Positions 1 to 59,890 of a stretch of 59,890 nt of DNA are shown one piece after another; the stretch's first letter is position 1, and every line of letters begins with the position of its first letter. Position numbers and translations under genes: made by a program. The notes under the pieces are model-generated. The model was not told the DNA's origin and did not search any database. It saw only the letters and a list, made by a program, of their open reading frames with translations. The stretch lies in assembly GCA_002429325.1 (NCBI GenBank), contig DIZH01000012.1, forward strand, positions 47,338 to 107,227, given 5' to 3'. Source of the stretch: Patescibacteria group bacterium UBA6033 (lineage in GTDB: Bacteria; Patescibacteriota; Minisyncoccia; Phycocordibacterales; Phycocordibacteraceae).

Positions 1-40
1 CCGCCACACTGCGGTGGCGGCTCGAGAAGCGCGGTGCTAT

Positions 41-499
41 TCACACCGCGAAGCCGATTCGGAGTTCGACCTCGCGGCCGAGACATTCTCCCACTGGGAG
101 CAGGGCCGGGTCTTCGACGAGATCGTCGTCCGGCGACTTGCAAGACCAGTAGCGAGTGATATCGAACTGGAAGCGATACGGACCGTAATCGATCATCACG
201 CGCTCGTTCAGTTCGCCGCTCACGGCTCCGGGGATACTGCGAGCCACATGGTTGATGGCCTTGTGGAAGTTGGTTTGGAAACTTTCCTGGCCGCACAGCT
301 TGCTCGCATCGACGAGCATGTGGCAGAGATACCCCGCGTGCTCGAACGAATACTCGGTCGGGTGATGCTGGCCGTTGTACACGGCTTCCTCGAACACCAC
401 GCTTTGCATTTCAGATACCAGTGCAGCATCGAAGAATGCCTTGTTGCAACGGGACAACACCACTAGATTCGGGCTCTTGCCCACTTCAATTGCGACCAT
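41..499 (-). CDS. hypothetical protein (152 aa)
   Basis: Complete ORF; AAGGAG lies 6 nt upstream of the ATG at 499; no family recognised by eye; locally GC-rich. Confidence 0.55.
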   Translation of the reverse strand: MVAIEVGKSPNLVVLSRCNKAFFDAALVSEMQSVVFEEAVYNGQHHPTEYSFEHAGYLCHMLVDASKLCGQESFQTNFHKAINHVARSIPGAVSGELNERVMIDYGPYRFQFDITRYWSCKSPDDDLVEDPALLPVGECLGREVELRIGFAV

Positions 500-597
500 G
501 TCTCGCTCCTTCTTGATTGATTGCCTAAGGATCTACTAGCTCCCCATCTCTCCAGATGAGGAGTTGCGCTGTAACTTAGCGCGAATTTGACAGCTTG

Positions 598-2301
598 TCA
601 AAGCGTTGCACTCGAAGTAGCAACGCCTGTGCCACCCACATACGGAGAACTCTCGGCATAGAGCGAATCGAAGAGTTGCTGCATTACGTTCACTGCCTGC
701 TCGCCTTGGCCCTGCGGCCCGCGTTCAAGCACGACTGAGAACGCATACTGCGGATGATCGTACGGGAAGAAGCCGACGACCCATGAATTGTCGTATTGAT
801 TCTTTGTTCCCGTCTGCGCAGTGCCGGTCTTCGCAGCCACGCTCAAGTACGGCATATTGATAGCCTGTGCGAGCGCGCTCGTGACACCCTGCCGCATACC
901 CTCTCGCACGACCTGAAGTGCCGCTGGGTCAACTGCTACAGCGACTGAGCTCGGTGCCTGCCCTGCTATCAACGTCGGAGTGAAGAGCGTGCCGCCATTG
1001 GCAACGGCTGCTATCGCTCGGACCATTTGTATTGGCGTCACTTGCACCGAATACTGACCGATGGCAGTGAAGTACGTATCGCCGAGGTACCACGGCTCTT
1101 TGAAGACCGCCTGTTTCCATGTCGGTGTCGGAATCATTCCTGCGGATTCTTCGGGCAAGTCTATAGCCGTGGTGCTGCCCAAACCGAACTGCCGATACCA
1201 ATAGTCGAGGCGATCAATGCCAAGCCCTTTCTGACTTTTGAAACCGCCGCCGACCTCATAGAAAAACACGTCGGACGACCACGCGATAGCTTTCCGCACA
1301 TCAACGGTCCCGAGCGCCTTCCATCCTTTGTAAATAAATGTCTTACCCGGGTGATACGGGTCAGGCAGTGAGAGGAATCCAGGATCATCGACTGTCGTAG
1401 TCGGTGTGATGATGCCGTCAGTGAGTGCGCCCGAGGCGACAATCGGCTTCACGATGGACCCCGGCGCATACACTCCCTGCACGGCATGGTCGAGAAATGG
1501 ATGACCGGGATTACTGTTATAGGCATTAATCGTGCTAGCTGGACCACCACTCGACATGACGTTTGCATCATAGGAAGGGTACGACACGAGCGCACGCACG
1601 GCACCAGTGCGGACATCCATAATCACACCTGCTCCTGCGATGAAACCATGATCAGTGGCAGTACTTGAGATAGCGGTCGCGAATAGTTTCTGTAAGTTCG
1701 CATCGATAGACAACTGGAGTGTTCCCCCATCTTTTGCAGGAACGACGATGCCCTCGGAACGAACACGCCCCACAGCGTCAGTCTCGGTCAGTCGCTGCCC
1801 ATTTTGCCCCGTCAATATCGAATTGTATTTCGCTTCAAGAGCAGACACTCCCTTTTCCTCCGTCTCGTAATACACGCCACTCGCATCTTTTTTCGGATAG
1901 GAGACATAGCCTATGACTTGGCTTAATGAAGGAATGAGATAGTCGCGCTCAATCGTCCCATCAGAGCTTTCCTTATTCTCTGCCAGAACCACGCCATGTA
2001 TATCAGTGATAATGCCGCGTGCTGCAAAGAGAGGCACGATATCCAGGCTGTTGTGCGCGCTTTGCGCCACATAGTCTGCTCCATGTGTAATTTGAATATT
2101 CCACGATCGAATGAAAAGAATGAGGAAGAGTCCTCCAAGCCCTGCCGCGAGCAGTACGAAAGATGAACGCGGCAGAGGCTTCTCAAGACGCCCTTCAAGA
2201 CGCCCCTGATTGAAATCGGGAGCGTTCGAAGCATCGAGGAATATCTCATCGGGAGCGATTTCCGGGTCGTGATATTTCCTCCTATTCCACCAGCGGGCCA
2301 T
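598..2301 (-). CDS. mrdA: penicillin-binding protein 2 (elongasome D,D-transpeptidase)
   Basis: N-terminal membrane anchor; transpeptidase motifs GSIVKP (SxxK), SSD (SxN-like), KTGTA (KTG); directly downstream of mreB-mreC-mreD. Confidence 0.9.
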   Translation of the reverse strand: MARWWNRRKYHDPEIAPDEIFLDASNAPDFNQGRLEGRLEKPLPRSSFVLLAAGLGGLFLILFIRSWNIQITHGADYVAQSAHNSLDIVPLFAARGIITDIHGVVLAENKESSDGTIERDYLIPSLSQVIGYVSYPKKDASGVYYETEEKGVSALEAKYNSILTGQNGQRLTETDAVGRVRSEGIVVPAKDGGTLQLSIDANLQKLFATAISSTATDHGFIAGAGVIMDVRTGAVRALVSYPSYDANVMSSGGPASTINAYNSNPGHPFLDHAVQGVYAPGSIVKPIVASGALTDGIITPTTTVDDPGFLSLPDPYHPGKTFIYKGWKALGTVDVRKAIAWSSDVFFYEVGGGFKSQKGLGIDRLDYWYRQFGLGSTTAIDLPEESAGMIPTPTWKQAVFKEPWYLGDTYFTAIGQYSVQVTPIQMVRAIAAVANGGTLFTPTLIAGQAPSSVAVAVDPAALQVVREGMRQGVTSALAQAINMPYLSVAAKTGTAQTGTKNQYDNSWVVGFFPYDHPQYAFSVVLERGPQGQGEQAVNVMQQLFDSLYAESSPYVGGTGVATSSATL

Positions 2302-2303
2302 CC

Positions 2304-2552
2304 CTAGATACTACCTGCCTTCAGTCGACTACGCACGAAAAATGCGATGACGGTCACACACGCTCCCGTTAGTGTGGCGGCTGGCAGGAATGTCCCGTGC
2401 GGCACATAGTAAAGAGTGTCAGCAAATATACCGACCGAGAGCGGGATGAGCGGTTCAAATGACGATGCAAGGAGCGCAAGGAGCGCAGTAAGCGGCCATG
2501 GGAAGAGTATTGTGGAAAGGAACGTGAGCACGATGATACTCTGTCGCATCAT
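2304..2552 (-). CDS. small polytopic membrane protein in the MreD position
   Basis: 82 aa, almost entirely hydrophobic; 4-nt overlap with mreC stop; synteny mreB-mreC-(mreD)-mrdA. Shorter than canonical MreD. Confidence 0.5.
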   Translation of the reverse strand: MMRQSIIVLTFLSTILFPWPLTALLALLASSFEPLIPLSVGIFADTLYYVPHGTFLPAATLTGACVTVIAFFVRSRLKAGSI

Positions 2553-3373
2553 GGCAGTGTCGAGGTAGCGAACGAGACTCCGGTAATGCCGGTCGCGCGT
2601 ACGACGACCGCGGCTATGGAGAATGGATTGACCGCAGAAACAATGCGCAAGGTCACCGCCGGCGACAATGGATCACTATCGACGCGTACAACGCCCCCGA
2701 CGGGCAGCTGGCCAGGACCTGGCATGAATACTGTATCCCCTACTGCAATGTTTGCCGCACGCGGGACCGAAGCATTCAGTGCCCCAGCGCCAGCACCTGT
2801 AAGCATGAGGGGGAGATTCGCATGTCCGACCCATCCATGTGTCACAACGCCCGGCGTAGAAAAAAGAGTTGCTTGCGAGAAGTCAGCGAGCACTGACGAT
2901 ATGACCCCGACAGGTACATTCCCAGGGCCGAAAACCTCCATACCAAGAGTGATGCCGCTCTTCGAACCTTCGCTAAGCACCAGCGTGTCATAGGGGCTCG
3001 TCGGCGGTCGAGCGGCAACGTCCGCGAGTATGCCGGGAGCATGCGCTCCGCCGCCTCCAAAAAGTGCATTCTGTGTATCGACTTTCTGCTGCAGTGCTGC
3101 ATTCTCACTCGCAAGCGTAGCGTTTTCATTCGTTAGCTTTTCATTTTGAGCCGCAAGTGTTGCAGCATTACTGAAGTGCGCAAAAAATGCTTGGCTTTCT
3201 GCAGTCAACGCATCTGCTATATGGAACACCGGCGTGAGTGCCTGCCAGAATAGGTTCGGAACAACAAGGCGAATACCGAGCAGCGCCATTGAAAATAGAA
3301 GTGCTCCCGCTCCCCACGAGATGCTCCGGGCCGTTATGAGCGCATTACGCCTCGCTAAGTATGTCTTCTTCAT
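2549..3373 (-). CDS. mreC: rod shape-determining protein MreC
   Basis: N-terminal TM segment, coiled-coil stretch (QNEKLTNENATLASENAALQQKV), Gly/Val-rich C-terminal beta domains; located between mreB and the MreD-like gene. Confidence 0.8.
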   Translation of the reverse strand: MKKTYLARRNALITARSISWGAGALLFSMALLGIRLVVPNLFWQALTPVFHIADALTAESQAFFAHFSNAATLAAQNEKLTNENATLASENAALQQKVDTQNALFGGGGAHAPGILADVAARPPTSPYDTLVLSEGSKSGITLGMEVFGPGNVPVGVISSVLADFSQATLFSTPGVVTHGWVGHANLPLMLTGAGAGALNASVPRAANIAVGDTVFMPGPGQLPVGGVVRVDSDPLSPAVTLRIVSAVNPFSIAAVVVRATGITGVSFATSTLP

Positions 3374-4397
3374 CTACAAAAAAATCTGCGTACGGCTCCG
3401 GGTTCTCCGTGACAATGCCCGCACCGCGTACAACTGCCGTAAGAGGATCAGGTGCCACACGCACTGGCACGCCCAGCATCTTCGCAAGTATTTCGGGAAG
3501 TCCCCGGAGGAGCGCGCCGCCGCCGAATACTGTGACGCCGTGTTCAAGCACATCAGAAAGAAGTTCGGCAGGAGTATTTTCTATTACCTCTTTCATCGCG
3601 TCCATGAGTGGATCAAGCGAAGGAGTGATGGCTTCGCGCACATGATTGTCGGTCAATATAATCTCCCGAGGCAGCCCCGTCGCAAAATCGCGGCCGCGCA
3701 CGCTCCGCGAAAGCGTCTCCGCAAGCGGCGTCACCGAACCGATGAGTATCTTCACATCCTCGGCCGTACGCTCGCCGATGCCGAGCTTAAATTCACTGCG
3801 CACATAGTCGATAATATTTTCATTGAAACGATCACCCGCGACATGCGAGCTTTTCGATGCGACGACTCCGTTCAGCGCAATGACAGCTATATCGGTCGTG
3901 CCGCCGCCGATATCGAGAACCATCGTCCCCACCGCATCAAAGACCGGGAGTTTCGCGCCGATAGCGCCAGCGACCGGCTCTTCAAGAATGATGGCTTCGC
4001 GCGCACCGGCGTTCTTGGCCGCATCGCGAACGGCACGGCTCTGCACATTGGTCACGCCCGTCGGCACGCCAATGACTACGCGCGGACCGAAGAGGCGCGC
4101 GCGGCCGTTCTGCGCTTTGTTGATGAGATAATTCAAGAGTTCTTCCGTCACTTCGAAATCCGAAATAACGCCGTGTTCCAAGGGGCGCACGACGCGCACA
4201 TGCGACGGCGTCTTGCCAAGCATCGTCTTCGCTTCCTTCCCCACCGCGACGACTTGATGTGTCTTGTCGTTCACCGCAACGACTGACGGCTCGTTTATCA
4301 CGACGCCCTTCCCGCGCACATACACAAGCGTGTTCGCTGTTCCAAGGTCAATCGCAATGTCGTTGCTGAAGAGGAGATTTCTGCTAAATCGTGCCAT
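3345..4397 (-). CDS. mreB: rod shape-determining protein MreB (actin-like ATPase)
   Basis: N-terminus FSNDIAIDLGTANTLVYV, phosphate-2 LDIGGGTTDIAVI, GGGALLRGL adenosine motif. Confidence 0.95.
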   Translation of the reverse strand: MARFSRNLLFSNDIAIDLGTANTLVYVRGKGVVINEPSVVAVNDKTHQVVAVGKEAKTMLGKTPSHVRVVRPLEHGVISDFEVTEELLNYLINKAQNGRARLFGPRVVIGVPTGVTNVQSRAVRDAAKNAGAREAIILEEPVAGAIGAKLPVFDAVGTMVLDIGGGTTDIAVIALNGVVASKSSHVAGDRFNENIIDYVRSEFKLGIGERTAEDVKILIGSVTPLAETLSRSVRGRDFATGLPREIILTDNHVREAITPSLDPLMDAMKEVIENTPAELLSDVLEHGVTVFGGGALLRGLPEILAKMLGVPVRVAPDPLTAVVRGAGIVTENPEPYADFFVDEEDILSEA

Positions 4398-4400
4398 ATG

Positions 4401-5645
4401 CTACATCGCGAGGATCTCTGCTCGTGATTTTTTCTCCACGACGCCCGTTGCGCGATTCACCACTTCAAAGCTGCCAGTGGCTACGGAATCTTTGCCAACG
4501 ACAATGCGATATGGCATGCCCAAGAGGTCGCTGTCGGCGAATTTCTCTCCCGCGCGCGCATTGCGATCATCGTAGAGCACGTCGACGCCCTTCTTTTTCA
4601 AATCGTCATACAACGCATCTGCGAGTTTCGAAATTTCGTCGCCTTCATGACCAAGCGATACGAGATGATACTTGAACGGTGCTACTTCCATAGGCCATAC
4701 GAGACCTTTCTCGTCGGCGAGTGTCTCGACAATGATACCCATGAGCCGCGTCGGACCAATACCATAACAGCCCATGATGACCGGCTTCTTGGCTCCTGTC
4801 TCGTCGGTATACGTGAGCCCAAGCGGTTCAGAGAAACGAGTGCCGAGATTAAATGTATTTCCCGCTTCGATAGCCTTTTTCTCAACAAGCTTCTCTTTGT
4901 CCAAACCAAGCTTTGAAAGAGTCTCGCCGGAGTAGACTTCAGCGTTAACCGCAAGCCTTTTCTCTTCATCCACATAAATAGTGTCCTCTCCCGCATCAGA
5001 TATGGTCTGGAATTCCTCAGAGAACTCGCTGAAGATGCCGCCAGAAGCGAAGGTCACATAGGTCTTATCTCCCACGCCAGCACGTGCGAATACTCTCAAA
5101 TACGCCTCTCGAGCTTTCGCATAAAAAGCATCGTGCTGCGCATCATCCTTTGAGAAGGAATAGAGATCCTTCATCAAGAACTCTTTTCCGCGCATAATGC
5201 CAGACTTCGCGCGCAACTCATTGCGGAACTTATTTTGGAATTGATACGCATACACTGGCAAATCGCGATATGACGAAACATGATCTGTCATAATGCGCGT
5301 AAGCGGCTCCTCATGAGTGATACCGAGCCCGGTCTCGCCCCCACTCTTAAATGAGGTCTTGAACCAGTTATCGACTTTTGCATCGTCCCAACGGTCAGTA
5401 CGGCTCCAGAGTTCTTTATCTTGGAGCGCTGACATCACGAGTTCCTGTCCTCCGATAGCATCCATCTCTTCGCGAATGATCTGGATAATTCTGTTGAGTG
5501 TGCGCAACCCGAGCGGAAGATAGGAGTACACTCCCGCCATTTCTTTATGGATATAGCCTGCGCGTACCAAAAGCTGGGCGTTTTTCGCAACCTCGTCGGC
5601 GGGCGCCTCGCGCCGAGTCTTCGTGAAGAGCTGTGACTGTCTCAT
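4401..5645 (-). CDS. proS: proline--tRNA ligase, short form without a full INS editing domain
   Basis: N-terminus MRQSQLFTKTRREAP..., class II motifs (FRNELRAKSGIMRGKEF, GCYGIGPTRL), C-terminal anticodon-binding domain; only 414 aa. Confidence 0.9.
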   Translation of the reverse strand: MRQSQLFTKTRREAPADEVAKNAQLLVRAGYIHKEMAGVYSYLPLGLRTLNRIIQIIREEMDAIGGQELVMSALQDKELWSRTDRWDDAKVDNWFKTSFKSGGETGLGITHEEPLTRIMTDHVSSYRDLPVYAYQFQNKFRNELRAKSGIMRGKEFLMKDLYSFSKDDAQHDAFYAKAREAYLRVFARAGVGDKTYVTFASGGIFSEFSEEFQTISDAGEDTIYVDEEKRLAVNAEVYSGETLSKLGLDKEKLVEKKAIEAGNTFNLGTRFSEPLGLTYTDETGAKKPVIMGCYGIGPTRLMGIIVETLADEKGLVWPMEVAPFKYHLVSLGHEGDEISKLADALYDDLKKKGVDVLYDDRNARAGEKFADSDLLGMPYRIVVGKDSVATGSFEVVNRATGVVEKKSRAEILAM

Positions 5646-5673
5646 GTGGGCAGTATATGCCCCCTCTGCCCCA

Positions 5674-5708
5674 AGCGCAAAAGCAAAGCGCCGCTGGGCG
5701 GCGCTTTG
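5674..5708 (-). terminator. Rho-independent terminator after the 98-aa ORF
   Basis: 11-bp GC-rich stem caaagcgccgc / gcggcgctttg (5684-5708), followed on the minus strand by CTTTTGC. Confidence 0.7.
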
Positions 5709-5722
5709 TCATATCCGGTCGT

Positions 5723-6019
5723 TTACGGAATTGGGCGCTCGGCATTGTCCTTCTCCATAGCTCTGACGAGCAACCTGAGGACACGAAGAGTTCGGTAACT
5801 ACGACCTCCGCTCACACAGAATTCCACGGAGGCTTCGCGGTCATTGGGCGAGCCAGTGTCCATGTCTCCGATAAGTAGGCCATCCTGACTGATTGAGACA
5901 ATGACATCGCCGCAACGCTGTGTCGTGACCCTCAGACCGCGGGTCGGATGCATATCCCCCACACGCTGTACCGTTCTCGTTTCATTCATCTCTGTTCCTT
6001 TCGATTTGATTGAAAACAT
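5723..6019 (-). CDS. hypothetical protein (98 aa or shorter)
   Basis: ORF between rseP and proS with its own downstream terminator; no recognisable family; start uncertain. Confidence 0.45.
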   Translation of the reverse strand: MFSIKSKGTEMNETRTVQRVGDMHPTRGLRVTTQRCGDVIVSISQDGLLIGDMDTGSPNDREASVEFCVSGGRSYRTLRVLRLLVRAMEKDNAERPIP

Positions 6020-6072
6020 CGAACCTTTCTACAGTTCTGGTCGCACTCTACGCCCAATCTGTATTTTGTAAA

Positions 6073-7161
6073 TTAGCCGACGATTCTAAATATGTCGTGT
6101 GCCGTCACGACGACCATCAGTAATATGAGGAAGACGAAGCCGACGGCATTAATAACCTGAGCAATGCGCGGCTTGATGGGGCGGCGGGTGATGCTTTCGA
6201 TAATGACGAAGAGTAGTCGGCCACCGTCGAGCGCCGGGACCGGGATGAGATTAATGAGCGCTAGATTTATAGAAATAACTGCCATGATAGAAAGCAATGT
6301 TCCGAAGCCCTGCGCCGAGGCGCTCCCGACCGCGCCAGCGATGCCAATAGGTCCTGAGACTTGAGAAAGATTCGCTGAGAACGTAAAGATGCCGTAGAAG
6401 AAATGCACAAGACCTTCAGCAGTTAAGACAGTCGTCATCCAGGTAAGGCGTGCACCCTCGATGAGCGCCGCGCCGAATGAGAGCGGCACGACGCCGATAG
6501 TGGCTACTTGGACTCCGAGCGCGAAGCGCGAGGGATCCGACGGCACGACGCCCGCTTCAGGCTTTGCCGTAAGAGTTTCTAGTTTTCCATCATGCTTCAC
6601 CCCAAGCGTCAGTGCTTCTCCACCGCTGGCATTCACAAATGCCGAGAAACTCTCAGCATCGGCTGCGTGCCACTCGCCTTTTGTATCGGTGACGCTCATG
6701 ATTGAATCGCCGGGTAGAATGCCCGCGCGCGCTGCCGGCGTGCCTGCTAGTACGTCAGCGACAGCGAGCTCGACATTCTTGGCTCCAGCGATCTCGGTGT
6801 CCGTAAGCGCGCGCGGCGTGCCCGTGACGAGCGCACCAGTGATAAGCACATACGCGAAAAAGAGGTTCATCGCCACACCTGCGATAAGCACGATGGCCTG
6901 GAGGATGCGTGGACGAGAAGAGAACGCGCGTGGATTATGCTCTCCTCCATCCTCGCCAAATATCTTTACGAAACCGCCGAACGGCAGCCAATTGAGGGTA
7001 TATACAGTCTCCCCTTTTTTCGCGATGGTGAGCGCTCGCGGCGGATACCCGAGTCCGAATTCATCCACGCGCATACCCGAAAGCTTCGCCGCAACGAAAT
7101 GTCCAAACTCGTGCACCACAATAAGTGCAACGATGACCGCAATAAAAATAAGTATGCTCAT
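6073..7161 (-). CDS. rseP: RIP metalloprotease RseP (site-2 protease, M50)
   Basis: HEFGH zinc motif near the N-terminus, central PDZ-like region, C-terminal NLIPVPALDGG (NxxPxxxLDG) motif, multiple TM segments. Confidence 0.9.
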   Translation of the reverse strand: MSILIFIAVIVALIVVHEFGHFVAAKLSGMRVDEFGLGYPPRALTIAKKGETVYTLNWLPFGGFVKIFGEDGGEHNPRAFSSRPRILQAIVLIAGVAMNLFFAYVLITGALVTGTPRALTDTEIAGAKNVELAVADVLAGTPAARAGILPGDSIMSVTDTKGEWHAADAESFSAFVNASGGEALTLGVKHDGKLETLTAKPEAGVVPSDPSRFALGVQVATIGVVPLSFGAALIEGARLTWMTTVLTAEGLVHFFYGIFTFSANLSQVSGPIGIAGAVGSASAQGFGTLLSIMAVISINLALINLIPVPALDGGRLLFVIIESITRRPIKPRIAQVINAVGFVFLILLMVVVTAHDIFRIVG

Positions 7162-7166
7162 TACAC

Positions 7167-7718
7167 TTATTGCGAGATCTCCAATTCTTTCTTCTCCAGC
7201 ATCACAACAAGCGCTTCATTGCCCGCATCGATGAATTTCTGAACTTCGGCCTTGAGGCGCGCGACATCATCTTTCCCCATGCCCCCTTCTTTCTCAGCTG
7301 CATCGAGCGCCTTGAGCGCATCAGTGCGGTGAGAACGCAGCGTCACTTTCGCCTGTTCAGTCCTATCGCCCGCAATCTTGCTGAGCTGCGTCCGACGCTC
7401 ACTCGTGAGCTCGGGGAAGGACACTCGTATACCCTGATCGTCAGACCCGACGCCGACACCAAGGTCAGCTTCGACGAGACTCTTCTCGATTGGCTTCAAG
7501 AGCTCTTTATCCCAAGGAACGATTCGGATTGTGCGCGCATCCTCGACTGAAATGGCCGCTACATCCCGCAGCGGCGTGCGCGTGCCATATGCCTCAGCCT
7601 TAATCCCATCGAGTAAGGTCGGAGTTGCGCGGCCAGTGCGCACGCCGGAGAGCTCGCGAGCGAGCCATTCTTCAGTTTCTTTTATCTTAGTTTTTAGTGG
7701 TGAAAAGTCGTATGCCAT
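7167..7718 (-). CDS. frr: ribosome recycling factor
   Basis: 183 aa, typical length and sequence (LSGVRTGRATPTLLDGIKAEAYG..., IRVSFPELTSERR). Confidence 0.95.
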   Translation of the reverse strand: MAYDFSPLKTKIKETEEWLARELSGVRTGRATPTLLDGIKAEAYGTRTPLRDVAAISVEDARTIRIVPWDKELLKPIEKSLVEADLGVGVGSDDQGIRVSFPELTSERRTQLSKIAGDRTEQAKVTLRSHRTDALKALDAAEKEGGMGKDDVARLKAEVQKFIDAGNEALVVMLEKKELEISQ

Positions 7719-7763
7719 AAAAAGAAGTATAGATGGAAAAGTATAAAGTATAAAGGGGATACC

Positions 7764-8444
7764 TCACGACAAACCTTTCGGTAGAACGAGCGACACGTGT
7801 TCCAAGATCATACGCACGGGCGCACTGCGGTCATAGAGGTGGCCACGCAATGTCGCGATGTCCGATAGAGTAACCGCATTCCCTTCAAGACCATGACGAA
7901 GAAGCGCGGCTTCTACCCCATTTATGAGTGCAATGGCTTCCTCGCGATGCTCGCGACGCTCTTCTTCGTCCTTTCCACTCGCAAGTTTCTTGATAAGTGC
8001 GATTCGCTTCTCCTTGCTCGCGTGCAAAAATTCTTCAACAATCCCCGGCATAGGGGGTTTCGTAAACCCCCTATGGGGTGCAAGTATCTGGACGCGGGAA
8101 CGGAGCGTCGGCAGAAGTCCGCCAAGCGTTGGCAGAACGAGGAAAAGATAGGTGCCCTCCGGCGGCTCTTCAAACACTTTGAGTAAGGCATTCTGCGCTT
8201 CGTGATAGGCGCGACTCGCTGCAATAATGACTACTTTATGTTCGCCAGCAAACGGAGCACCGGCGACAGTCTCTGCTACCTTGCGCGCATCTGCTACGGA
8301 AAAGAGACCGTAGCGCAGTACAGCGATGTCAGGATTGTGCTCAAGTGCCATGCCGAGTTCCTTCTTCGTCCATGCTTGTGCGGCCTCAATCCCCTCTTCT
8401 GCTTCTGCCTCAATGACAAATGCGTGCTGCGATTGTTTATCCAT
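7764..8444 (-). CDS. holB: DNA polymerase III delta-prime-like clamp-loader subunit
   Basis: LLKVFEEPPEGTYLFLV and LPTLRSRVQIL (sensor/SRC-like) motifs typical of delta-prime/gamma family; no intact Walker A. Confidence 0.7.
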   Translation of the reverse strand: MDKQSQHAFVIEAEAEEGIEAAQAWTKKELGMALEHNPDIAVLRYGLFSVADARKVAETVAGAPFAGEHKVVIIAASRAYHEAQNALLKVFEEPPEGTYLFLVLPTLGGLLPTLRSRVQILAPHRGFTKPPMPGIVEEFLHASKEKRIALIKKLASGKDEEERREHREEAIALINGVEAALLRHGLEGNAVTLSDIATLRGHLYDRSAPVRMILEHVSLVLPKGLS

Positions 8445-8805
8445 GATGAAATACTACCTGACCGAGCAGGAAGGAAGAAGTATTAGCAGCAAACGAGATG
8501 GTAAATGCCTGTCGAGCGGATAGGTTAAAAGCGAACATATAGAAAACGGCTTCAGTCATGAACGCGAATATCTCCCCGACAGCTACTGCAGTACTGAGCG
8601 AATGATAAAAGAATACAGGGAATACATACCATACCCATGGAATAGTAAGCGTAGAAGCAAATATGCCGCCAAGTACGAGTTTCCCAAGTGAAATATCCGT
8701 ACGCGGAGTGTGGAAAAATCGCCGAGAAAGAATGACGAGAACAGGTACTTCAACTAAGAGTGTAAACAGCCAATTAAGGATGAACTGATGAAGATAGCCA
8801 AGCAT
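8437..8805 (-). CDS. integral membrane protein, unknown function
   Basis: 122 aa with about 4 hydrophobic helices; 8-nt overlap with the holB-like start. Confidence 0.5.
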   Translation of the reverse strand: MLGYLHQFILNWLFTLLVEVPVLVILSRRFFHTPRTDISLGKLVLGGIFASTLTIPWVWYVFPVFFYHSLSTAVAVGEIFAFMTEAVFYMFAFNLSARQAFTISFAANTSSFLLGQVVFHHG

Positions 8806-8808
8806 GAG

Positions 8809-9717
8809 CTAGCATGAACTGCCGAAAAGACCTTTTACAAAGCACCAGAACCCCATCCACCAAGCGCGCGGCACAGAACTAGTCGCATCAACTGTCGTAG
8901 TCGCCAAAGTCGATGTCCCCGCGGAAGCTTCGAATGCAACAACTCCAGGAATCTGCGGTGCGGGAAATGCGTACTTCTTTACGCTTCCGTCATCAAGCGT
9001 ATCAGCCTCTTTGGATTTATACACGACGATATATTTCCCTTTATAGACGCCAAGTGGACTATAAAAAAGATGTACCTCTCTCCTCGGGTCTGTAATAGCA
9101 GTCTGCGGAAATGGATTTATTGATGTTGAGTTTACCATCACAAATAGATCGTCAATTGTCGTTGTGGCACCAAGACTCGCCGCACCACCAGCCGCCTGAA
9201 GAGCCGATAGACCTAGAAACTCATCGTCTTTCGGTACGACGAAATCCATAAGCCCCTCATTCACTTTTGGAGAGGAAATCAGTGAGTGTGTCGAATATGT
9301 TTCGCCGGAGTAATTACTGATTTCAGTAGTTGTCCCAACTATGGACAAGGGGTCTGTTGAGCCTGTAGCTTCTGGTAATGCTTTCTTTAGGAAGGCAGAA
9401 AAGGACCAGTTGCTTTTGTAGGGATCAACTTCGAGATCAAGACTAGTGGAGGTTGCAAGCGAAAAATTGCCGGTCTCCGAAACAGCATTGGTGTCAATGC
9501 GGTACACATACGCTATAGATTGCACCAATGAGAGATTATCGAGAGTAAATGATTCAGAGTAGTAGCCACATGTGGCAGGAACGTCATACGAATAGCTGCA
9601 CGGCGGCGCTTCAAATAGCGCGGAGTCTGCATGAACTATGCGAGCGCCATTCACAACTGAAAAGAAAATCACCAGTACTGCGGCCGTTGACGAGAGGATG
9701 GCTTTGTAGTTTTTCAT
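8809..9717 (-). CDS. secreted hypothetical protein
   Basis: N-terminal signal/anchor (MKNYKAILSSTAAVLVIFFSVVNGARIVHA), no recognisable domain. Confidence 0.6.
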   Translation of the reverse strand: MKNYKAILSSTAAVLVIFFSVVNGARIVHADSALFEAPPCSYSYDVPATCGYYSESFTLDNLSLVQSIAYVYRIDTNAVSETGNFSLATSTSLDLEVDPYKSNWSFSAFLKKALPEATGSTDPLSIVGTTTEISNYSGETYSTHSLISSPKVNEGLMDFVVPKDDEFLGLSALQAAGGAASLGATTTIDDLFVMVNSTSINPFPQTAITDPRREVHLFYSPLGVYKGKYIVVYKSKEADTLDDGSVKKYAFPAPQIPGVVAFEASAGTSTLATTTVDATSSVPRAWWMGFWCFVKGLFGSSC

Positions 9718-9745
9718 GTGCTCAATTTTAGCACGCGATAGCTAC

Positions 9746-10771
9746 CTATTGCTTCGCGAGGATACTCTTTTCGTACGTATGTAAATGCTTGAGTGCGATG
9801 CCGGTGCCGCGTGCGACACAGAAATACGGATCGGTCGCGAGCTTGGCGACGACGCCCGTGCGGCGGTACACGAGCTCAGGCATTTGCCGGAGTTGCGACG
9901 AACCGCCCGTGAGAATGATGCCATTATCAATAATGTCAGCGGCGAGCTCCGGCGGCGTGTCCTGCAGCACTTTGCGTATCGCTTGCGTCATCTCGCGCAG
10001 TTCACGCGCCATGGCCTGCACGATATCGTTTGTAGAGATATCGACTGTCCGCGGTAGCCCCGAGACAAGGTCGCTTCCCTTCACTGCCATCGTAAGCTCT
10101 TCGCTCATCGGGACCGCAGCGCCGATACGTATCTTCACTTCTTCGGCCGTCTTGTCGCCTATGGCAAGATTGTAGTGCTTCTTCACGTGGTCGATGACCG
10201 CGCGATCGAGCCGATTGCCCGCACACTTCACCGACGTCGAAGCCACGATGCCGCCGAGCGATATCACCGCAACGTCGATAGTCCCGCCGCCGATGTCCGC
10301 GACCATGCGCCCCATCGGTTCATGGATGGGAATGCCGGCACCGATAGCCGCGAGAATTGGTTCCTTCACGACGTACGCATTCTTCGCACCGGCCTTTATC
10401 GTCGCTTCGATGACCGCGCGCTTTTCCGTGGACGATACACCTGCGGGAACTGACACGAGTACTGTCGGCTTGAACGGATTCCATCCGAGCGCTTTGCGCA
10501 TGAAGTACCGGAGCATCGCTTCGGTCACGCGATAGTCTGCGATGACGCCGTCCTTCATAGGGCGATACGCGATGATGTCGTCCGGCGTGCGGCCCACCAT
10601 TTTCTTCGCTTCAATCCCGATAGCAAGTATCTTGTTTTTCCCCATTTTCCCGCGCTCTTTGCTCACCGCGACCACAGAAGGTTCGTTGATAATAACGCCT
10701 TTATTCGGCACAAAAACGAGCACATTCGTCGTTCCCAAATCGATACCCAGCTTTGGAGAAAAGAAAGACAT
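9746..10771 (-). CDS. second MreB/Mbl-type actin-like protein
   Basis: MSFFSPKLGIDLGTTNVLVFV..., DIGGGTIDVAVI, LTGGSSQLRQM. The 451-aa track ORF is an upstream extension; ATG at 10771 gives a canonical MreB N-terminus. Confidence 0.85.
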   Translation of the reverse strand: MSFFSPKLGIDLGTTNVLVFVPNKGVIINEPSVVAVSKERGKMGKNKILAIGIEAKKMVGRTPDDIIAYRPMKDGVIADYRVTEAMLRYFMRKALGWNPFKPTVLVSVPAGVSSTEKRAVIEATIKAGAKNAYVVKEPILAAIGAGIPIHEPMGRMVADIGGGTIDVAVISLGGIVASTSVKCAGNRLDRAVIDHVKKHYNLAIGDKTAEEVKIRIGAAVPMSEELTMAVKGSDLVSGLPRTVDISTNDIVQAMARELREMTQAIRKVLQDTPPELAADIIDNGIILTGGSSQLRQMPELVYRRTGVVAKLATDPYFCVARGTGIALKHLHTYEKSILAKQ

Positions 10772-10796
10772 TACCACTAATGGTACACTACCTCTG

Positions 10797-12101
10797 ATGC
10801 AAGGAGAAATGAATTTCATTATTGAGGGCGGGAAGCAGCTGAGAGGCACGGTCGAGACGAGCCGATCGAAGAACGGCGCAGTAGCGCTCCTCGCGGCTTC
10901 CCTCCTCAACCGCGGCACAACGACGCTTCTGCACGTACCGAAAATCGAAGAAGTGAAGCGTCTCATTGAAGTACTCTCTTCTCTGGGAGTGTCGGTCGAA
11001 TGGCAGGGGTCAAACGTAGTTATAACGCCGCCCGAGAAAATATCGCTCGACACTATCGACCGCGTTGCTGCGATGAAGACGCGAAGCATTCTGATGTTCA
11101 TCGGCCCACTCGTTCATCTTTTCAAATCATTTGAACTACCGCAGTCAGGCGGCTGCACACTCGGCCTCCGCTCCGCGCGTCCACACCTGATGGCGCTCGA
11201 GAAATTCGGCGTCGCGATAGAAGCTCGCTCGGAGAGCTATCACGTTACACATACGGCGCTCGCACCGGCCGAAGTGATTTTGTATGAATCGAGCGATACC
11301 GCAACTATTAATGCACTCCTCGCCGCGGCACGCATCCCTGGCACATCAACTATCAAATACGCGTCAGCGAACTACCAAGTGCAAGAAGTGTGCGGATTTC
11401 TGAAAGCGCTCGGCGTTGGCATTGAAGGCATCGGTACCACAACACTCACTGTGCAGGGCGTTGCAGAGATTAATAAAGATGTGTCGTATACCGTCGCCGA
11501 GGACCCGACCGATGCAATGTTCTTCATCGCAGCCGCTATCGTGACTGGCTCTGCCGTCACGATAGCGGCTGCGCCTATCGAATTTCTCGAAGTTGAGCTG
11601 CTCATCCTTGAGAAAATGGGTCTACAATTCTCACTCGAGAACCGCCGGGTCTCAGAAAACGGCATTACTAAACTCGTCGATATTTCCATCAAACCTTCGG
11701 AACTCATCGCATTTCCTGAGAAAATACATGCGCGCCCCTACCCAGGACTCAATATCGACAACCTCCCTTTCTTTGCGGTCATTGCGACTCAGGCAAAAGG
11801 CACGACGCTTATTCACGATTGGGTGTACGAGAAGCGCGCTATTTATTACACTGAGCTTGACCGTCTCGGCGCGATTACCGCGCTTCACGACCCGCACCGC
11901 ATTTCGATTGAGGGTCCGACGAGGCTCAAGGCGGCAGAAGTCATCTGCCCTCCTGCGCTCCGACCTGCGACCATCGTGCTTGTGGGCATGCTCGGCGCAA
12001 AAGGCCACTCGACACTGCGCAATGTGTACAGTATCAACCGCGGCTACGAAGATATCGTGAATCGCCTTCAAAAACTCGGCGCATCTATCGAAGCGAGCTA
12101 G
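10797..12101 (+). CDS. murA: UDP-N-acetylglucosamine 1-carboxyvinyltransferase
   Basis: NFIIEGGKQLRGTVETSRSKNGAVALLAASLL N-terminus, active-site loop PQSGGCTLGLRSARPH (Cys retained). Start is ATG 10797 or 10809; the track ORF from 10542 is an extension. Confidence 0.9.
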   Translation: MQGEMNFIIEGGKQLRGTVETSRSKNGAVALLAASLLNRGTTTLLHVPKIEEVKRLIEVLSSLGVSVEWQGSNVVITPPEKISLDTIDRVAAMKTRSILMFIGPLVHLFKSFELPQSGGCTLGLRSARPHLMALEKFGVAIEARSESYHVTHTALAPAEVILYESSDTATINALLAAARIPGTSTIKYASANYQVQEVCGFLKALGVGIEGIGTTTLTVQGVAEINKDVSYTVAEDPTDAMFFIAAAIVTGSAVTIAAAPIEFLEVELLILEKMGLQFSLENRRVSENGITKLVDISIKPSELIAFPEKIHARPYPGLNIDNLPFFAVIATQAKGTTLIHDWVYEKRAIYYTELDRLGAITALHDPHRISIEGPTRLKAAEVICPPALRPATIVLVGMLGAKGHSTLRNVYSINRGYEDIVNRLQKLGASIEAS

Positions 12102-12199
12102 AGCTACTTTGACTTCACCCCGGACTTGAACTAGATTCCATTTATCTATGTCGTTTGAGGCATAGGTTTTGAGGGCATTGCCCAGAAAGCGAGAATATC

Positions 12200-12721
12200 G
12201 TGGAAAATGAATTGCGCAAAAGTAAAGATGGTCCTTTGTTCCTTGGACTTATGCCGAAAATCAGTGTTGATCCGCGGATCCTGTGTCCCTGCGAGTTCAC
12301 GAGGGAGTTCCAGCCCCCGCCCCCACCGACTATTCGCTTCTATGAGATTGCCGCAATAGCAGGCGCAAGAGCTGCGACTGCGATGTGGAACTATCGGCAG
12401 TACATCGAAGTCATCAAGATTGGATTCACACTCGGCATTTCTTCGCCGGACGAGCTCTACATAACAGCTGAAGCCGTCATGGTGATTCCGATCAGCGGCG
12501 AAAAAGTGACGATCAAAGCTGATCAGTGGATCGACAGCACCCGTCAAGTGCAAGGGATGGGGCTGCTCGCAAGTGAGGTGGAGTATGAGCGGGTTTGCGA
12601 CAATCTAGCGGGATTGCTGACACAAAAGTCGAAGTGGGTGGTGCAAGATCGCGCGACTGATCTCAGCCGATCTGTGGATAGGATCCAGCGTTTCCAACAA
12701 GCGTTTGGTATCGCCATCTAG
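12200..12721 (+). CDS. hypothetical protein
   Basis: 173-aa ORF with GTG start; more protein-like composition than the overlapping minus-strand ORF; no family recognised. Confidence 0.4.
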   Translation: MENELRKSKDGPLFLGLMPKISVDPRILCPCEFTREFQPPPPPTIRFYEIAAIAGARAATAMWNYRQYIEVIKIGFTLGISSPDELYITAEAVMVIPISGEKVTIKADQWIDSTRQVQGMGLLASEVEYERVCDNLAGLLTQKSKWVVQDRATDLSRSVDRIQRFQQAFGIAI

Positions 12722-12794
12722 GCCGAGCACAAACATGTCGGGCACCTGAAAAGGTGTCCGACTCTGTTTTATACGGATGGGGTACAATGCGTGA

Positions 12795-13088
12795 ATGAAG
12801 TCCATAGGCGAATATCTCCCTGAATTCGAGAAGAAAGTGGCCGCGGCGCCAAAAGGGAGAAAGCGGCTCACCGAGCGCGGCGAGATGATGCGTTTCTTCC
12901 TGCGCCATTTGAATCATGCCCGAGCGAATGACGGGCTTGCTCCTATGACCATGGCTCACCTCGGCACGATACTGGAGAAAATACCGACCGCTGATCTCTA
13001 TTATTTAAAAAGCGTCTGTAGCCAAGCGAAAAATTTCAGTAAAACGTTCTGGTGGGAGCTTGACCCAGAGAAGCATCCACCGCACTGA
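12795..13088 (+). CDS. hypothetical protein (97 aa)
   Basis: Clean ORF with balanced composition; no family recognised. Confidence 0.5.
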   Translation: MKSIGEYLPEFEKKVAAAPKGRKRLTERGEMMRFFLRHLNHARANDGLAPMTMAHLGTILEKIPTADLYYLKSVCSQAKNFSKTFWWELDPEKHPPH

Positions 13089-13133
13089 GTTACTTAGCGG
13101 CGAAACCCCAAAGTAAGAGGGTCTTAAATCGCT

Positions 13134-13162
13134 TTGCTGGCAAGCGGCCATCGGGGTATACT
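13134..13162 (+). promoter_or_regulatory. candidate sigma-70 promoter giving a leaderless or near-leaderless def mRNA
   Basis: TTGCTG (13134-13139), 17-nt spacer, TATACT (13157-13162), then 7 nt to ATG 13170; no Shine-Dalgarno. Confidence 0.4.
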
Positions 13163-13169
13163 AGGCAAC

Positions 13170-13703
13170 ATGAAAGAAATCGTGCAAGACGGCGCACCGG
13201 TGTTGCGCGATATAGCCAAGCCCGTCCCTGAAGAGCTTTTCGGGACGCCTGAACTCGCGCGCATCATAGAAGATATGAAAGAGGCTCTCGACCCTGAGAT
13301 AGAAGGAGTCGCGCTCGCTGCGCCACAGATTGATGTGCCCTACCGTATCTTTATCGTGCGGAAAGACCGTACGATAACGCCGCCGCCGCTTGAAGAAGGA
13401 GTGACTCCTCCATTGCCGACGCCTCAGCATGACGTGTATATCAATCCTGAAATTGTGAAGACCTCTCGAAAGCGCTCGAAGGTCGACGAGGGATGCCTCT
13501 CGGTCCGCGGTATATATGGCACTGCTACGCGCCATGAGCGCGTGACTATCCGCGCTCGTGCGCTTGATGGCACGAAATTTGAGCGCGGCGGCGGCGGCCT
13601 CACGGCGCAAATTTTCGAGCATGAGATCGATCATTTGAATGGCATTCTCTTCATCGACCACGCGGAACACCTGGTAGAAATTCCTCATGAGCCAGCAGAA
13701 TAA
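13170..13703 (+). CDS. def: peptide deformylase
   Basis: Motifs GVALAAPQI, EGCLSV, HEIDHLNG. Start placed at the internal ATG 13170 (MKEIVQDGAPVLR). Confidence 0.92.
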   Translation: MKEIVQDGAPVLRDIAKPVPEELFGTPELARIIEDMKEALDPEIEGVALAAPQIDVPYRIFIVRKDRTITPPPLEEGVTPPLPTPQHDVYINPEIVKTSRKRSKVDEGCLSVRGIYGTATRHERVTIRARALDGTKFERGGGGLTAQIFEHEIDHLNGILFIDHAEHLVEIPHEPAE

Positions 13704-14535
13704 ATTTGCATACTTCGGTACGCCAACCGTGTCTCGCGATACACTCGCGTATCTTATTGAACATGGGTTTGTGCCTTCTGTCGTCGTGACATCGCCGGAC
13801 GCACCGCGCGGTCGCGGACTGGTGCTCTCGCCTTCTGAGACAAAAACATTGGCGCTCGAACACAATCTGCCGGTCATAACGCCAGAGAAACTTGATGAGG
13901 CGGCACTCATAGAAATCAAAAGCTATGCATGTGACTACGCGCTGGTGGTTGCCTACGGCAAAATATTCCCCGAATCGCTTATTGATTCCTTCCCGCACGG
14001 CGTCATCAATGTGCACTACTCCCTTCTGCCGAAATATCGAGGTGCAACACCACTTGAGACTGCACTCCTCAATGGAGAGAAAGAAACTGGAGTCACGCTG
14101 CAGAAAATGGTGCGCGAGCTCGATGCCGGCGATATCATCGCGCAAGAATCGACCAAGATAGCCGAAACGGAAACGGCGCGCGAACTGCGCCCACGGCTCA
14201 TCGATATGGGCGCTGCTCTGCTCGTGTCCGCACTACCAAACTATCTTTCAGGAGACTTGGCGCCGACGGCACAAGACGCCACGCAGGCGACGCGCGCATA
14301 CAAAATAAAAAAAGAGGACGGACTGCTCGACCTCTCTGCCCCAGCTTCAGAGAATTGGCAGAAATACCGCGCTTACGCCGACTCCATCGGTACGTATTTC
14401 TTTGCTAACGAGAAACGGATTAAAATAACCGCAGCATCTTTTTCGAACGGGAAATTCACTATCGAGCGCATCATTCCTGAAGGAAAACGCGAGATGGCAT
14501 ACAGCGATTTTATAAAAAATCGAGCACAGGTTTAG
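13687..14535 (+). CDS. fmt: methionyl-tRNA formyltransferase
   Basis: FGTP... N-terminus, HYSLLPKYRGATPLETALLNGEKETGVTLQKM; overlaps def by 17 nt (classic def-fmt pair). Confidence 0.9.
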   Translation: MSQQNKFAYFGTPTVSRDTLAYLIEHGFVPSVVVTSPDAPRGRGLVLSPSETKTLALEHNLPVITPEKLDEAALIEIKSYACDYALVVAYGKIFPESLIDSFPHGVINVHYSLLPKYRGATPLETALLNGEKETGVTLQKMVRELDAGDIIAQESTKIAETETARELRPRLIDMGAALLVSALPNYLSGDLAPTAQDATQATRAYKIKKEDGLLDLSAPASENWQKYRAYADSIGTYFFANEKRIKITAASFSNGKFTIERIIPEGKREMAYSDFIKNRAQV

Positions 14536-14657
14536 AGCGTATTCAAAAATACTTAGATGCGAGGCACGGGATGCTGATTTTCGGAGACGTACTTAAAGTA
14601 CGGCAGAGAAAATCAGCGGGACCCGTAACAACGCAGATGAGGTTTTTGGATATGCTC
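14535..14657. terminator. about 120-nt extended imperfect hairpin filling the convergent fmt/hpf intergenic space
   Basis: Nested arms: gagcgtattcaaaaat / gtttttggatatgctc, gggatgctgattttc / gaaaatcagcgggaccc, cgtactt aaagtacg; spans stop codon to stop codon. Confidence 0.5.
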
Positions 14658-15019
14658 TAGCGATCGAGGCGTAGCATCTGCTTAATCATTGCTCCACCCC
14701 GCTTTACCAGTCGACTGGCGCGGCCGCGCGAATGGCGTATCTCGGCTTCGAGTTCGCTACGCACCTTGTCGGCGGCGCTCTCAGGATTCGGTTTGACGGC
14801 ATCAGCGTAATAGACCTTATCATCAATAATAAGCCGGGCCACGAGCCGGCATGGTTCTGATGAGCGCCCTTCAGGTGGTGCCTCCTCTATTTCTATTTCA
14901 AGAAGCGCCCTATCACTTTCTTTACCAAGGAGGCGGAGCGGGGCGGCGAGTTTCTCTTCAATAATCGCTTCGGTCTGCGGACTGAGTTCGTACTTCGTCG
15001 CCTTGATAGTGATATTCAT
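14657..15019 (-). CDS. hpf: ribosome hibernation promoting factor / RaiA (YfiA) family
   Basis: MNITIKATKYELSPQTEAIIEEKL... typical S30AE N-terminus; 120 aa. Confidence 0.85.
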   Translation of the reverse strand: MNITIKATKYELSPQTEAIIEEKLAAPLRLLGKESDRALLEIEIEEAPPEGRSSEPCRLVARLIIDDKVYYADAVKPNPESAADKVRSELEAEIRHSRGRASRLVKRGGAMIKQMLRLDR

Positions 15020-15030
15020 GAAGAGATATG

Positions 15031-15249
15031 TTAGGTACTAATACTTAGCATCTTAACGCGGGAGTGGTGTCCTGTCAGGATGCGCACCTTGCTCACTGGC
15101 TGTCCGACTCGAAGAGCTACCAATTCCCGTACACGGTTGTTCGCGTGGTTCCCTGTCGCGGGTTCCCGTACAGTGATGACGAGCGAGTCGCCTTTTTCTT
15201 CCACGGTTTCTTTCCGAGCGTCGGGCGTGACGAAGACTTTGAGATACAT
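15031..15249 (-). CDS. DUF167 (YggU-like) family protein
   Basis: MYLKVFVTPDARKETVEE...VITVREPATGNHANNRVRELVA...VRILTGHHSRVKML pattern. Internal ATG 15249 chosen because the longer ORF runs through the csp terminator. Confidence 0.75.
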   Translation of the reverse strand: MYLKVFVTPDARKETVEEKGDSLVITVREPATGNHANNRVRELVALRVGQPVSKVRILTGHHSRVKMLSIST

Positions 15250-15272
15250 CCCCCTATGATACGACAAAAACG

Positions 15273-15306
15273 AAAAACCCGTCCGCTTGTGGCGGACGGG
15301 TTTTTC
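15273..15306 (-). terminator. Rho-independent terminator of the cold-shock gene (bidirectional shape)
   Basis: cccgtccgc ttgt gcggacggg stem-loop flanked by A-run and T-run. Confidence 0.8.
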
Positions 15307-15313
15307 GTTGTCG

Positions 15314-15523
15314 TTAGATCTTGCTAACGTTGACGGCGTTCGGGCCCTTCGGGCTGTCGCCAATCTCGAACGAGACTTTGTCTCCCTCCTGGAGCTCGTC
15401 GAACGAAATGTTCTTGAGCTCGTTGGTGTGGAAGAAAAGGTCCTTAGAACCTTCCTGAGCTCCGTCGACTTTGATGAAGCCGAAGCCCTTCTCGTTCTTC
15501 TTGATTACGGTACCATTTTGCAT
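15314..15523 (-). CDS. csp: cold-shock protein (CspA family)
   Basis: GTVIKKNEKGFGFIKVDG (RNP1 KGFGFI), LFFHTNEL (RNP2-like); 69 aa. Confidence 0.95.
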   Translation of the reverse strand: MQNGTVIKKNEKGFGFIKVDGAQEGSKDLFFHTNELKNISFDELQEGDKVSFEIGDSPKGPNAVNVSKI

Positions 15524-15661
15524 ACTGCTAGATAGATAGATTGTTTGTGTGACTAAGGTATCAAATCAGTAGCCGAAGTTCGAAGCTCGATCCCACTTCT
15601 CTGGATCCAGCGCTGGTTGATATGCCTAGACTAACATACCAGTTAAAAATAGTCAATAGGC

Positions 15662-15898
15662 CTAGGAAAGCTCTTTATGCGAACGGAGCCAGTCCATGAC
15701 CTTGCGGCGATGGATGTCGAGCGACCATACATTGCCGCGGCGCGGGAAAAGGCCGGTATGGATGCTCTTAAATTCCTCGAGGAGCACTGCTGAGGCTTTC
15801 GGGAATGCAGCCGGAAGATTCTCGTTGTAGAGCGAGAGAAAATCTATGAGCGAGCGCTTCTTCTCACTACGCGCTTTGTCGAGGTCAGGCGTTCTCAT
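15662..15898 (-). CDS. hypothetical protein (78 aa)
   Basis: C-terminal part of the 175-aa track ORF. ATG 15898 sits 6 nt downstream of a TATTAT box; upstream ORF sequence runs into the terminator and RNA unit. Confidence 0.5.
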   Translation of the reverse strand: MRTPDLDKARSEKKRSLIDFLSLYNENLPAAFPKASAVLLEEFKSIHTGLFPRRGNVWSLDIHRRKVMDWLRSHKELS

Positions 15899-15904
15899 AT
15901 CGCT

Positions 15905-15933
15905 ATAATACCACAAACTTTCAGAAATGTCAG
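15905..15933 (-). promoter_or_regulatory. candidate promoter (leaderless geometry) for the 78-aa ORF
   Basis: Minus strand: CTGACA, 17 nt, TATTAT, then 6 nt to the ATG. Confidence 0.4.
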
Positions 15934-15940
15934 CTCCCCG

Positions 15941-15980
15941 AGGCAAAAGGAAACGCCGACCCAAGGGGTCGGCGTTTGCA
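15941..15980 (-). terminator. Rho-independent terminator closing the non-coding unit array
   Basis: Stem aaacgccgacc / gggtcggcgttt (15951-15977), followed on the minus strand by CCTTTTGCC. Confidence 0.7.
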
Positions 15981-16310
15981 GGAAAAGAACAGAGGCAATG
16001 TCGTAAGACAAATCGGATTTCGTTCTTCTCTGCAAAAGGGCTCTGTGAGAGTGACACCGCCTCACTCGTTATGGACAGTGGTATTCTCGTCAAACTCACA
16101 GAATTGGAATTGGTTGCGCGACACTCGTCTTTTCGTCTGGAGAGACAGATGTCGGTTCGTCGGCAACCAAAAGAGATGGTGGGGGACATGCGTCTCCTCG
16201 ATAGAAATCAATGAACAAATCGTCTCCCCACCTGAAACTGTCTCGACTGACCATGCCGAGCGGGAAAGGTGTACATGCACTGTAACGTCTCTAAAGACAG
16301 TTCCAGATTC
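15978..16310 (-). ncRNA. truncated third copy (unit 0) of the large structured non-coding unit; carries hairpins H6-H10 only
   Basis: Aligns with 16614-16910 and 18903-19200: same stems (ctgtgag/ctcacag, ggttgcgcgac/gtcggcaacc, ggtgggg/ccccacc) with different loops. Abuts unit A on one side and the terminator on the other. Confidence 0.6.
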
Positions 16311-16315
16311 GTCAT

Positions 16316-16965
16316 CACCCTCTTACAAAACACTTGAATAAACGTCCTGTAAGAGGGTGCCGACCACAGTGAGATAGATTTGAACCATCTCACGTGGTCG
16401 GCAGAGAGACAGACATTTCCTCACCCGAAGGCAGAACTTCCATCGTCTCTCGAAAAGGCGGTAATGGAAACAGGCTTAAGCTCGTTAAAGACACTTATCT
16501 TGTCGTCTCCATTACCTAAACTAGCAAAGAACACCCGCCAGCTGGCGGAGCAGCGAAACATCTTCATATTCGTCGTGAGACGCACTGGGAGTCGTCTCGC
16601 TGCGGAAAGAATTGCGGAAGGAAGACACACGTTCCCTCGAAAAAACTACTTGCGTTTTCGTCTTCTTCCGCAAAAAGGTTCTGTGAGAGTGATACCGCTG
16701 CACTCATCGCGATGACTATCGTCTTCTCGTCAAACTCACAGAATTGGATTTGGTTGCGCAACAAATGCGTTTTCGTCTCCTGAGAGACATTGGCTCCTAC
16801 GTCGGCAACCAAAAGGGGCGGTGGGGAGACATTCTCCTTTTCATGAAGACAGCCATGTACCTCGTCTCCCCACCTGAAACTATCTTGGCTAACCATGCCA
16901 AGCGGGAGGACATTTGGCGTTTCGTCATGCGACATGACACCTCTCGTCCTCGCAGGAGACAGTAA
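16316..16965 (-). ncRNA. large structured non-coding unit, copy A (about 650 nt, about 11 hairpins)
   Basis: No conserved reading frame. Hairpins H1 16318-16357, H2 16359-16402, H3 16404-16451, H4 16460-16516, H5 16550-16603, H6 16614-16671, H7 16679-16743, H8 16752-16810, H9 16820-16874, H10 16884-16902, H11 16924-16938. Stems conserved with copy B, loops not. Strand inferred from G.U/A.C asymmetry, promoters and terminators. Confidence 0.6.
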
Positions 16966-16987
16966 CACGCAAACATTATTTAGTCAA
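16959..16987 (-). promoter_or_regulatory. candidate promoter for unit A
   Basis: Minus strand: TTGACT (16982-16987), 17 nt, TACTGT (16959-16964); same distance from the conserved gtcatgtcgcatgac hairpin as the unit B promoter. Confidence 0.4.
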
Positions 16988-17019
16988 AAAGAAAAGCCCC
17001 GCATATTTCAGCGGGGCCG
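16985..17019 (-). terminator. Rho-independent terminator of the recombinase-like gene
   Basis: gccccgc atatttca gcggggc (16996-17017), followed on the minus strand by TTTTCTTTTT. Confidence 0.7.
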
Positions 17020-17075
17020 GTGGACAGGTCATCCAGCGTTCTTTCGAACAAGGGTTTAGTCGTCCACCTAAAAGA

Positions 17076-24870: not shown

Positions 24871-25362
24871 ATGGTAGCGACTACTGTAGACATCGTCTGG
24901 AAGCGGATACACGCATTCGCACGTGCACGCCCGATGAAAACTTGGCCTGCTCTGGGAGGTCTTTTGCTCATCGCCCCAGGCATGCTCACAATAGGAGCTT
25001 TTGCCTCCCAAAACGCGGCAGTACATGTAAGCGGGCTCAACTTAGATGTGGCATATGCGCCCACAGTTCACTTACGCCAGCCAACCGTACTTTCGCTTTC
25101 TACGATGAGCGTTTTCGGAAACAAGGGACATTTTTCTATTCGCGTTGGGCAAAAACTGCTTCAGAATTTTTCTATCTCTCACATAACGCCTGAGCCTCTC
25201 GCGTCGTATACCGAGAGAGGAGAGAGTGTCTATAGTTTCTCCGGAGGCGGGAAAGATGCAGTCAGTATCACCCTCATACCAAACACTCTTGGCAGAACCG
25301 CGGGAACACTGCAATACGGTCTTGATCCTCCCGTTCCCTTCTCTATAACCACTGCTCCGTAG
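24871..25362 (+). CDS. membrane-anchored hypothetical protein
   Basis: ATG 24871 preferred over GTG 24805; one TM segment (WPALGGLLLIAPGMLTIGAF). Confidence 0.5.
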   Translation: MVATTVDIVWKRIHAFARARPMKTWPALGGLLLIAPGMLTIGAFASQNAAVHVSGLNLDVAYAPTVHLRQPTVLSLSTMSVFGNKGHFSIRVGQKLLQNFSISHITPEPLASYTERGESVYSFSGGGKDAVSITLIPNTLGRTAGTLQYGLDPPVPFSITTAP

Positions 25363-25396
25363 CCCGCGATGACGTCTCACCAGATATACTTATCCT

Positions 25397-25639
25397 ATGA
25401 GAAAAGATTGGATTGAATTTGATAATGCGCTTCACAAGACATTTGAGTTTTCCGACTTCAGAGCGTCGCTAGCATTCGTGAACCGCGTTGGCCGCATTGC
25501 GGAGCTGCTTCAGCATCATCCCGACATAACGATTAGCTACGGCACAGTCTCGATTTCAACCACCACCCATGATGCTGAGAATACCGTCACCGCCAAAGAC
25601 CGCGAGCTAATCGACGCGATTGATGCTATCAACATGTAA
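25397..25639 (+). CDS. 4a-hydroxytetrahydrobiopterin dehydratase (PCD/DCoH family)
   Basis: 80 aa; FEFSDFRASLAFVNRVGRIAELLQHHPDI...ISTTTHD matches the PCD signature. Confidence 0.8.
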   Translation: MRKDWIEFDNALHKTFEFSDFRASLAFVNRVGRIAELLQHHPDITISYGTVSISTTTHDAENTVTAKDRELIDAIDAINM

Positions 25640-25662
25640 GACCTCCCTTGGGCGGTTTTACC

Positions 25663-26589
25663 TCACTCACTGGAAGTGGTGGTAGTTTGGAGTATAGTCC
25701 CTACGGCTTGTCGCATTACGTAACCGGTAATCGGGAATTTCTTCTCAAAAAGAGCTGTGGTCGTAGGAGCATTCAGCGCGCTCAGCTGATACAACCTATC
25801 TGGACTTTGTTCGCCGCTCTCATAGTCTCCTCGGGCGGAACGATATCCCGCTTTCTTCACTATCGCGATGATAGCAGGATTGTAGTTGCCGAAAGGATAC
25901 GCAAACTCATTCACCGATACTCCCAGATGCTGTTCAAGAATGCGCTTACTATCGTTTATTTCACCCCAGAGGGTGCTTGTAGCAACGCGCGTCAGGTAGG
26001 GATGCGAAAGAGAGTGGCTCCCTATAGTCATTCCGGCACTCTGCATTATCTGCAGGTCTTCCCATGAGATAAAGCCATGCCGTCCAATAGAGTTAGTGAA
26101 GATAAAGAACGTTGCAGGGTACTTATTTTTCACAAGAAGCGGAAACGCGTAGGTAAACTGATCTTTCCACCCATCATCGAAGGAAAGAATGACAGGTTTT
26201 TCCGGCAATGCTATATGGCGTTTGAAATAATCCTCAAGGGCAGCAAAAGATATGACGTGATACCCCGCGCGAGCAAGATACATCATTTGTGCATCGAATG
26301 TCTCAGGAGTAAGTGCAAGCGCGCGCACCGCTCGGCTATCATCTGGATAGGCCGGACGCACGATATGGTAGACGAGAATCGGTACATTGATTGACATCGT
26401 GGAAGAGGCCATGGCCGCCGGCATCTCACCCGAAGTTGTCGCTACTTCTGCATAACGGCTCTGATCCTCTGAAGAGGACGGCACTAGCGGCTGCGTACGA
26501 GACTGCTGCTGATTAGCGAGCGTAATAATGCTTACCGCAAGTACTACACAGCACAGAGCGGCCTGGATGAACGGGCGATATCGAGACAT
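25663..26589 (-). CDS. polysaccharide deacetylase (NodB homology domain)
   Basis: ILSFDDGWKDQ (TFDDG-type motif), ATFFIF, HSLSHPYL; N-terminal anchor. Confidence 0.85.
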   Translation of the reverse strand: MSRYRPFIQAALCCVVLAVSIITLANQQQSRTQPLVPSSSEDQSRYAEVATTSGEMPAAMASSTMSINVPILVYHIVRPAYPDDSRAVRALALTPETFDAQMMYLARAGYHVISFAALEDYFKRHIALPEKPVILSFDDGWKDQFTYAFPLLVKNKYPATFFIFTNSIGRHGFISWEDLQIMQSAGMTIGSHSLSHPYLTRVATSTLWGEINDSKRILEQHLGVSVNEFAYPFGNYNPAIIAIVKKAGYRSARGDYESGEQSPDRLYQLSALNAPTTTALFEKKFPITGYVMRQAVGTILQTTTTSSE

Positions 26590-26677
26590 GTCGTTGCAGT
26601 ATACTGGCTTAGGTTCGTCATTCCTAATAACGGTGTATAATTCTTAGGTCTTATTTATTTTAATCACGACATTCATA

Positions 26678-27004
26678 ATGGATACGAATACAACACATGA
26701 GCACGGGTGCGAATCATGCCACGGACATGGCATGATAGGCGATATGTGCGGACATCGCCATTGGCGGCATATCATTATCAAGGTGCTCGTCGCGATATTT
26801 ATCTTCTGGTGCGGTGTCCAGTTCGGCGAACTGAAAGCTTTGATCCATTCATATACCGGCTACGGTATGATGGGCTGGAGTCAGCAAGGAGGCCAGGAGT
26901 ACTCCCAATTCCCTTCCATGATGTATGGCTACGGATATAACAATGTATATGGGACGCCAACACAGGTTCGGACAATGATGGGGACAACGACTCTTATCAA
27001 ATAG
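26678..27004 (+). CDS. His/Cys-rich small membrane protein
   Basis: HEHGCESCHGHGMIGDMCGHRHWRH, then one TM and a Gly/Tyr/Met-rich tail; strong terminator downstream. Confidence 0.5.
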   Translation: MDTNTTHEHGCESCHGHGMIGDMCGHRHWRHIIIKVLVAIFIFWCGVQFGELKALIHSYTGYGMMGWSQQGGQEYSQFPSMMYGYGYNNVYGTPTQVRTMMGTTTLIK

Positions 27005-27016
27005 GAGTCTTGTTTC

Positions 27017-27061
27017 TAAAACAACCGATGAGCGGCCAATGGCCGCTCATCGGTTGTTTTA
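27017..27061. terminator. bidirectional Rho-independent terminator
   Basis: aaaacaaccgatgagcggcc aat ggccgctcatcggttgtttt, a 20-bp perfect stem between convergent genes. Confidence 0.85.
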
Positions 27062-27075
27062 TTCGAGAATCAACT

Positions 27076-28287
27076 TTATTTGTTTAGGGCGGCGCGTGTC
27101 CCAGGACCCACATAGCCGACGCGCTCAAGACCGTGCGCCGCTTGAAATTTCTTGACTGAGGCGGCCGTCATTGGACCAAAGTAACTACTCATCGGTCCCG
27201 AGAAGAAACCAAGTGCAGCCAAACGTTTCTGCAGTTCTAGCACTGCAACACCTCGTGAACCAATACTGAGGCTTTTGGTGAAGAGATATGTTGCAGTTGC
27301 GGCAGGGGTATTCGTTGCCGTATTCACAATAGAAGTAACCGTAGCTGGCGTCTGTACTGTAGCTGGAGCAGTCGTGATTGCTATAGTTACAGTACTCGAG
27401 GCAGCATTGCCGTAAGCATCCGTCGCGGTGACCGTCAACATATGCGTTCCAAGATCAGCAACAATCGGCGTCCAGGTGAAAAGGCCTGTAGCGTTCATAT
27501 TGCTCGCTGCGACCGTCGTCGTCCCAACAAAAGAATCTTGCACGGCATACGTGGTCGTCGCGGACAAATTCGAACTCGCGGCGAAAGAAATGAGTGACCC
27601 GACACCTGCGCTGATGCCAGGTTTAAGTGATTGAATGGATAGCGTCGGATTTATAACGGTGATGGTTTTGGTCGTCTGGGCGTTGTTCCCATAGGGGTCT
27701 GACGCAATAATAGTGAGCATATGTGTCCCGAGGTCATCAGTAGTTGGCGTCCACGTGAATGCCCCTGACGAGGAGATGGTATTTGCGGGAGTTATTGTGC
27801 TCGCTGATGAATCGTACACACCGTAGCTTGGAGTTACGAAGCCAGGTGCCATGACCGTAAAGGTTATAGGGTGACGCACCGCGACTATCGGTCCAGGAGA
27901 AAGATTGGTAACAAGTACGGAGTTGCTCGCCACACGTATATTCACCGTGGAGCTGGCGACATGGTTTAGAGTATCGCTCACGGTAACCGTGACGGCGTGC
28001 GTTCCTGCATCATAGATGCCTGGTATCCAAGTAAAATAGCCAATTTTATCGATACTCCCAGTTGTCGCTCCCGAAGCAGTAAATGCATCGCTAACACCAT
28101 ACGCTGGATCAATAAAGCCATAGGCAGATGTTACGAAGCTCACTATGGTACCAGGAGTGATGACACCCGTAGGCGAGACATTTATTATTTGCACTGACTC
28201 CCCGGTCGCATGTGCTTGCGATCCGACACTTATAGAAAGAACCACGGAGAACAGACCGACAAGAGCGAAGGATAGTTTAGGTGACAT
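27076..28287 (-). CDS. secreted protein with tandem Ig-like repeats and a C-terminal peptidoglycan-binding domain
   Basis: Four repeats of about 90 aa (...GLFTWTPxxxDLGTHMLTV...DAYGN...) and a PG_binding_1-like tail (VAVLELQKRLAALGFFSGPMSSYFGPMTAASVKKFQAAHGL). Confidence 0.8.
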   Translation of the reverse strand: MSPKLSFALVGLFSVVLSISVGSQAHATGESVQIINVSPTGVITPGTIVSFVTSAYGFIDPAYGVSDAFTASGATTGSIDKIGYFTWIPGIYDAGTHAVTVTVSDTLNHVASSTVNIRVASNSVLVTNLSPGPIVAVRHPITFTVMAPGFVTPSYGVYDSSASTITPANTISSSGAFTWTPTTDDLGTHMLTIIASDPYGNNAQTTKTITVINPTLSIQSLKPGISAGVGSLISFAASSNLSATTTYAVQDSFVGTTTVAASNMNATGLFTWTPIVADLGTHMLTVTATDAYGNAASSTVTIAITTAPATVQTPATVTSIVNTATNTPAATATYLFTKSLSIGSRGVAVLELQKRLAALGFFSGPMSSYFGPMTAASVKKFQAAHGLERVGYVGPGTRAALNK

Positions 28288-28320
28288 ATGCTCTATCGTA
28301 TCATTCTCTCGCCTTTTGGA

Positions 28321-28992
28321 TTATGCCGCAGTGAATAGGTGGTCGCGTTCTCGGTATCTTCTCCCGACGACAATACCGACGATAGTGCCGAAAATCGCTC
28401 CGGCAGCAAAATCAGAAAACCAGTGGATGGTTACTGACACTCCTAGACCAATATAGAGCGCATAAGCCGCAGCAAGTATCACCCAAGCGCGCTTGCGCGG
28501 ATAGAGCGTAATGAGCGCTGCTGTCATCGCGAATGCCACAGTCGTATGCGATGAAGGCCACCCCCAGAATATTCCGTTCCGAAAGAAGCCGAAATTAAAG
28601 TTCCTGCTGATATCGTTCGTTACGAGATGAGTCACCAGCTCAGGCTGAATCCGGCCGGTAAAGAATTTATAGAAGGATGAGAGAAGCCATCCCATAATAG
28701 CAGCTTGGCCAAGCGCGGCGCCGACGGTACGGAGACTAATGGATTTCCGTGCTCTGCCCCACAGAGAAAGCCCTAGAGGGACGATAACGGGGACGAGGAA
28801 TCCGAGAAGCGCAGCAGGAAATCCGAGATACAAGAACAGGGCGCTACGGGTTGACTGGAAATACCACCAGTCGAAGCCAGACATTACGAGAAAGTAGGTG
28901 AGGACAATAGCCAGAAGCTGCCACAGCAGATTGACTCCTTTGAAACACCACGTAAAGTTCGAGAATAATTTATACCCCCAGTCTTTAAGCAT
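28321..28992 (-). CDS. PAP2-family membrane phosphatase
   Basis: KFFTGRIQPE (KxxxxxxRP), PSSH (PSGH), SVTIHWFSDFAAG (SRxxxxxHxxxD-like). Confidence 0.8.
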   Translation of the reverse strand: MLKDWGYKLFSNFTWCFKGVNLLWQLLAIVLTYFLVMSGFDWWYFQSTRSALFLYLGFPAALLGFLVPVIVPLGLSLWGRARKSISLRTVGAALGQAAIMGWLLSSFYKFFTGRIQPELVTHLVTNDISRNFNFGFFRNGIFWGWPSSHTTVAFAMTAALITLYPRKRAWVILAAAYALYIGLGVSVTIHWFSDFAAGAIFGTIVGIVVGRRYRERDHLFTAA

Positions 28993-29026
28993 TACTATAT
29001 TCTATACCACTTCCCTTGCCTCTAGT

Positions 29027-29197
29027 TTACAAATATTGAGAGACTTTATAGCCCGCCCATATTCCGACGAAACCTCCTACCGTGCCCCAGATGACCGAGG
29101 AAAAAGAAAGGGGGCTTGCACCCCAAAGCGCAGGAAGAAGCCCGCCGACAGTCGACCCGATGGTAATCCCTATCCAGATGAGCGAACGAGATTGCAT
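29027..29197 (-). CDS. small Gly-rich membrane protein (56 aa; not in the ORF track)
   Basis: My translation is MQSRSLIWIGITIGSTVGGLLPALWGASPLSFSSVIWGTVGGFVGIWAGYKVSQYL; two glycine-zipper helices. Confidence 0.45.
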   Translation of the reverse strand: MQSRSLIWIGITIGSTVGGLLPALWGASPLSFSSVIWGTVGGFVGIWAGYKVSQYL

Positions 29198-29231
29198 ACC
29201 GCACAGTGTACCTCAAAAAGAAGGTCGACTT

Positions 29232-29873
29232 TTATTTTTGCGCCAAGGCAATCCCGCTACTCTCTTTCAGCGGCCGAATGACTATGACTTTCCTTTTCCA
29301 ACCCTTAAGAAAGTTTGTGACGGAGATCTGCTTAGTACCCTTAGTCGTTGCGGGGTCATTGTAGTACACCATACCATCTTTAATACCATTAATGACCACG
29401 AGGTGCGGTATCGTGCTTTTTGGATCGAACTTGTAGTGCACGGACAGGATAACCGGACCATCTTTCAGATAGACCTTGAACTGATTGAAGGCGGCTTCTG
29501 CGCTTAGTTTTGATAAGTCGTAGTACGTGCCGTCGAGACCATATGTTTGGGACAATTTAATCAATCCTTTATATATCCAACCGGCATTGGGGTCGTATGC
29601 ACCCGCAGCGATGCCTTTTTTAAGCATCATGCTCACCGATACCGCCTCCGGGCGATAATAGTTAATCACCATAGCGAGGTCTGTTATCCCGCACCCTACC
29701 TTCTGCCATTTTGGAGATTGAATATCTGTGAACTGCGAATAGAACGGCACGTCTGGGACGGTAGCCTGAGCAATAGGGCCTATATCCTGCACATGCTGTA
29801 TCTGAATAGTTTGCACTCCTGAAGCAGCCGCGATATGTGGGGCCGCAAACAAAAGAGCGAAAAACGCTAACAT
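29232..29873 (-). CDS. C39-like (papain-fold) cysteine peptidase, secreted
   Basis: Signal peptide; VPFYSQ...KWQKVGCGITDLAMVINYY (catalytic Cys context) and PHLVVINGIKDGMVYYNDP (His context). Confidence 0.7.
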   Translation of the reverse strand: MLAFFALLFAAPHIAAASGVQTIQIQHVQDIGPIAQATVPDVPFYSQFTDIQSPKWQKVGCGITDLAMVINYYRPEAVSVSMMLKKGIAAGAYDPNAGWIYKGLIKLSQTYGLDGTYYDLSKLSAEAAFNQFKVYLKDGPVILSVHYKFDPKSTIPHLVVINGIKDGMVYYNDPATTKGTKQISVTNFLKGWKRKVIVIRPLKESSGIALAQK

Positions 29874-29955
29874 TCCGACATTATTTCATATATGCGCAAT
29901 ATGCGGAAGTGTACTCAATCGATATCTGTGCCCTAATAAAATGGGCCTCTCCCAA

Positions 29956-30834
29956 TTAATTCTGCACAAGTACGGGAGTACCGAGATCAGCCCATGCATA
30001 GAGTATTTTTGCTTGCTCGGGCGGCAAGTTCACACAGCCGTGCGACCATAATTCTCCGAAATGGTTGTGCCAGTAAGCACCGTGAATGGCTCCGCCATCC
30101 ATAGTGAAATATAAATCCCACGGCACGCCAGGCAAATCATAATATTGGTCACTTAGACCAACTATCGGACCCTGCATATAGCTATCCGGCATCTTGCGGT
30201 ACACCCAAAATCTCCCAGTAGGCGTCGGCGTCAGTTCAAGACCAGTGGAAATAGGTTGTTGCATGAATACCGTATCGCCTTCGTATGCATAGAGCATTCT
30301 CTGAGCAAGGTCTATTTCAATACGTTTGGTGCTTGAAGCGTTTATCCCCTCATCAGTCATAACCAGCCCTTTGTCGAGAAATAAACGCACGTAGTCGGCA
30401 GCCACATACCAATCATTAACCACCCGTTCAGGATAATGAATCTCTCCATCAAATCCTATCTTGTACCAGGTGCGTCCGTCTTTTATGGTAGTGCTCGCCA
30501 CTTTGAATACTATGCCGTTGCGCAATTGTTTCAGCACAGGAAATTGCACTCCAGGCCCCGAGCGCAAGTTGACGCATGGTCCTTCATCGAAATTCACCCC
30601 GCAACTATCCGTGACCTCTATATACTCGTACAGTCCTGGGTGGGTGGCTGTCGTAGATGTCGCCGTAATGCTCGATGCGATATGTGCTATTACTCCTTGA
30701 CCTGAAGGCGACGTCCATAGCGCGAGACCGAGAATAGCAACGACCGTTCCTGAGAGAAGAGATATAGGGAAGAACTTATGCCGCAGGATTTTTTCCATAT
30801 ACATACTCATTATTATTGACGATCTATACACCAA
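29956..30834 (-). CDS. L,D-transpeptidase (YkuD) with an SH3b-like domain
   Basis: YkuD catalytic motif HGAYWHNHFGELWSHGCVNLP; upstream SH3-like segment (NLRSGPGVQFPVLKQLRNGIVFKV); start may be an internal Met (codons 9-13). Confidence 0.85.
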   Translation of the reverse strand: MVYRSSIIMSMYMEKILRHKFFPISLLSGTVVAILGLALWTSPSGQGVIAHIASSITATSTTATHPGLYEYIEVTDSCGVNFDEGPCVNLRSGPGVQFPVLKQLRNGIVFKVASTTIKDGRTWYKIGFDGEIHYPERVVNDWYVAADYVRLFLDKGLVMTDEGINASSTKRIEIDLAQRMLYAYEGDTVFMQQPISTGLELTPTPTGRFWVYRKMPDSYMQGPIVGLSDQYYDLPGVPWDLYFTMDGGAIHGAYWHNHFGELWSHGCVNLPPEQAKILYAWADLGTPVLVQN

Positions 30835-30877
30835 CTCATTACCCCGCTTAATGAACGAAGTACAGGCTTTCCTTGAA

Positions 30878-30920
30878 TAAGAAGCACAAATCCTCGCTTC
30901 AGCGAGGATTTGTGCTTCTT
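30878..30920 (-). terminator. Rho-independent terminator after the DUF3494 gene
   Basis: 17-bp stem gaagcacaaatcctcgc ttca gcgaggatttgtgcttc. Confidence 0.75.
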
Positions 30921-30931
30921 AAAGTGTTTCT

Positions 30932-31963
30932 TTAGTTAAGGAAAAAACGCTTCCCTATAACTACCATAAGAGACAGTAGTGCAAACCCGAGGATACTAGT
31001 GAACGCGATACTCGTCCAAGACGGAGTGCTCGATTCAGGAGGAAAGCCAGTATTAGGCATTGTCGGAGAAGATGTTACTGCTGTTACCGTAGGTGCCGAA
31101 GTCGTGACAGTAGACTGAGTCTGAACCACAGTAGGAGTCGGCGTTACTGGTGTCAGTGTCGGTGTGACCACAGACGTTGGTGCTGGAACTACAGTGACAG
31201 CGCCCAGCCCGACCGTAGTCGCATCGAGAGTAACGGCTGTCTGCGCAAGCGCTCTACCATGAAGCGTCGCACCCGTATTGAATACGATTGCTGTTTGATC
31301 CAGTATGTTGCCGCTCATGTCAGCAGTCGTTCCAACGGTTGTTTGGCCAGCTACCTGCCAGAATATATTTGCCGCCTGTGCCCCGCCACTGAGGACGATA
31401 TGCACTGCGGAACCCACCGTGAGATTTTGCGCTATCTGGAAAATCCAGACATCATTCGCGCCTCCAGATAGAGTGAGGTTCGTCGGAATGGTTACGTTCG
31501 TACTCCATTTGTAGAGACCTGGAGCGAGAGTCATTCCTCCTATGTTTCCAGCACCTAATTCTGTGGCAGTTGGATTCGTCCTACCAGCGCTATTGGTATA
31601 CGCGACCTGCATGTCGCTGATAGCAGCCGTCATAGTAGCTGGAGTAGGAGGCGTATAGTCAGACGCGAAAGCCTTACCACTCACCAGAGCCGAAGTTGAA
31701 AACGTATTCGAAACATCCATCGTTAATCCAAAGCCTGTTATCGCGCTCGCGGCTATCGGGCTCACGCCGATATTTCCTGTAACTGCCGAAGCACCAGTCG
31801 TCGAGATGCCTGATTTCGCGAGAATAACGAAGTTTCCTGCGGACCCGAGATTCACGAGTGCCGGGCCGGCAGCAAATGCAGTAGACGATCCTACCAAACT
31901 TATCAGAAACGAGGCAGCCACTAGTGCTGCCGTTGAATATGCTCTCACGGTACTATGCTTCAT
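30932..31963 (-). CDS. ice-binding-like (DUF3494) surface protein with a C-terminal sorting-signal-like anchor
   Basis: LGSAGNFVILAKSGISTTGASAVTGNIGVSPIAASAITGF is the DUF3494 N-terminal signature; Thr/Pro/Val linker, MPNTG, then a hydrophobic tail. Confidence 0.75.
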   Translation of the reverse strand: MKHSTVRAYSTAALVAASFLISLVGSSTAFAAGPALVNLGSAGNFVILAKSGISTTGASAVTGNIGVSPIAASAITGFGLTMDVSNTFSTSALVSGKAFASDYTPPTPATMTAAISDMQVAYTNSAGRTNPTATELGAGNIGGMTLAPGLYKWSTNVTIPTNLTLSGGANDVWIFQIAQNLTVGSAVHIVLSGGAQAANIFWQVAGQTTVGTTADMSGNILDQTAIVFNTGATLHGRALAQTAVTLDATTVGLGAVTVVPAPTSVVTPTLTPVTPTPTVVQTQSTVTTSAPTVTAVTSSPTMPNTGFPPESSTPSWTSIAFTSILGFALLSLMVVIGKRFFLN

Positions 31964-32089
31964 GTTTTTGTATGCGTTTATTTACTAGTAGGGACTCCTG
32001 TTCGTACCAGCCGTACAACTGCGTACGATATTACATACATCCGCATAGGATATTAGAACTCTAGGTATCGTAAGGATGCATTGTGCCCT

Positions 32090-33970
32090 ATGCTTAGGGT
32101 AATGGGGAAATTCCGATACAAAATAGCTCAGGAAATAGGTCTGATAGTTTTTCTCATTCTCGTGCTCGTAGCTTCTTATATGGGCGAATCCATATCCGCG
32201 TATTCCTATCTCTTCATTGGAGGAGCTCTTTTGGGAACTGCACCTGTCATATGGGGCGCACTGAGGAATATCATACACGGCGAATGGGCATCCATGGATA
32301 TGCTTGCTTCAGTTGCCCTCGCCTTCTCGCTGTGGAGCCAAGAGTGGGTCTCGTCTGTATTTATTGCACTCATGCTCTCTGCCGCTCGCCTGCTCTCTAT
32401 ACTTACTGAATCTCGGACAGAAAGCAGTATCGGTAGTTTACTCAAACTCCGCCCGAGTATTGCAAAGGTCGAGCGCGAGGGACGCATAGAAACAGTGCCG
32501 ACTGCGCAACTCTCGATTGGCGATGTAGTCGTTGTAGATGCAGGAGATAGAGTGCCGGTTGACGGTGTTGTCATTAAGGGTGAAGCTGCCATCGACGAAT
32601 CATCGCTCACGGGAGAATCATTGCCCGTCGATAAAGAGAAAGATTCTCCGGTATTCAGCTCGACTCTGGTATCATCCGGAAGCATTTATATTCGAGCCGA
32701 GAAAATCGGAAAAGATACGACGCTGGAGAAAATAATTGAGCTCGTGAAGTCTTCGCAGAAAAGCCGTCCCAAAATATATACGCTCGGCGAGCGCTTCGGG
32801 AAAATATATCTTGTCTCTATTTTAGTCGCCGCAGGAACCCTTCTCTTTATCACGCACAATACCGCCCTCGTGCTCGCCGTGGTGCTGGTCGTGTGCGCAG
32901 ATGATGTAGCTATCGCAATCCCGCTCGCATTCTTGGGCGCCATCGGTTCTTCAGCAAAACGCGGCGTTATCGTAAAAGGCGGCGCATATCTCGAGGCACT
33001 CGCGCGGGCGGAGATCTTTGTCTTCGACAAGACAGGTACTCTCACCAAGGGAGCTCTCACTGTTTCTGGCATATACCCTGCTCTAGGATACTCGGAAGAG
33101 GAGGTACTACAGTATTCAGCAATTGCCTCCCGCACCTCCAAGCATCCGCTTTCCCGTGCGATTGTTTCCTATGCACAGAAAAAGGGTTTGAAAGAATTGT
33201 TCCCCGAGACAAGTCATTCAGTTGGAGGCAAGGGAGTTATCGCAACCTACCAGAATTCTGCTCTCCTTATCGGGCGTATGGCGTTCCTTGAGTTTGAGGG
33301 CGTTTCAATTTCCGATGCAGTACGAGATGAAGCGAATCGCCTAGGTGATGAGGGGAAAAGCATCTCGCTTACCGCCCATAACGGCGCGGTACTCGGCATC
33401 ATTGCACTAGAAGATGAGATTAAACACGAAGCGAAGGATGCACTTCTGGCGCTACGGAAGCTTGGTGCTGCGCGCATCGTGATGCTCACAGGAGATAACG
33501 AGCATGTCGCTCGTGTCGTATCGGAAGAGCTTGGCATTACGGAGTTTTATGCCGGTCTCTTGCCTGAAGATAAAGTCACGCGCATTCAAGAACTTCTGAA
33601 GGATGGAGAAGTGGTGATGGTTGGGGATGGTGTGAATGATGCAGCTGCCCTTTCGACTGCGACTGTGGGCATCGCTATGGGAGCCATAGGATACGATGCT
33701 GCGATTGAGTCAGCGCATATCGTTCTTATGACCGACAATCTTGCAAGACTTTCTGAGACAGTTGAACTCTCCCGCCGCGTACAGCACATTGCTGTGGAAG
33801 ATTTCTGGATTTGGGGAGCTACAAACATTTTCGGACTCGCACTCGTCTTTCTAGGAGTTATCGGTCCGGCGGGCGCTGCTGCTTATAATTTTCTCTCAGA
33901 TTTCTTCCCTCTCGGGAATTCCCTGCGCACTTGGGTTAAAGGTCGCAGCCCAGCACCGAAGGTTATATAG
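32090..33970 (+). CDS. P-type ATPase (P1B-like scaffold) lacking the CPC/CPx motif and an N-terminal metal-binding domain
   Basis: DKTGTLT, TGES, MLTGDN, GDGVNDAAAL. The transmembrane motif position reads VCADDVAIAIP instead of CPC. Start is ATG 32090 or 32102 (the track starts at TTG 32081). Confidence 0.85.
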   Translation: MLRVMGKFRYKIAQEIGLIVFLILVLVASYMGESISAYSYLFIGGALLGTAPVIWGALRNIIHGEWASMDMLASVALAFSLWSQEWVSSVFIALMLSAARLLSILTESRTESSIGSLLKLRPSIAKVEREGRIETVPTAQLSIGDVVVVDAGDRVPVDGVVIKGEAAIDESSLTGESLPVDKEKDSPVFSSTLVSSGSIYIRAEKIGKDTTLEKIIELVKSSQKSRPKIYTLGERFGKIYLVSILVAAGTLLFITHNTALVLAVVLVVCADDVAIAIPLAFLGAIGSSAKRGVIVKGGAYLEALARAEIFVFDKTGTLTKGALTVSGIYPALGYSEEEVLQYSAIASRTSKHPLSRAIVSYAQKKGLKELFPETSHSVGGKGVIATYQNSALLIGRMAFLEFEGVSISDAVRDEANRLGDEGKSISLTAHNGAVLGIIALEDEIKHEAKDALLALRKLGAARIVMLTGDNEHVARVVSEELGITEFYAGLLPEDKVTRIQELLKDGEVVMVGDGVNDAAALSTATVGIAMGAIGYDAAIESAHIVLMTDNLARLSETVELSRRVQHIAVEDFWIWGATNIFGLALVFLGVIGPAGAAAYNFLSDFFPLGNSLRTWVKGRSPAPKVI

Positions 33971-33999
33971 AAAAAAGCCGCTCCCCAGCGGCTTTTTCG
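33971..33999 (+). terminator. Rho-independent terminator
   Basis: aagccgct cccc agcggctt followed by TTTT; flanked by an A-run, so possibly bidirectional. Confidence 0.75.
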
Positions 34000-34020
34000 A
34001 GGAGAACGACGATTTCGTTC

Positions 34021-34392
34021 TTATATTTTTTGAAATATCTCGCCAAGGAGCTCGGGCGTTATACTCTCTTTGGCGAGGCATGCGTTCGCCCCGGCTTGGA
34101 GTGCTCGTGTCCTGAGATGGTCGTCCATCTGACTGCTCGTCAAGATGAAAGGAGTGTCTTGCGCTAAGTGCTCGCGCACCTCAACGAGTAGTCCGTATCC
34201 CGTCATCCCCGGCGGCATACTGTAGTCCGATATGACACAGCCGAACTCTCTGGTCACGAGCATCCAAAGCGCCTCCTTTCCATTCTCTGCGGTTTCAACG
34301 GTGTACCCCATCGACCGCAAGAGACGCTCATGGCCCTTGCGAACCGACTTATCGTCGTCGACGACCAGAATTCTCGAATTATGTGCAATCAT
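34021..34392 (-). CDS. stand-alone response regulator receiver
   Basis: ILVVDDDKSVRKGHERLL, acceptor context CVISDYSMPPGMTG, FILTSS. Confidence 0.85.
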   Translation of the reverse strand: MIAHNSRILVVDDDKSVRKGHERLLRSMGYTVETAENGKEALWMLVTREFGCVISDYSMPPGMTGYGLLVEVREHLAQDTPFILTSSQMDDHLRTRALQAGANACLAKESITPELLGEIFQKI

Positions 34393-34452
34393 ACCAGGTA
34401 CCTCCTGTACGGGATGCTACAACACAATTAATGATATGTCTATATTATGTTG

Positions 34453-35019
34453 TTATTTCATCAAACCTTCCAGTACTCCTGCTGATGTAACTTTCAGCAA
34501 GAGTGTGGCCCCAACCGACGGCTGTGCGGTCATAGGTTCGCCAGGCTTGCGTTCTGCATAATTGACCTGCAGTTCCTGCGAGTTAATAGGTATATACATG
34601 GTTTGTGGAGCGATTCTATCTCCAACGAGGAAAGCGTTCGTGGTCTTGTAACCGTCTGCTGTTTTCATAGCGACTACGACGTAGTAGAAGAGCCCGCTGC
34701 CACCAGCATTCTGTGAGACAAGGAAAGCGGTATCTGGGAGGCCATCCCCATTAAGATCACCCGTCGCTTCGTTGCCAAAATATCTGGTCGTGACCATTGA
34801 AGCAGAGCCTGGGGCGGCCGATACTTCAGATATGCCGTTCACTAAAATTACGGATTTCCCATCAATGGTAAACGTCGCGTTCTTTCCGTCGAACACGGCC
34901 TGTTCTTGCGACGGCGAAGGTACTGTCGGCGCTTTTGCAGTTTTTGAAGCAAAAAATATGGTTCCTGCGATTATTACCAAAAGGACGACGACGGACCAGA
35001 TGAGAGTATTTTTATTCAT
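34453..35019 (-). CDS. secreted/anchored hypothetical protein with an FG-GAP/VCBS-like segment
   Basis: N-terminal anchor; GDLNGDGLPDTAFLV motif. Confidence 0.55.
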   Translation of the reverse strand: MNKNTLIWSVVVLLVIIAGTIFFASKTAKAPTVPSPSQEQAVFDGKNATFTIDGKSVILVNGISEVSAAPGSASMVTTRYFGNEATGDLNGDGLPDTAFLVSQNAGGSGLFYYVVVAMKTADGYKTTNAFLVGDRIAPQTMYIPINSQELQVNYAERKPGEPMTAQPSVGATLLLKVTSAGVLEGLMK

Positions 35020-35085
35020 CCTGTAATGGTATCTGACAATGTCATCTATAGCAAAGTCGGTTGTCTCGTTGGTTAGAAAATGGCA

Positions 35086-35364
35086 CTAATTGTCAAAAAG
35101 CTCATTCTCGCCACCTCGTTTCGGTTTCGTTATGAGTGGCTGCACTGGAGATGGTTGTAAAGCCGTCTGCACCACGGGAGAACTCGAAGATGCGGTTGCG
35201 GAAAGTTCCACAGATGACTGTTGCGATACTACAGAGGGTTGCTGTGCAACACCGACTGATGCAGTAGGCGTTTGTTGGATGACAGTGACTAGTCCTGTCA
35301 TAGCAACTACAGAGAGGATGAAGATGACATTTTCTTTCACAAATTCAATCATGGACATAATCAT
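35086..35364 (-). CDS. small anchored Ser/Thr/Pro-rich protein
   Basis: One TM then a low-complexity tail; weak. Confidence 0.4.
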   Translation of the reverse strand: MIMSMIEFVKENVIFILSVVAMTGLVTVIQQTPTASVGVAQQPSVVSQQSSVELSATASSSSPVVQTALQPSPVQPLITKPKRGGENELFDN

Positions 35365-35483
35365 ACCCTACATTACCTTTCGAGTAGAGTAGAGAGATTG
35401 TTGTAATGAAGTTGTTTGGTATTCGGCTTGCAGGGTAGAGATATTCCTGTTTTCTTATTATTCGTCTTTTTATCTACTTTCCC

Positions 35484-36572
35484 ATGAGCCAAAACTCAAT
35501 TATCGGAATTCTTGCAGCGATTATCATCATCGGCGGCGGTGTGTGGCTATTTGCATCGGGCGGCACGGGTTCAGGCACTGCCACCACGACCCCTACAACA
35601 GTTACGGATACCACTACCACAGATACTACTTCCGTTCCTGCAACTGCTTCAGCACCGGCCGTCACAACAGGGACGCTCGTCGTTGCCTCAAATGCATCGG
35701 CAGTAATGACCGGAAAAGTCATACCGAATGGGAATCCGTCCACCTATTGGTACGAATACGGCAAAACTTCTTCACTCGGTAGTCGCACGCCGTCACAAGA
35801 CCTTGGTTCTGGATTCATGAGCATCAGCGCGCCGGCCTTTATTACCGGACTCTCTGCGAATACGAACTATTCGTATCGCCTCGTTGCACAGAACAGCTTC
35901 GGTACCATTCAGGGCACCATACTAGGCTTCACTACGAATAATAATCCGCCACCAACAGGATCTGCACCGGTGACACGAACCGACGCTGCTACTTCAGTTC
36001 AACGCACGAGCGCTACACTCGCCGGCCATGTAGTACCGAACGGTTCAGACACGTCCTACTGGTTTGAGTATGGTCAATCAACTTCCTTCGGCAATATAAT
36101 CGCTTTCAACTCTGCCGGAGCAGGTACCGCTTCGATAAACGAATCAGCAGCCATCTCGGGCCTCCTTCCAGCAACAAAGTATTACTTCCGTATGAACGCA
36201 CAGAATCAATTCGGCACAGTAATCGGTGCCACTCTTACGTTCGTTACCAGTGGTCCAGCCGCAGCATCAGCACCATCAGCGAATACCACTGCTGCGACGA
36301 AAGTGACGAGCACTACCGCAACACTGAACGGTAGCGCAAATCCGAATGGAGACAGCACGAGTTATTGGTTTGAGTATGGTACAGATTCTTCGCTGAACAG
36401 TCTCCTCGGGACCACGATGCACAAAGTGATTGTAAGTTCGGCAGCGAATCAAACGAATGTCTCAAGTGATATAACCGGTCTTCAGACCAACACGAATTAC
36501 TGGTATCGCGTTGTAACAATGAACACTCTCGGTACCACAAACGGCGCCATCGTGAAGTTCAAGACTAGATAA
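35484..36572 (+). CDS. secreted protein with four tandem repeats of about 75 aa
   Basis: Repeated PNG..T.YWFEYG....G pattern four times after an N-terminal anchor and Thr-rich linker; terminator downstream. Confidence 0.75.
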   Translation: MSQNSIIGILAAIIIIGGGVWLFASGGTGSGTATTTPTTVTDTTTTDTTSVPATASAPAVTTGTLVVASNASAVMTGKVIPNGNPSTYWYEYGKTSSLGSRTPSQDLGSGFMSISAPAFITGLSANTNYSYRLVAQNSFGTIQGTILGFTTNNNPPPTGSAPVTRTDAATSVQRTSATLAGHVVPNGSDTSYWFEYGQSTSFGNIIAFNSAGAGTASINESAAISGLLPATKYYFRMNAQNQFGTVIGATLTFVTSGPAAASAPSANTTAATKVTSTTATLNGSANPNGDSTSYWFEYGTDSSLNSLLGTTMHKVIVSSAANQTNVSSDITGLQTNTNYWYRVVTMNTLGTTNGAIVKFKTR

Positions 36573-36589
36573 CTTCGAAAAACATATGC

Positions 36590-36627
36590 AAAGCACTACC
36601 GCCCTTTCGGGCGGTAGTGCTTTTTGA
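36590..36627 (+). terminator. Rho-independent terminator
   Basis: aagcactaccgccc tttc gggcggtagtgctt followed by TTTT. Confidence 0.85.
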
Positions 36628-36692
36628 AATGGAGGTGGACACAATTATTCACTCGGCTCTGCTGAATAGAGGGTGCTCGATCTCGCAAGATT

Positions 36693-36884
36693 TCAGAGTT
36701 TCGCTAAGAATCGATAAACAACGATAGGCGCCCAAATTAAAAAGCTCGCGAAACCTAAGATAAAGAAAGTGGGGACAAGCTTCTGTGGGAGTATGTTGCC
36801 TGCCCAGATAAGAGTTAGCGCCGACGCTACGCATAACAGCATCATTGCCCAGAATAATTTCAATGTTATCCGCTCAGCCATCAC
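36693..36884 (-). CDS. small two-helix membrane protein (63 aa)
   Basis: Hydrophobic ORF; no other support. Confidence 0.4.
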   Translation of the reverse strand: MMAERITLKLFWAMMLLCVASALTLIWAGNILPQKLVPTFFILGFASFLIWAPIVVYRFLAKL

Positions 36885-36983
36885 CTACTCTAACTGGTAT
36901 GAGAGGATAGAAGTTACTATCTTTTGTCCCGCCAAGTGGAGGATGTTCGAACCTGTTTAATCAAGCAGGATCAACGTGTGCCT

Positions 36984-38417
36984 CTAGCGGAGAGTGCTGC
37001 CGAGTAGAATACCGTTTGCAAAGTAGAATCCAGTATTGCCAGATGGCAAAATGTCGTAGGTGTATCCATCGCTGTAGGACACTCTGCTCGCTCGCACTAC
37101 CCGCGCGCCGTTGTACACGTCGCCAGCAACAAGCTCACCCACCGTACGCCCATCAACTGTGGGATGCCCTGGCGAAGCAAGGAGTGCATGCCCATTATCG
37201 AGAAGCAGATTGACCATGATGTGAGTCGGTGGCACGGGCGTTTTACTCACCTCGACTACTACTCCTGGTACCCTCACACCGGATTTGTCGGTAGTCCACA
37301 CTGTCTCTCCCACCCACACATCCTGCACAGCAACGGCGCCCTGTGGCGTATCTATCAAAGTATTTTTTGCAAGACAGATTGGACACGCGCGCATATACCC
37401 CTTGAGTTGGCAATAATATTTCAGCGGCGTTGTGTCGGGGTACCTGACCACAGGCGGGCCACACTCCTGCACGCACTCAAAGTCGGTGGAACAGCTGGTG
37501 TCGTTTGGTCCAGTACATTGCCGCCCGACCGGACTCGTACAAATATTGTTATGACACAAATTTCCGGCGGCGCACTGGGAATCTGTGCTGCATCCGTAGC
37601 CCACTTTTACCTTACACTCGCCGGCGGTTGTGGTGTGTGTGGAGACGCAGGTTGGGTCGGTTGAAGGGCATGCAGTTCCATAACCCTGAGTTTCTTGGCA
37701 CACGTATTGCGGCGAGGGGCAATCGACATCTTTCAGGCACCCGCTCGCGGGCGGATAGTTCGTGGGGCACGGCGCAAACTCGCAGTTAGGGCCTGTGCGA
37801 CCGACTGCGGAGCCATCGGGACAGAGCTTCGCCTCCATGGTGCAAGCGACCGGACTCGGCAAGGGCTTCGTGTCCCTGACGGTGCCAAAGACTATCGGAA
37901 TTTCAAGCGCATCATCCTTCTGCGGCAACCCAGAGGGATTATCTTTCTTTAATATCAGCGAGCCCTTGTTGCTGTATGCATTTTTATCTACCGTAAACGT
38001 GAGCGTGGCCTCAAACGGGACAAAATCAGTCGTCATCCACTCGCTCTTTGCTTGTGCTATGCCTTGGGCAATTATTTTGCCGTCCCAATCAGTCAAAACG
38101 ACCGGGAAGCTCGCTTCAAAAAACCAGTTCCCGCGCGCTTCTCCCGTAATAGTGAGTGGGCTCGAGATTGTCTGATTGGGACGCGGAGTGCTGATGCGGA
38201 TGAGGTCAATCTTCTCGAGCCCGTTGCCGATAGATTCGGTGAAGGTCAGTTCGCCGGCGCGACATTGTCTCGGATAGGACTCCATCACTGGATTGCCTGC
38301 TGCTGTGCATTCTTCAAAGGTAGTGATTGGTGCGCCTGAGTGTGCACCAAAGAACCACCACACGCCGGCGGCAGCGGCGAGTACTACAACGATGATGGAT
38401 GGGAGCGCGTTTTTCAT
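36984..38417 (-). CDS. secreted protein: Ig-like (Gmad2-type) domain, Cys-rich region, C-terminal Hint (bacterial intein-like) domain
   Basis: Hint block A CLAKNTLIDTPQGAVAVQDVWVGETVW, block B LLASPGHPT, terminal block YDILPSGNTGFYFANGILLGST; more than 20 Cys in the middle third. Confidence 0.75.
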   Translation of the reverse strand: MKNALPSIIVVVLAAAAGVWWFFGAHSGAPITTFEECTAAGNPVMESYPRQCRAGELTFTESIGNGLEKIDLIRISTPRPNQTISSPLTITGEARGNWFFEASFPVVLTDWDGKIIAQGIAQAKSEWMTTDFVPFEATLTFTVDKNAYSNKGSLILKKDNPSGLPQKDDALEIPIVFGTVRDTKPLPSPVACTMEAKLCPDGSAVGRTGPNCEFAPCPTNYPPASGCLKDVDCPSPQYVCQETQGYGTACPSTDPTCVSTHTTTAGECKVKVGYGCSTDSQCAAGNLCHNNICTSPVGRQCTGPNDTSCSTDFECVQECGPPVVRYPDTTPLKYYCQLKGYMRACPICLAKNTLIDTPQGAVAVQDVWVGETVWTTDKSGVRVPGVVVEVSKTPVPPTHIMVNLLLDNGHALLASPGHPTVDGRTVGELVAGDVYNGARVVRASRVSYSDGYTYDILPSGNTGFYFANGILLGSTLR

Positions 38418-38496
38418 ACAGACTTAAATCATCCCACAAATATTCACGCTTGGAAAAGAACTCTTCCAAGGGTTCGGGACTCAAACCTTCGAGATA

Positions 38497-38742
38497 CTAG
38501 TAAGTCGTAGTGGTTTTCGAGGTCGTGGTAGTTGAGGTGCCGTTACCTGTAGTGGATGTGGTGTCTGACGTGCCACTTTGCGCTGGGAGTATCACGTTTG
38601 TTGCGGCTGGAGTGCGATTTTGCATCCAGAAGTATGCTCCAATGCCAATGACCACTAGAAGTATAATAATCGCTACAGTCCAGCCAGCACCGCCATCGCC
38701 ATTGTCCGTATTATTTCCTGGGGTATTAATTACCGTTGTCAT
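38497..38742 (-). CDS. small anchored Thr-rich protein (81 aa)
   Basis: One TM (WTVAIIILLVVIGIGAYFW) and a Thr-rich tail. Confidence 0.45.
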   Translation of the reverse strand: MTTVINTPGNNTDNGDGGAGWTVAIIILLVVIGIGAYFWMQNRTPAATNVILPAQSGTSDTTSTTGNGTSTTTTSKTTTTY

Positions 38743-38905
38743 AGGGTTGTTGTCGTTAATTGTTAGAGTTATCTGTCTTGAAGCCGTTTCCGCGGAAAAG
38801 GTATTACAAAACGAAGAGAGTTGTAATGATTTCCATTTTTATGCGGCTCACTGATAGTGAGGACTACTCGGGGGATGGATTGAATTATTAATTTATATTT
38901 CTACT

Positions 38906-39058
38906 ATGGACGATCAACACATGAAGGATACACAGGCAGACACTGCAGAGGAGAATGCCAAGGAAGCGGAAAAAATAGCAGGAGAAGCTCATGAGTCTGC
39001 TGCAGAGGCGCATGAAAAGAAGGCTGAAGAAGAAAACGAGAAAAGCGATTCTCAGTAG
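38906..39058 (+). CDS. small acidic protein (50 aa; not in the ORF track)
   Basis: My translation is MDDQHMKDTQADTAEENAKEAEKIAGEAHESAAEAHEKKAEEENEKSDSQ; terminator hairpin starts 1 nt after the stop. Confidence 0.4.
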   Translation: MDDQHMKDTQADTAEENAKEAEKIAGEAHESAAEAHEKKAEEENEKSDSQ

Positions 39059-39101
39059 CAAAATGAAAAAGCACCTTTCGAGGCGCTTTTTCATTTTGCT
39101 C
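39059..39101 (+). terminator. terminator hairpin T1 (copy 1 of a 43-nt direct repeat)
   Basis: aaaatgaaaaagcacct ttcg aggcgctttttcatttt; 39 of 43 nt identical to 40046-40088. Confidence 0.75.
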
Positions 39102-39130
39102 CGCTGGATGGAGGATGTTCGAGAGGGTGT

Positions 39131-39177
39131 ATAAAAACGAAGCCGCCCAACAGAGTCAGGTGACTTCTGTGGGCGGC
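39131..39177 (-). terminator. Rho-independent terminator of the two-gene minus-strand cassette
   Basis: gccgccca-acaga ... tctgtgggcggc, followed on the minus strand by TTCGTTTTTAT. Confidence 0.7.
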
Positions 39178-39186
39178 ACGATCACC

Positions 39187-39438
39187 TCACTTCTTGTGCT
39201 TGTGGTAGAAGTCCGCAAGTGTACGCATGAGTTCGGTACCTAGCTCAGCGTTGTTGCTGGTTTTCCCAGGCCCATAGAGTTTGACACCTACGGGCAGTTT
39301 GAACTCAGCCTGCGCGCCCTCTTTCATGTTGTCGGGGTCGATTCCTTCGCAGACCCTGAGGTGCCAGTCTGCAGAGCCCGATGGAACTACCTCGATATAG
39401 GAGCCAGGGACAGCTCCTTCGATCCTGAGAGACTGCAT
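39187..39438 (-). CDS. hypothetical protein (83 aa)
   Basis: Clean ORF in a locally GC-rich two-gene cassette; no family recognised. Confidence 0.6.
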   Translation of the reverse strand: MQSLRIEGAVPGSYIEVVPSGSADWHLRVCEGIDPDNMKEGAQAEFKLPVGVKLYGPGKTSNNAELGTELMRTLADFYHKHKK

Positions 39439-39466
39439 GACGTTACTCCTTCAGATTGACAATGAC

Positions 39467-39820
39467 CTACAGGACCCCGAATGCAGTTGGTTGCAGCAGG
39501 ATCCACACGAAGCCGGATACGTTGCGGTCGTAGTCAGCGAGAAACGTGCGGACGCAACCGATGATGGCGTCCTTCCGTACCTCGAGGTTCGCCCTGCGAT
39601 CCGGATACTCGTGGGCCCAGATGATGATCTCGAGGTCCTTGGTATTGACGTCGGCAGTGCTGCCTTCGGTAACCCAGACTTCGATGTCATCATGGGTCAG
39701 TTGACCGTCTCCGGACACCGACAGTGCCGGAGCGATAAACGCAGGAAGTTCCTTGGCAAGCTTTTCTGCAATTTCCCCGAGACCGCGACCGTTCTTATGC
39801 TGTATCAGAGTGAGAGGCAT
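39467..39820 (-). CDS. hypothetical protein (117 aa), possibly tautomerase-superfamily-like
   Basis: Begins Met-Pro (MPLTLIQ...) and shows an alternating beta-alpha-beta pattern of MIF-like length; the functional call is speculative. Confidence 0.6.
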   Translation of the reverse strand: MPLTLIQHKNGRGLGEIAEKLAKELPAFIAPALSVSGDGQLTHDDIEVWVTEGSTADVNTKDLEIIIWAHEYPDRRANLEVRKDAIIGCVRTFLADYDRNVSGFVWILLQPTAFGVL

Positions 39821-40045
39821 TGCTATTCTCCTTCAGGTTGGAATGTTCAAAATAAGCTTTTCAGCTCAGGCCAGTCTTCTATTTAACACTTGTATACTTC
39901 CTTGTCAAATTTGCTCCGCGGGTAGGACCGCGAGTACGCTTTTCGAAACTTACAGTTTCGGTACACCTTGCGGATTTTCTTTCAGAAAATGCTCGCAAGG
40001 TTTTCGAATCCTACACGGAAGCATTCATATGCTTCCTCCGCGTCA

Positions 40046-40088
40046 CAAAATGAAAAAGCGCCTCTAAAGGCGCTTTTTCATTTTGCTC
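40046..40088 (-). terminator. terminator hairpin T2 (copy 2 of the 43-nt direct repeat)
   Basis: aaaatgaaaaagcgcct ctaa aggcgctttttcatttt; symmetric A/T runs allow termination of the kinase transcript arriving from 40340. Confidence 0.7.
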
Positions 40089-40216
40089 GCCCTGCTCAAC
40101 GATTTTCGAACTTTTGACTGGGCGGAGGAGTATAAATATCCTACAGTGGTTTTAGACCAGATGAAAGGATTGCTGGCCAAGTACGAGAACCTGTAACCCC
40201 TCATTCCCCAGCTGTG

Positions 40217-40339
40217 TGCCCTTGTGGCGAGCTTTGTTCCAAAGGTAAGAGCTTTGCACCAATTGAGAAACTGACGAGCCGTAAAAGCAAATTTGAACCC
40301 TTGGGACGATTTGCTTAACTTTTGAAATATTAAGCAAAT
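40217..40339. repeat. 123-nt intergenic element R1
   Basis: About 103 of 123 positions identical to 47260-47382. Internal direct repeat GAGCTTTGTTCC / GAGCTTTGCACC 20 bp apart, plus a 10-11 bp inverted repeat gatttgcttaa N11 ttaagcaaatc. Confidence 0.8.
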
Positions 40340-41941
40340 CTATTTTGTTGCTGTAGGACTATTCGTGGGCAATTCCACAAAGAAAGTCGTGCCGACATTT
40401 TCTTTCGATTCAAACCATATTTTACCGCCATGTCCTTCAACAATTGCTTTGACAATGTAGAGGCCGAGACCGGTACCATCAGTTTCCTGCGTCTGTACAT
40501 TTTCGGCACGGAAAAACTTCTCAAACATTCTGCTTTGGGCTTTTTCTGGTATTCCAAGACCAGTATCGCTCATTGAAAAAGTGATCGCATCTGTCTTTGA
40601 TGAATCGAGGCCAATAGTCACCACACCTCCTTCATGGGAATATTTAACCGCATTGGAAAGCAAGTTGCCAAACACTTGGCGGATTTTATCTGCATCAACA
40701 GATAGCATGATGGTTTTAGGAAAGTTTTCAGCACGCACTATTTTTACTTTGTGTTTTTCTGCAAGCCCAATAAGGTCGGTTGCCAAAGAATCCAGCATCG
40801 GAACCATATCAGTTGGTATTTTTTTAATTTCAAATTTAGTTCCTGTCTCAATACGAGAGACATTGAGCAGATCTTCCACCAGCTTGATCATTCGCTCGTT
40901 CGAGTCATGAATCTGAGTGAGAAAATCTTTTTGATCAGCTGAAACTGCTCCAGCCTTACCTCGGAGCATGAGTTCGGCAAACCATTTGATACCGGTAAGC
41001 GGAGTGCGTAGCTGGTGAGATGCCACTGAAACGAATTCTGATTTCATTTTTTCAATCTCGCGTTCTTTTGAAATATCTTCAAAAACAACCACCGCGGAAT
41101 TGAGCGTACCGTCTGGATTTACAATCGGGACGGAAACAGCGCGAATACCAATTTTTTTACCATTAGTTCCTTCGATGACAATGTCTGATTTGGTGCTTGG
41201 TTGTCCCGTTGCAAGTGTAATGGGAAGTGGTAGTTCTTCCATTGGATACGGTTCGCCATTTTCACGCTTAAAATTATATATTTCGGTGTAGGATTCTTTT
41301 CCGGCTTGCGGATCAATCCCGCGACCAAGTAGCTCTATCGCTTTCTTGTTCACCATAGTTGGTTTGCCGGAAGGAGCCTCTGCGAGAAAGACACCCACAG
41401 GCAAACTCTCGAGAAGTACGCGTAATTTTTCTTTTTCGGCGCGAAGATTTTCATCGGCAATCTTTTGCTCGAGAGTGTTTGAAACCCATTTACCCATGAG
41501 CCGAACGAAATCCTTGTCGTTTTCTGAGAATTCAGGACGATGCGCTTCAGGTGATAGGAATGTGAGCGTGCCAAAAAGTTTTCCGGAAACCTTGATCGGC
41601 ACACCGAGATAGGATTCAAGATTAAATTTTTGGTAACAGACATGTGCGCTGTATTGCGAAGTTGCCATAGCACTAATCGCTACAACATCATCGGTTTTCA
41701 CCGTGATATCACAATATGTTTCTGCAAGTTTAAACTCTTCACCCTCTTTTAAGGTATTGGGCGGAACGACGCAGTAGAGGACGGTAAATTTGTCGCCTTC
41801 AATCCTGTTAATCATTGCCATGCGCGTCATAAGCGTGGTGTTGCCGACGAGGAGTGCACTTCGGAACTGCTCGGCAATGCCAAGCTCGGTGCGAGCAGTA
41901 ATTTCATATAGTGAGCGAAGTCGTGCGTCTTGAGTATCCAT
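40340..41941 (-). CDS. GAF-PAS sensor histidine kinase
   Basis: H-box SVASHQLRTPLTGI, N-box LLSNAVKYS, G1 DTGLGIP, G2 GTGLGLYIVK. Start moved to ATG 41941 (the track start 41992 overlaps the upstream gene). Confidence 0.9.
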   Translation of the reverse strand: MDTQDARLRSLYEITARTELGIAEQFRSALLVGNTTLMTRMAMINRIEGDKFTVLYCVVPPNTLKEGEEFKLAETYCDITVKTDDVVAISAMATSQYSAHVCYQKFNLESYLGVPIKVSGKLFGTLTFLSPEAHRPEFSENDKDFVRLMGKWVSNTLEQKIADENLRAEKEKLRVLLESLPVGVFLAEAPSGKPTMVNKKAIELLGRGIDPQAGKESYTEIYNFKRENGEPYPMEELPLPITLATGQPSTKSDIVIEGTNGKKIGIRAVSVPIVNPDGTLNSAVVVFEDISKEREIEKMKSEFVSVASHQLRTPLTGIKWFAELMLRGKAGAVSADQKDFLTQIHDSNERMIKLVEDLLNVSRIETGTKFEIKKIPTDMVPMLDSLATDLIGLAEKHKVKIVRAENFPKTIMLSVDADKIRQVFGNLLSNAVKYSHEGGVVTIGLDSSKTDAITFSMSDTGLGIPEKAQSRMFEKFFRAENVQTQETDGTGLGLYIVKAIVEGHGGKIWFESKENVGTTFFVELPTNSPTATK

Positions 41942-41945
41942 AAAA

Positions 41946-44900
41946 TTATTGTAGTTTCTGCTTTCGGCGGAAATAAATGTATAACGTTCCAAACAAGAGA
42001 ACTACGAGAGTGAGCAGGGTTGTCGGGAGATTAGTGTAGGAGAGAATAACCGCGGCTGGGCTTTTCTTCACATAGAACGTACTTACCACAGAAGGCTTCG
42101 ACTTGACCTTGCTTCCCGGATCGTAGGTGACCGCAAAGACTGTGTGTTCGCCCGGGGCAAGCTCCAAAACGCTCTGGTCGTGACTGAAACTCCACTGCCC
42201 CTTTTCGTCGGCATCGGTGGTGTAGACGACCACTTGGTCGGAGTGAATAAAGAGAGCGATCTTGGCTTTTGGAATACCGGTACCGGTGAAGTTGATCGTT
42301 TGTCCGGTTAGAGACTTCTCCACGAGAGCGACTTGCGGTTTAGCGAGGACACCGGACTCACGACTCTCCGCAAGACCTTTGAGTTCCGGAATATTTTGGA
42401 GAACTGAACTCTCTGTCGGCACAAAAGAACTGGCTATGCCTTGTCCTGAACCATTAGAAGTACCGGTGGTTGAATTTTCACTAGGCGCGTTTCCGGTATT
42501 ATTTACTTGACTATTTGTTTGCGGTGAGACCGTCGAGTTCGCCGGAGTGTTTTCATTTCTTGTTTGACTTTCATTTGTCGTGAGAGAAATAACGGGACCA
42601 TTTCCACCACCTCCGGAACTCCCACCGACAGAAACGCTCGTACCGCCCCCACCGCCTCCAGTTGATCCAGCTCCAGTATTCACTTCAACGCTCGGTACAT
42701 TTTCGCTTATAACTTCCGATGCAGAAATGGTAAGCGTTATGCTGTCAGAAACTGCCGCGCCACCAACACCAAAGCTGGTGTAGAACTTTGCATACACGGT
42801 GTATCTTCCGCTATCACATGAATCAAGGCCAGCACACAAATTCCAATTAGTGGTGGAGGCATAGTCCTGCAGACTTGCATCACTGAAGTCGCTCGTGTTT
42901 GAAATGAGCATGAGTGCAGTGTTGTCACCCCCGGTGAGCGTCAGTGTGACATTTTTATCCTCCGTACCGGATGCACCGCCATCAATAACAATCTTAAATC
43001 CTCCGGCAGGTACTGTAGGCGGAAGCGTGCTTGTGTCGGGCAATATCTCTCCTACAGTAACTCCACCGGAAATTTCCTCGCTTACCGTACCGGTGGGAGA
43101 TGTGTCTGGAGCCGTCACAACAACATTTTCAGAAACAACCGTAGTTTCAGCTTGGGTCCTATACGAAACAACTTGTGATGTCTGTTCGTGACCGTAGTCG
43201 TCATAGGCAGTGATTTTGGCGTAGTAGAGCGTATCCGCTACAAGCCCCGTGATCACGGTTCGGTCTGTACCGGCGAGCAAGAGATCACTGTCTCTTGACG
43301 GTCCCCAGAGACTGACGTTCGCAGAATTATTCACGGATCCGTTAGTAACATTTTCACTATTTGTGCTGTAGGTAATAATATAGCGGTCAAAGTTGCTATC
43401 ATCGGCCGGCGACCAGTGCCAGAGAATCTGATTTGTGTTTGACTCGACTCCCGCAAGCAGAGAAAGGCCAAGTGGCGCTCTGGTGTCTATACCAATCTCA
43501 GTCGTTGTCACGCCGGTATTTCCGTAGACATCGGTAGAAGTCAATCGTGCGGTGATTGTTCCCTCAAAATTTGGGAAGTCCTGATCGGCGTTCCATGAAA
43601 TCGTGCGTGCGCCGGTATTCACCTCTCCGATAGCACCACTTGCCGATGTTACCGGTACAACCCAGGTCAGACCATGATCAGATGAGAGAGCGAGAGCCAC
43701 TGCAACAGGATTGTTTGCATCACTTAACGTATATGAAAATGTTGCTGTACCACTGTCACTCGTTTGGCTCCCGACAAATGTGGATACGACCGGAGCTTTG
43801 GTGTCGATACGAACAGGATAAAACGTTTCTAACGGTCCTGTAATAAGCCCGTCGTTTGCGCGAAGTCGCACATAAACACTGCCAGCATAATTTGGCAGAT
43901 CAGCTTTCGCATTCCAAACAAAGGTATGTCCTGTGCCGGAGTCTCTGGCGATAAGTCCATTTGTGCCGTCATGATCGGTGTCGAAAGTTGCCACGGTCAT
44001 CACGCCTTCCTCACCCGCAAAGGCACCAGTAGTGGAATATTCGTAAATGGGGATTGAAACAAAATCATTATCAACATCCGTTGCTGTATAAATAATATCA
44101 ACGAAACCATCATCTGTTTTCTGAGTCGCTTCGGTTATGTTTAGTGTCGGAGCTTGATTTGAACACTGGAGATAGTTTGCGTTGATCTCTGCCAACGTAA
44201 GAGCTTCAAGAACGAATCCGGCCGAGACACATCCTATTGAAGTGGAAATATTGGACGGAGGAGCGATCACAATCGGAGTGGAAAGCGTTGCTGTCACTGC
44301 GCCATCAATATATAGTTTTAATGTTGTTCCATCGTAGACAAGGACGACAATGTGATCTCCGACGGCCACGTTCGCAGACGAACCTGACGAGGTATCAGGA
44401 TAAGACAGCGTTGTTGTCTGCAAATCAGTACCCGTTACGTTTACGACAAGTCCATTATTCGGCCCTTCAGAAATAGATAAGAGTCCTGGAATAGAATAGA
44501 GGGTGCGTCCGGGAGTACCGGTCGTTTCAGTTACGATATGCACTGAAAATGCGATCGGGGTTGCAACATTTGTATTTAGCGTAGTATCTGTAGTAAGGGA
44601 CGTGTCTACCGATGTTGTAGCAATGTCTGTTGTAACAGTGGTATCAAGGGAATTTGTCGTGTCTGTCACAACTGATGTATCGGTCATCGGAATGGTAGTT
44701 TCTGTGGTTCCTCCGGTTGAAGTGTCCGTGCCGACGGAGATAGAGTCGAGAACCGCAACGACAGTCGGGTCTGCTTCGGAAGTCACGACGGTTGTCGTTG
44801 TGGCCGTGGAAGTTTCTGGACTTGTAAAACTGGCGATTACCGAAGGCTGATCTTGATAGTCAGCGGTCAAAGAAAGGAGCGATACATCCTGGCTACAGTC

Positions 44901-45914
44901 ACTCTCAAACGTCGCTTTGAACATGAGTGTTCCCGCACCGGCCTGGGTGAGCGTAACGGGAAAATCAGAGATGTTGCTGTTAATCTCCGTCGCGGCATTC
45001 CCTTTATTCGTGCCGGCGTCTATCCAACCACTTCCATTCCAATACAGCCATGAGACGCCTCCGTCACCGGAAAGAGTGTAATAAATTTCTCCACCATTTT
45101 TATTTGCCGTTTCAGAAAATCCCGTCCATTTTACGAACGGTGTTACTACCAAAGGCGTGATTGTTTGAAGTGTTGCACTACATGAATTCGTTTGAGCGTA
45201 TGCGACTTGTGGTCTAAAAAGATTTCGTAGATTATCAAAAAGAAGCGGTCCAGGATCTGGTGCAGGCGGAGGAACGACGGGAGCTGGTTCTACTACGGGT
45301 GCTGGAGCCGGTTCAACCACTGGCGCAGGAGCAGGCTCGGTTACTGGTTCTGTGACGGGGATAGGTTCAGTGGTCGGAACTGGTTCCGTAGAGACAGGTT
45401 CTGATACAGGAACTGTTTCCGTGGCAGGTGCCGGTTCAACAGTTGGGGTTACAACTTGCGACGATTTGAATATGGCAGTACCGTCAGTGATTTGAATCTT
45501 CGTCGTATCGTAGTTATAAGCAAGTGGTGTATTAAAATCCCAGCTTGCTACGGCCGCATATGATTTGCCGGGGAAAAGTACTAGCCCGAAAAAACTTACC
45601 AGTATCCATACAAAAACAGAAAATGCCATTCCAGCTATTACAGAAAGAGATGCTATACGGCGGAGGCGATAAGTCCGAATTGAAGATGCGTCACTTCCGG
45701 CAAATTCTTTAGACGAGATAAAAGCGTACGCGGGAAGCGAAATGAGAATATTTGCAATCTCAAGTAACAACACATAGAAGCCGTAGAGAATTATCTTCGG
45801 TCCGGTTGTCTCAATAACCCTTAGCTTGTATTTATTGATGATTCCAGAAAAATGGAGCATCAAATTGAGCCACCGGCTTTTCAAACTAATTCTATTTTTC
45901 ATATTCATGTTCAT
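41946..45914 (-). CDS. giant (1322 aa) surface protein
   Basis: N-terminal TM hairpin, Pro/Thr/Glu/Val linker, LamG/concanavalin-like segment (HIVVLVYDGTTLKLYIDG), FN3-like segments (ILWHWSPADDSNFDRYIITYS), Gly-rich tract, Ig-like domain and C-terminal TM anchor. Confidence 0.85.
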   Translation of the reverse strand: MNMNMKNRISLKSRWLNLMLHFSGIINKYKLRVIETTGPKIILYGFYVLLLEIANILISLPAYAFISSKEFAGSDASSIRTYRLRRIASLSVIAGMAFSVFVWILVSFFGLVLFPGKSYAAVASWDFNTPLAYNYDTTKIQITDGTAIFKSSQVVTPTVEPAPATETVPVSEPVSTEPVPTTEPIPVTEPVTEPAPAPVVEPAPAPVVEPAPVVPPPAPDPGPLLFDNLRNLFRPQVAYAQTNSCSATLQTITPLVVTPFVKWTGFSETANKNGGEIYYTLSGDGGVSWLYWNGSGWIDAGTNKGNAATEINSNISDFPVTLTQAGAGTLMFKATFESDCSQDVSLLSLTADYQDQPSVIASFTSPETSTATTTTVVTSEADPTVVAVLDSISVGTDTSTGGTTETTIPMTDTSVVTDTTNSLDTTVTTDIATTSVDTSLTTDTTLNTNVATPIAFSVHIVTETTGTPGRTLYSIPGLLSISEGPNNGLVVNVTGTDLQTTTLSYPDTSSGSSANVAVGDHIVVLVYDGTTLKLYIDGAVTATLSTPIVIAPPSNISTSIGCVSAGFVLEALTLAEINANYLQCSNQAPTLNITEATQKTDDGFVDIIYTATDVDNDFVSIPIYEYSTTGAFAGEEGVMTVATFDTDHDGTNGLIARDSGTGHTFVWNAKADLPNYAGSVYVRLRANDGLITGPLETFYPVRIDTKAPVVSTFVGSQTSDSGTATFSYTLSDANNPVAVALALSSDHGLTWVVPVTSASGAIGEVNTGARTISWNADQDFPNFEGTITARLTSTDVYGNTGVTTTEIGIDTRAPLGLSLLAGVESNTNQILWHWSPADDSNFDRYIITYSTNSENVTNGSVNNSANVSLWGPSRDSDLLLAGTDRTVITGLVADTLYYAKITAYDDYGHEQTSQVVSYRTQAETTVVSENVVVTAPDTSPTGTVSEEISGGVTVGEILPDTSTLPPTVPAGGFKIVIDGGASGTEDKNVTLTLTGGDNTALMLISNTSDFSDASLQDYASTTNWNLCAGLDSCDSGRYTVYAKFYTSFGVGGAAVSDSITLTISASEVISENVPSVEVNTGAGSTGGGGGGTSVSVGGSSGGGGNGPVISLTTNESQTRNENTPANSTVSPQTNSQVNNTGNAPSENSTTGTSNGSGQGIASSFVPTESSVLQNIPELKGLAESRESGVLAKPQVALVEKSLTGQTINFTGTGIPKAKIALFIHSDQVVVYTTDADEKGQWSFSHDQSVLELAPGEHTVFAVTYDPGSKVKSKPSVVSTFYVKKSPAAVILSYTNLPTTLLTLVVLLFGTLYIYFRRKQKLQ

Positions 45915-46029
45915 TTTTTATAAAAGGGGTCGGAGGTTTTGGGTAAGGAGCGTGCAGTTACTATCATTATACACCCAGTGTGTTGTATAATGATAGTAAC
46001 TATTAACAAGTTTCTAACTTCAACCACGT

Positions 46030-46395
46030 ATGAAAAAAATTATTGTTTTGGAAGACGAACAAGTTTTGCAGAAAGCCCTCTCCATAGAACTTTTGGGAGC
46101 GGGTTTTGAAGTACTCTCCGCCTTGGATGGAGAAGCCGGGCTCGCGCTGGTAAAAAAGGAGATTCCCGATCTCGTGCTTCTCGATCTCACAATGCCAAAG
46201 ATGAATGGCTTTGATGTGCTAAAGAATTTAAAAAAAGATGCAACTACAAAATCCATTCCGGTCATTATTCTTTCAAACCTCGGACAGGATGAGGACAAAG
46301 AAAAAGGATTGGCTCTTGGTGCAACAGATTATTATGTAAAATCTTCGACCGATCTTTCTCTCCTCACTGAAAAGATCAAGAAAGTTATCGGCTAA
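46030..46395 (+). CDS. stand-alone response regulator receiver
   Basis: IIVLEDEQVLQKAL, LVLLDLTMPKMNG, IPVIILSNLG, YYVKS. Confidence 0.85.
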   Translation: MKKIIVLEDEQVLQKALSIELLGAGFEVLSALDGEAGLALVKKEIPDLVLLDLTMPKMNGFDVLKNLKKDATTKSIPVIILSNLGQDEDKEKGLALGATDYYVKSSTDLSLLTEKIKKVIG

Positions 46396-46400
46396 ACTTT

Positions 46401-47216
46401 ATGAGCATTTCACTCCGTGATCGCTGGTCAACATCCATCCTCCATCTTTCGGCCTACATCGCCGGAAAGAAAAACGGACTTTTGACCGTGCACGGAATGA
46501 GATCACTTTTAAACGTATTACTCATTATCGGAGCCGAATTATTGCTTCTGGTTATTTCTTTGCCATCGTATGTTGCCGCGCAACCTATTAGTGACACAAC
46601 AGGAACGAACGAGTATCGCCTACGTCGCGCCTTGACGCTCGGCGTCATCGGCACACTTTTTATTATTTGGATTTTGAAACTTGCTCTTATTCTCACACTC
46701 GCCGGATTTGTAAAAACAAATACCACCACCATAACTGAAACCTATAATCAAACCGGCAACACTGAAACTCTTGCCGATGATGTGCTTATTGCCAAAGAAA
46801 GCGCAGAGCTTGCCTCACCGACGGTTACAAAAATTCAAAACACCAGAGGGCGAATTGCTTTCTGGGGTACAGCACCAGCCGGCAGTGTTGTTGTCTTTGC
46901 ATTTACGGAAAACATGAAAAATGCTTCCGACAAAGTAAGCACCCCAAAAATATATACAATTCAGGCAGATGCAAAAGGCCATTTTGAACTCTGGGAGGAC
47001 GCGTCTATTTTCAATCTTCCGAAAGGAACCTACACTGGAAGTGTAAGCGCGTACGATCCTGTACGGGAAATAAAGAGCGCGCAAAGTCACACTTTTTCGT
47101 TTACTGTCACAGAATCATTTTGGAATTCACTTCTATATTCAGCGGATACTATCCTTAACATCCTCGCTCTCCTTGTGATCCTCATCGGACTCCTAATGAC
47201 CATTTTGGTGGCCTGA
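46401..47216 (+). CDS. membrane protein sharing both termini with the giant surface protein
   Basis: N-terminus SLRDRWSTSILHLSAYI versus SLKSRWLNLMLHFSGII; C-terminal Ig-like domain plus TM anchor resembles residues about 1190-1322 of the giant protein. Confidence 0.75.
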   Translation: MSISLRDRWSTSILHLSAYIAGKKNGLLTVHGMRSLLNVLLIIGAELLLLVISLPSYVAAQPISDTTGTNEYRLRRALTLGVIGTLFIIWILKLALILTLAGFVKTNTTTITETYNQTGNTETLADDVLIAKESAELASPTVTKIQNTRGRIAFWGTAPAGSVVVFAFTENMKNASDKVSTPKIYTIQADAKGHFELWEDASIFNLPKGTYTGSVSAYDPVREIKSAQSHTFSFTVTESFWNSLLYSADTILNILALLVILIGLLMTILVA

Positions 47217-47259
47217 CCGCCCATGGCTCAGCTATCGAGCCCTCGTTGTCCCCTGTATT

Positions 47260-47382
47260 TGCCCTTGTGGCGAGCTTTGTACCGAGGGTAAGAGCTTTGC
47301 ACCAATTGAAACACTGACGAGCCGTAAGACCAAATTTGAGAGCGTGGAACGATTTGCTTAACTCGGACGATTTTAAGCAAAT
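47260..47382. repeat. 123-nt intergenic element R2
   Basis: Second copy of R1, same orientation, same internal direct and inverted repeats; inverted-repeat loop differs while the stem is conserved. Confidence 0.8.
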
Positions 47383-47391
47383 TATGCCGAG

Positions 47392-47586
47392 TCATAATTG
47401 CTTAACTTTTCCTTCACCTGATACATCTTCTTTTGGATCGGCTTTGGCTTTAAGCTTCTGCTCATACTGATAATCCAGCGTCATAACAATAAGCTCGGCT
47501 AACCGGTCCGAAAATATCTCCTCGGCCTTTTGCAGGTCTATACTTTCTGGTAATTTTTTGAACTGGCGTTTCATTTTAGGCATCAA
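47392..47586 (-). CDS. small charged protein (64 aa), last ORF of the defence-like cassette
   Basis: Start overlaps the KAP NTPase stop by 11 nt; Lys/Glu-rich; no family recognised. Confidence 0.45.
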   Translation of the reverse strand: MMPKMKRQFKKLPESIDLQKAEEIFSDRLAELIVMTLDYQYEQKLKAKADPKEDVSGEGKVKQL

Positions 47587-50500
47587 TAACAGAGTTAGAA
47601 GCAGGAATCACAACAGAAGTTTGGGCTACCTTTGTGACTTCGGTAACGTTATCGTCTAAGACTTTATAAACCATGGGGACATATTTTTTATACGAAGCTT
47701 CATCGTTACCCACGAATACGACTTTTTCTTTATCCTCAAGTTTGAGGTTTTTGAAAGTTGTGCCGTGTTTCTGCCAAAAAATTGAAAGCTTCACCTTATC
47801 CAACACTTTGATAAATTCATTAATACTTGGTACATATTTCAATCCATCTTCTCGTGCAGAAGCAAATGCACTAGCAAAGTTTCTGAACAAGTAGTCAATG
47901 AAGTATTCCGTGTTTTTAGTTTCCTTTGGGTCAAAGCAGTGTTCAAAAAGATAATCGTTAACTAAGTCTCTGATGGTGTGCTTATCCTCCGTTCCGGTAG
48001 GATCATAAAATCCGCATCCGGCTCCGAGATTGATTTCTGCGTTCGCCATTTGGTACAGAATAAAAGCACCCACACGAGTTTTTAGCTCAACGGATTTCTT
48101 ATCTATGTCCGTAGCTTGGAATATGCCATCGGCAATCTTCTGCTTAAGAAAGTTGTCATATTTACCAACGAGATTGGATGTTTGTAGAGCGTCAATTTCT
48201 GCAAAGATATTTTTCTTTGGAAGAATGTATCTCGTATTAAATATCTCGAACACCCTTTGGGATATCTCACGCATCTCTTCACGAGCGATATCTCTTGTAG
48301 AACCTGCGGAGGGAGCGTTCTGATTTGCGTGTTCTGCAACGGCTCGAGATAAATCAAAGATGTCGCCTCCACGGTCTGCACTACAAGACAACCTAAAAAG
48401 TAGTAAGTCGTGGATTCCTAATACACCTCGATTTTCTTCTGAAAGTGTTGCGAGTACACCACTGTCTGCGTGTCTACCTTCGCCAAAAACCCATTCGGCA
48501 ATTTCAGCGATGTGGGGCTGAACATTATTTGAATGTTTACCTTGTGGATCAATCCATCCGGCATCGTTCAGTAGTCTGGTGAGGAAATAATCCAAATTGT
48601 GTCGCAATCCCATTCCTACATTTGGGTCTCCCATTTCAAGTAAGGAATACTCGGGTATTGTCTTCAAAAGATAGGTAATTATTTCTTTTGCAATATCACT
48701 TGGCAATTCTCGTGCGTTGTTCACCAATATACGCCACAGCTTTTCTCTCCTGTTCTCTCCCTCACTATATGCAAACTTTTCATCTGCAAACGCAGTATCA
48801 ATAGTGACTGTTTTATTAATTATTTTATCTCTCCATTGAGTATAAAATTTATGTTGATCAACATCGACAGGTTTTGAGAGGTTCACAATTAAATCCAAAT
48901 ACGTCTCAAGATTCCTGCCATTTGTCCAACCACCGTTAAAACAGGCGAGCGAAGTGCGCACATCGTCTGGGATTTTATCTATGTTAGCGTATTCGTTACC
49001 ATAGAGACTTTTTTTATCGGTCTTCAAGCGTACGTCCACATTAAATACTTGGTCTAAAAGAAAACGCTGAGGGGTGTCTTCAGTAAATTCCAGCTCTTTT
49101 AAGTAGTCGTGATAGTGGGTTGAATTCTTGTAGGAAGAATCAGAAGATGACGATCTTCCTCGTGTCCCTGTTTCATCTTTCGGATAACCTTCATCGTAAG
49201 GTATTACCAATGAGAAAAATCCTCTACCACCCTTTGTCTCAGTATCATAAATCTTTCTAAAGACGCTCGGGTAATGGATATAGATGAGCAAAAGATTTAC
49301 CAAGTCTCGTTTATTAAAATCACTACTTTGAAAGTCCGTGGACTGGAGGTCAAACATCATGACGGTATTGATGAGCCGTTTCAACTTTCTTACATCACCA
49401 ATAAAAGGGAGATACCTGTGATACATAGACGAGTCGTATATATCGAGTAGTCCACCAATTGCCTGGCGCACTGGCAAGGGATCGACAATACTCGTAGTGA
49501 GTGCACTCTCAAGATTCTCCGATACATAGTTCTTCAAGTCTTCTCTATCTAAGTACAAGCTGATTTTTATGTTCACAAACTTTTCTAAAAACTCACCAAC
49601 CTTTTCAACATCGGGAGAATCGGCTTCAAGTACGCCTATGTTCTCTGTGTCATAACAAATGACGTACGAAACATTCGGAAATGCAAAACTTTTTCTTATA
49701 ACAAACAGTATGTCTTTTATTTCTGCAAAACTGATTCGATCCAAGTCATCAATAACTATAATGACTTTCCTTGGAAATCGTTTTAGAACGGCACTCAAGT
49801 CGTCGAATGCCTCCTCGGCTGTATAGTCCACTACAAAGGTCGGGAGAGTAAAACCGAATAGCGAAAAACGTTTTATCTCTTTGAGTAAGCGAGTATAGCG
49901 AGATATTAAGGGTTTTATTTCAGGGATGAATGCATTCTTTTGAATGGCATGTATCAAGCCATCAATAAAGACCTCCAGCAAATTTGCCGATCCTAAATAT
50001 CGAAGTGGACTGAATTTATAAATTACCACCCCGTCTGTGTACTTCTCCTCCCAGTACTCGTTGCAGAAATTTATAAAAGTTGATTTACCTATTCCCCAAG
50101 GAGCATCAACCCCGAACACAAAGCTCTCTGGTGATCCTCCGTTGAATACACGCTCCGCAAATGCATTGGCTTTCCCCGTAAAGTTTAGTAGATCGTTATC
50201 TCTACTCTTGAGCTCGATATCAGTAACTAGGGAAGAATCAGTCTTCTTATCTTGCCAAAGCAACTGCCGTCCCATTACTAGAGTCCCCAAAATAAAAGGT
50301 CCGGAAAGGATAGTAAGTATCTGAGTGATGTTAACAGAGGAAACGATCTTTGAAATCCATATCGATAGAAAACCACCCCACGCAATACTGAGCCAGATTC
50401 CGAAGCAAAAGATGATTAGCACATCAATACGGCAACTTCGGATGATTTTCTTTGAGTCGGCAAATACTCCACGTGCCAGCAGGTATGCGACTAGAAACAA

Positions 50501-50713
50501 AGTGCCTACAACGCAAACTGCTGTTGCTTTATATTCATAGTCATTGGAAGAAATCCATCTGTTCAACTTGTAGGCGATGGCAAGTGATAAGCCCCAAATT
50601 TCCGCACTTAAAATACCTAAAAAGGCGGTTTTAACCAGCACCACTAGGTTTGCTGTTATTATCCTGAAGTCGGATAAGGATTCTTTGAATCTAATAGCAT
50701 GTTTGTTAAGCAT
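47576..50713 (-). CDS. KAP-family P-loop NTPase with an N-terminal transmembrane module (1045 aa)
   Basis: Walker A GVDAPWGIGKSTFINF (KAP-type WG.GKS), Walker B VIIVIDDLDR; 4-5 hydrophobic helices in the first ~150 aa; long unassigned C-terminal region. Confidence 0.8.
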   Translation of the reverse strand: MLNKHAIRFKESLSDFRIITANLVVLVKTAFLGILSAEIWGLSLAIAYKLNRWISSNDYEYKATAVCVVGTLFLVAYLLARGVFADSKKIIRSCRIDVLIIFCFGIWLSIAWGGFLSIWISKIVSSVNITQILTILSGPFILGTLVMGRQLLWQDKKTDSSLVTDIELKSRDNDLLNFTGKANAFAERVFNGGSPESFVFGVDAPWGIGKSTFINFCNEYWEEKYTDGVVIYKFSPLRYLGSANLLEVFIDGLIHAIQKNAFIPEIKPLISRYTRLLKEIKRFSLFGFTLPTFVVDYTAEEAFDDLSAVLKRFPRKVIIVIDDLDRISFAEIKDILFVIRKSFAFPNVSYVICYDTENIGVLEADSPDVEKVGEFLEKFVNIKISLYLDREDLKNYVSENLESALTTSIVDPLPVRQAIGGLLDIYDSSMYHRYLPFIGDVRKLKRLINTVMMFDLQSTDFQSSDFNKRDLVNLLLIYIHYPSVFRKIYDTETKGGRGFFSLVIPYDEGYPKDETGTRGRSSSSDSSYKNSTHYHDYLKELEFTEDTPQRFLLDQVFNVDVRLKTDKKSLYGNEYANIDKIPDDVRTSLACFNGGWTNGRNLETYLDLIVNLSKPVDVDQHKFYTQWRDKIINKTVTIDTAFADEKFAYSEGENRREKLWRILVNNARELPSDIAKEIITYLLKTIPEYSLLEMGDPNVGMGLRHNLDYFLTRLLNDAGWIDPQGKHSNNVQPHIAEIAEWVFGEGRHADSGVLATLSEENRGVLGIHDLLLFRLSCSADRGGDIFDLSRAVAEHANQNAPSAGSTRDIAREEMREISQRVFEIFNTRYILPKKNIFAEIDALQTSNLVGKYDNFLKQKIADGIFQATDIDKKSVELKTRVGAFILYQMANAEINLGAGCGFYDPTGTEDKHTIRDLVNDYLFEHCFDPKETKNTEYFIDYLFRNFASAFASAREDGLKYVPSINEFIKVLDKVKLSIFWQKHGTTFKNLKLEDKEKVVFVGNDEASYKKYVPMVYKVLDDNVTEVTKVAQTSVVIPASNSVIDA

Positions 50714-50727
50714 GTCTGGGCATCTAG

Positions 50728-52995
50728 TTATAGTTCCTTAACCGCCCTTAGCGTCTCTTCAACATTCCCGGTATGAACTAAGAAAAAGTGTAGTTTTCCT
50801 CCACCGAGCTTCGACCATATTTCTCCAATTTCTATTTTATAGGCTGTATCTTCGTTGCTGATCCGGTCCGCACCTTTCCACTCCAGAGCGATAATCTGAC
50901 CTTTCTTTGTGACCGCAATAAAATCAGGATAGAACTTACCTCGCTTCCATCCCTGAATATAAAACGGATCAACCTTTTCTCGGCTACGAACCCAATACTT
51001 AATGTTGGGGAGAGTGTCCAGATCGAGACGCTGGACGAAACTAAGCTCCTCACCATTGAGCTTATCTATCTTCTCGTAATAATTTCTATTGAATTCTTGT
51101 GGCACTGCCTGTTTGAGAGAGATCGTGTTAGGGAAAGCCTCAAATGGCTTCGTTGATATTTTCTTCTTTTGCAAAAGCGTATCAAAATTTTCCTTTGCAT
51201 ACTTTTCCAGAACCCCATTAATAAACTCGCTCATTCGATCAGCCAGCACGTAACGGTTTACAGACAGCTCGGACAATGTACGGGTTTTAAGCTGATACTC
51301 GATGGCTTTATCAAGAAAACTCACCTTGTCTGACTTTTCGAGTAATGGAAAACGTAGCTTTTTATCAAGCCACTGCACCAGCTCACTTTTTGTGTAGTTT
51401 TTATCGGAGTACCGTAGCTTCAAGTACATCTGGGCTCCACGCATCCACTCATCGTCCTTCTGGATATCAATAATTGCTCGGCCGTCATTATCGTAATGGA
51501 TTTGGAACTCGAATTTATGATCTTGTTTAGCAAGCTCGAAGTCGTTTCCAATCAAGTCTTCAAAAGATAACTGATCACCCTCGAGGGCCATCATTGGCAC
51601 CTTGAGAACGTCTGATACGGCCTTTTTAGCTTCGAGCTCGTAAGTCGCATCTTTCTTGTCGCTACTGACAAGATCAGACCTGCTGTATCCATTGCTTTCA
51701 AGTCCGGAAATGATTTGACCGGCCGCTTCGTTAAAGTCTCTTGCCGAAGCAAAGACATAGCTCCTGTTAAAGTCCTCATCGGCTTTTCTTTTTGCATAAG
51801 GCAAACGAATGATGCGTCCGATAATCTGCTCGACGGCAATTTTTGATCCGAGGTTGGCAACCGAAACAAGGATATAAGCGAAAGAACAGTCCCATCCTTC
51901 TGCTAAAGCATTGACGGTAATGATGTAACGAATTTTGCAACTCTTACTAAAGAGATCAACTCCCTCAAGTTCGTTTTTCTCGGAAGTTTTGATCGCAATT
52001 TCATCGGCTGAAATCTTTCGCTCTAGTAAGAAGTCTTTTAGATGTTCGACGGTAACAGTGTGACCGTCCTTGCTCTTAGGCTGTGCCTGCAATAGAGCAA
52101 TTGGACGGATATATTCTCCTTTAATTTTCTTAGCGTCTTTCTCAAGCTCAATCCTTTTCTCAATTCCTCTAGTAACTGAATTCTGCCATTGAGCAGAACT
52201 CTCAAGTACGATAGGAATTTTCACCATCTGCTCATCCTTGAGCTCTGAAGCATGAATCTCAACCAGAATGTTGCTCTCACTGCGTGGTGTTGCAGTATAT
52301 TCAACAATAAAGCTTGGGTTGAGGTCTTTCAGGAAATCGATTGATAGCTTGGTTGTTGTTTTATGGCCTTCATCAATCACTATAAGTGGATTACTTAACC
52401 GAACAACGTTTGCCAGTGAGTTAATTACCGATCCTTCACTATCACGCTCAAGATAATCCGGCTCATCTATGTGCTCAAAGTGAGCTAGGAGGGTACCGTT
52501 TTCTTGATACACCTTGTACTTGTTTTGGAGAGATTTTTCTTTGCGGAACGCCTCGAGACTAGCAATGACGATACAGAGATTATCGTTTACATCTTCTTTA
52601 CGAATACTCAAAGCTTCCTCGTTGGAAAATACCTTTACGTTGTTATCAAACGCTTCATCAAGAACCCTACGATGCCAATCTTTCCGGTCCTTAAATTTCT
52701 TGAGGGTCTGAGTTTTGATTGCTTCCGAAGGTGTAAACCAAAGCACAATTCCACGATCCATTTTGTGTTGTAGCAGGCCGGACATAATCTTCTCAACGGC
52801 ATGACAACCTACGAGCGTCTTTCCACCACCAGTTGGGATTTTAATACAAACAAAAGGAACCTCACCAAACGCCTCGGCGTGATAAGGCTTTTCAGTAATG
52901 CCCATGAAAGCATACTTGAGGCCAGCCTTACGCAATTCCTTCAAGAATTGTTCGAGCGTTTCTAATGTATTTTTTTGGTATTTTTTAAGTTCCAT
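50728..52995 (-). CDS. res: type III restriction enzyme Res subunit (SF2 helicase plus PD-(D/E)xK nuclease)
   Basis: Motif I IPTGGGKT, motif II VIDEGH, helicase C-terminal motifs, C-terminal YPDFIAV...ALEWKG nuclease motif; directly downstream of mod. Confidence 0.85.
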   Translation of the reverse strand: MELKKYQKNTLETLEQFLKELRKAGLKYAFMGITEKPYHAEAFGEVPFVCIKIPTGGGKTLVGCHAVEKIMSGLLQHKMDRGIVLWFTPSEAIKTQTLKKFKDRKDWHRRVLDEAFDNNVKVFSNEEALSIRKEDVNDNLCIVIASLEAFRKEKSLQNKYKVYQENGTLLAHFEHIDEPDYLERDSEGSVINSLANVVRLSNPLIVIDEGHKTTTKLSIDFLKDLNPSFIVEYTATPRSESNILVEIHASELKDEQMVKIPIVLESSAQWQNSVTRGIEKRIELEKDAKKIKGEYIRPIALLQAQPKSKDGHTVTVEHLKDFLLERKISADEIAIKTSEKNELEGVDLFSKSCKIRYIITVNALAEGWDCSFAYILVSVANLGSKIAVEQIIGRIIRLPYAKRKADEDFNRSYVFASARDFNEAAGQIISGLESNGYSRSDLVSSDKKDATYELEAKKAVSDVLKVPMMALEGDQLSFEDLIGNDFELAKQDHKFEFQIHYDNDGRAIIDIQKDDEWMRGAQMYLKLRYSDKNYTKSELVQWLDKKLRFPLLEKSDKVSFLDKAIEYQLKTRTLSELSVNRYVLADRMSEFINGVLEKYAKENFDTLLQKKKISTKPFEAFPNTISLKQAVPQEFNRNYYEKIDKLNGEELSFVQRLDLDTLPNIKYWVRSREKVDPFYIQGWKRGKFYPDFIAVTKKGQIIALEWKGADRISNEDTAYKIEIGEIWSKLGGGKLHFFLVHTGNVEETLRAVKEL

Positions 52996-52999
52996 AGTA

Positions 53000-54559
53000 T
53001 TAGTAGACTTTTACTTCATAAGGGATCTGCTTGAAGACGATATTGTGCCTTGCGAGCGTATCGTCATCAATCAAGCACCGGTCTGCATATATTACTTTTT
53101 TGCCATCGGTATCCTTAATCTTTTTGAGAAATGACTTATCAAGGTCGTTCTTATTCTTGCCTTTATAAAGCAGGTAATATTCTGTCGTCTCAAGTTCGCC
53201 GATAAAATTATCATCAATTTTCTTGGGGTCTATATTCGTTTGAGTCTCAGTAAAATAAATGTAAGTAGCAAACTGCCTAAAGTCACAAGTTTCTTCAATC
53301 TGGCCACGTTCATTAAAGAGAGGCTTGTCGAGCTCGCAATATTCAAAGCCATCTTCGTAGCCATATTTTTTAATGGCTCTTTTGACTCTCTCGGCAGTTA
53401 TATCTTTTACAACCTTATCTTCCATTTCAACCATGATAAATTGGCGAGTACCACCATCCTCCTTATTCAAATCCAAAACCGCGTGGCCGGTAGTGCCTGA
53501 ACCCGCAAAAGAATCCAGTACTGTAGAATTTTCATCGCCACCATGCTTAATAAGAAATTTAATTAATTCTACTGGTTTTGGAGTATCAAATTGATCTTTT
53601 GTTCCAAAAATTTCTGTTAGCGCGGTAGATGCATCGGCAGTGTTAGCAAGATCATAAATAATACTTCTCGCCTTAATAACCTTATTCTTATCAGCTTCAA
53701 AATATATTTTTTCGTATGCCTGCCACTGATCGTTTTTCTTTTGAAATTCAATTAAATTGGCTTCAATTAATTCCTGCATTCTTATTTTTCCAACACGCCA
53801 ACGACCATCACTTCCGTCAGGAGCAATCGGAAGGACTTTAGTTTTGTCAGGAGCAGTAATAGGAAAATGCATGCTTGGTCTATCTTCTTTTCTAGCTGTA
53901 TTACCCCACTTTGCTAATTTTAAGAGAGTATATTTTCCTTCGGAATCAGTCTTGTTGTATTTTGAATCATTTTCCAAGACAACTTCATCTCTCCATACAA
54001 AAGACTCACTTTTCCTAAAAGTCATTATGTACTCATGCTCACGTACAAAATTAGCATCAGCTTGTCCGCCACCTTCTTTTTTTCTCCAAATAAAACTTCC
54101 AACGAAATTAACCTCACCAAAAATTTCATCCATTAACAATCTCAGGTTGCAATGCTCATTTTCATCAATAGAAATAAAGATAGCACCATCATCTGCCAGC
54201 AGATCTCTGAGGAGCTTCAACCTCGGATACATCATGCAGAGCCACTTGTCATGACGAGTGAGATCATCTAATTTCACAGTCTTTTTGAGCCACTGCTTGA
54301 TCTTGGGAGAATTAACTTTGTCGTTGTATACCCAACCCTCGTTACCGGTGTTATAGGGTGGATCGATATAAATACACTTTATTTTGCCGTAATAATAAGG
54401 CATGAGACCTTTCAGTGCCTCAAGATTGTCTCCGTGAATTATAAGATTTTGAGAATTGTCACCAACGGATGCTGTCTTAATCTTTTTCAGCAACTTAAAA
54501 GGCACCTCCTTGTCGTGGTTTACTACAGCTTCTTTTCCAATCCAGTTTAGTGATGCCAT
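53000..54559 (-). CDS. mod: type III (beta-class) DNA methyltransferase Mod subunit
   Basis: LNWIGKE N-terminus, motif IV IYIDPPYNTG preceding motif I VLDSFAGSGTTGHA (beta permutation). Confidence 0.88.
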   Translation of the reverse strand: MASLNWIGKEAVVNHDKEVPFKLLKKIKTASVGDNSQNLIIHGDNLEALKGLMPYYYGKIKCIYIDPPYNTGNEGWVYNDKVNSPKIKQWLKKTVKLDDLTRHDKWLCMMYPRLKLLRDLLADDGAIFISIDENEHCNLRLLMDEIFGEVNFVGSFIWRKKEGGGQADANFVREHEYIMTFRKSESFVWRDEVVLENDSKYNKTDSEGKYTLLKLAKWGNTARKEDRPSMHFPITAPDKTKVLPIAPDGSDGRWRVGKIRMQELIEANLIEFQKKNDQWQAYEKIYFEADKNKVIKARSIIYDLANTADASTALTEIFGTKDQFDTPKPVELIKFLIKHGGDENSTVLDSFAGSGTTGHAVLDLNKEDGGTRQFIMVEMEDKVVKDITAERVKRAIKKYGYEDGFEYCELDKPLFNERGQIEETCDFRQFATYIYFTETQTNIDPKKIDDNFIGELETTEYYLLYKGKNKNDLDKSFLKKIKDTDGKKVIYADRCLIDDDTLARHNIVFKQIPYEVKVY

Positions 54560-54562
54560 ATA

Positions 54563-55459
54563 TTATTTGCTTGCTTCGTACTTAAAATTCTCCGGAATCT
54601 TCCAGACACCTTTTTCTCGGAAAGCAGGAATCTTCTGCCGACGCGCGGCGTTGGAGAGAGCCGGTCCCGACAAAGAATGCTTCTTGGTGTAATCAGACAA
54701 AGGAATAATAGTCTCGCCTTTGAGATAGGTGATGCGTTTGTGGAATGATTCCATAAGACCGAGTACCAGAATCTTTTCCATCGTTTTAGTATTTTTACTA
54801 TCTCGATAATCGCCGAATGCCTGATAGTATTCTTTTTTCTCCCGGTCCCGAACGATGACACTTGGGAAGCCAAGTCGCTGGAGTTGATAGTTAATAAGCA
54901 CCCGTCCTATACGGCCATTACCGTCGTTAAACGGATGGATAGTTTCAAACTCCAAATGGAATTTACCGACCTTATCTAGGAAATAGGAATTGTGGTCACT
55001 GGTGTATTCAACCAATGTCGCCTCAATCATGCGTTCAACGTGCTCCGGAGCCGGTGCAATATGTGTCCCAACACGAACATACTCTCCTTTGGTGCGAAAG
55101 CGACCGGCGATCTGATCATTAATACCGCCGATCAACATCTGATGAAGTAACAAGATTGTTTCTTTGCCGATTTCGCCTTCCTGTGATTTGGTGCGGATAT
55201 AACCGGTAACTCTGGCAAGATTTTTTGCTTCAAAAACTTCGCGTACAGAAACATCACGTGATACTTCCATATCAAGCAAAATCTTCTCTGTTTCTTTAAG
55301 AGTCAATGTGGAGTTCTCGATTGCGTTTGAGTTATAAACCGCCTCCGGAACCTCTGCCTCATCAACCATCACCAAAAGAGATTCCTTGCCTTTGCGAATG
55401 GAGTCATACTCGGCCTTGAGTTCTTGAATACGCTTTTTTGTGGGGTTATTAATCGCCAT
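54563..55459 (-). CDS. fic: Fic-family protein (class II, N-terminal inhibitory helix)
   Basis: Fic motif HPFNDGNGRIGR; N-terminal SNAIEN fits the [S/T]xxxE[G/N] alpha-inh motif. Confidence 0.88.
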   Translation of the reverse strand: MAINNPTKKRIQELKAEYDSIRKGKESLLVMVDEAEVPEAVYNSNAIENSTLTLKETEKILLDMEVSRDVSVREVFEAKNLARVTGYIRTKSQEGEIGKETILLLHQMLIGGINDQIAGRFRTKGEYVRVGTHIAPAPEHVERMIEATLVEYTSDHNSYFLDKVGKFHLEFETIHPFNDGNGRIGRVLINYQLQRLGFPSVIVRDREKKEYYQAFGDYRDSKNTKTMEKILVLGLMESFHKRITYLKGETIIPLSDYTKKHSLSGPALSNAARRQKIPAFREKGVWKIPENFKYEASK

Positions 55460-55571
55460 ATAGCTATATAATAGTCTTTTAACACCTAAAAGTCAATAAG
55501 CTGTGAATAGAGCTTGAAACTCTGGTCTATTCACCACATAATATGCTAGAATAGCCTTGTTGGGCAATAAG

Positions 55572-56237
55572 ATGATTATGAAAATGAAAAAGGCCACTTT
55601 GGCCAAGAAATACAAATTTTCAATACTCCGATCCGTAAGTAAGACCAGCTCTTATCCTTTTTCAGTCTCTACTGTCACTGACAAACTCCGGTCCTCTCTG
55701 AAAGACTTTGCTGACGTAGAGAACCCGCAAGAAATTATTAAAGCTAGCGATCCGGCTATCGTAGCTCTAACCCAAGCAATAAACCGAAACACACAGAGCG
55801 TGGAGTCGATGACTCGAGCGTACCAAACCGCACTAGGAAAGGTTGCTGATTTGGAAAAGAATATTGCTCAGATGGTGGCCGAGGGTGCGGCCTATAGGCT
55901 AGCCGCCAAAAGAACAAAACTGGCAGACAAAAGTAAGATTATCTATTTCTCGAGCGACGGAGATTTATACCGTGAGCCAAAAGCCAAACATTGCTACCCT
56001 ATGGGCAAGGAAATGCAAAGACAAAAGATGGTACGAATTCTAATCGAACGTAAAACATTCGTACCGACTGATGCGCTGGTAGAACTTACCGGAAGCAAAA
56101 GCAGAAAGGCCATACACAATGCCAAGCTGATGATCAATGACAAAACCAAATACCATCTCGGCATTCCTCATTTTATAATCGGCCGGTCCGTCAGTGGTTA
56201 TAAAATCAATCCGGAATACAAAATAAAACTGGTGTAG
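55572..56237 (+). CDS. hypothetical protein (phage/plasmid-like)
   Basis: ORF divergent from the fic operon; ATG 55572 preferred over TTG 55557; basic C-terminal part may bind DNA. Confidence 0.55.
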   Translation: MIMKMKKATLAKKYKFSILRSVSKTSSYPFSVSTVTDKLRSSLKDFADVENPQEIIKASDPAIVALTQAINRNTQSVESMTRAYQTALGKVADLEKNIAQMVAEGAAYRLAAKRTKLADKSKIIYFSSDGDLYREPKAKHCYPMGKEMQRQKMVRILIERKTFVPTDALVELTGSKSRKAIHNAKLMINDKTKYHLGIPHFIIGRSVSGYKINPEYKIKLV

Positions 56238-56392
56238 CTCTAGTGTAGTTAATAACTCGCAAAACAAGTGGCCAAAATGGTCGCTTTTTTGTTTGCCAAC
56301 TTTACCAGCACTATATTCCAGAAGCCATATCGCGATTGCTATAAAGAATATGTGTGAGAGTAGAAAGTTAATGACGATGAAAATGCCAAAAT

Positions 56393-56635
56393 ATGGAAAA
56401 CAATTACTACAAAACCGCCGACCTGGCATTGGTCGCGGTGCTTTTATTATTTATTCCTGATTCTCTTGAGGTCGTGGATCGGGGAAATCCGCACAAGGTG
56501 CTCTTCTGCTTCGGCAAGAGCCCTGACTTGGATTCTCTGGTGAAGCGATATTGGAGCCGCGAGCTTCAGGTCGAGCCTCAAGCGTTCTTCAACGAGGTCA
56601 AACAGGTCAAGGTACGGATTTACGCCGAGAACTAA
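56393..56635 (+). CDS. DUF5659-like small protein
   Basis: YKTADLALVAVLL...HKVLFCFGKSPDLDSLVKRYWSRELQVEPQAFFNEVKQVK resembles the phage-associated DUF5659 pattern (recalled from memory). Confidence 0.55.
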   Translation: MENNYYKTADLALVAVLLLFIPDSLEVVDRGNPHKVLFCFGKSPDLDSLVKRYWSRELQVEPQAFFNEVKQVKVRIYAEN

Positions 56636-56640
56636 GACCT

Positions 56641-56850
56641 GTGAAAATAAAACCGGAAACGCTGGAGAAGCTCCGCGTGATTCTCAAAAAAGACTTCGGG
56701 CAGGAAGTGAATGACCAAGACCTGCACGACATCGCATTCAATCTCGTAAATTATTACGATGCCTTGTCGCGATTCTATCTCGAGGACATCACCAGTGGTC
56801 GAACGCTCATTGAGCCATATGACAATGTACCCAAGCGACAAGAAGTATAA
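56641..56850 (+). CDS. small hypothetical protein (69 aa, GTG start)
   Basis: In-frame GTG right after the preceding stop; weak. Confidence 0.35.
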   Translation: MKIKPETLEKLRVILKKDFGQEVNDQDLHDIAFNLVNYYDALSRFYLEDITSGRTLIEPYDNVPKRQEV

Positions 56851-57406
56851 GGTCCGAGATTACCGCGAAGCCCCGTTTGCCTACCAAGACAAACCGGCTT
56901 TGCGGTTTATGCGTCAGCAATGGCTCGATAAGAAAGTGAGCGACGATGCGTATCGCAATCTGCGTAACGTGTATTGCGCTTTGACCGAGATCGCTTCGAA
57001 CAAAGCGAGCCAGACCATAGAAGCATCAAACCGAACGCTTCGCCTTTACTGCGGCCTCAAAGATTGGCGAACGATTAAGAAGTGTTTGGATAAGCTCGAG
57101 GAGTGGGCTTTTGTCGCGATCACGAAAATCCGAGGCGAGGATGCCAAGTTCAAACCCCGAAGCATCACTTTGCTCTCCATCCTACATCTGAAGCAGGACG
57201 GTGGCCGATCAGCACGAAATGCCGAACGGCATGACACGCACACTGCGTCCGACGGCGATGATATAGAAGCTAAGGGATTAAAAGAAATTAAAGAAAATTA
57301 TAAAGAAGTTAACGGCGGAAACCAGATCAGGAAAATAAACCAGATGAAAGCCGATCTTGTGGCCAAGATGTCGTTCTCGTCGAATCGACATAAACGTAAT
57401 TACTAA
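56819..57406 (+). CDS. hypothetical winged-helix-like protein (possible replication/regulatory protein)
   Basis: ATG 56819 (MTMYPSDKKYK...); central segment NRTLRLYCGLKDWRTIKKCLDKLEEWAFVAI looks wHTH-like. Confidence 0.5.
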   Translation: MTMYPSDKKYKVRDYREAPFAYQDKPALRFMRQQWLDKKVSDDAYRNLRNVYCALTEIASNKASQTIEASNRTLRLYCGLKDWRTIKKCLDKLEEWAFVAITKIRGEDAKFKPRSITLLSILHLKQDGGRSARNAERHDTHTASDGDDIEAKGLKEIKENYKEVNGGNQIRKINQMKADLVAKMSFSSNRHKRNY

Positions 57407-57411
57407 AATCT

Positions 57412-57618
57412 ATGACCAAGCCTAAAAAGAAAACTGAAATTGAAATCGCTGACGATATCATCCGAAAGAATATGCCAAAAGCGGCAGAAGTTCTGATATC
57501 ACTTCTGGAAAGCAAAGACAAAGTGGTAAGAGCCCATGCGGCCGCTTACATCATTGAATGGGTAACCGGTAGACCACTCCTCATCATCCCAATTGAGAGC
57601 AAGAAAAGACTCTACTAA
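57412..57618 (+). CDS. small hypothetical protein (68 aa)
   Basis: Compact ORF in a co-directional gene string. Confidence 0.45.
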   Translation: MTKPKKKTEIEIADDIIRKNMPKAAEVLISLLESKDKVVRAHAAAYIIEWVTGRPLLIIPIESKKRLY

Positions 57619-57630
57619 ACACAACTTTTT

Positions 57631-58206
57631 ATGGCCAAGCTGAAACATATAACCAAATACCATGAACGCGCACTCGAGCTGAAATATAAAGGCTATTCCT
57701 ACCAAAATATTGCCGAGGATATAAATCATCGATTCCAAAAAAGTAGAAAGGCAAAATTCACCGAGCAAACGATTAAGGATTGGTTCAAGCAATCAGGAAC
57801 ACTACAGGAAACCTACCGGCTCTACGCGCAGGAACTGGATCTCATTCACCAAGAAACTGTAGACATAGTCCGGAAAGCCGGTGTGCGTGTTCGTGAGCAA
57901 AACTTTCGTCTGGCCAATGAAATGCTTGTAGCCCTTATGGGAAGCCAGCAAGACAATGTGAAGCTGGCGGCCATTAAAGAATTACTGGATCGTGTTGAGG
58001 GTCATCCAAAAGACAGAATTGAACTCAGTAAGCTGAATTTCACTGAAATGTCGCCAGGCGATCGCTGGGAATTTATTCCCTATGAGATGCAACTTGCCTT
58101 GGCACGCAATCAGTATCCCGATGCCAAAGCCGCGATAATAAAAAAGTGGCTTGCGGATGGAGAACCAGCTGTGGGCAACTCGAGCTTAGCGGATGAGCAA
58201 GATTAG
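57631..58206 (+). CDS. HTH-containing hypothetical protein
   Basis: N-terminal ELKYKGYSYQNIAEDINHRF...TEQTIKDWFKQSG looks like an HTH. Confidence 0.55.
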   Translation: MAKLKHITKYHERALELKYKGYSYQNIAEDINHRFQKSRKAKFTEQTIKDWFKQSGTLQETYRLYAQELDLIHQETVDIVRKAGVRVREQNFRLANEMLVALMGSQQDNVKLAAIKELLDRVEGHPKDRIELSKLNFTEMSPGDRWEFIPYEMQLALARNQYPDAKAAIIKKWLADGEPAVGNSSLADEQD

Positions 58207-58263
58207 TATAGGGTGTGTCGTGGTACGAAAAGTCGCATTCGAACCAACAAAATTATTAACTAA

Positions 58264-59880
58264 ATGATTATGACAATGAATCAAGAAAATCAATCGATGC
58301 AAGCCGTAGGCTACGCCCGGGTGTCTTCCAAGGATCAGGAGGACACCGGCTATTCGCTTCCAGCTCAAGAGAAACTTTTGCGAGATTATGCCGACCGGAA
58401 CGGTTTTGAGCTCGTAAAAGTTTTTGCCATTCAAGAATCGGCCGCTGGAAAAATTCAGCGCAAGATATTTCACGAAATGTTGGAGTATGTAACCAAGTCC
58501 AAGATCAACACGGTCTTCGTGGAAACGACCGATCGCCTGACCCGTAACTTTGCCGATGTGCCGATAATCGACGAATGGATACTGGCCGATGAAAAGCACA
58601 CAATCCACTTGGTCAAAGAGGGCTGTACGCTACACAAAGACTCCAAGTCGCATGAGTGGTTTATGTGGCGAGTGAAAGTGGCTACGGCCGAATATTACAT
58701 CCGACTTCTTTCCGAGAATGTAAAGAAAGGACAAAAGGAAAAACTGGCTCAAGGCTGGCTACCAAGCAAGCCACCGCTCGGATATAAAACTATCGGCGAG
58801 AAAGGACACAAAATTCATGTGATAGACGAAGAAAAATCACCGATGGTTAAGAAAATGTTTGATCTCTATGCCACCAACGTAAGCTCAACTAAAAGACTGG
58901 CTGATGAAATGTACAAGCTCGGTATGAGATCTCGAGGAGGAAATAAAGTGAGTCACTCACGAGTCCACCAGCTCCTCGGTGATCCGTTCTACTACGGAAT
59001 GAATCGTTGGAACGGCAAGATTGGCAAAGGTGAACACGAGCCGCTCATCACCAAAGAATTATTTATGCGATGCCAAGACATCATGCATAGTAACGGCACG
59101 CCGAAACACAATAAGCACAACTCACTCTTTAAGAACGTCTTCCGCTGTGACGAATGCAAAGGAAAGGTGACGTGGGAGATACAGAAAGGCCACTGGTATG
59201 GCCACTGCAACCATTATAAAAACTGTTCGCAACGGGAATGGGTCAAACAGGAAAATGTTGATCTGCAGGTAATGGAGAATATTGAGCAATTAAGCTCGAA
59301 GCACGATGAGGCAATAGAAAACATGCTTGGTTGGGTCCAAACAGCTCTCAGGGAAAGTCATGGCGAGGAAATAGAATTCAGGGAAAAGGCCACTGGCGAG
59401 CTCGAACGACGCTACCAGGTAGCCACGCAGAGACTGGACAAGATATACGATGACAAGATCGACGGCAAAATAAGCGAGGATTTCTATCAGAAAAAGTACG
59501 AGCAGTACAAGCTCGAGCAGGAGGAAGTGATGGATAGCCTCAACAAGCATAAGAATGCCAACCTCAAGTACTACGATATGGGATCGACCTTCCTACAAAT
59601 GGCCAAGGAAGCGAGAAAGATTTATGTAAACCGAAGCAGTATTGAAATGGTCGACGACAAAAAACTGCTTATGTCCCTTTTATTTTCGAACTCGACGATA
59701 AATGGCAAGAAAGTTGAGATTTCATACCACAAAGCCTTCAAAATGGTCTCTGACCGAGTAATGCAGATGTTAGGAGAAAATGTAGACGAAAAAAAGACTT
59801 TCGAACCGCCAAAAGAGCCCGTCAATAAAGGAAAAACACCAGCTTTCGCTGATGCTCATCCTATCTGGCTCCGCGGGTAG
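58264..59880 (+). CDS. large serine recombinase (integrase)
   Basis: Resolvase catalytic domain AVGYARVSSKDQ (Ser nucleophile), recombinase domain, Cys-rich zinc ribbon CDECKGKVTW...GHCNHYKNC, coiled-coil C-terminus. Confidence 0.9.
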   Translation: MIMTMNQENQSMQAVGYARVSSKDQEDTGYSLPAQEKLLRDYADRNGFELVKVFAIQESAAGKIQRKIFHEMLEYVTKSKINTVFVETTDRLTRNFADVPIIDEWILADEKHTIHLVKEGCTLHKDSKSHEWFMWRVKVATAEYYIRLLSENVKKGQKEKLAQGWLPSKPPLGYKTIGEKGHKIHVIDEEKSPMVKKMFDLYATNVSSTKRLADEMYKLGMRSRGGNKVSHSRVHQLLGDPFYYGMNRWNGKIGKGEHEPLITKELFMRCQDIMHSNGTPKHNKHNSLFKNVFRCDECKGKVTWEIQKGHWYGHCNHYKNCSQREWVKQENVDLQVMENIEQLSSKHDEAIENMLGWVQTALRESHGEEIEFREKATGELERRYQVATQRLDKIYDDKIDGKISEDFYQKKYEQYKLEQEEVMDSLNKHKNANLKYYDMGSTFLQMAKEARKIYVNRSSIEMVDDKKLLMSLLFSNSTINGKKVEISYHKAFKMVSDRVMQMLGENVDEKKTFEPPKEPVNKGKTPAFADAHPIWLRG

Positions 59881-59890
59881 GATTCGAACC
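59866..59890 (-). tRNA. 3' end of a tRNA gene (truncated by the window edge)
   Basis: Minus strand reads GGTTCGAATCCTAC-CCGCGGA-G-CCA: T-loop, T-stem 3' half, acceptor 3' half, discriminator G, encoded CCA. Confidence 0.7.

Follow-up and report, generated by a model that had tools for sequence, protein, structure and literature searches.

Stem-loop TIGR arrays were described by Faure et al. 2025 (PMC12045711), and the same paper reports that TasR shares its architecture of RuvC, coiled-coil, and RNA-binding domains with IS110, and that TasR and TasH of the dual-repeat type have nuclease activity. Xu et al. 2026 (bioRxiv 10.64898/2026.09.09.750476) described a CPR clade of large TasR proteins with dead RuvC domains; in these systems, arrays flank tas on both sides, a hairpin occupies the loop between the spacers, and CUU is found at the stem bases. 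Two stem-loop TasR proteins, CsTasR from the CPR clade and PateTasR, bound DNA but did not cut it, and in a reporter assay transcription was repressed by CsTasR and also by MbTasA, which lacks a nuclease (bioRxiv 10.64898/2026.09.09.750476).

The window analyzed here is a stretch of 59,890 nucleotides (60 kb), in which the minus strand between 15940 and 19300 carries a single gene for a 482-aa protein (17076-18524), with 23 hairpins on both sides of it. As far as sequence can tell, the locus has the defining features of the stem-loop TIGR-Tas family, with CUU at the stem base in only some of the units. We put the probability at about 90% that it is a stem-loop TIGR-Tas system on a Parcubacteria-type (CPR/Patescibacteria) chromosome, the TasR of which is most likely a nuclease-dead, RNA-guided, DNA-binding repressor. 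Both the architecture and the likely repressor function are already published, and the locus is a further example rather than a new system. Its closest counterparts are the stem-loop TIGR arrays with CPR-clade TasR, such as those from Candidatus Staskawiczbacteria (CsTasR) and from Buchananbacteria RIFCSPHIGHO2_02_FULL_56_16. In all of them the host is a CPR bacterium, the arrays flank tas and run in its orientation, and the hairpins follow one another in tandem, each with a palindromic stem of its own; box C and box D frame both of the 9-nt spacers and pair with each other at the stem side as well as at the loop side, and a small hairpin lies between the spacers. The TasR is large in each case, and its N-terminal RuvC-like domain is without catalytic residues, in the window protein as predicted from alignment. 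CUU, reported at the stem bases of the published systems, stands at some of those in the window. The differences are that the window Tas is only about 30-33% identical to the CPR examples, that the loop hairpins are 2-5 bp or absent, compared with 5 bp in CsTasR, and that the window system is known from its sequence alone.

Each hairpin, read on the minus strand, runs stem-CGA-N9-UG-short loop or mini-hairpin-CGA-N9-UG-stem, and 23/23 units parse in this way. Box C is CGA and box D is UG, and two 9-nt spacers lie around a small linker; written with the spacer lengths seen in the window, a unit is CGA-N9(10)-UG ... CGA-N9-UG. [quoted passage not shown] This pair forms the shared GAC/GUC "cap" that the earlier note had recognized, which reads GA-CGA ... 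UG-UC on the minus strand. The cap is real: ACGA-N9-TGT occurs 34 times in the window compared with 7.5 expected, 0/100 shuffles reach 34, and 23 of the 34 occurrences are on the minus strand between 15989 and 19217. Units measure 46-68 nt, each with a stem of its own, and a constant edge repeat is absent. Departures from the consensus are found in A-T4, A-T5, and A-T6, where box D is AG, TA, or CG, and in four units where box C' is UGA. CUU stands at the stem base of 10/23 window units; in relatives it does so in 145/542, compared with 96/542 random 12-mers. The orientation of the motif and its family-wide co-orientation with tas place the RNA on the minus strand, the same as the gene; G-U and A-C pairs in the window stems number 7 and 4, a count too close to decide the RNA strand.

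Array B lies upstream of tas, a single unit (T12) follows the stop codon, and arrays A and 0 lie downstream, all on the minus strand. Arrays B and A each consist of T1-T8 and T11, and array 0 consists of T2-T5, which with T12 gives the total of 23. All were assigned by parsing with the above grammar, and a search for hairpins closed by GAC...GTC recovered the modules of the earlier note, B-T6 and B-T8 among them, and T12. Array B begins downstream of a promoter-like site (19251-19278, TTGCTA-16-TATTAT with a TG extension), the motif of which is kept in a syntenic ortholog of the locus, L082. It comprises B-T1 (19198-19243), an atypical unit in that conservation between arrays A and B extends into spacer A, over its 3' half; B-T2 (19108-19166), with spacers ttgcggggg and taagaaaaa; B-T3 (19043-19098); B-T4 (18974-19034); B-T5 (18901-18968); B-T6 (18836-18894); B-T7 (18760-18816), whose stem covaries across orthologs; B-T8 (18702-18751); and B-T11 (18587-18636), directly upstream of the tas start. 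The tas gene (17076-18524), predicted to encode a CPR-clade TasR of 482 aa, starts with GTG 6 nt after AAGGAG; in the JGI call the start is a TTG 27 nt further upstream, at 18551. T12 (17019-17068) begins 8 nt after the tas stop, and L082 and two further related loci, L087 and L088, have an orthologous unit whose spacers differ. A hairpin resembling an intrinsic terminator (16995-17018) follows tas and T12. Array A (16268-16951), which has a folding z-score of -5.5 relative to shuffles, holds T1 (16906-16951), T2 (16820-16874), T3 (16752-16810), T4 (16679-16743), T5 (16612-16673), T6 (16550-16603), T7 (16460-16516), T8 (16404-16451), and T11 (16268-16319). Array 0 (15976-16232) is a partial duplicate of T2-T5, made up of T2 (16178-16232), T3 (16112-16168), T4 (16041-16103), and T5 (15976-16035), and a second intrinsic-terminator-like hairpin (15951-15977) ends it.

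The earlier note had placed seven hairpin modules with hypervariable, spacer-length loops at 16404-16874, and the hairpins are there, as A-T8 to A-T2. Seven modules per unit are indeed present, and the count was incomplete: T1 and T11 of arrays A and B, and T12 at 17019-17068, also fit, to make 23. With GAC/GTC taken as the closing pairs, the loop lengths that it gave are reproduced, at 34 nt (16404-16451) and 36 nt (18702-18751) for its H3, our T8, and at 33 nt (16820-16874) and 37 nt (19112-19162) for its H9, our T2. The variability holds for the spacers and not for the loop throughout: the internal UG...CGA motif had been overlooked, and each loop is spacer A-UG-short loop or mini-hairpin-CGA-spacer B. 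Its suggestion that the loops are programmable guides is likewise supported, by the match to a stem-loop TIGR array (PMC12045711, section 9; bioRxiv 10.64898/2026.09.09.750476) and by the Tas protein model, the score for which exceeds its cutoff; the guide is two 9-nt spacers, however, and not one of about 35 nt. The organization as hairpins instead of a direct-repeat array, also remarked upon there, agrees with the published form of stem-loop TIGR arrays.

Several other elements lie among the units. A plain 6-bp hairpin without spacers (CUCGGC-N7-GCCGAG) is found between T1 and T2, on the minus strand at 19176-19194, 16884-16902, and 16242-16260; there are compensatory changes between the copies, with CUUGGC/GCCAAG in array A and CUCGGC/GUCGAG in array 0. 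Between T8 and M10 there is another plain hairpin, GCCGAC...GUCGGC, the interior of which varies. The M10 hairpin (CACCCUCUUACAGGACGUUUAUUCAAGUGUUUUGUAAGAGGGUG plus flank; repeat family D6) is 49 nt long and 100% identical in arrays A (16316-16364) and B (18636-18684, minus strand); it has a single CGU-N9-UG and so amounts to a half-unit. The M10 stem is kept in L082 and L087, the Tas proteins of which are 76-89% identical, and M10 may be one more element of the array, or else a site for processing or regulation. Within the tas coding sequence, 25 nt (17953-17977; repeat family D7) are 72-80% identical to the 3' part of M10 (16342-16366 and 18662-18686); this similarity could be due to chance or could mark a site at which M10 RNA pairs with tas mRNA. 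The JGI gene call also contains a 123-aa hypothetical protein (L001 4617-4988) wholly within array A, which corresponds to a window ORF of 134 aa (16564-16968, minus strand) and is most likely a spurious call.

Homologues of the window protein range from 89% down to about 25% identity, and all are from metagenomes or MAGs. Every record that names a candidate phylum names Patescibacteria/CPR; a few TPA_asm co-assembly records are labelled Bdellovibrionales or Gammaproteobacteria. We searched 88 related loci (577 kb) with a strict finder (CG-N-N9-TG ... CG-N-N9-TG, outer stem of at least 6 pairs), which returned 565 units in the orientation of tas and 2 in the reverse orientation. The cap is thus retained in homologues, and the units always adjoin a Tas gene. 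Among 542 non-redundant units, the positions that the finder does not dictate, namely A before CG, A after CG, and U after UG, carry about 1 bit each, and both the stem side and the loop side show a conserved A-CGA and UG-U. Conservation of the loops across relatives was looked for as well, and it amounts to 0.0-0.1 bit per spacer position; 537/542 spacer pairs are unique. The CGA-N9-UG grammar is found at a Staskawiczbacteria locus and also at L060, which is the Buchananbacteria RIFCSPHIGHO2_02_FULL_56_16 scaffold_15087 locus, named by Faure et al. as having a TasR with an inactivated RuvC (PMC12045711). While the main text of that paper cites L060, its scaffold name and our contig identifier are absent from the text supplementary files.

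The JGI contig for the locus is 3300013427 Ga0120106_1000024 (194 kb). The window includes the housekeeping genes PBP2, MreB, and ProRS, and its ProRS has 80-85% identity with proteins of Kaiserbacteria and Paceibacterota; together, these identify the host replicon as a Parcubacteria-type chromosome. In L082 the same response-regulator gene lies upstream. Elsewhere in the window are three adjacent large ORFs on the minus strand (41946-45914, 47576-50713, and 50728-52995; 1322, 1045, and 755 aa), which may be a defence or surface-protein island; the 1322- and 1045-aa ORFs have no NCBIfam match, and the 755-aa ORF has a weak match to the BPTD_3080-family restriction endonuclease (E 7e-10), far below cutoff. 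Two 350-aa ORFs (3234-4286, plus strand, and 3345-4397, minus strand) overlap almost completely on opposite strands, and it is likely that at most one of them is real.

Stems are conserved while spacers turn over rapidly. In the window a block has been duplicated to give B, A, and 0, recurring about every 640 nt. Among these paralogous arrays the stems are 84.5% identical and the spacers 33.7%, compared with a random expectation of 26%; the lower stems differ from module to module, as had been observed before, and, like the linkers, are kept among the three copies. The syntenic ortholog L082, with a Tas 89% identical to that of the window, gave 83% identity for stems, 76% for linkers, 44% for loops, and 35% for spacers. 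The comparison of orthologous loci proposed in the earlier note therefore shows that the variable segments do turn over faster than the stems. Stem covariation was evident in eight orthologous T7-type units, with compensatory changes in 9/13 pairs. The spacers of A-T4 and 0-T4 are identical at 6/9 and 7/9 positions, which suggests that point-mutational divergence also occurs.

The super-repeats of related loci bear on how spacers change. In L087 (2552-3900), four tandem 347-nt blocks have scaffolds that are 93-99% identical and spacers at random-level identity. Two of these blocks have a scaffold identity of 240/243 (99%), and three of their four units have random-level spacers (17/54), whereas the fourth (GGGTGGTGTGGA...) is identical, spacers included. 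To the extent that sequence comparison can separate the two, this two-class pattern suggests that discrete, spacer-targeted replacement or hypermutation is a better fit than drift. L009 and L060 have similar super-repeats, with a duplicated unit at 1848 and 2147 in L009. We suggest, tentatively and as the less probable reading, that the arrays record the gain of guides, in that multi-unit blocks duplicate and their spacers are then replaced far faster than the surroundings. Both TIGR papers list spacer acquisition by arrays and the natural targets of spacers as open (PMC12045711; bioRxiv 10.64898/2026.09.09.750476). Two loci from different MAGs, L002 (4850-4905 and 5045-5107) and L003 (4885-4940 and 5213-5274), have two tigRNA units in common, with spacers that are identical (atgtggatt / ataggtgaa) or nearly identical. 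Some guides have thus been retained in more than one species, as would fit targets that are themselves conserved, possibly host ones.

The 482-aa gene product is, by its sequence signatures, a Tas protein that is related to IS110 and is not a recombinase. The NCBIfam model TIGR_Tas_endo (NF052498) matched it with 116.4 bits, above the curated cutoff of 100, over profile positions 4-215 of 215; the NCBIfam IS110 transposase model NF033542 gave 39.4 bits against a cutoff of 140 and fails. The description of the neighboring gene as a recombinase in the earlier note, which is explained by the fact that Pfam sees only the IS110-type Transposase_20 domain, is therefore to be abandoned. The top PDB sequence match was 9MTY (E 2e-7), which is TaTasR (Xu et al., bioRxiv 10.64898/2026.09.09.750476). 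An AF2 model (pLDDT 84.7) has a full-length likeness to IS621 and ISCro4, and a Foldseek search of the PDB with this model identified these two bridge recombinases, and not Tas structures, as the top matches. The modeled likeness to IS110-type proteins fits the published similarity of TasR to IS110 and is not a direct structural confirmation of Tas.

RuvC catalytic positions were mapped by motif alignment and by the published CsTasR numbering, not by structural superposition. The N-terminal strand reads IVAIS-YRDK in the window protein and IGI(R/Q/K/V)HR in relatives; IS110 proteins have IGID at the corresponding strand. The first catalytic position is thus occupied by Ser here, and by R, Q, K, V, A, or L in relatives. 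A strand that lacks the first Asp matches what was reported for CsTasR, in which R8 occupies this position (Xu et al., bioRxiv 10.64898/2026.09.09.750476). The fourth strand, which would carry the second acidic residue, is followed by an invariant GGSG, in a hydrophobic-GGSG stretch. The column aligned with the catalytic serine of IS621 (S241) contains Ser in only 10/24 family sequences. Within the RuvC-like domain, the C-terminal part has a conserved D160 and H161. This TasR belongs to a subclade that differs from the CPR examples in that its RuvC insertion is shorter and GGSG(A/S/Q) stands where they have GGSGD. Given that Asp is absent from the first position and that the second falls at the invariant GGSG, we read the protein as a nuclease-dead binder, with a RuvC domain that most likely no longer cleaves.

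That a TIGR-Tas system should instead retain an active nuclease, and defend the cell by cleaving invading DNA rather than by repression, seems unlikely on these grounds. The serine at the first catalytic position (R, Q, K, V, A, or L in relatives) and the location of the second within an invariant hydrophobic-GGSG stretch argue against it; the conserved D160 and H161 would speak for it. Dual-repeat TasR and TasH cut DNA (PMC12045711); the two stem-loop TasR proteins studied, including CsTasR of the same CPR clade, gave no cleavage, and repression was found (bioRxiv 10.64898/2026.09.09.750476). Fast spacer turnover, as would be expected of an arms race, and a restriction-endonuclease-like gene 32 kb away would both agree with cleavage.

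Far less probable is an insertion sequence of the IS110 family, whose hairpins would together form an unusually large multi-loop bridge RNA for a recombinase, a reading near to the recombinase gene of the earlier note. The Transposase_20 match, the IS621 and ISCro4 bridge recombinases as best structural matches, and the bipartite guides that bridge-RNA loops also contain are all as this explanation would have it, and the window locus does share with IS110/IS621 the homologous RuvC-like, coiled-coil, and RNA-binding domains and bipartite guide loops that pair with both DNA strands. The Tas model, and not the IS110 model, passes its cutoff, however, and neither the first aspartate of the DEDD set nor a conserved serine at the S241 column is present. 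Moreover, the RNA component is 23 independent, single-loop, dual-spacer hairpins on both sides of the gene, in contrast to a single bridge RNA that has one loop for the target and one for the donor. Synteny with L082, including the upstream response-regulator gene, fits a fixed chromosomal gene and not a mobile one, and no second copy of tas was found in the 60-kb window.

Targets were sought for the guides of the stem-loop TIGR-Tas system that we favor. Composite 18-bp targets were built for the 23 units in two geometries, spB+rc(spA) and rc(spA)+spB; for B-T8, the first of these gives 5'-CCTTCGAAT+TGGTTCCTT-3'. The published TIGR statements combine to spB followed by rc(spA), and section 7 of the same paper places the cut 3' of the nucleotide concerned; since that cut position gives no 8-nt 3' overhang, both geometries were tested. 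The best matches of the 23 units in the 60-kb window were 14-15/18, equal to those of shuffled spacers. When 565 units were compared with the flanks in 84 loci, there was one own-locus match at 16/18 compared with 33 in other loci, which is chance level. The sequences flanking the locus, where the earlier note had proposed to look for spacer matches, thus contain none above chance. By a rough estimate, exact 18-mer matches in viral and metagenome collections would number several per query by chance alone, and Xu et al. raise the same point about false positives in target searches (bioRxiv 10.64898/2026.09.09.750476). Least probable of all is that the hairpins are a structured noncoding RNA or DNA inverted repeats (REP-, MITE-, or attC-like) with unconstrained loops that guide nothing, since this would accommodate the strong folding, an Rfam scan of the whole window without a match at gathering thresholds, and the lack of targets, but not the exact 9-nt CGA-UG spacing on both sides in hundreds of units with proteins down to 25% identity, the 565-to-2 co-orientation with tas, which argues against symmetric DNA repeats, or the constant presence of a Tas gene beside the units.

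Three further kinds of RNA-guided system resemble the locus in part. With dual-repeat TIGR systems (TaTasR, SpTasH, and FpTasA) it shares the order box C-spacer A-box D ... box C-spacer B-box D, the 9-nt spacers, and a Tas effector with a Nop domain; it has neither the constant edge and loop repeats of 8-12 nt nor the uniform 36-nt unit, each unit has its own stem, and the effector is predicted to be nuclease-dead. A dual-repeat TIGR array was rejected because the constant edge repeat is missing and the units are 46-68 nt. Archaeal and eukaryotic box C/D s(no)RNAs with Nop5/Nop56/58 have the same general plan, stem-C-guide-D'-loop-C'-guide-D-stem, and a dimeric Nop-domain protein; the boxes here are CGA and UG rather than RUGAUGA and CUGA, there is no k-turn and no fibrillarin or L7Ae partner, and the target, by analogy with other TIGR systems, would be DNA instead of RNA. 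A box C/D sRNA was rejected on account of the CGA and UG boxes and zero Rfam matches. CRISPR arrays likewise have many short, variable guides in one transcript and an adjoining effector gene, but the window locus has no direct repeats of 25-36 nt, its guides are split (9+9 nt), and there are no cas genes and no known adaptation module. A CRISPR array was rejected because a direct-repeat search of the window turned up only the paralogous array copies and because the JGI gene calls, with their Pfam matches, show no cas-like gene for about 3 kb to either side of tas.

By analogy with the characterized relatives, we infer expression, processing, DNA binding, and repression at the locus as follows. 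A first minus-strand transcript would start at the promoter-like site at about 19278, run through array B (T1-T8, the two plain hairpins, and T11), tas, and T12, and end in the terminator-like hairpin at 17018-16995; a second, also from the minus strand, would cover arrays A and 0 and stop at the other such hairpin (15977-15951). Every one of the 23 hairpins would give one tigRNA, with the unit-specific stem closing on the box C/box D pair. As in relatives, one hairpin would be bound per TasR dimer, one protomer at the stem-side C/D pair and the other at the loop-side pair, and the two spacers would pair with opposite strands of adjacent 9+9 bp of DNA, an 18-bp target thus being set by each hairpin. 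If the RuvC domain is dead, the probable outcome would be binding, as shown for CsTasR and PateTasR, and transcriptional repression, as shown for CsTasR.

Reading of the raw sequence alone recovered a TIGR-Tas locus of a kind whose arrays repeat finders miss, because they have no direct repeats and no Rfam model. The locus is one more chromosomal example, well resolved and with 23 guides, in a Parcubacteria genome. Its paralogous arrays, with common stems and different spacers, are a natural comparison for guide turnover, and if a dedicated mechanism for rewriting spacers exists, paralogous blocks such as these would be the place to look for it.

Follow-up and report, generated by a model that had tools for sequence, protein, structure and literature searches.

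The five-gene cassette at 47392-55459 of the analysed window (the whole 59,890-nt stretch of DNA under study) is most probably, at odds of about three to one, a stack of three independent anti-phage modules that are transcribed together and ride on an integrative island, and not a new composite system. The original prediction had proposed a composite of restriction and abortive infection; that reading fails because the gene combination is not conserved and because PADLOC distributes the genes among separate listed systems (PDC-S04/SoFic, type III R-M and a PifA/QatA-like KAP). Stacking of independent defence modules is an already known phenomenon, both in defence islands and through embedding.

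Layout of the cassette and its island

Five ORFs follow one another on the minus strand in the order fic, mod, res, KAP and a small ORF, and the coordinates and spacings first given for them were all confirmed. The gap between the fic stop (54563) and the mod start (54559) is 3 nt, that between the mod stop (53000) and the res start (52995) is 4 nt and that between the res stop (50728) and the KAP start (50713) is 14 nt, while the KAP stop (47576) and the TTG start of the small ORF (47586) give an 11-nt overlap, or 8 nt if the ATG one codon later is used as in public gene calls. Among the remaining co-directional gene pairs of the window the median gap is 45 nt and, since 37% of them are spaced by 15 nt or less, four such junctions in a row have a probability of about 0.02 if independent; the packing is tighter than typical, yet not exceptional for a compact genome.

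The promoter-like site TTGACT-17 nt-TATTAT (minus strand, 55468-55496; 10 of 12 matches, the best in 46900-56400) lies 8 nt before the start codon of fic and is the sole strong one in the region. Transcription of the cassette likely starts here, and the mRNA would then have almost no leader. A scan of the internal junctions gave no good terminator-like site. The proposal of a single operon was supported: with this packing and the one promoter-like site, a single transcription unit is probable.

The cassette is cargo of an integrative island of low GC (0.42, the flanks having 0.51-0.53) in the genome of an ultra-small Patescibacteria (CPR) bacterium; a serine integrase and a tRNA-Asn gene are next to it. 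Divergent from the cassette on the plus strand lie backbone ORFs of 226, 80 (DUF5659), 215, 68 and 191 aa (55557-58206), which are common to related islands with other cargo; the backbone of locus L005 is 76% identical in DNA and the 191-aa ORF is 96% identical in L143-145. They are followed by a large serine recombinase of 538 aa (58264-59880, plus strand), whose 3′ end overlaps the tRNA-Asn(GTT) gene (59866-59940, minus strand); the latter is cut by the window end and was found in L045, which is the same contig extended. Housekeeping genes lie beyond the integrase.

The encoded proteins and their known relatives

The genes are of defence type, and the view that Fic and KAP NTPases are recurrent components of defence islands was upheld. 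The first gene (54563-55459, minus strand) encodes a class II Fic protein of 298 aa (Pfam 5e-20) which PADLOC places in the SoFic-like candidate family PDC-S04. Its catalytic motif HPFNDGNGRIGR (H175-R186, residues 175-186) is intact and its N-terminal inhibitory motif SNAIEN (S44-N49, residues 44-49) is present, as had been noted before, and both are invariant across the Fic alignment. PDB sequence matches were FICD (9e-23) and SoFic (9e-5), and the protein is probably an AMP-transferase. The Fic core with HxFx(D/E)GNGRxxR, the N-terminal inhibitory (S/T)xxxE(G/N) helix of class II, the size and domain order, and the frequent occurrence in groundwater and CPR genomes are shared with SoFic/PDC-S04. 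It differs from SoFic in scoring 29 bits against an NCBIfam equivalog cut-off of 550, in matching best PDC-S04, a candidate family only, and in the absence of a small AS1-like antitoxin gene downstream; no antitoxin-like small gene directly follows fic at this locus, where mod begins 3 nt on. SoFic is a single-gene defence that protects from phage when expressed alone (PMC12249575), and in groundwater prokaryotes no defence family is more abundant than R-M and SoFic (PMC12259885).

The type III Mod-Res identity was borne out. Mod (519 aa, 53000-54559, minus strand) matches PADLOC MTase_III over its full length (5.7e-159) and EcoP15I Mod in the PDB (5e-49), with DPPY at residues 67-70 and FAGSGTT. 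Res (755 aa, 50728-52995, minus strand) is a type III-like restriction subunit (Pfam ResIII 3e-13; PADLOC REase_III 5.9e-90), and its SF2 helicase motifs (GGGKT 56-60, DEGH 208-211) and C-terminal nuclease motif PD...EWK (residues 690-707) occupy invariant columns of the Res alignment. The pair resembles the EcoP15I type in its mod-res gene order, in its beta-class adenine methyltransferase with a central variable specificity region, and in a Res carrying SF2 helicase motifs with a C-terminal PD-ExK motif. It differs in the short Res (755 aa against about 970) and in the undetectable sequence similarity of this Res to the solved EcoP15I Res; a sequence search with it against solved Res structures gave no match. 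The fold matches of Res are PD-(D/E)xK nucleases at non-significant scores from a poor structure model.

The KAP gene (47576-50713, minus strand) encodes a membrane-anchored KAP/STAND-like P-loop NTPase of 1045 aa, scoring 131.8 bits with Pfam KAP_NTPase (cut-off 20). The N-terminal transmembrane module proposed earlier is there, with about four helices within residues 16-152 by hydropathy and AlphaFold model; it is followed by the P-loop domain (about 180-460; Walker A GIGKST 207-212, Walker B DDLD 322-325) and by a conserved, all-helical C-terminal region (470-1034) in which a search for known domains gave no match. PADLOC returned partial profile matches only, to PifA (residues 298-406, the best) and QatA (P-loop only). 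The family is widespread in CPR bacteria and uncharacterised; it counts over 120 full-length homologues (45-98% identity), most of them in CPR, and is also present in Paenibacillus, Cohnella, Undibacterium, Flavobacteriaceae and elsewhere. Nearest to it among known systems are the single-gene defences EF_KAP, tmn (bioRxiv 10.1101/2022.08.21.504612) and the F plasmid protein PifA, with which it shares a KAP P-loop domain with intact Walker A and B, membrane helices, a large C-terminal region without known domains, a nearby serine recombinase on mobile DNA and a stand-alone distribution. The EF_KAP class, whose proteins combine membrane helices with an uncharacterised C-terminal region, has been validated as single-gene defence and is found near serine recombinases (PMC13552941). 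In the present protein, by contrast, the helices all lie N-terminal to the P-loop domain and are not inserted in it, the helical C-terminal region is much longer (about 570 aa) and highly conserved, and the serine integrase close by is of the large type instead of the small.

The last ORF (47392-47586, minus strand) encodes a small charged protein of 64 aa (63 aa from the ATG) and overlaps the KAP stop codon. It shows six synonymous and one non-synonymous differences from the closest related locus, L003, and is probably a real gene. Family searches with it gave no hits; it was found only beside near-identical KAP genes and is absent from other KAP loci. The 3′ end of the cassette is formed by a conserved non-coding element, here called E (47258-47410, minus strand), with the invariant inverted repeat ATTTGCTTAA-N11-13-TTAAGCAAAT; similarity to related cassettes ends sharply at 47258. 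A 55-aa ORF at 47228-47395, inside this non-coding element, was rejected as spurious.

Neighbourhoods of the related genes

The neighbourhood of KAP was surveyed in 41 species-level genomes (one genome per species, about 40 loci) and that of Res in the best 80 of at least 216 metagenomic loci, at 65-98% identity; with samples of this size rare recurrences of the full combination could have escaped. Co-occurrence of KAP or Fic with type III mod-res, which had been set as a test of the composite, was not conserved: Fic stood beside this KAP family in 0 of the 41 genomes, and among the best 80 of at least 216 Res loci none had this KAP family after Res or Fic adjoining it. Mod-Res upstream of KAP in the same direction was found, among the 41 genomes, in L003 only, a near-identical element. 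Among the neighbours of KAP, which differ in nearly every genome, those that recur are serine recombinases (at 15 loci) and a mixture of R-M genes from several types; about 35 of the 41 loci have no adjacent R-M.

Mod precedes Res in about 74 of these 80 loci (the best of at least 216), and the position right after Res is a hypervariable slot. From the same sample, a same-strand ORF within 60 nt downstream of Res was present in 45 of 72 loci and belonged to more than 30 unrelated clusters; occupants include Avs4 (PADLOC E=0), PDC-S06/AAA_13, a different KAP, a Ppl-like ATPase, PDC-M36A, RelA_SpoT (RelA/SpoT-like), DUF3644 and DUF5677. In several related loci element E closes this slot. Upstream of Mod, other loci carry HTH_17, HTH_3, DUF7695 or AbiEi/AbiEii, and about 20 related loci have inserts between mod and res. 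In L047 (Mod 99%, Res 98% identity) an HTH gene replaces Fic and a 782-aa unknown protein replaces KAP; L114 (Mod and Res both 98%) has the same HTH, and its contig ends within Res. The closest relative, L003, is without Fic, and between its Mod and the present one the specificity region (central target-recognition region, about 53526-54101) is swapped; its Res DNA is 88-93% and its KAP 97-100% identical, with a breakpoint near 50,900. Read from this alignment, the history of the cassette relative to L003 is a mosaic.

Fic homologues at 87-94% identity are followed by various genes: unrelated R-M systems of type I or III, or genes for toxin-antitoxin or housekeeping functions. One at 92% heads an unrelated type III pair (Mod 31%, Res 26%), again with a 3-nt gap and without KAP, and two others, at 94% and 88%, are each followed by RadC and type I R-M. 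Besides this window, Fic heads an R-M operon in 3 of 6 other contexts sampled, the other 3 having no adjacent R-M; this is above a random neighbour and hints at some general link between Fic and R-M.

Probably independent modules and the other explanations

Under the stack reading the modules would share a promoter and move together without needing one another. By analogy with SoFic, Fic would be kept inactive by the inhibitory helix at its N-terminus and, once the cell is infected, may AMPylate cellular or phage proteins. Mod is expected from family knowledge to methylate adenine within its target sequence, and Mod-Res to cut unmethylated incoming DNA through the Res helicase/ATPase and PD-ExK nuclease. 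For KAP, where precedent exists for the class only, we infer that the sensor of a phage cue is probably the large helical C-terminal region and that NTP-dependent switching or oligomerisation would block infection via the membrane module or the C-terminal region; the 64-aa gene may be a lineage-specific accessory of this KAP. Recombination would have brought the modules together, the exchange points being conserved junctions on the 5′ side of mod, at the 3′ end of res and at element E, and these R-M operons may serve as docking sites for further defence genes.

This arrangement resembles the placing of defence genes inside or beside the operons of R-M and other defence systems ('guilt-by-embedding', Payne et al.; with PrrC in EcoprrI as the classic case), where unrelated defence genes are tightly packed in one orientation, occupants vary between relatives, including single-gene defences (Avs4, PDC-S06, KAP), transfer is linked and regulation probably shared; embedded genes follow the orientation of the host operon in 96.7% of cases (bioRxiv 10.1101/2024.01.29.577857). 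It differs in that Payne et al. covered Hma, BREX, DISARM and type I R-M, while the carrier here is a type III R-M family of CPR bacteria, in that Fic and KAP flank mod-res instead of lying between its genes, and in the closure of the slot by element E in several loci. Against independence it can be said that a true multi-gene system would also show tight packing under one promoter, and that Fic recurs at the head of R-M operons as described.

These same points favour an unlikely alternative, in which the modules are separable and facultatively coupled: Fic and/or KAP would be second-line sensors firing when phage anti-restriction proteins disable Mod-Res, or KAP would synergise with the ATPase of the neighbouring system. 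The shared orientation, the junctions of at most 14 nt, the one promoter-like site, the sensor-type ATPases after Res in many loci (Avs4, PDC-S06/PrrC-like, another KAP, Ppl-like) and the repeated position of Fic before different R-M types agree with it. There are precedents, as PrrC within EcoprrI is a back-up triggered by anti-restriction proteins (bioRxiv 10.1101/2024.01.29.577857) and tmn synergises with Gabija, Septu and PrrC (bioRxiv 10.1101/2022.08.21.504612). However, partners are freely exchanged, so any coupling cannot rest on specific protein-protein contacts with this Mod-Res, and most KAP loci and half of the other Fic contexts have no R-M beside them.

It is quite improbable that the cassette serves chiefly to stabilise the island or to exclude competing mobile elements, in which case Fic would be an addiction toxin, R-M would kill post-segregationally as a selfish element and KAP, like PifA, would act in exclusion or in competition between elements. 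Stabilisation of mobile elements by R-M systems is known (PMC4176335), the cassette rides an integrase-bearing island at a tRNA gene, the best PADLOC match of KAP is an F-plasmid protein, and KAP homologues often adjoin serine recombinases and recurring modules (ParB-methylase, a small HTH protein, a protein of about 490 aa) which may be phage-derived. Such a role is nevertheless compatible with anti-phage defence, as the same genes can serve both; expressed singly, KAP and SoFic relatives confer phage protection (PMC13552941, PMC12249575), and fic here has no antitoxin-like partner after it.

An obligate five-gene unit of Fic, Mod, Res, KAP and small ORF, with a restriction arm and an abortive-infection arm, is largely refuted by the surveys and scarcely credible: it could draw on the tight packing, the probable single transcript and the recurrence of the five genes in several contigs, but the latter are all 100% identical copies from one population, the combination is missing from all diverged relatives of each component, PADLOC splits the parts, and L003 lacks Fic and differs in the specificity region of Mod, with a recombination breakpoint lying between its Res and KAP.

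Gene packing and the island around the cassette

The cassette occupies 47392–55459 on the minus strand of the window and comprises Fic (54563–55459, 298 aa), Mod (53000–54559, 519 aa), Res (50728–52995, 755 aa), a KAP NTPase (47576–50713, 1045 aa) and a small ORF (47392–47586, 64 aa). The ORF list of the window places these five consecutive genes exactly where the original prediction had put them, with the same junctions, namely gaps of 3 nt from fic to mod, 4 nt from mod to res and 14 nt from res to KAP, followed by an 11-nt overlap between KAP and the small ORF. Its domain calls for Fic, Mod, Res and KAP were confirmed by Pfam and PADLOC searches, and the alignments show that the motifs it quoted are intact and invariant among homologues. 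The best promoter-like site of the region sits 8 nt ahead of the start codon of fic; no terminator was seen at the internal junctions of the cassette, which leave no room for one. Other co-directional pairs in the window are separated by a median of 45 nt, 37% of them by no more than 15 nt; because short gaps are common in this genome, packing alone is weak evidence for a functional unit. The 64-aa gene is probably real, with six synonymous and one non-synonymous differences from its copy in L003 (the locus with the nearest KAP relative), and it is confined to near-identical KAP copies. A 55-aa ORF at 47228–47395 was considered as a sixth gene and rejected, since stops or frameshifts interrupt it in L003, L047, L052 and L119, although the DNA itself is conserved there.

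Upstream of about 45.9 kb the GC content is 0.51; from there across the cassette as far as the window end it stays at 0.42–0.43, and past the integrase it is 0.53. This integrase is a large serine recombinase (58264–59880), located right of fic after divergently transcribed small ORFs, and its 3′ end is overlapped by 15 nt by a tRNA-Asn(GTT) gene at 59866–59940 (11603–11677 in locus L045), which is cut by the window end; housekeeping genes follow on the same contig. From the low GC, the integrase, the adjoining tRNA-Asn and the outer housekeeping genes it follows that a tRNA-linked integrative island carries the cassette as cargo. At about 40 kb, where the GC drops, 39913–39927 repeats 15 nt of the tRNA-Asn 3′ end exactly and in direct orientation; together these features suggest that the tRNA-Asn island is composite and some 20 kb long. 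No empty site was found to fix the island ends, as every contig with the flanking response regulator also has the island. Identical copies of the cassette are present in groundwater-type metagenome contigs, and among named relatives a Candidatus Yonathbacteria MAG is the nearest, which places the organism in the Patescibacteria/CPR. In one otherwise identical locus (L148, JGI 3300013427 contig) KAP is called at 10547–13615 with 1022 aa and an 83-nt gap after Res, implying that the KAP sequence differs there at its 5′ end. A tRNA-Asn also adjoins defence cargo in L005, L015, L048, L052, L067, L086, L117 and L132.

Conservation of the gene combination

The original prediction had read the five genes as one composite system, in which restriction is joined to an abortive-infection or toxin arm. 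For the KAP survey one genome per species was scanned, and the resulting 41 loci were searched with the proteins of the window. Mod-Res lies upstream of KAP in the same direction only in L003, where KAP is 98% identical (1/41), and Fic was found near none of the KAP homologues (0/41). In L006 an HTH-Mod-Res set is oriented divergently to KAP, and in L021 weak R-M-like genes lie near it. The KAP neighbourhoods otherwise vary from genome to genome; the recurring neighbours are serine recombinases (within 10 kb of KAP in 15 loci, the window included), R-M genes of types II, IIG, III and Mrr, and in seven loci a module of a ParB-methylase, a small HTH protein and a protein of about 490 aa, which may be phage-derived. 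L005 has the integrase, the backbone ORFs and KAP in common with the window, and an Eco57I/TaqI-type methyltransferase replaces Fic-Mod-Res.

The view from the restriction genes is similar. The Res survey covered 80 metagenomic loci with Res identities of 65–98%, the best 80 of at least 216, and among these 80 neither a KAP of the window type (0/80) nor an adjacent Fic (0/80) was present. In L047 Mod (99% identity) and Res (98%) are nearly the same, but Fic is replaced by an 83-aa HTH_17 protein and KAP by an uncharacterised protein of 782 aa; in L114 Mod and Res are both 98% identical and the same HTH gene lies upstream, and the contig ends inside Res, leaving the 3′ neighbour beyond view. 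Against L003 the DNA identity is 88–93% over the Mod 3′ end and Res, 96% at the Res 3′ end and 97–100% over KAP and the 5′ half of the small ORF, with a breakpoint at about 50,900; this step implies that the recent history of KAP differs from that of the gene it abuts.

Hundreds of Fic homologues above 83% identity are spread over CPR lineages, and six other contexts were sampled. Here Fic is followed by RadC and type I R-M (94% identity), by RadC-HsdR-HsdM (88%), by an unrelated type III pair with the same 3-nt gap (92%; Mod 31%, Res 26%), by DUF924 and MazE-Doc (90%), by RhuM and DUF3800 with an SNF2/PLD gene about 3 kb further downstream (87%), or by RecO and housekeeping genes (93%). The island that carries the 92% relative has a related backbone but lacks KAP. 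Such varied contexts make Fic a separate module, which in many cases, though not in all, stands at the head of an R-M operon, and the type of that operon varies. The composite reading therefore fails on conservation, both in the 41 KAP loci and in the best 80 of at least 216 Res loci, and the sampled Fic relatives pair with unrelated R-M genes or with none.

The cassette exemplifies known defence-gene stacking and is no new composite system: what looked like a system of five genes consists of stacked defence modules of known kinds, and no new system is required. In the PrrC-EcoprrI guard, physical contact with the R-M partner keeps the accessory protein latent until anti-restriction factors release it. 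A guard or synergy relation of a non-obligate kind among the modules of the cassette is unlikely, and for a guard of the PrrC type the interchangeable partners argue against a specific contact. Stacking and embedding of defence genes in the same orientation within R-M and other defence operons has been described (bioRxiv 10.1101/2024.01.29.577857), and in groundwater prokaryotes no defence families are more abundant than R-M and SoFic (PMC12259885). What is new lies in the detail: the KAP family, the CPR type III R-M docking site with its hypervariable slot after res, the non-coding element E at the 3′ end of the cassette, and the repeated position of one Fic gene ahead of R-M operons that are unrelated.

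The Fic, type III and KAP modules

Fic matches Pfam at 5e-20 in the domain search, and PADLOC PDC-S04 (7.1e-33, profile positions 29–236 of 244) is a better match than PADLOC SoFic (4.7e-28, positions 52–253 of 361); with the curated NCBIfam ProtAdlyltaseSoFic it reaches 29.1 bits against a cut-off of 550, which is no full-length SoFic match. The catalytic motif HPFNDGNGRIGR at residues 175–186 and the inhibitory motif SNAIEN at residues 44–49 are both invariant in an alignment of 10 homologues. With SoFic and class II Fic proteins it shares HxFx(D/E)GNGRxxR and the N-terminal inhibitory (S/T)xxxE(G/N). A small antitoxin gene, AS1, lies downstream of the SoFic-type Fic gene (PMC12249575), whereas the window Fic lacks one: there is no small ORF between fic and mod, which starts 3 nt after the fic stop. 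Fic is a class II protein whose active site is intact and which has an auto-inhibitory helix; by analogy with SoFic (PMC12249575), it would AMPylate its targets on infection. Fic relatives of 88–94% identity stand directly before unrelated R-M operons in L132 (6001–12897), L146 (6001–11327) and L143 (6001–10853), twice type I with RadC and once an unrelated type III, with Fic junctions that range between a 4-nt overlap and about 90 nt. The arrangement recurs with changing partners. The Fic C-terminus was also considered as a homologue of the small HTH protein that precedes Mod elsewhere, and BLASTP found no similarity between them.

Mod matches PADLOC MTase_III over its full length (5.7e-159), and the PDB sequence search returned the Mod proteins of H. 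pylori (5e-54) and EcoP15I (5e-49). With DPPY and FAGSGTT visible in its sequence, Mod fits the beta-class N6-adenine DNA methyltransferases (DPPY, FxGxG) of type III R-M with a central target-recognition region. Its central part, 53526–54101, presumably this region, is replaced relative to L003, where the overall Mod identity is 65% and that of Res 98%, and this swap implies a different methylation and restriction specificity. A type III Res combines the motifs of an SF2 helicase/ATPase with a PD-(D/E)xK endonuclease at the C-terminus; in the window Res, GGGKT (56–60), DEGH (208–211), PD (690–691) and EWK (705–707) are present and invariant. It matches Pfam ResIII at 3e-13 and PADLOC REase_III at 5.9e-90, the latter with a best-scoring stretch confined to the N-terminal 434 residues. 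A sequence search against solved Res structures gave no match, and the AlphaFold model has a pLDDT of 50, its best fold matches being the TnsA, Cas4 and Hjc nucleases at E above 0.05. The mod gene precedes res in about 74 of the 80 related loci (the best 80 of at least 216), and the conserved pair of type III R-M, with mod directly before res, is present here with its 4-nt gap. Type III enzymes cleave DNA in an ATP-dependent manner at two inversely oriented unmethylated sites, and Mod hemi-methylates. From family knowledge, Mod-Res would act by this standard mechanism, the Res fold being poorly modelled.

KAP scores 131.8 bits with Pfam KAP_NTPase (cut-off 20) over residues 183–453, and its Walker residues G207, G209, K210 and D322–D325 are invariant in 68 sequences. 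The N-terminal transmembrane module of the original prediction is borne out by about four predicted helices, all at residues 16–152, and none was predicted inside the P-loop domain (180–460). KAP proteins typically have membrane helices inserted within the P-loop domain, as in tmn, whereas in the window KAP they come before it. The window KAP also differs from the named KAP-containing defence proteins: PADLOC PifA gave no full-length match, with the best stretch at residues 298–406 only, QatA gave 23 bits against a cut-off of 600, and no QatBCD-like genes occur among the window neighbours of KAP. Its AlphaFold model (pLDDT 78) has a membrane helical bundle, the P-loop domain and a long all-helical C-terminal region. 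No match to the PDB was found by sequence; the fold matches are ORC/Cdc6, RdrA of RADAR, SAMD9, Avs3 and NOD2, with TM-scores of about 0.2, and Apaf-1, also with a low score. This likeness is of the general STAND/AAA+ type only, so no effector domain can be named.

Single-gene defences built on KAP have been validated (PMC13552941). With this class the window KAP shares predicted membrane helices, the KAP domain and a large uncharacterised C-terminal region, as well as a stand-alone distribution and a serine recombinase nearby, and its family is a good candidate for membership. By analogy with this class and with tmn (bioRxiv 10.1101/2022.08.21.504612), the NTPase may switch on sensing a phage cue and would then act via the membrane or the C-terminal module. 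The locus points to a large family of membrane-anchored KAP/STAND-like NTPases, common in CPR and found here and there in other phyla. Its full-length homologues of 45–98% identity number more than 120 and come mostly from CPR bacteria, and the survey loci include Paenibacillus, Cohnella, Undibacterium, Actimicrobium, Flavobacteriaceae, Ignavibacteriales and Selenomonadaceae. Viral contigs contain one full-length distant match (38% identity) and four partial weak ones. Full-length homologues of 29–54% identity occur in cultivated members of other phyla, namely Paenibacillus and Cohnella (L024, L025, L028–L030), Burkholderiales (L027, L040), Flavobacteriaceae (L015) and Selenomonadaceae (L041); their presence indicates transfer between phyla, and these bacteria are tractable hosts for tests of the family.

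The slot after Res and element E

Among the related Mod-Res loci L047–L126, a same-strand ORF lies within 60 nt after Res in 45 of 72, and more than 30 unrelated clusters are represented among these ORFs. Wherever a name could be assigned, it was that of a defence gene: Avs4 (E=0), PDC-S06/AAA_13, a different KAP NTPase, a Ppl-like ATPase, PDC-M36A, a RelA/SpoT-like protein, DUF3644, DUF5677 and a weak SMODS match. Beside them are proteins of 1066 aa (L076–79, L111), 831/782 aa (L055, L047), 599–601 aa (L069, L119), 514 aa (L058) and 319+746 aa (L052), all of them candidate new defence genes. The position is thus a rich, sharply bounded hotspot where known defences stand beside many uncharacterised genes, and it offers a ready candidate list from a part of the tree of life with few tested defences. 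Inserts of 51–308 aa lie between mod and res in about 20 loci, and the slot before mod is elsewhere occupied by HTH_17, HTH_3, DUF7695 or AbiEi/AbiEii.

Element E, conserved and non-coding, measures about 150 nt (about 270 nt in its long form) and lies at 47258–47410 on the minus strand; the rejected 55-aa ORF is located in it, and the similarity to related cassettes stops sharply at 47258. It closes Mod-Res-X cassettes whatever X is, in L003 (11798–11945), L047 (6792–6944), L048 (11725–11870), L052 (13450–13600) and L119 (9398–9549), and weaker copies follow KAP in L005 and L008. It has an invariant inverted repeat, ATTTGCTTAA-N11-13-TTAAGCAAAT. A structured RNA was considered and is not supported: RNAalifold on six and nine copies backs the invariant hairpin only, without covariation. 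No match was found in Rfam, and a pattern scan of IMG/VR gave 44 seed matches, none of them a real copy by covariance model.

These observations could also be read as a dedicated docking platform formed by CPR type III R-M for other immune genes, of which it would be more than a passive neighbour. Cassettes would be swapped at three fixed points: ahead of mod, in the gap between mod and res, and right behind res. Element E with its inverted repeat would close the last slot as a recombination or RNA-processing site, and the docked sensors (the window KAP, Avs4, PDC-S06 and others) would, together with the head Fic, be functionally wired to the R-M system as guards against anti-restriction. If true it would generalise the PrrC principle, and we regard it as quite improbable.

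A second copy of element E (copy B) lies at 40202–40347 on the minus strand, is 85% identical to the copy at 47258–47410 and has its long form from about 40080. The two direct copies flank a segment with a histidine kinase, an fn3 protein and a response regulator. Two 80%-identical 64-nt copies with a strong hairpin and A/T-run flanks (AAAATGAAAAAGCRCC...GGCGCTTTTTCATTTT), which look like a bidirectional terminator, are found at 39059–39122 and 40046–40109, the latter between the tRNA-end repeat and copy B. Elsewhere in the window, 16018–16912 and 18636–19204 hold nine families of direct repeats (40–91 nt, 60–100% identical), arranged in the same order in two or three blocks with spacings of about 640 and 2290 nt, around small ORFs and a GC-rich (0.62) stretch.
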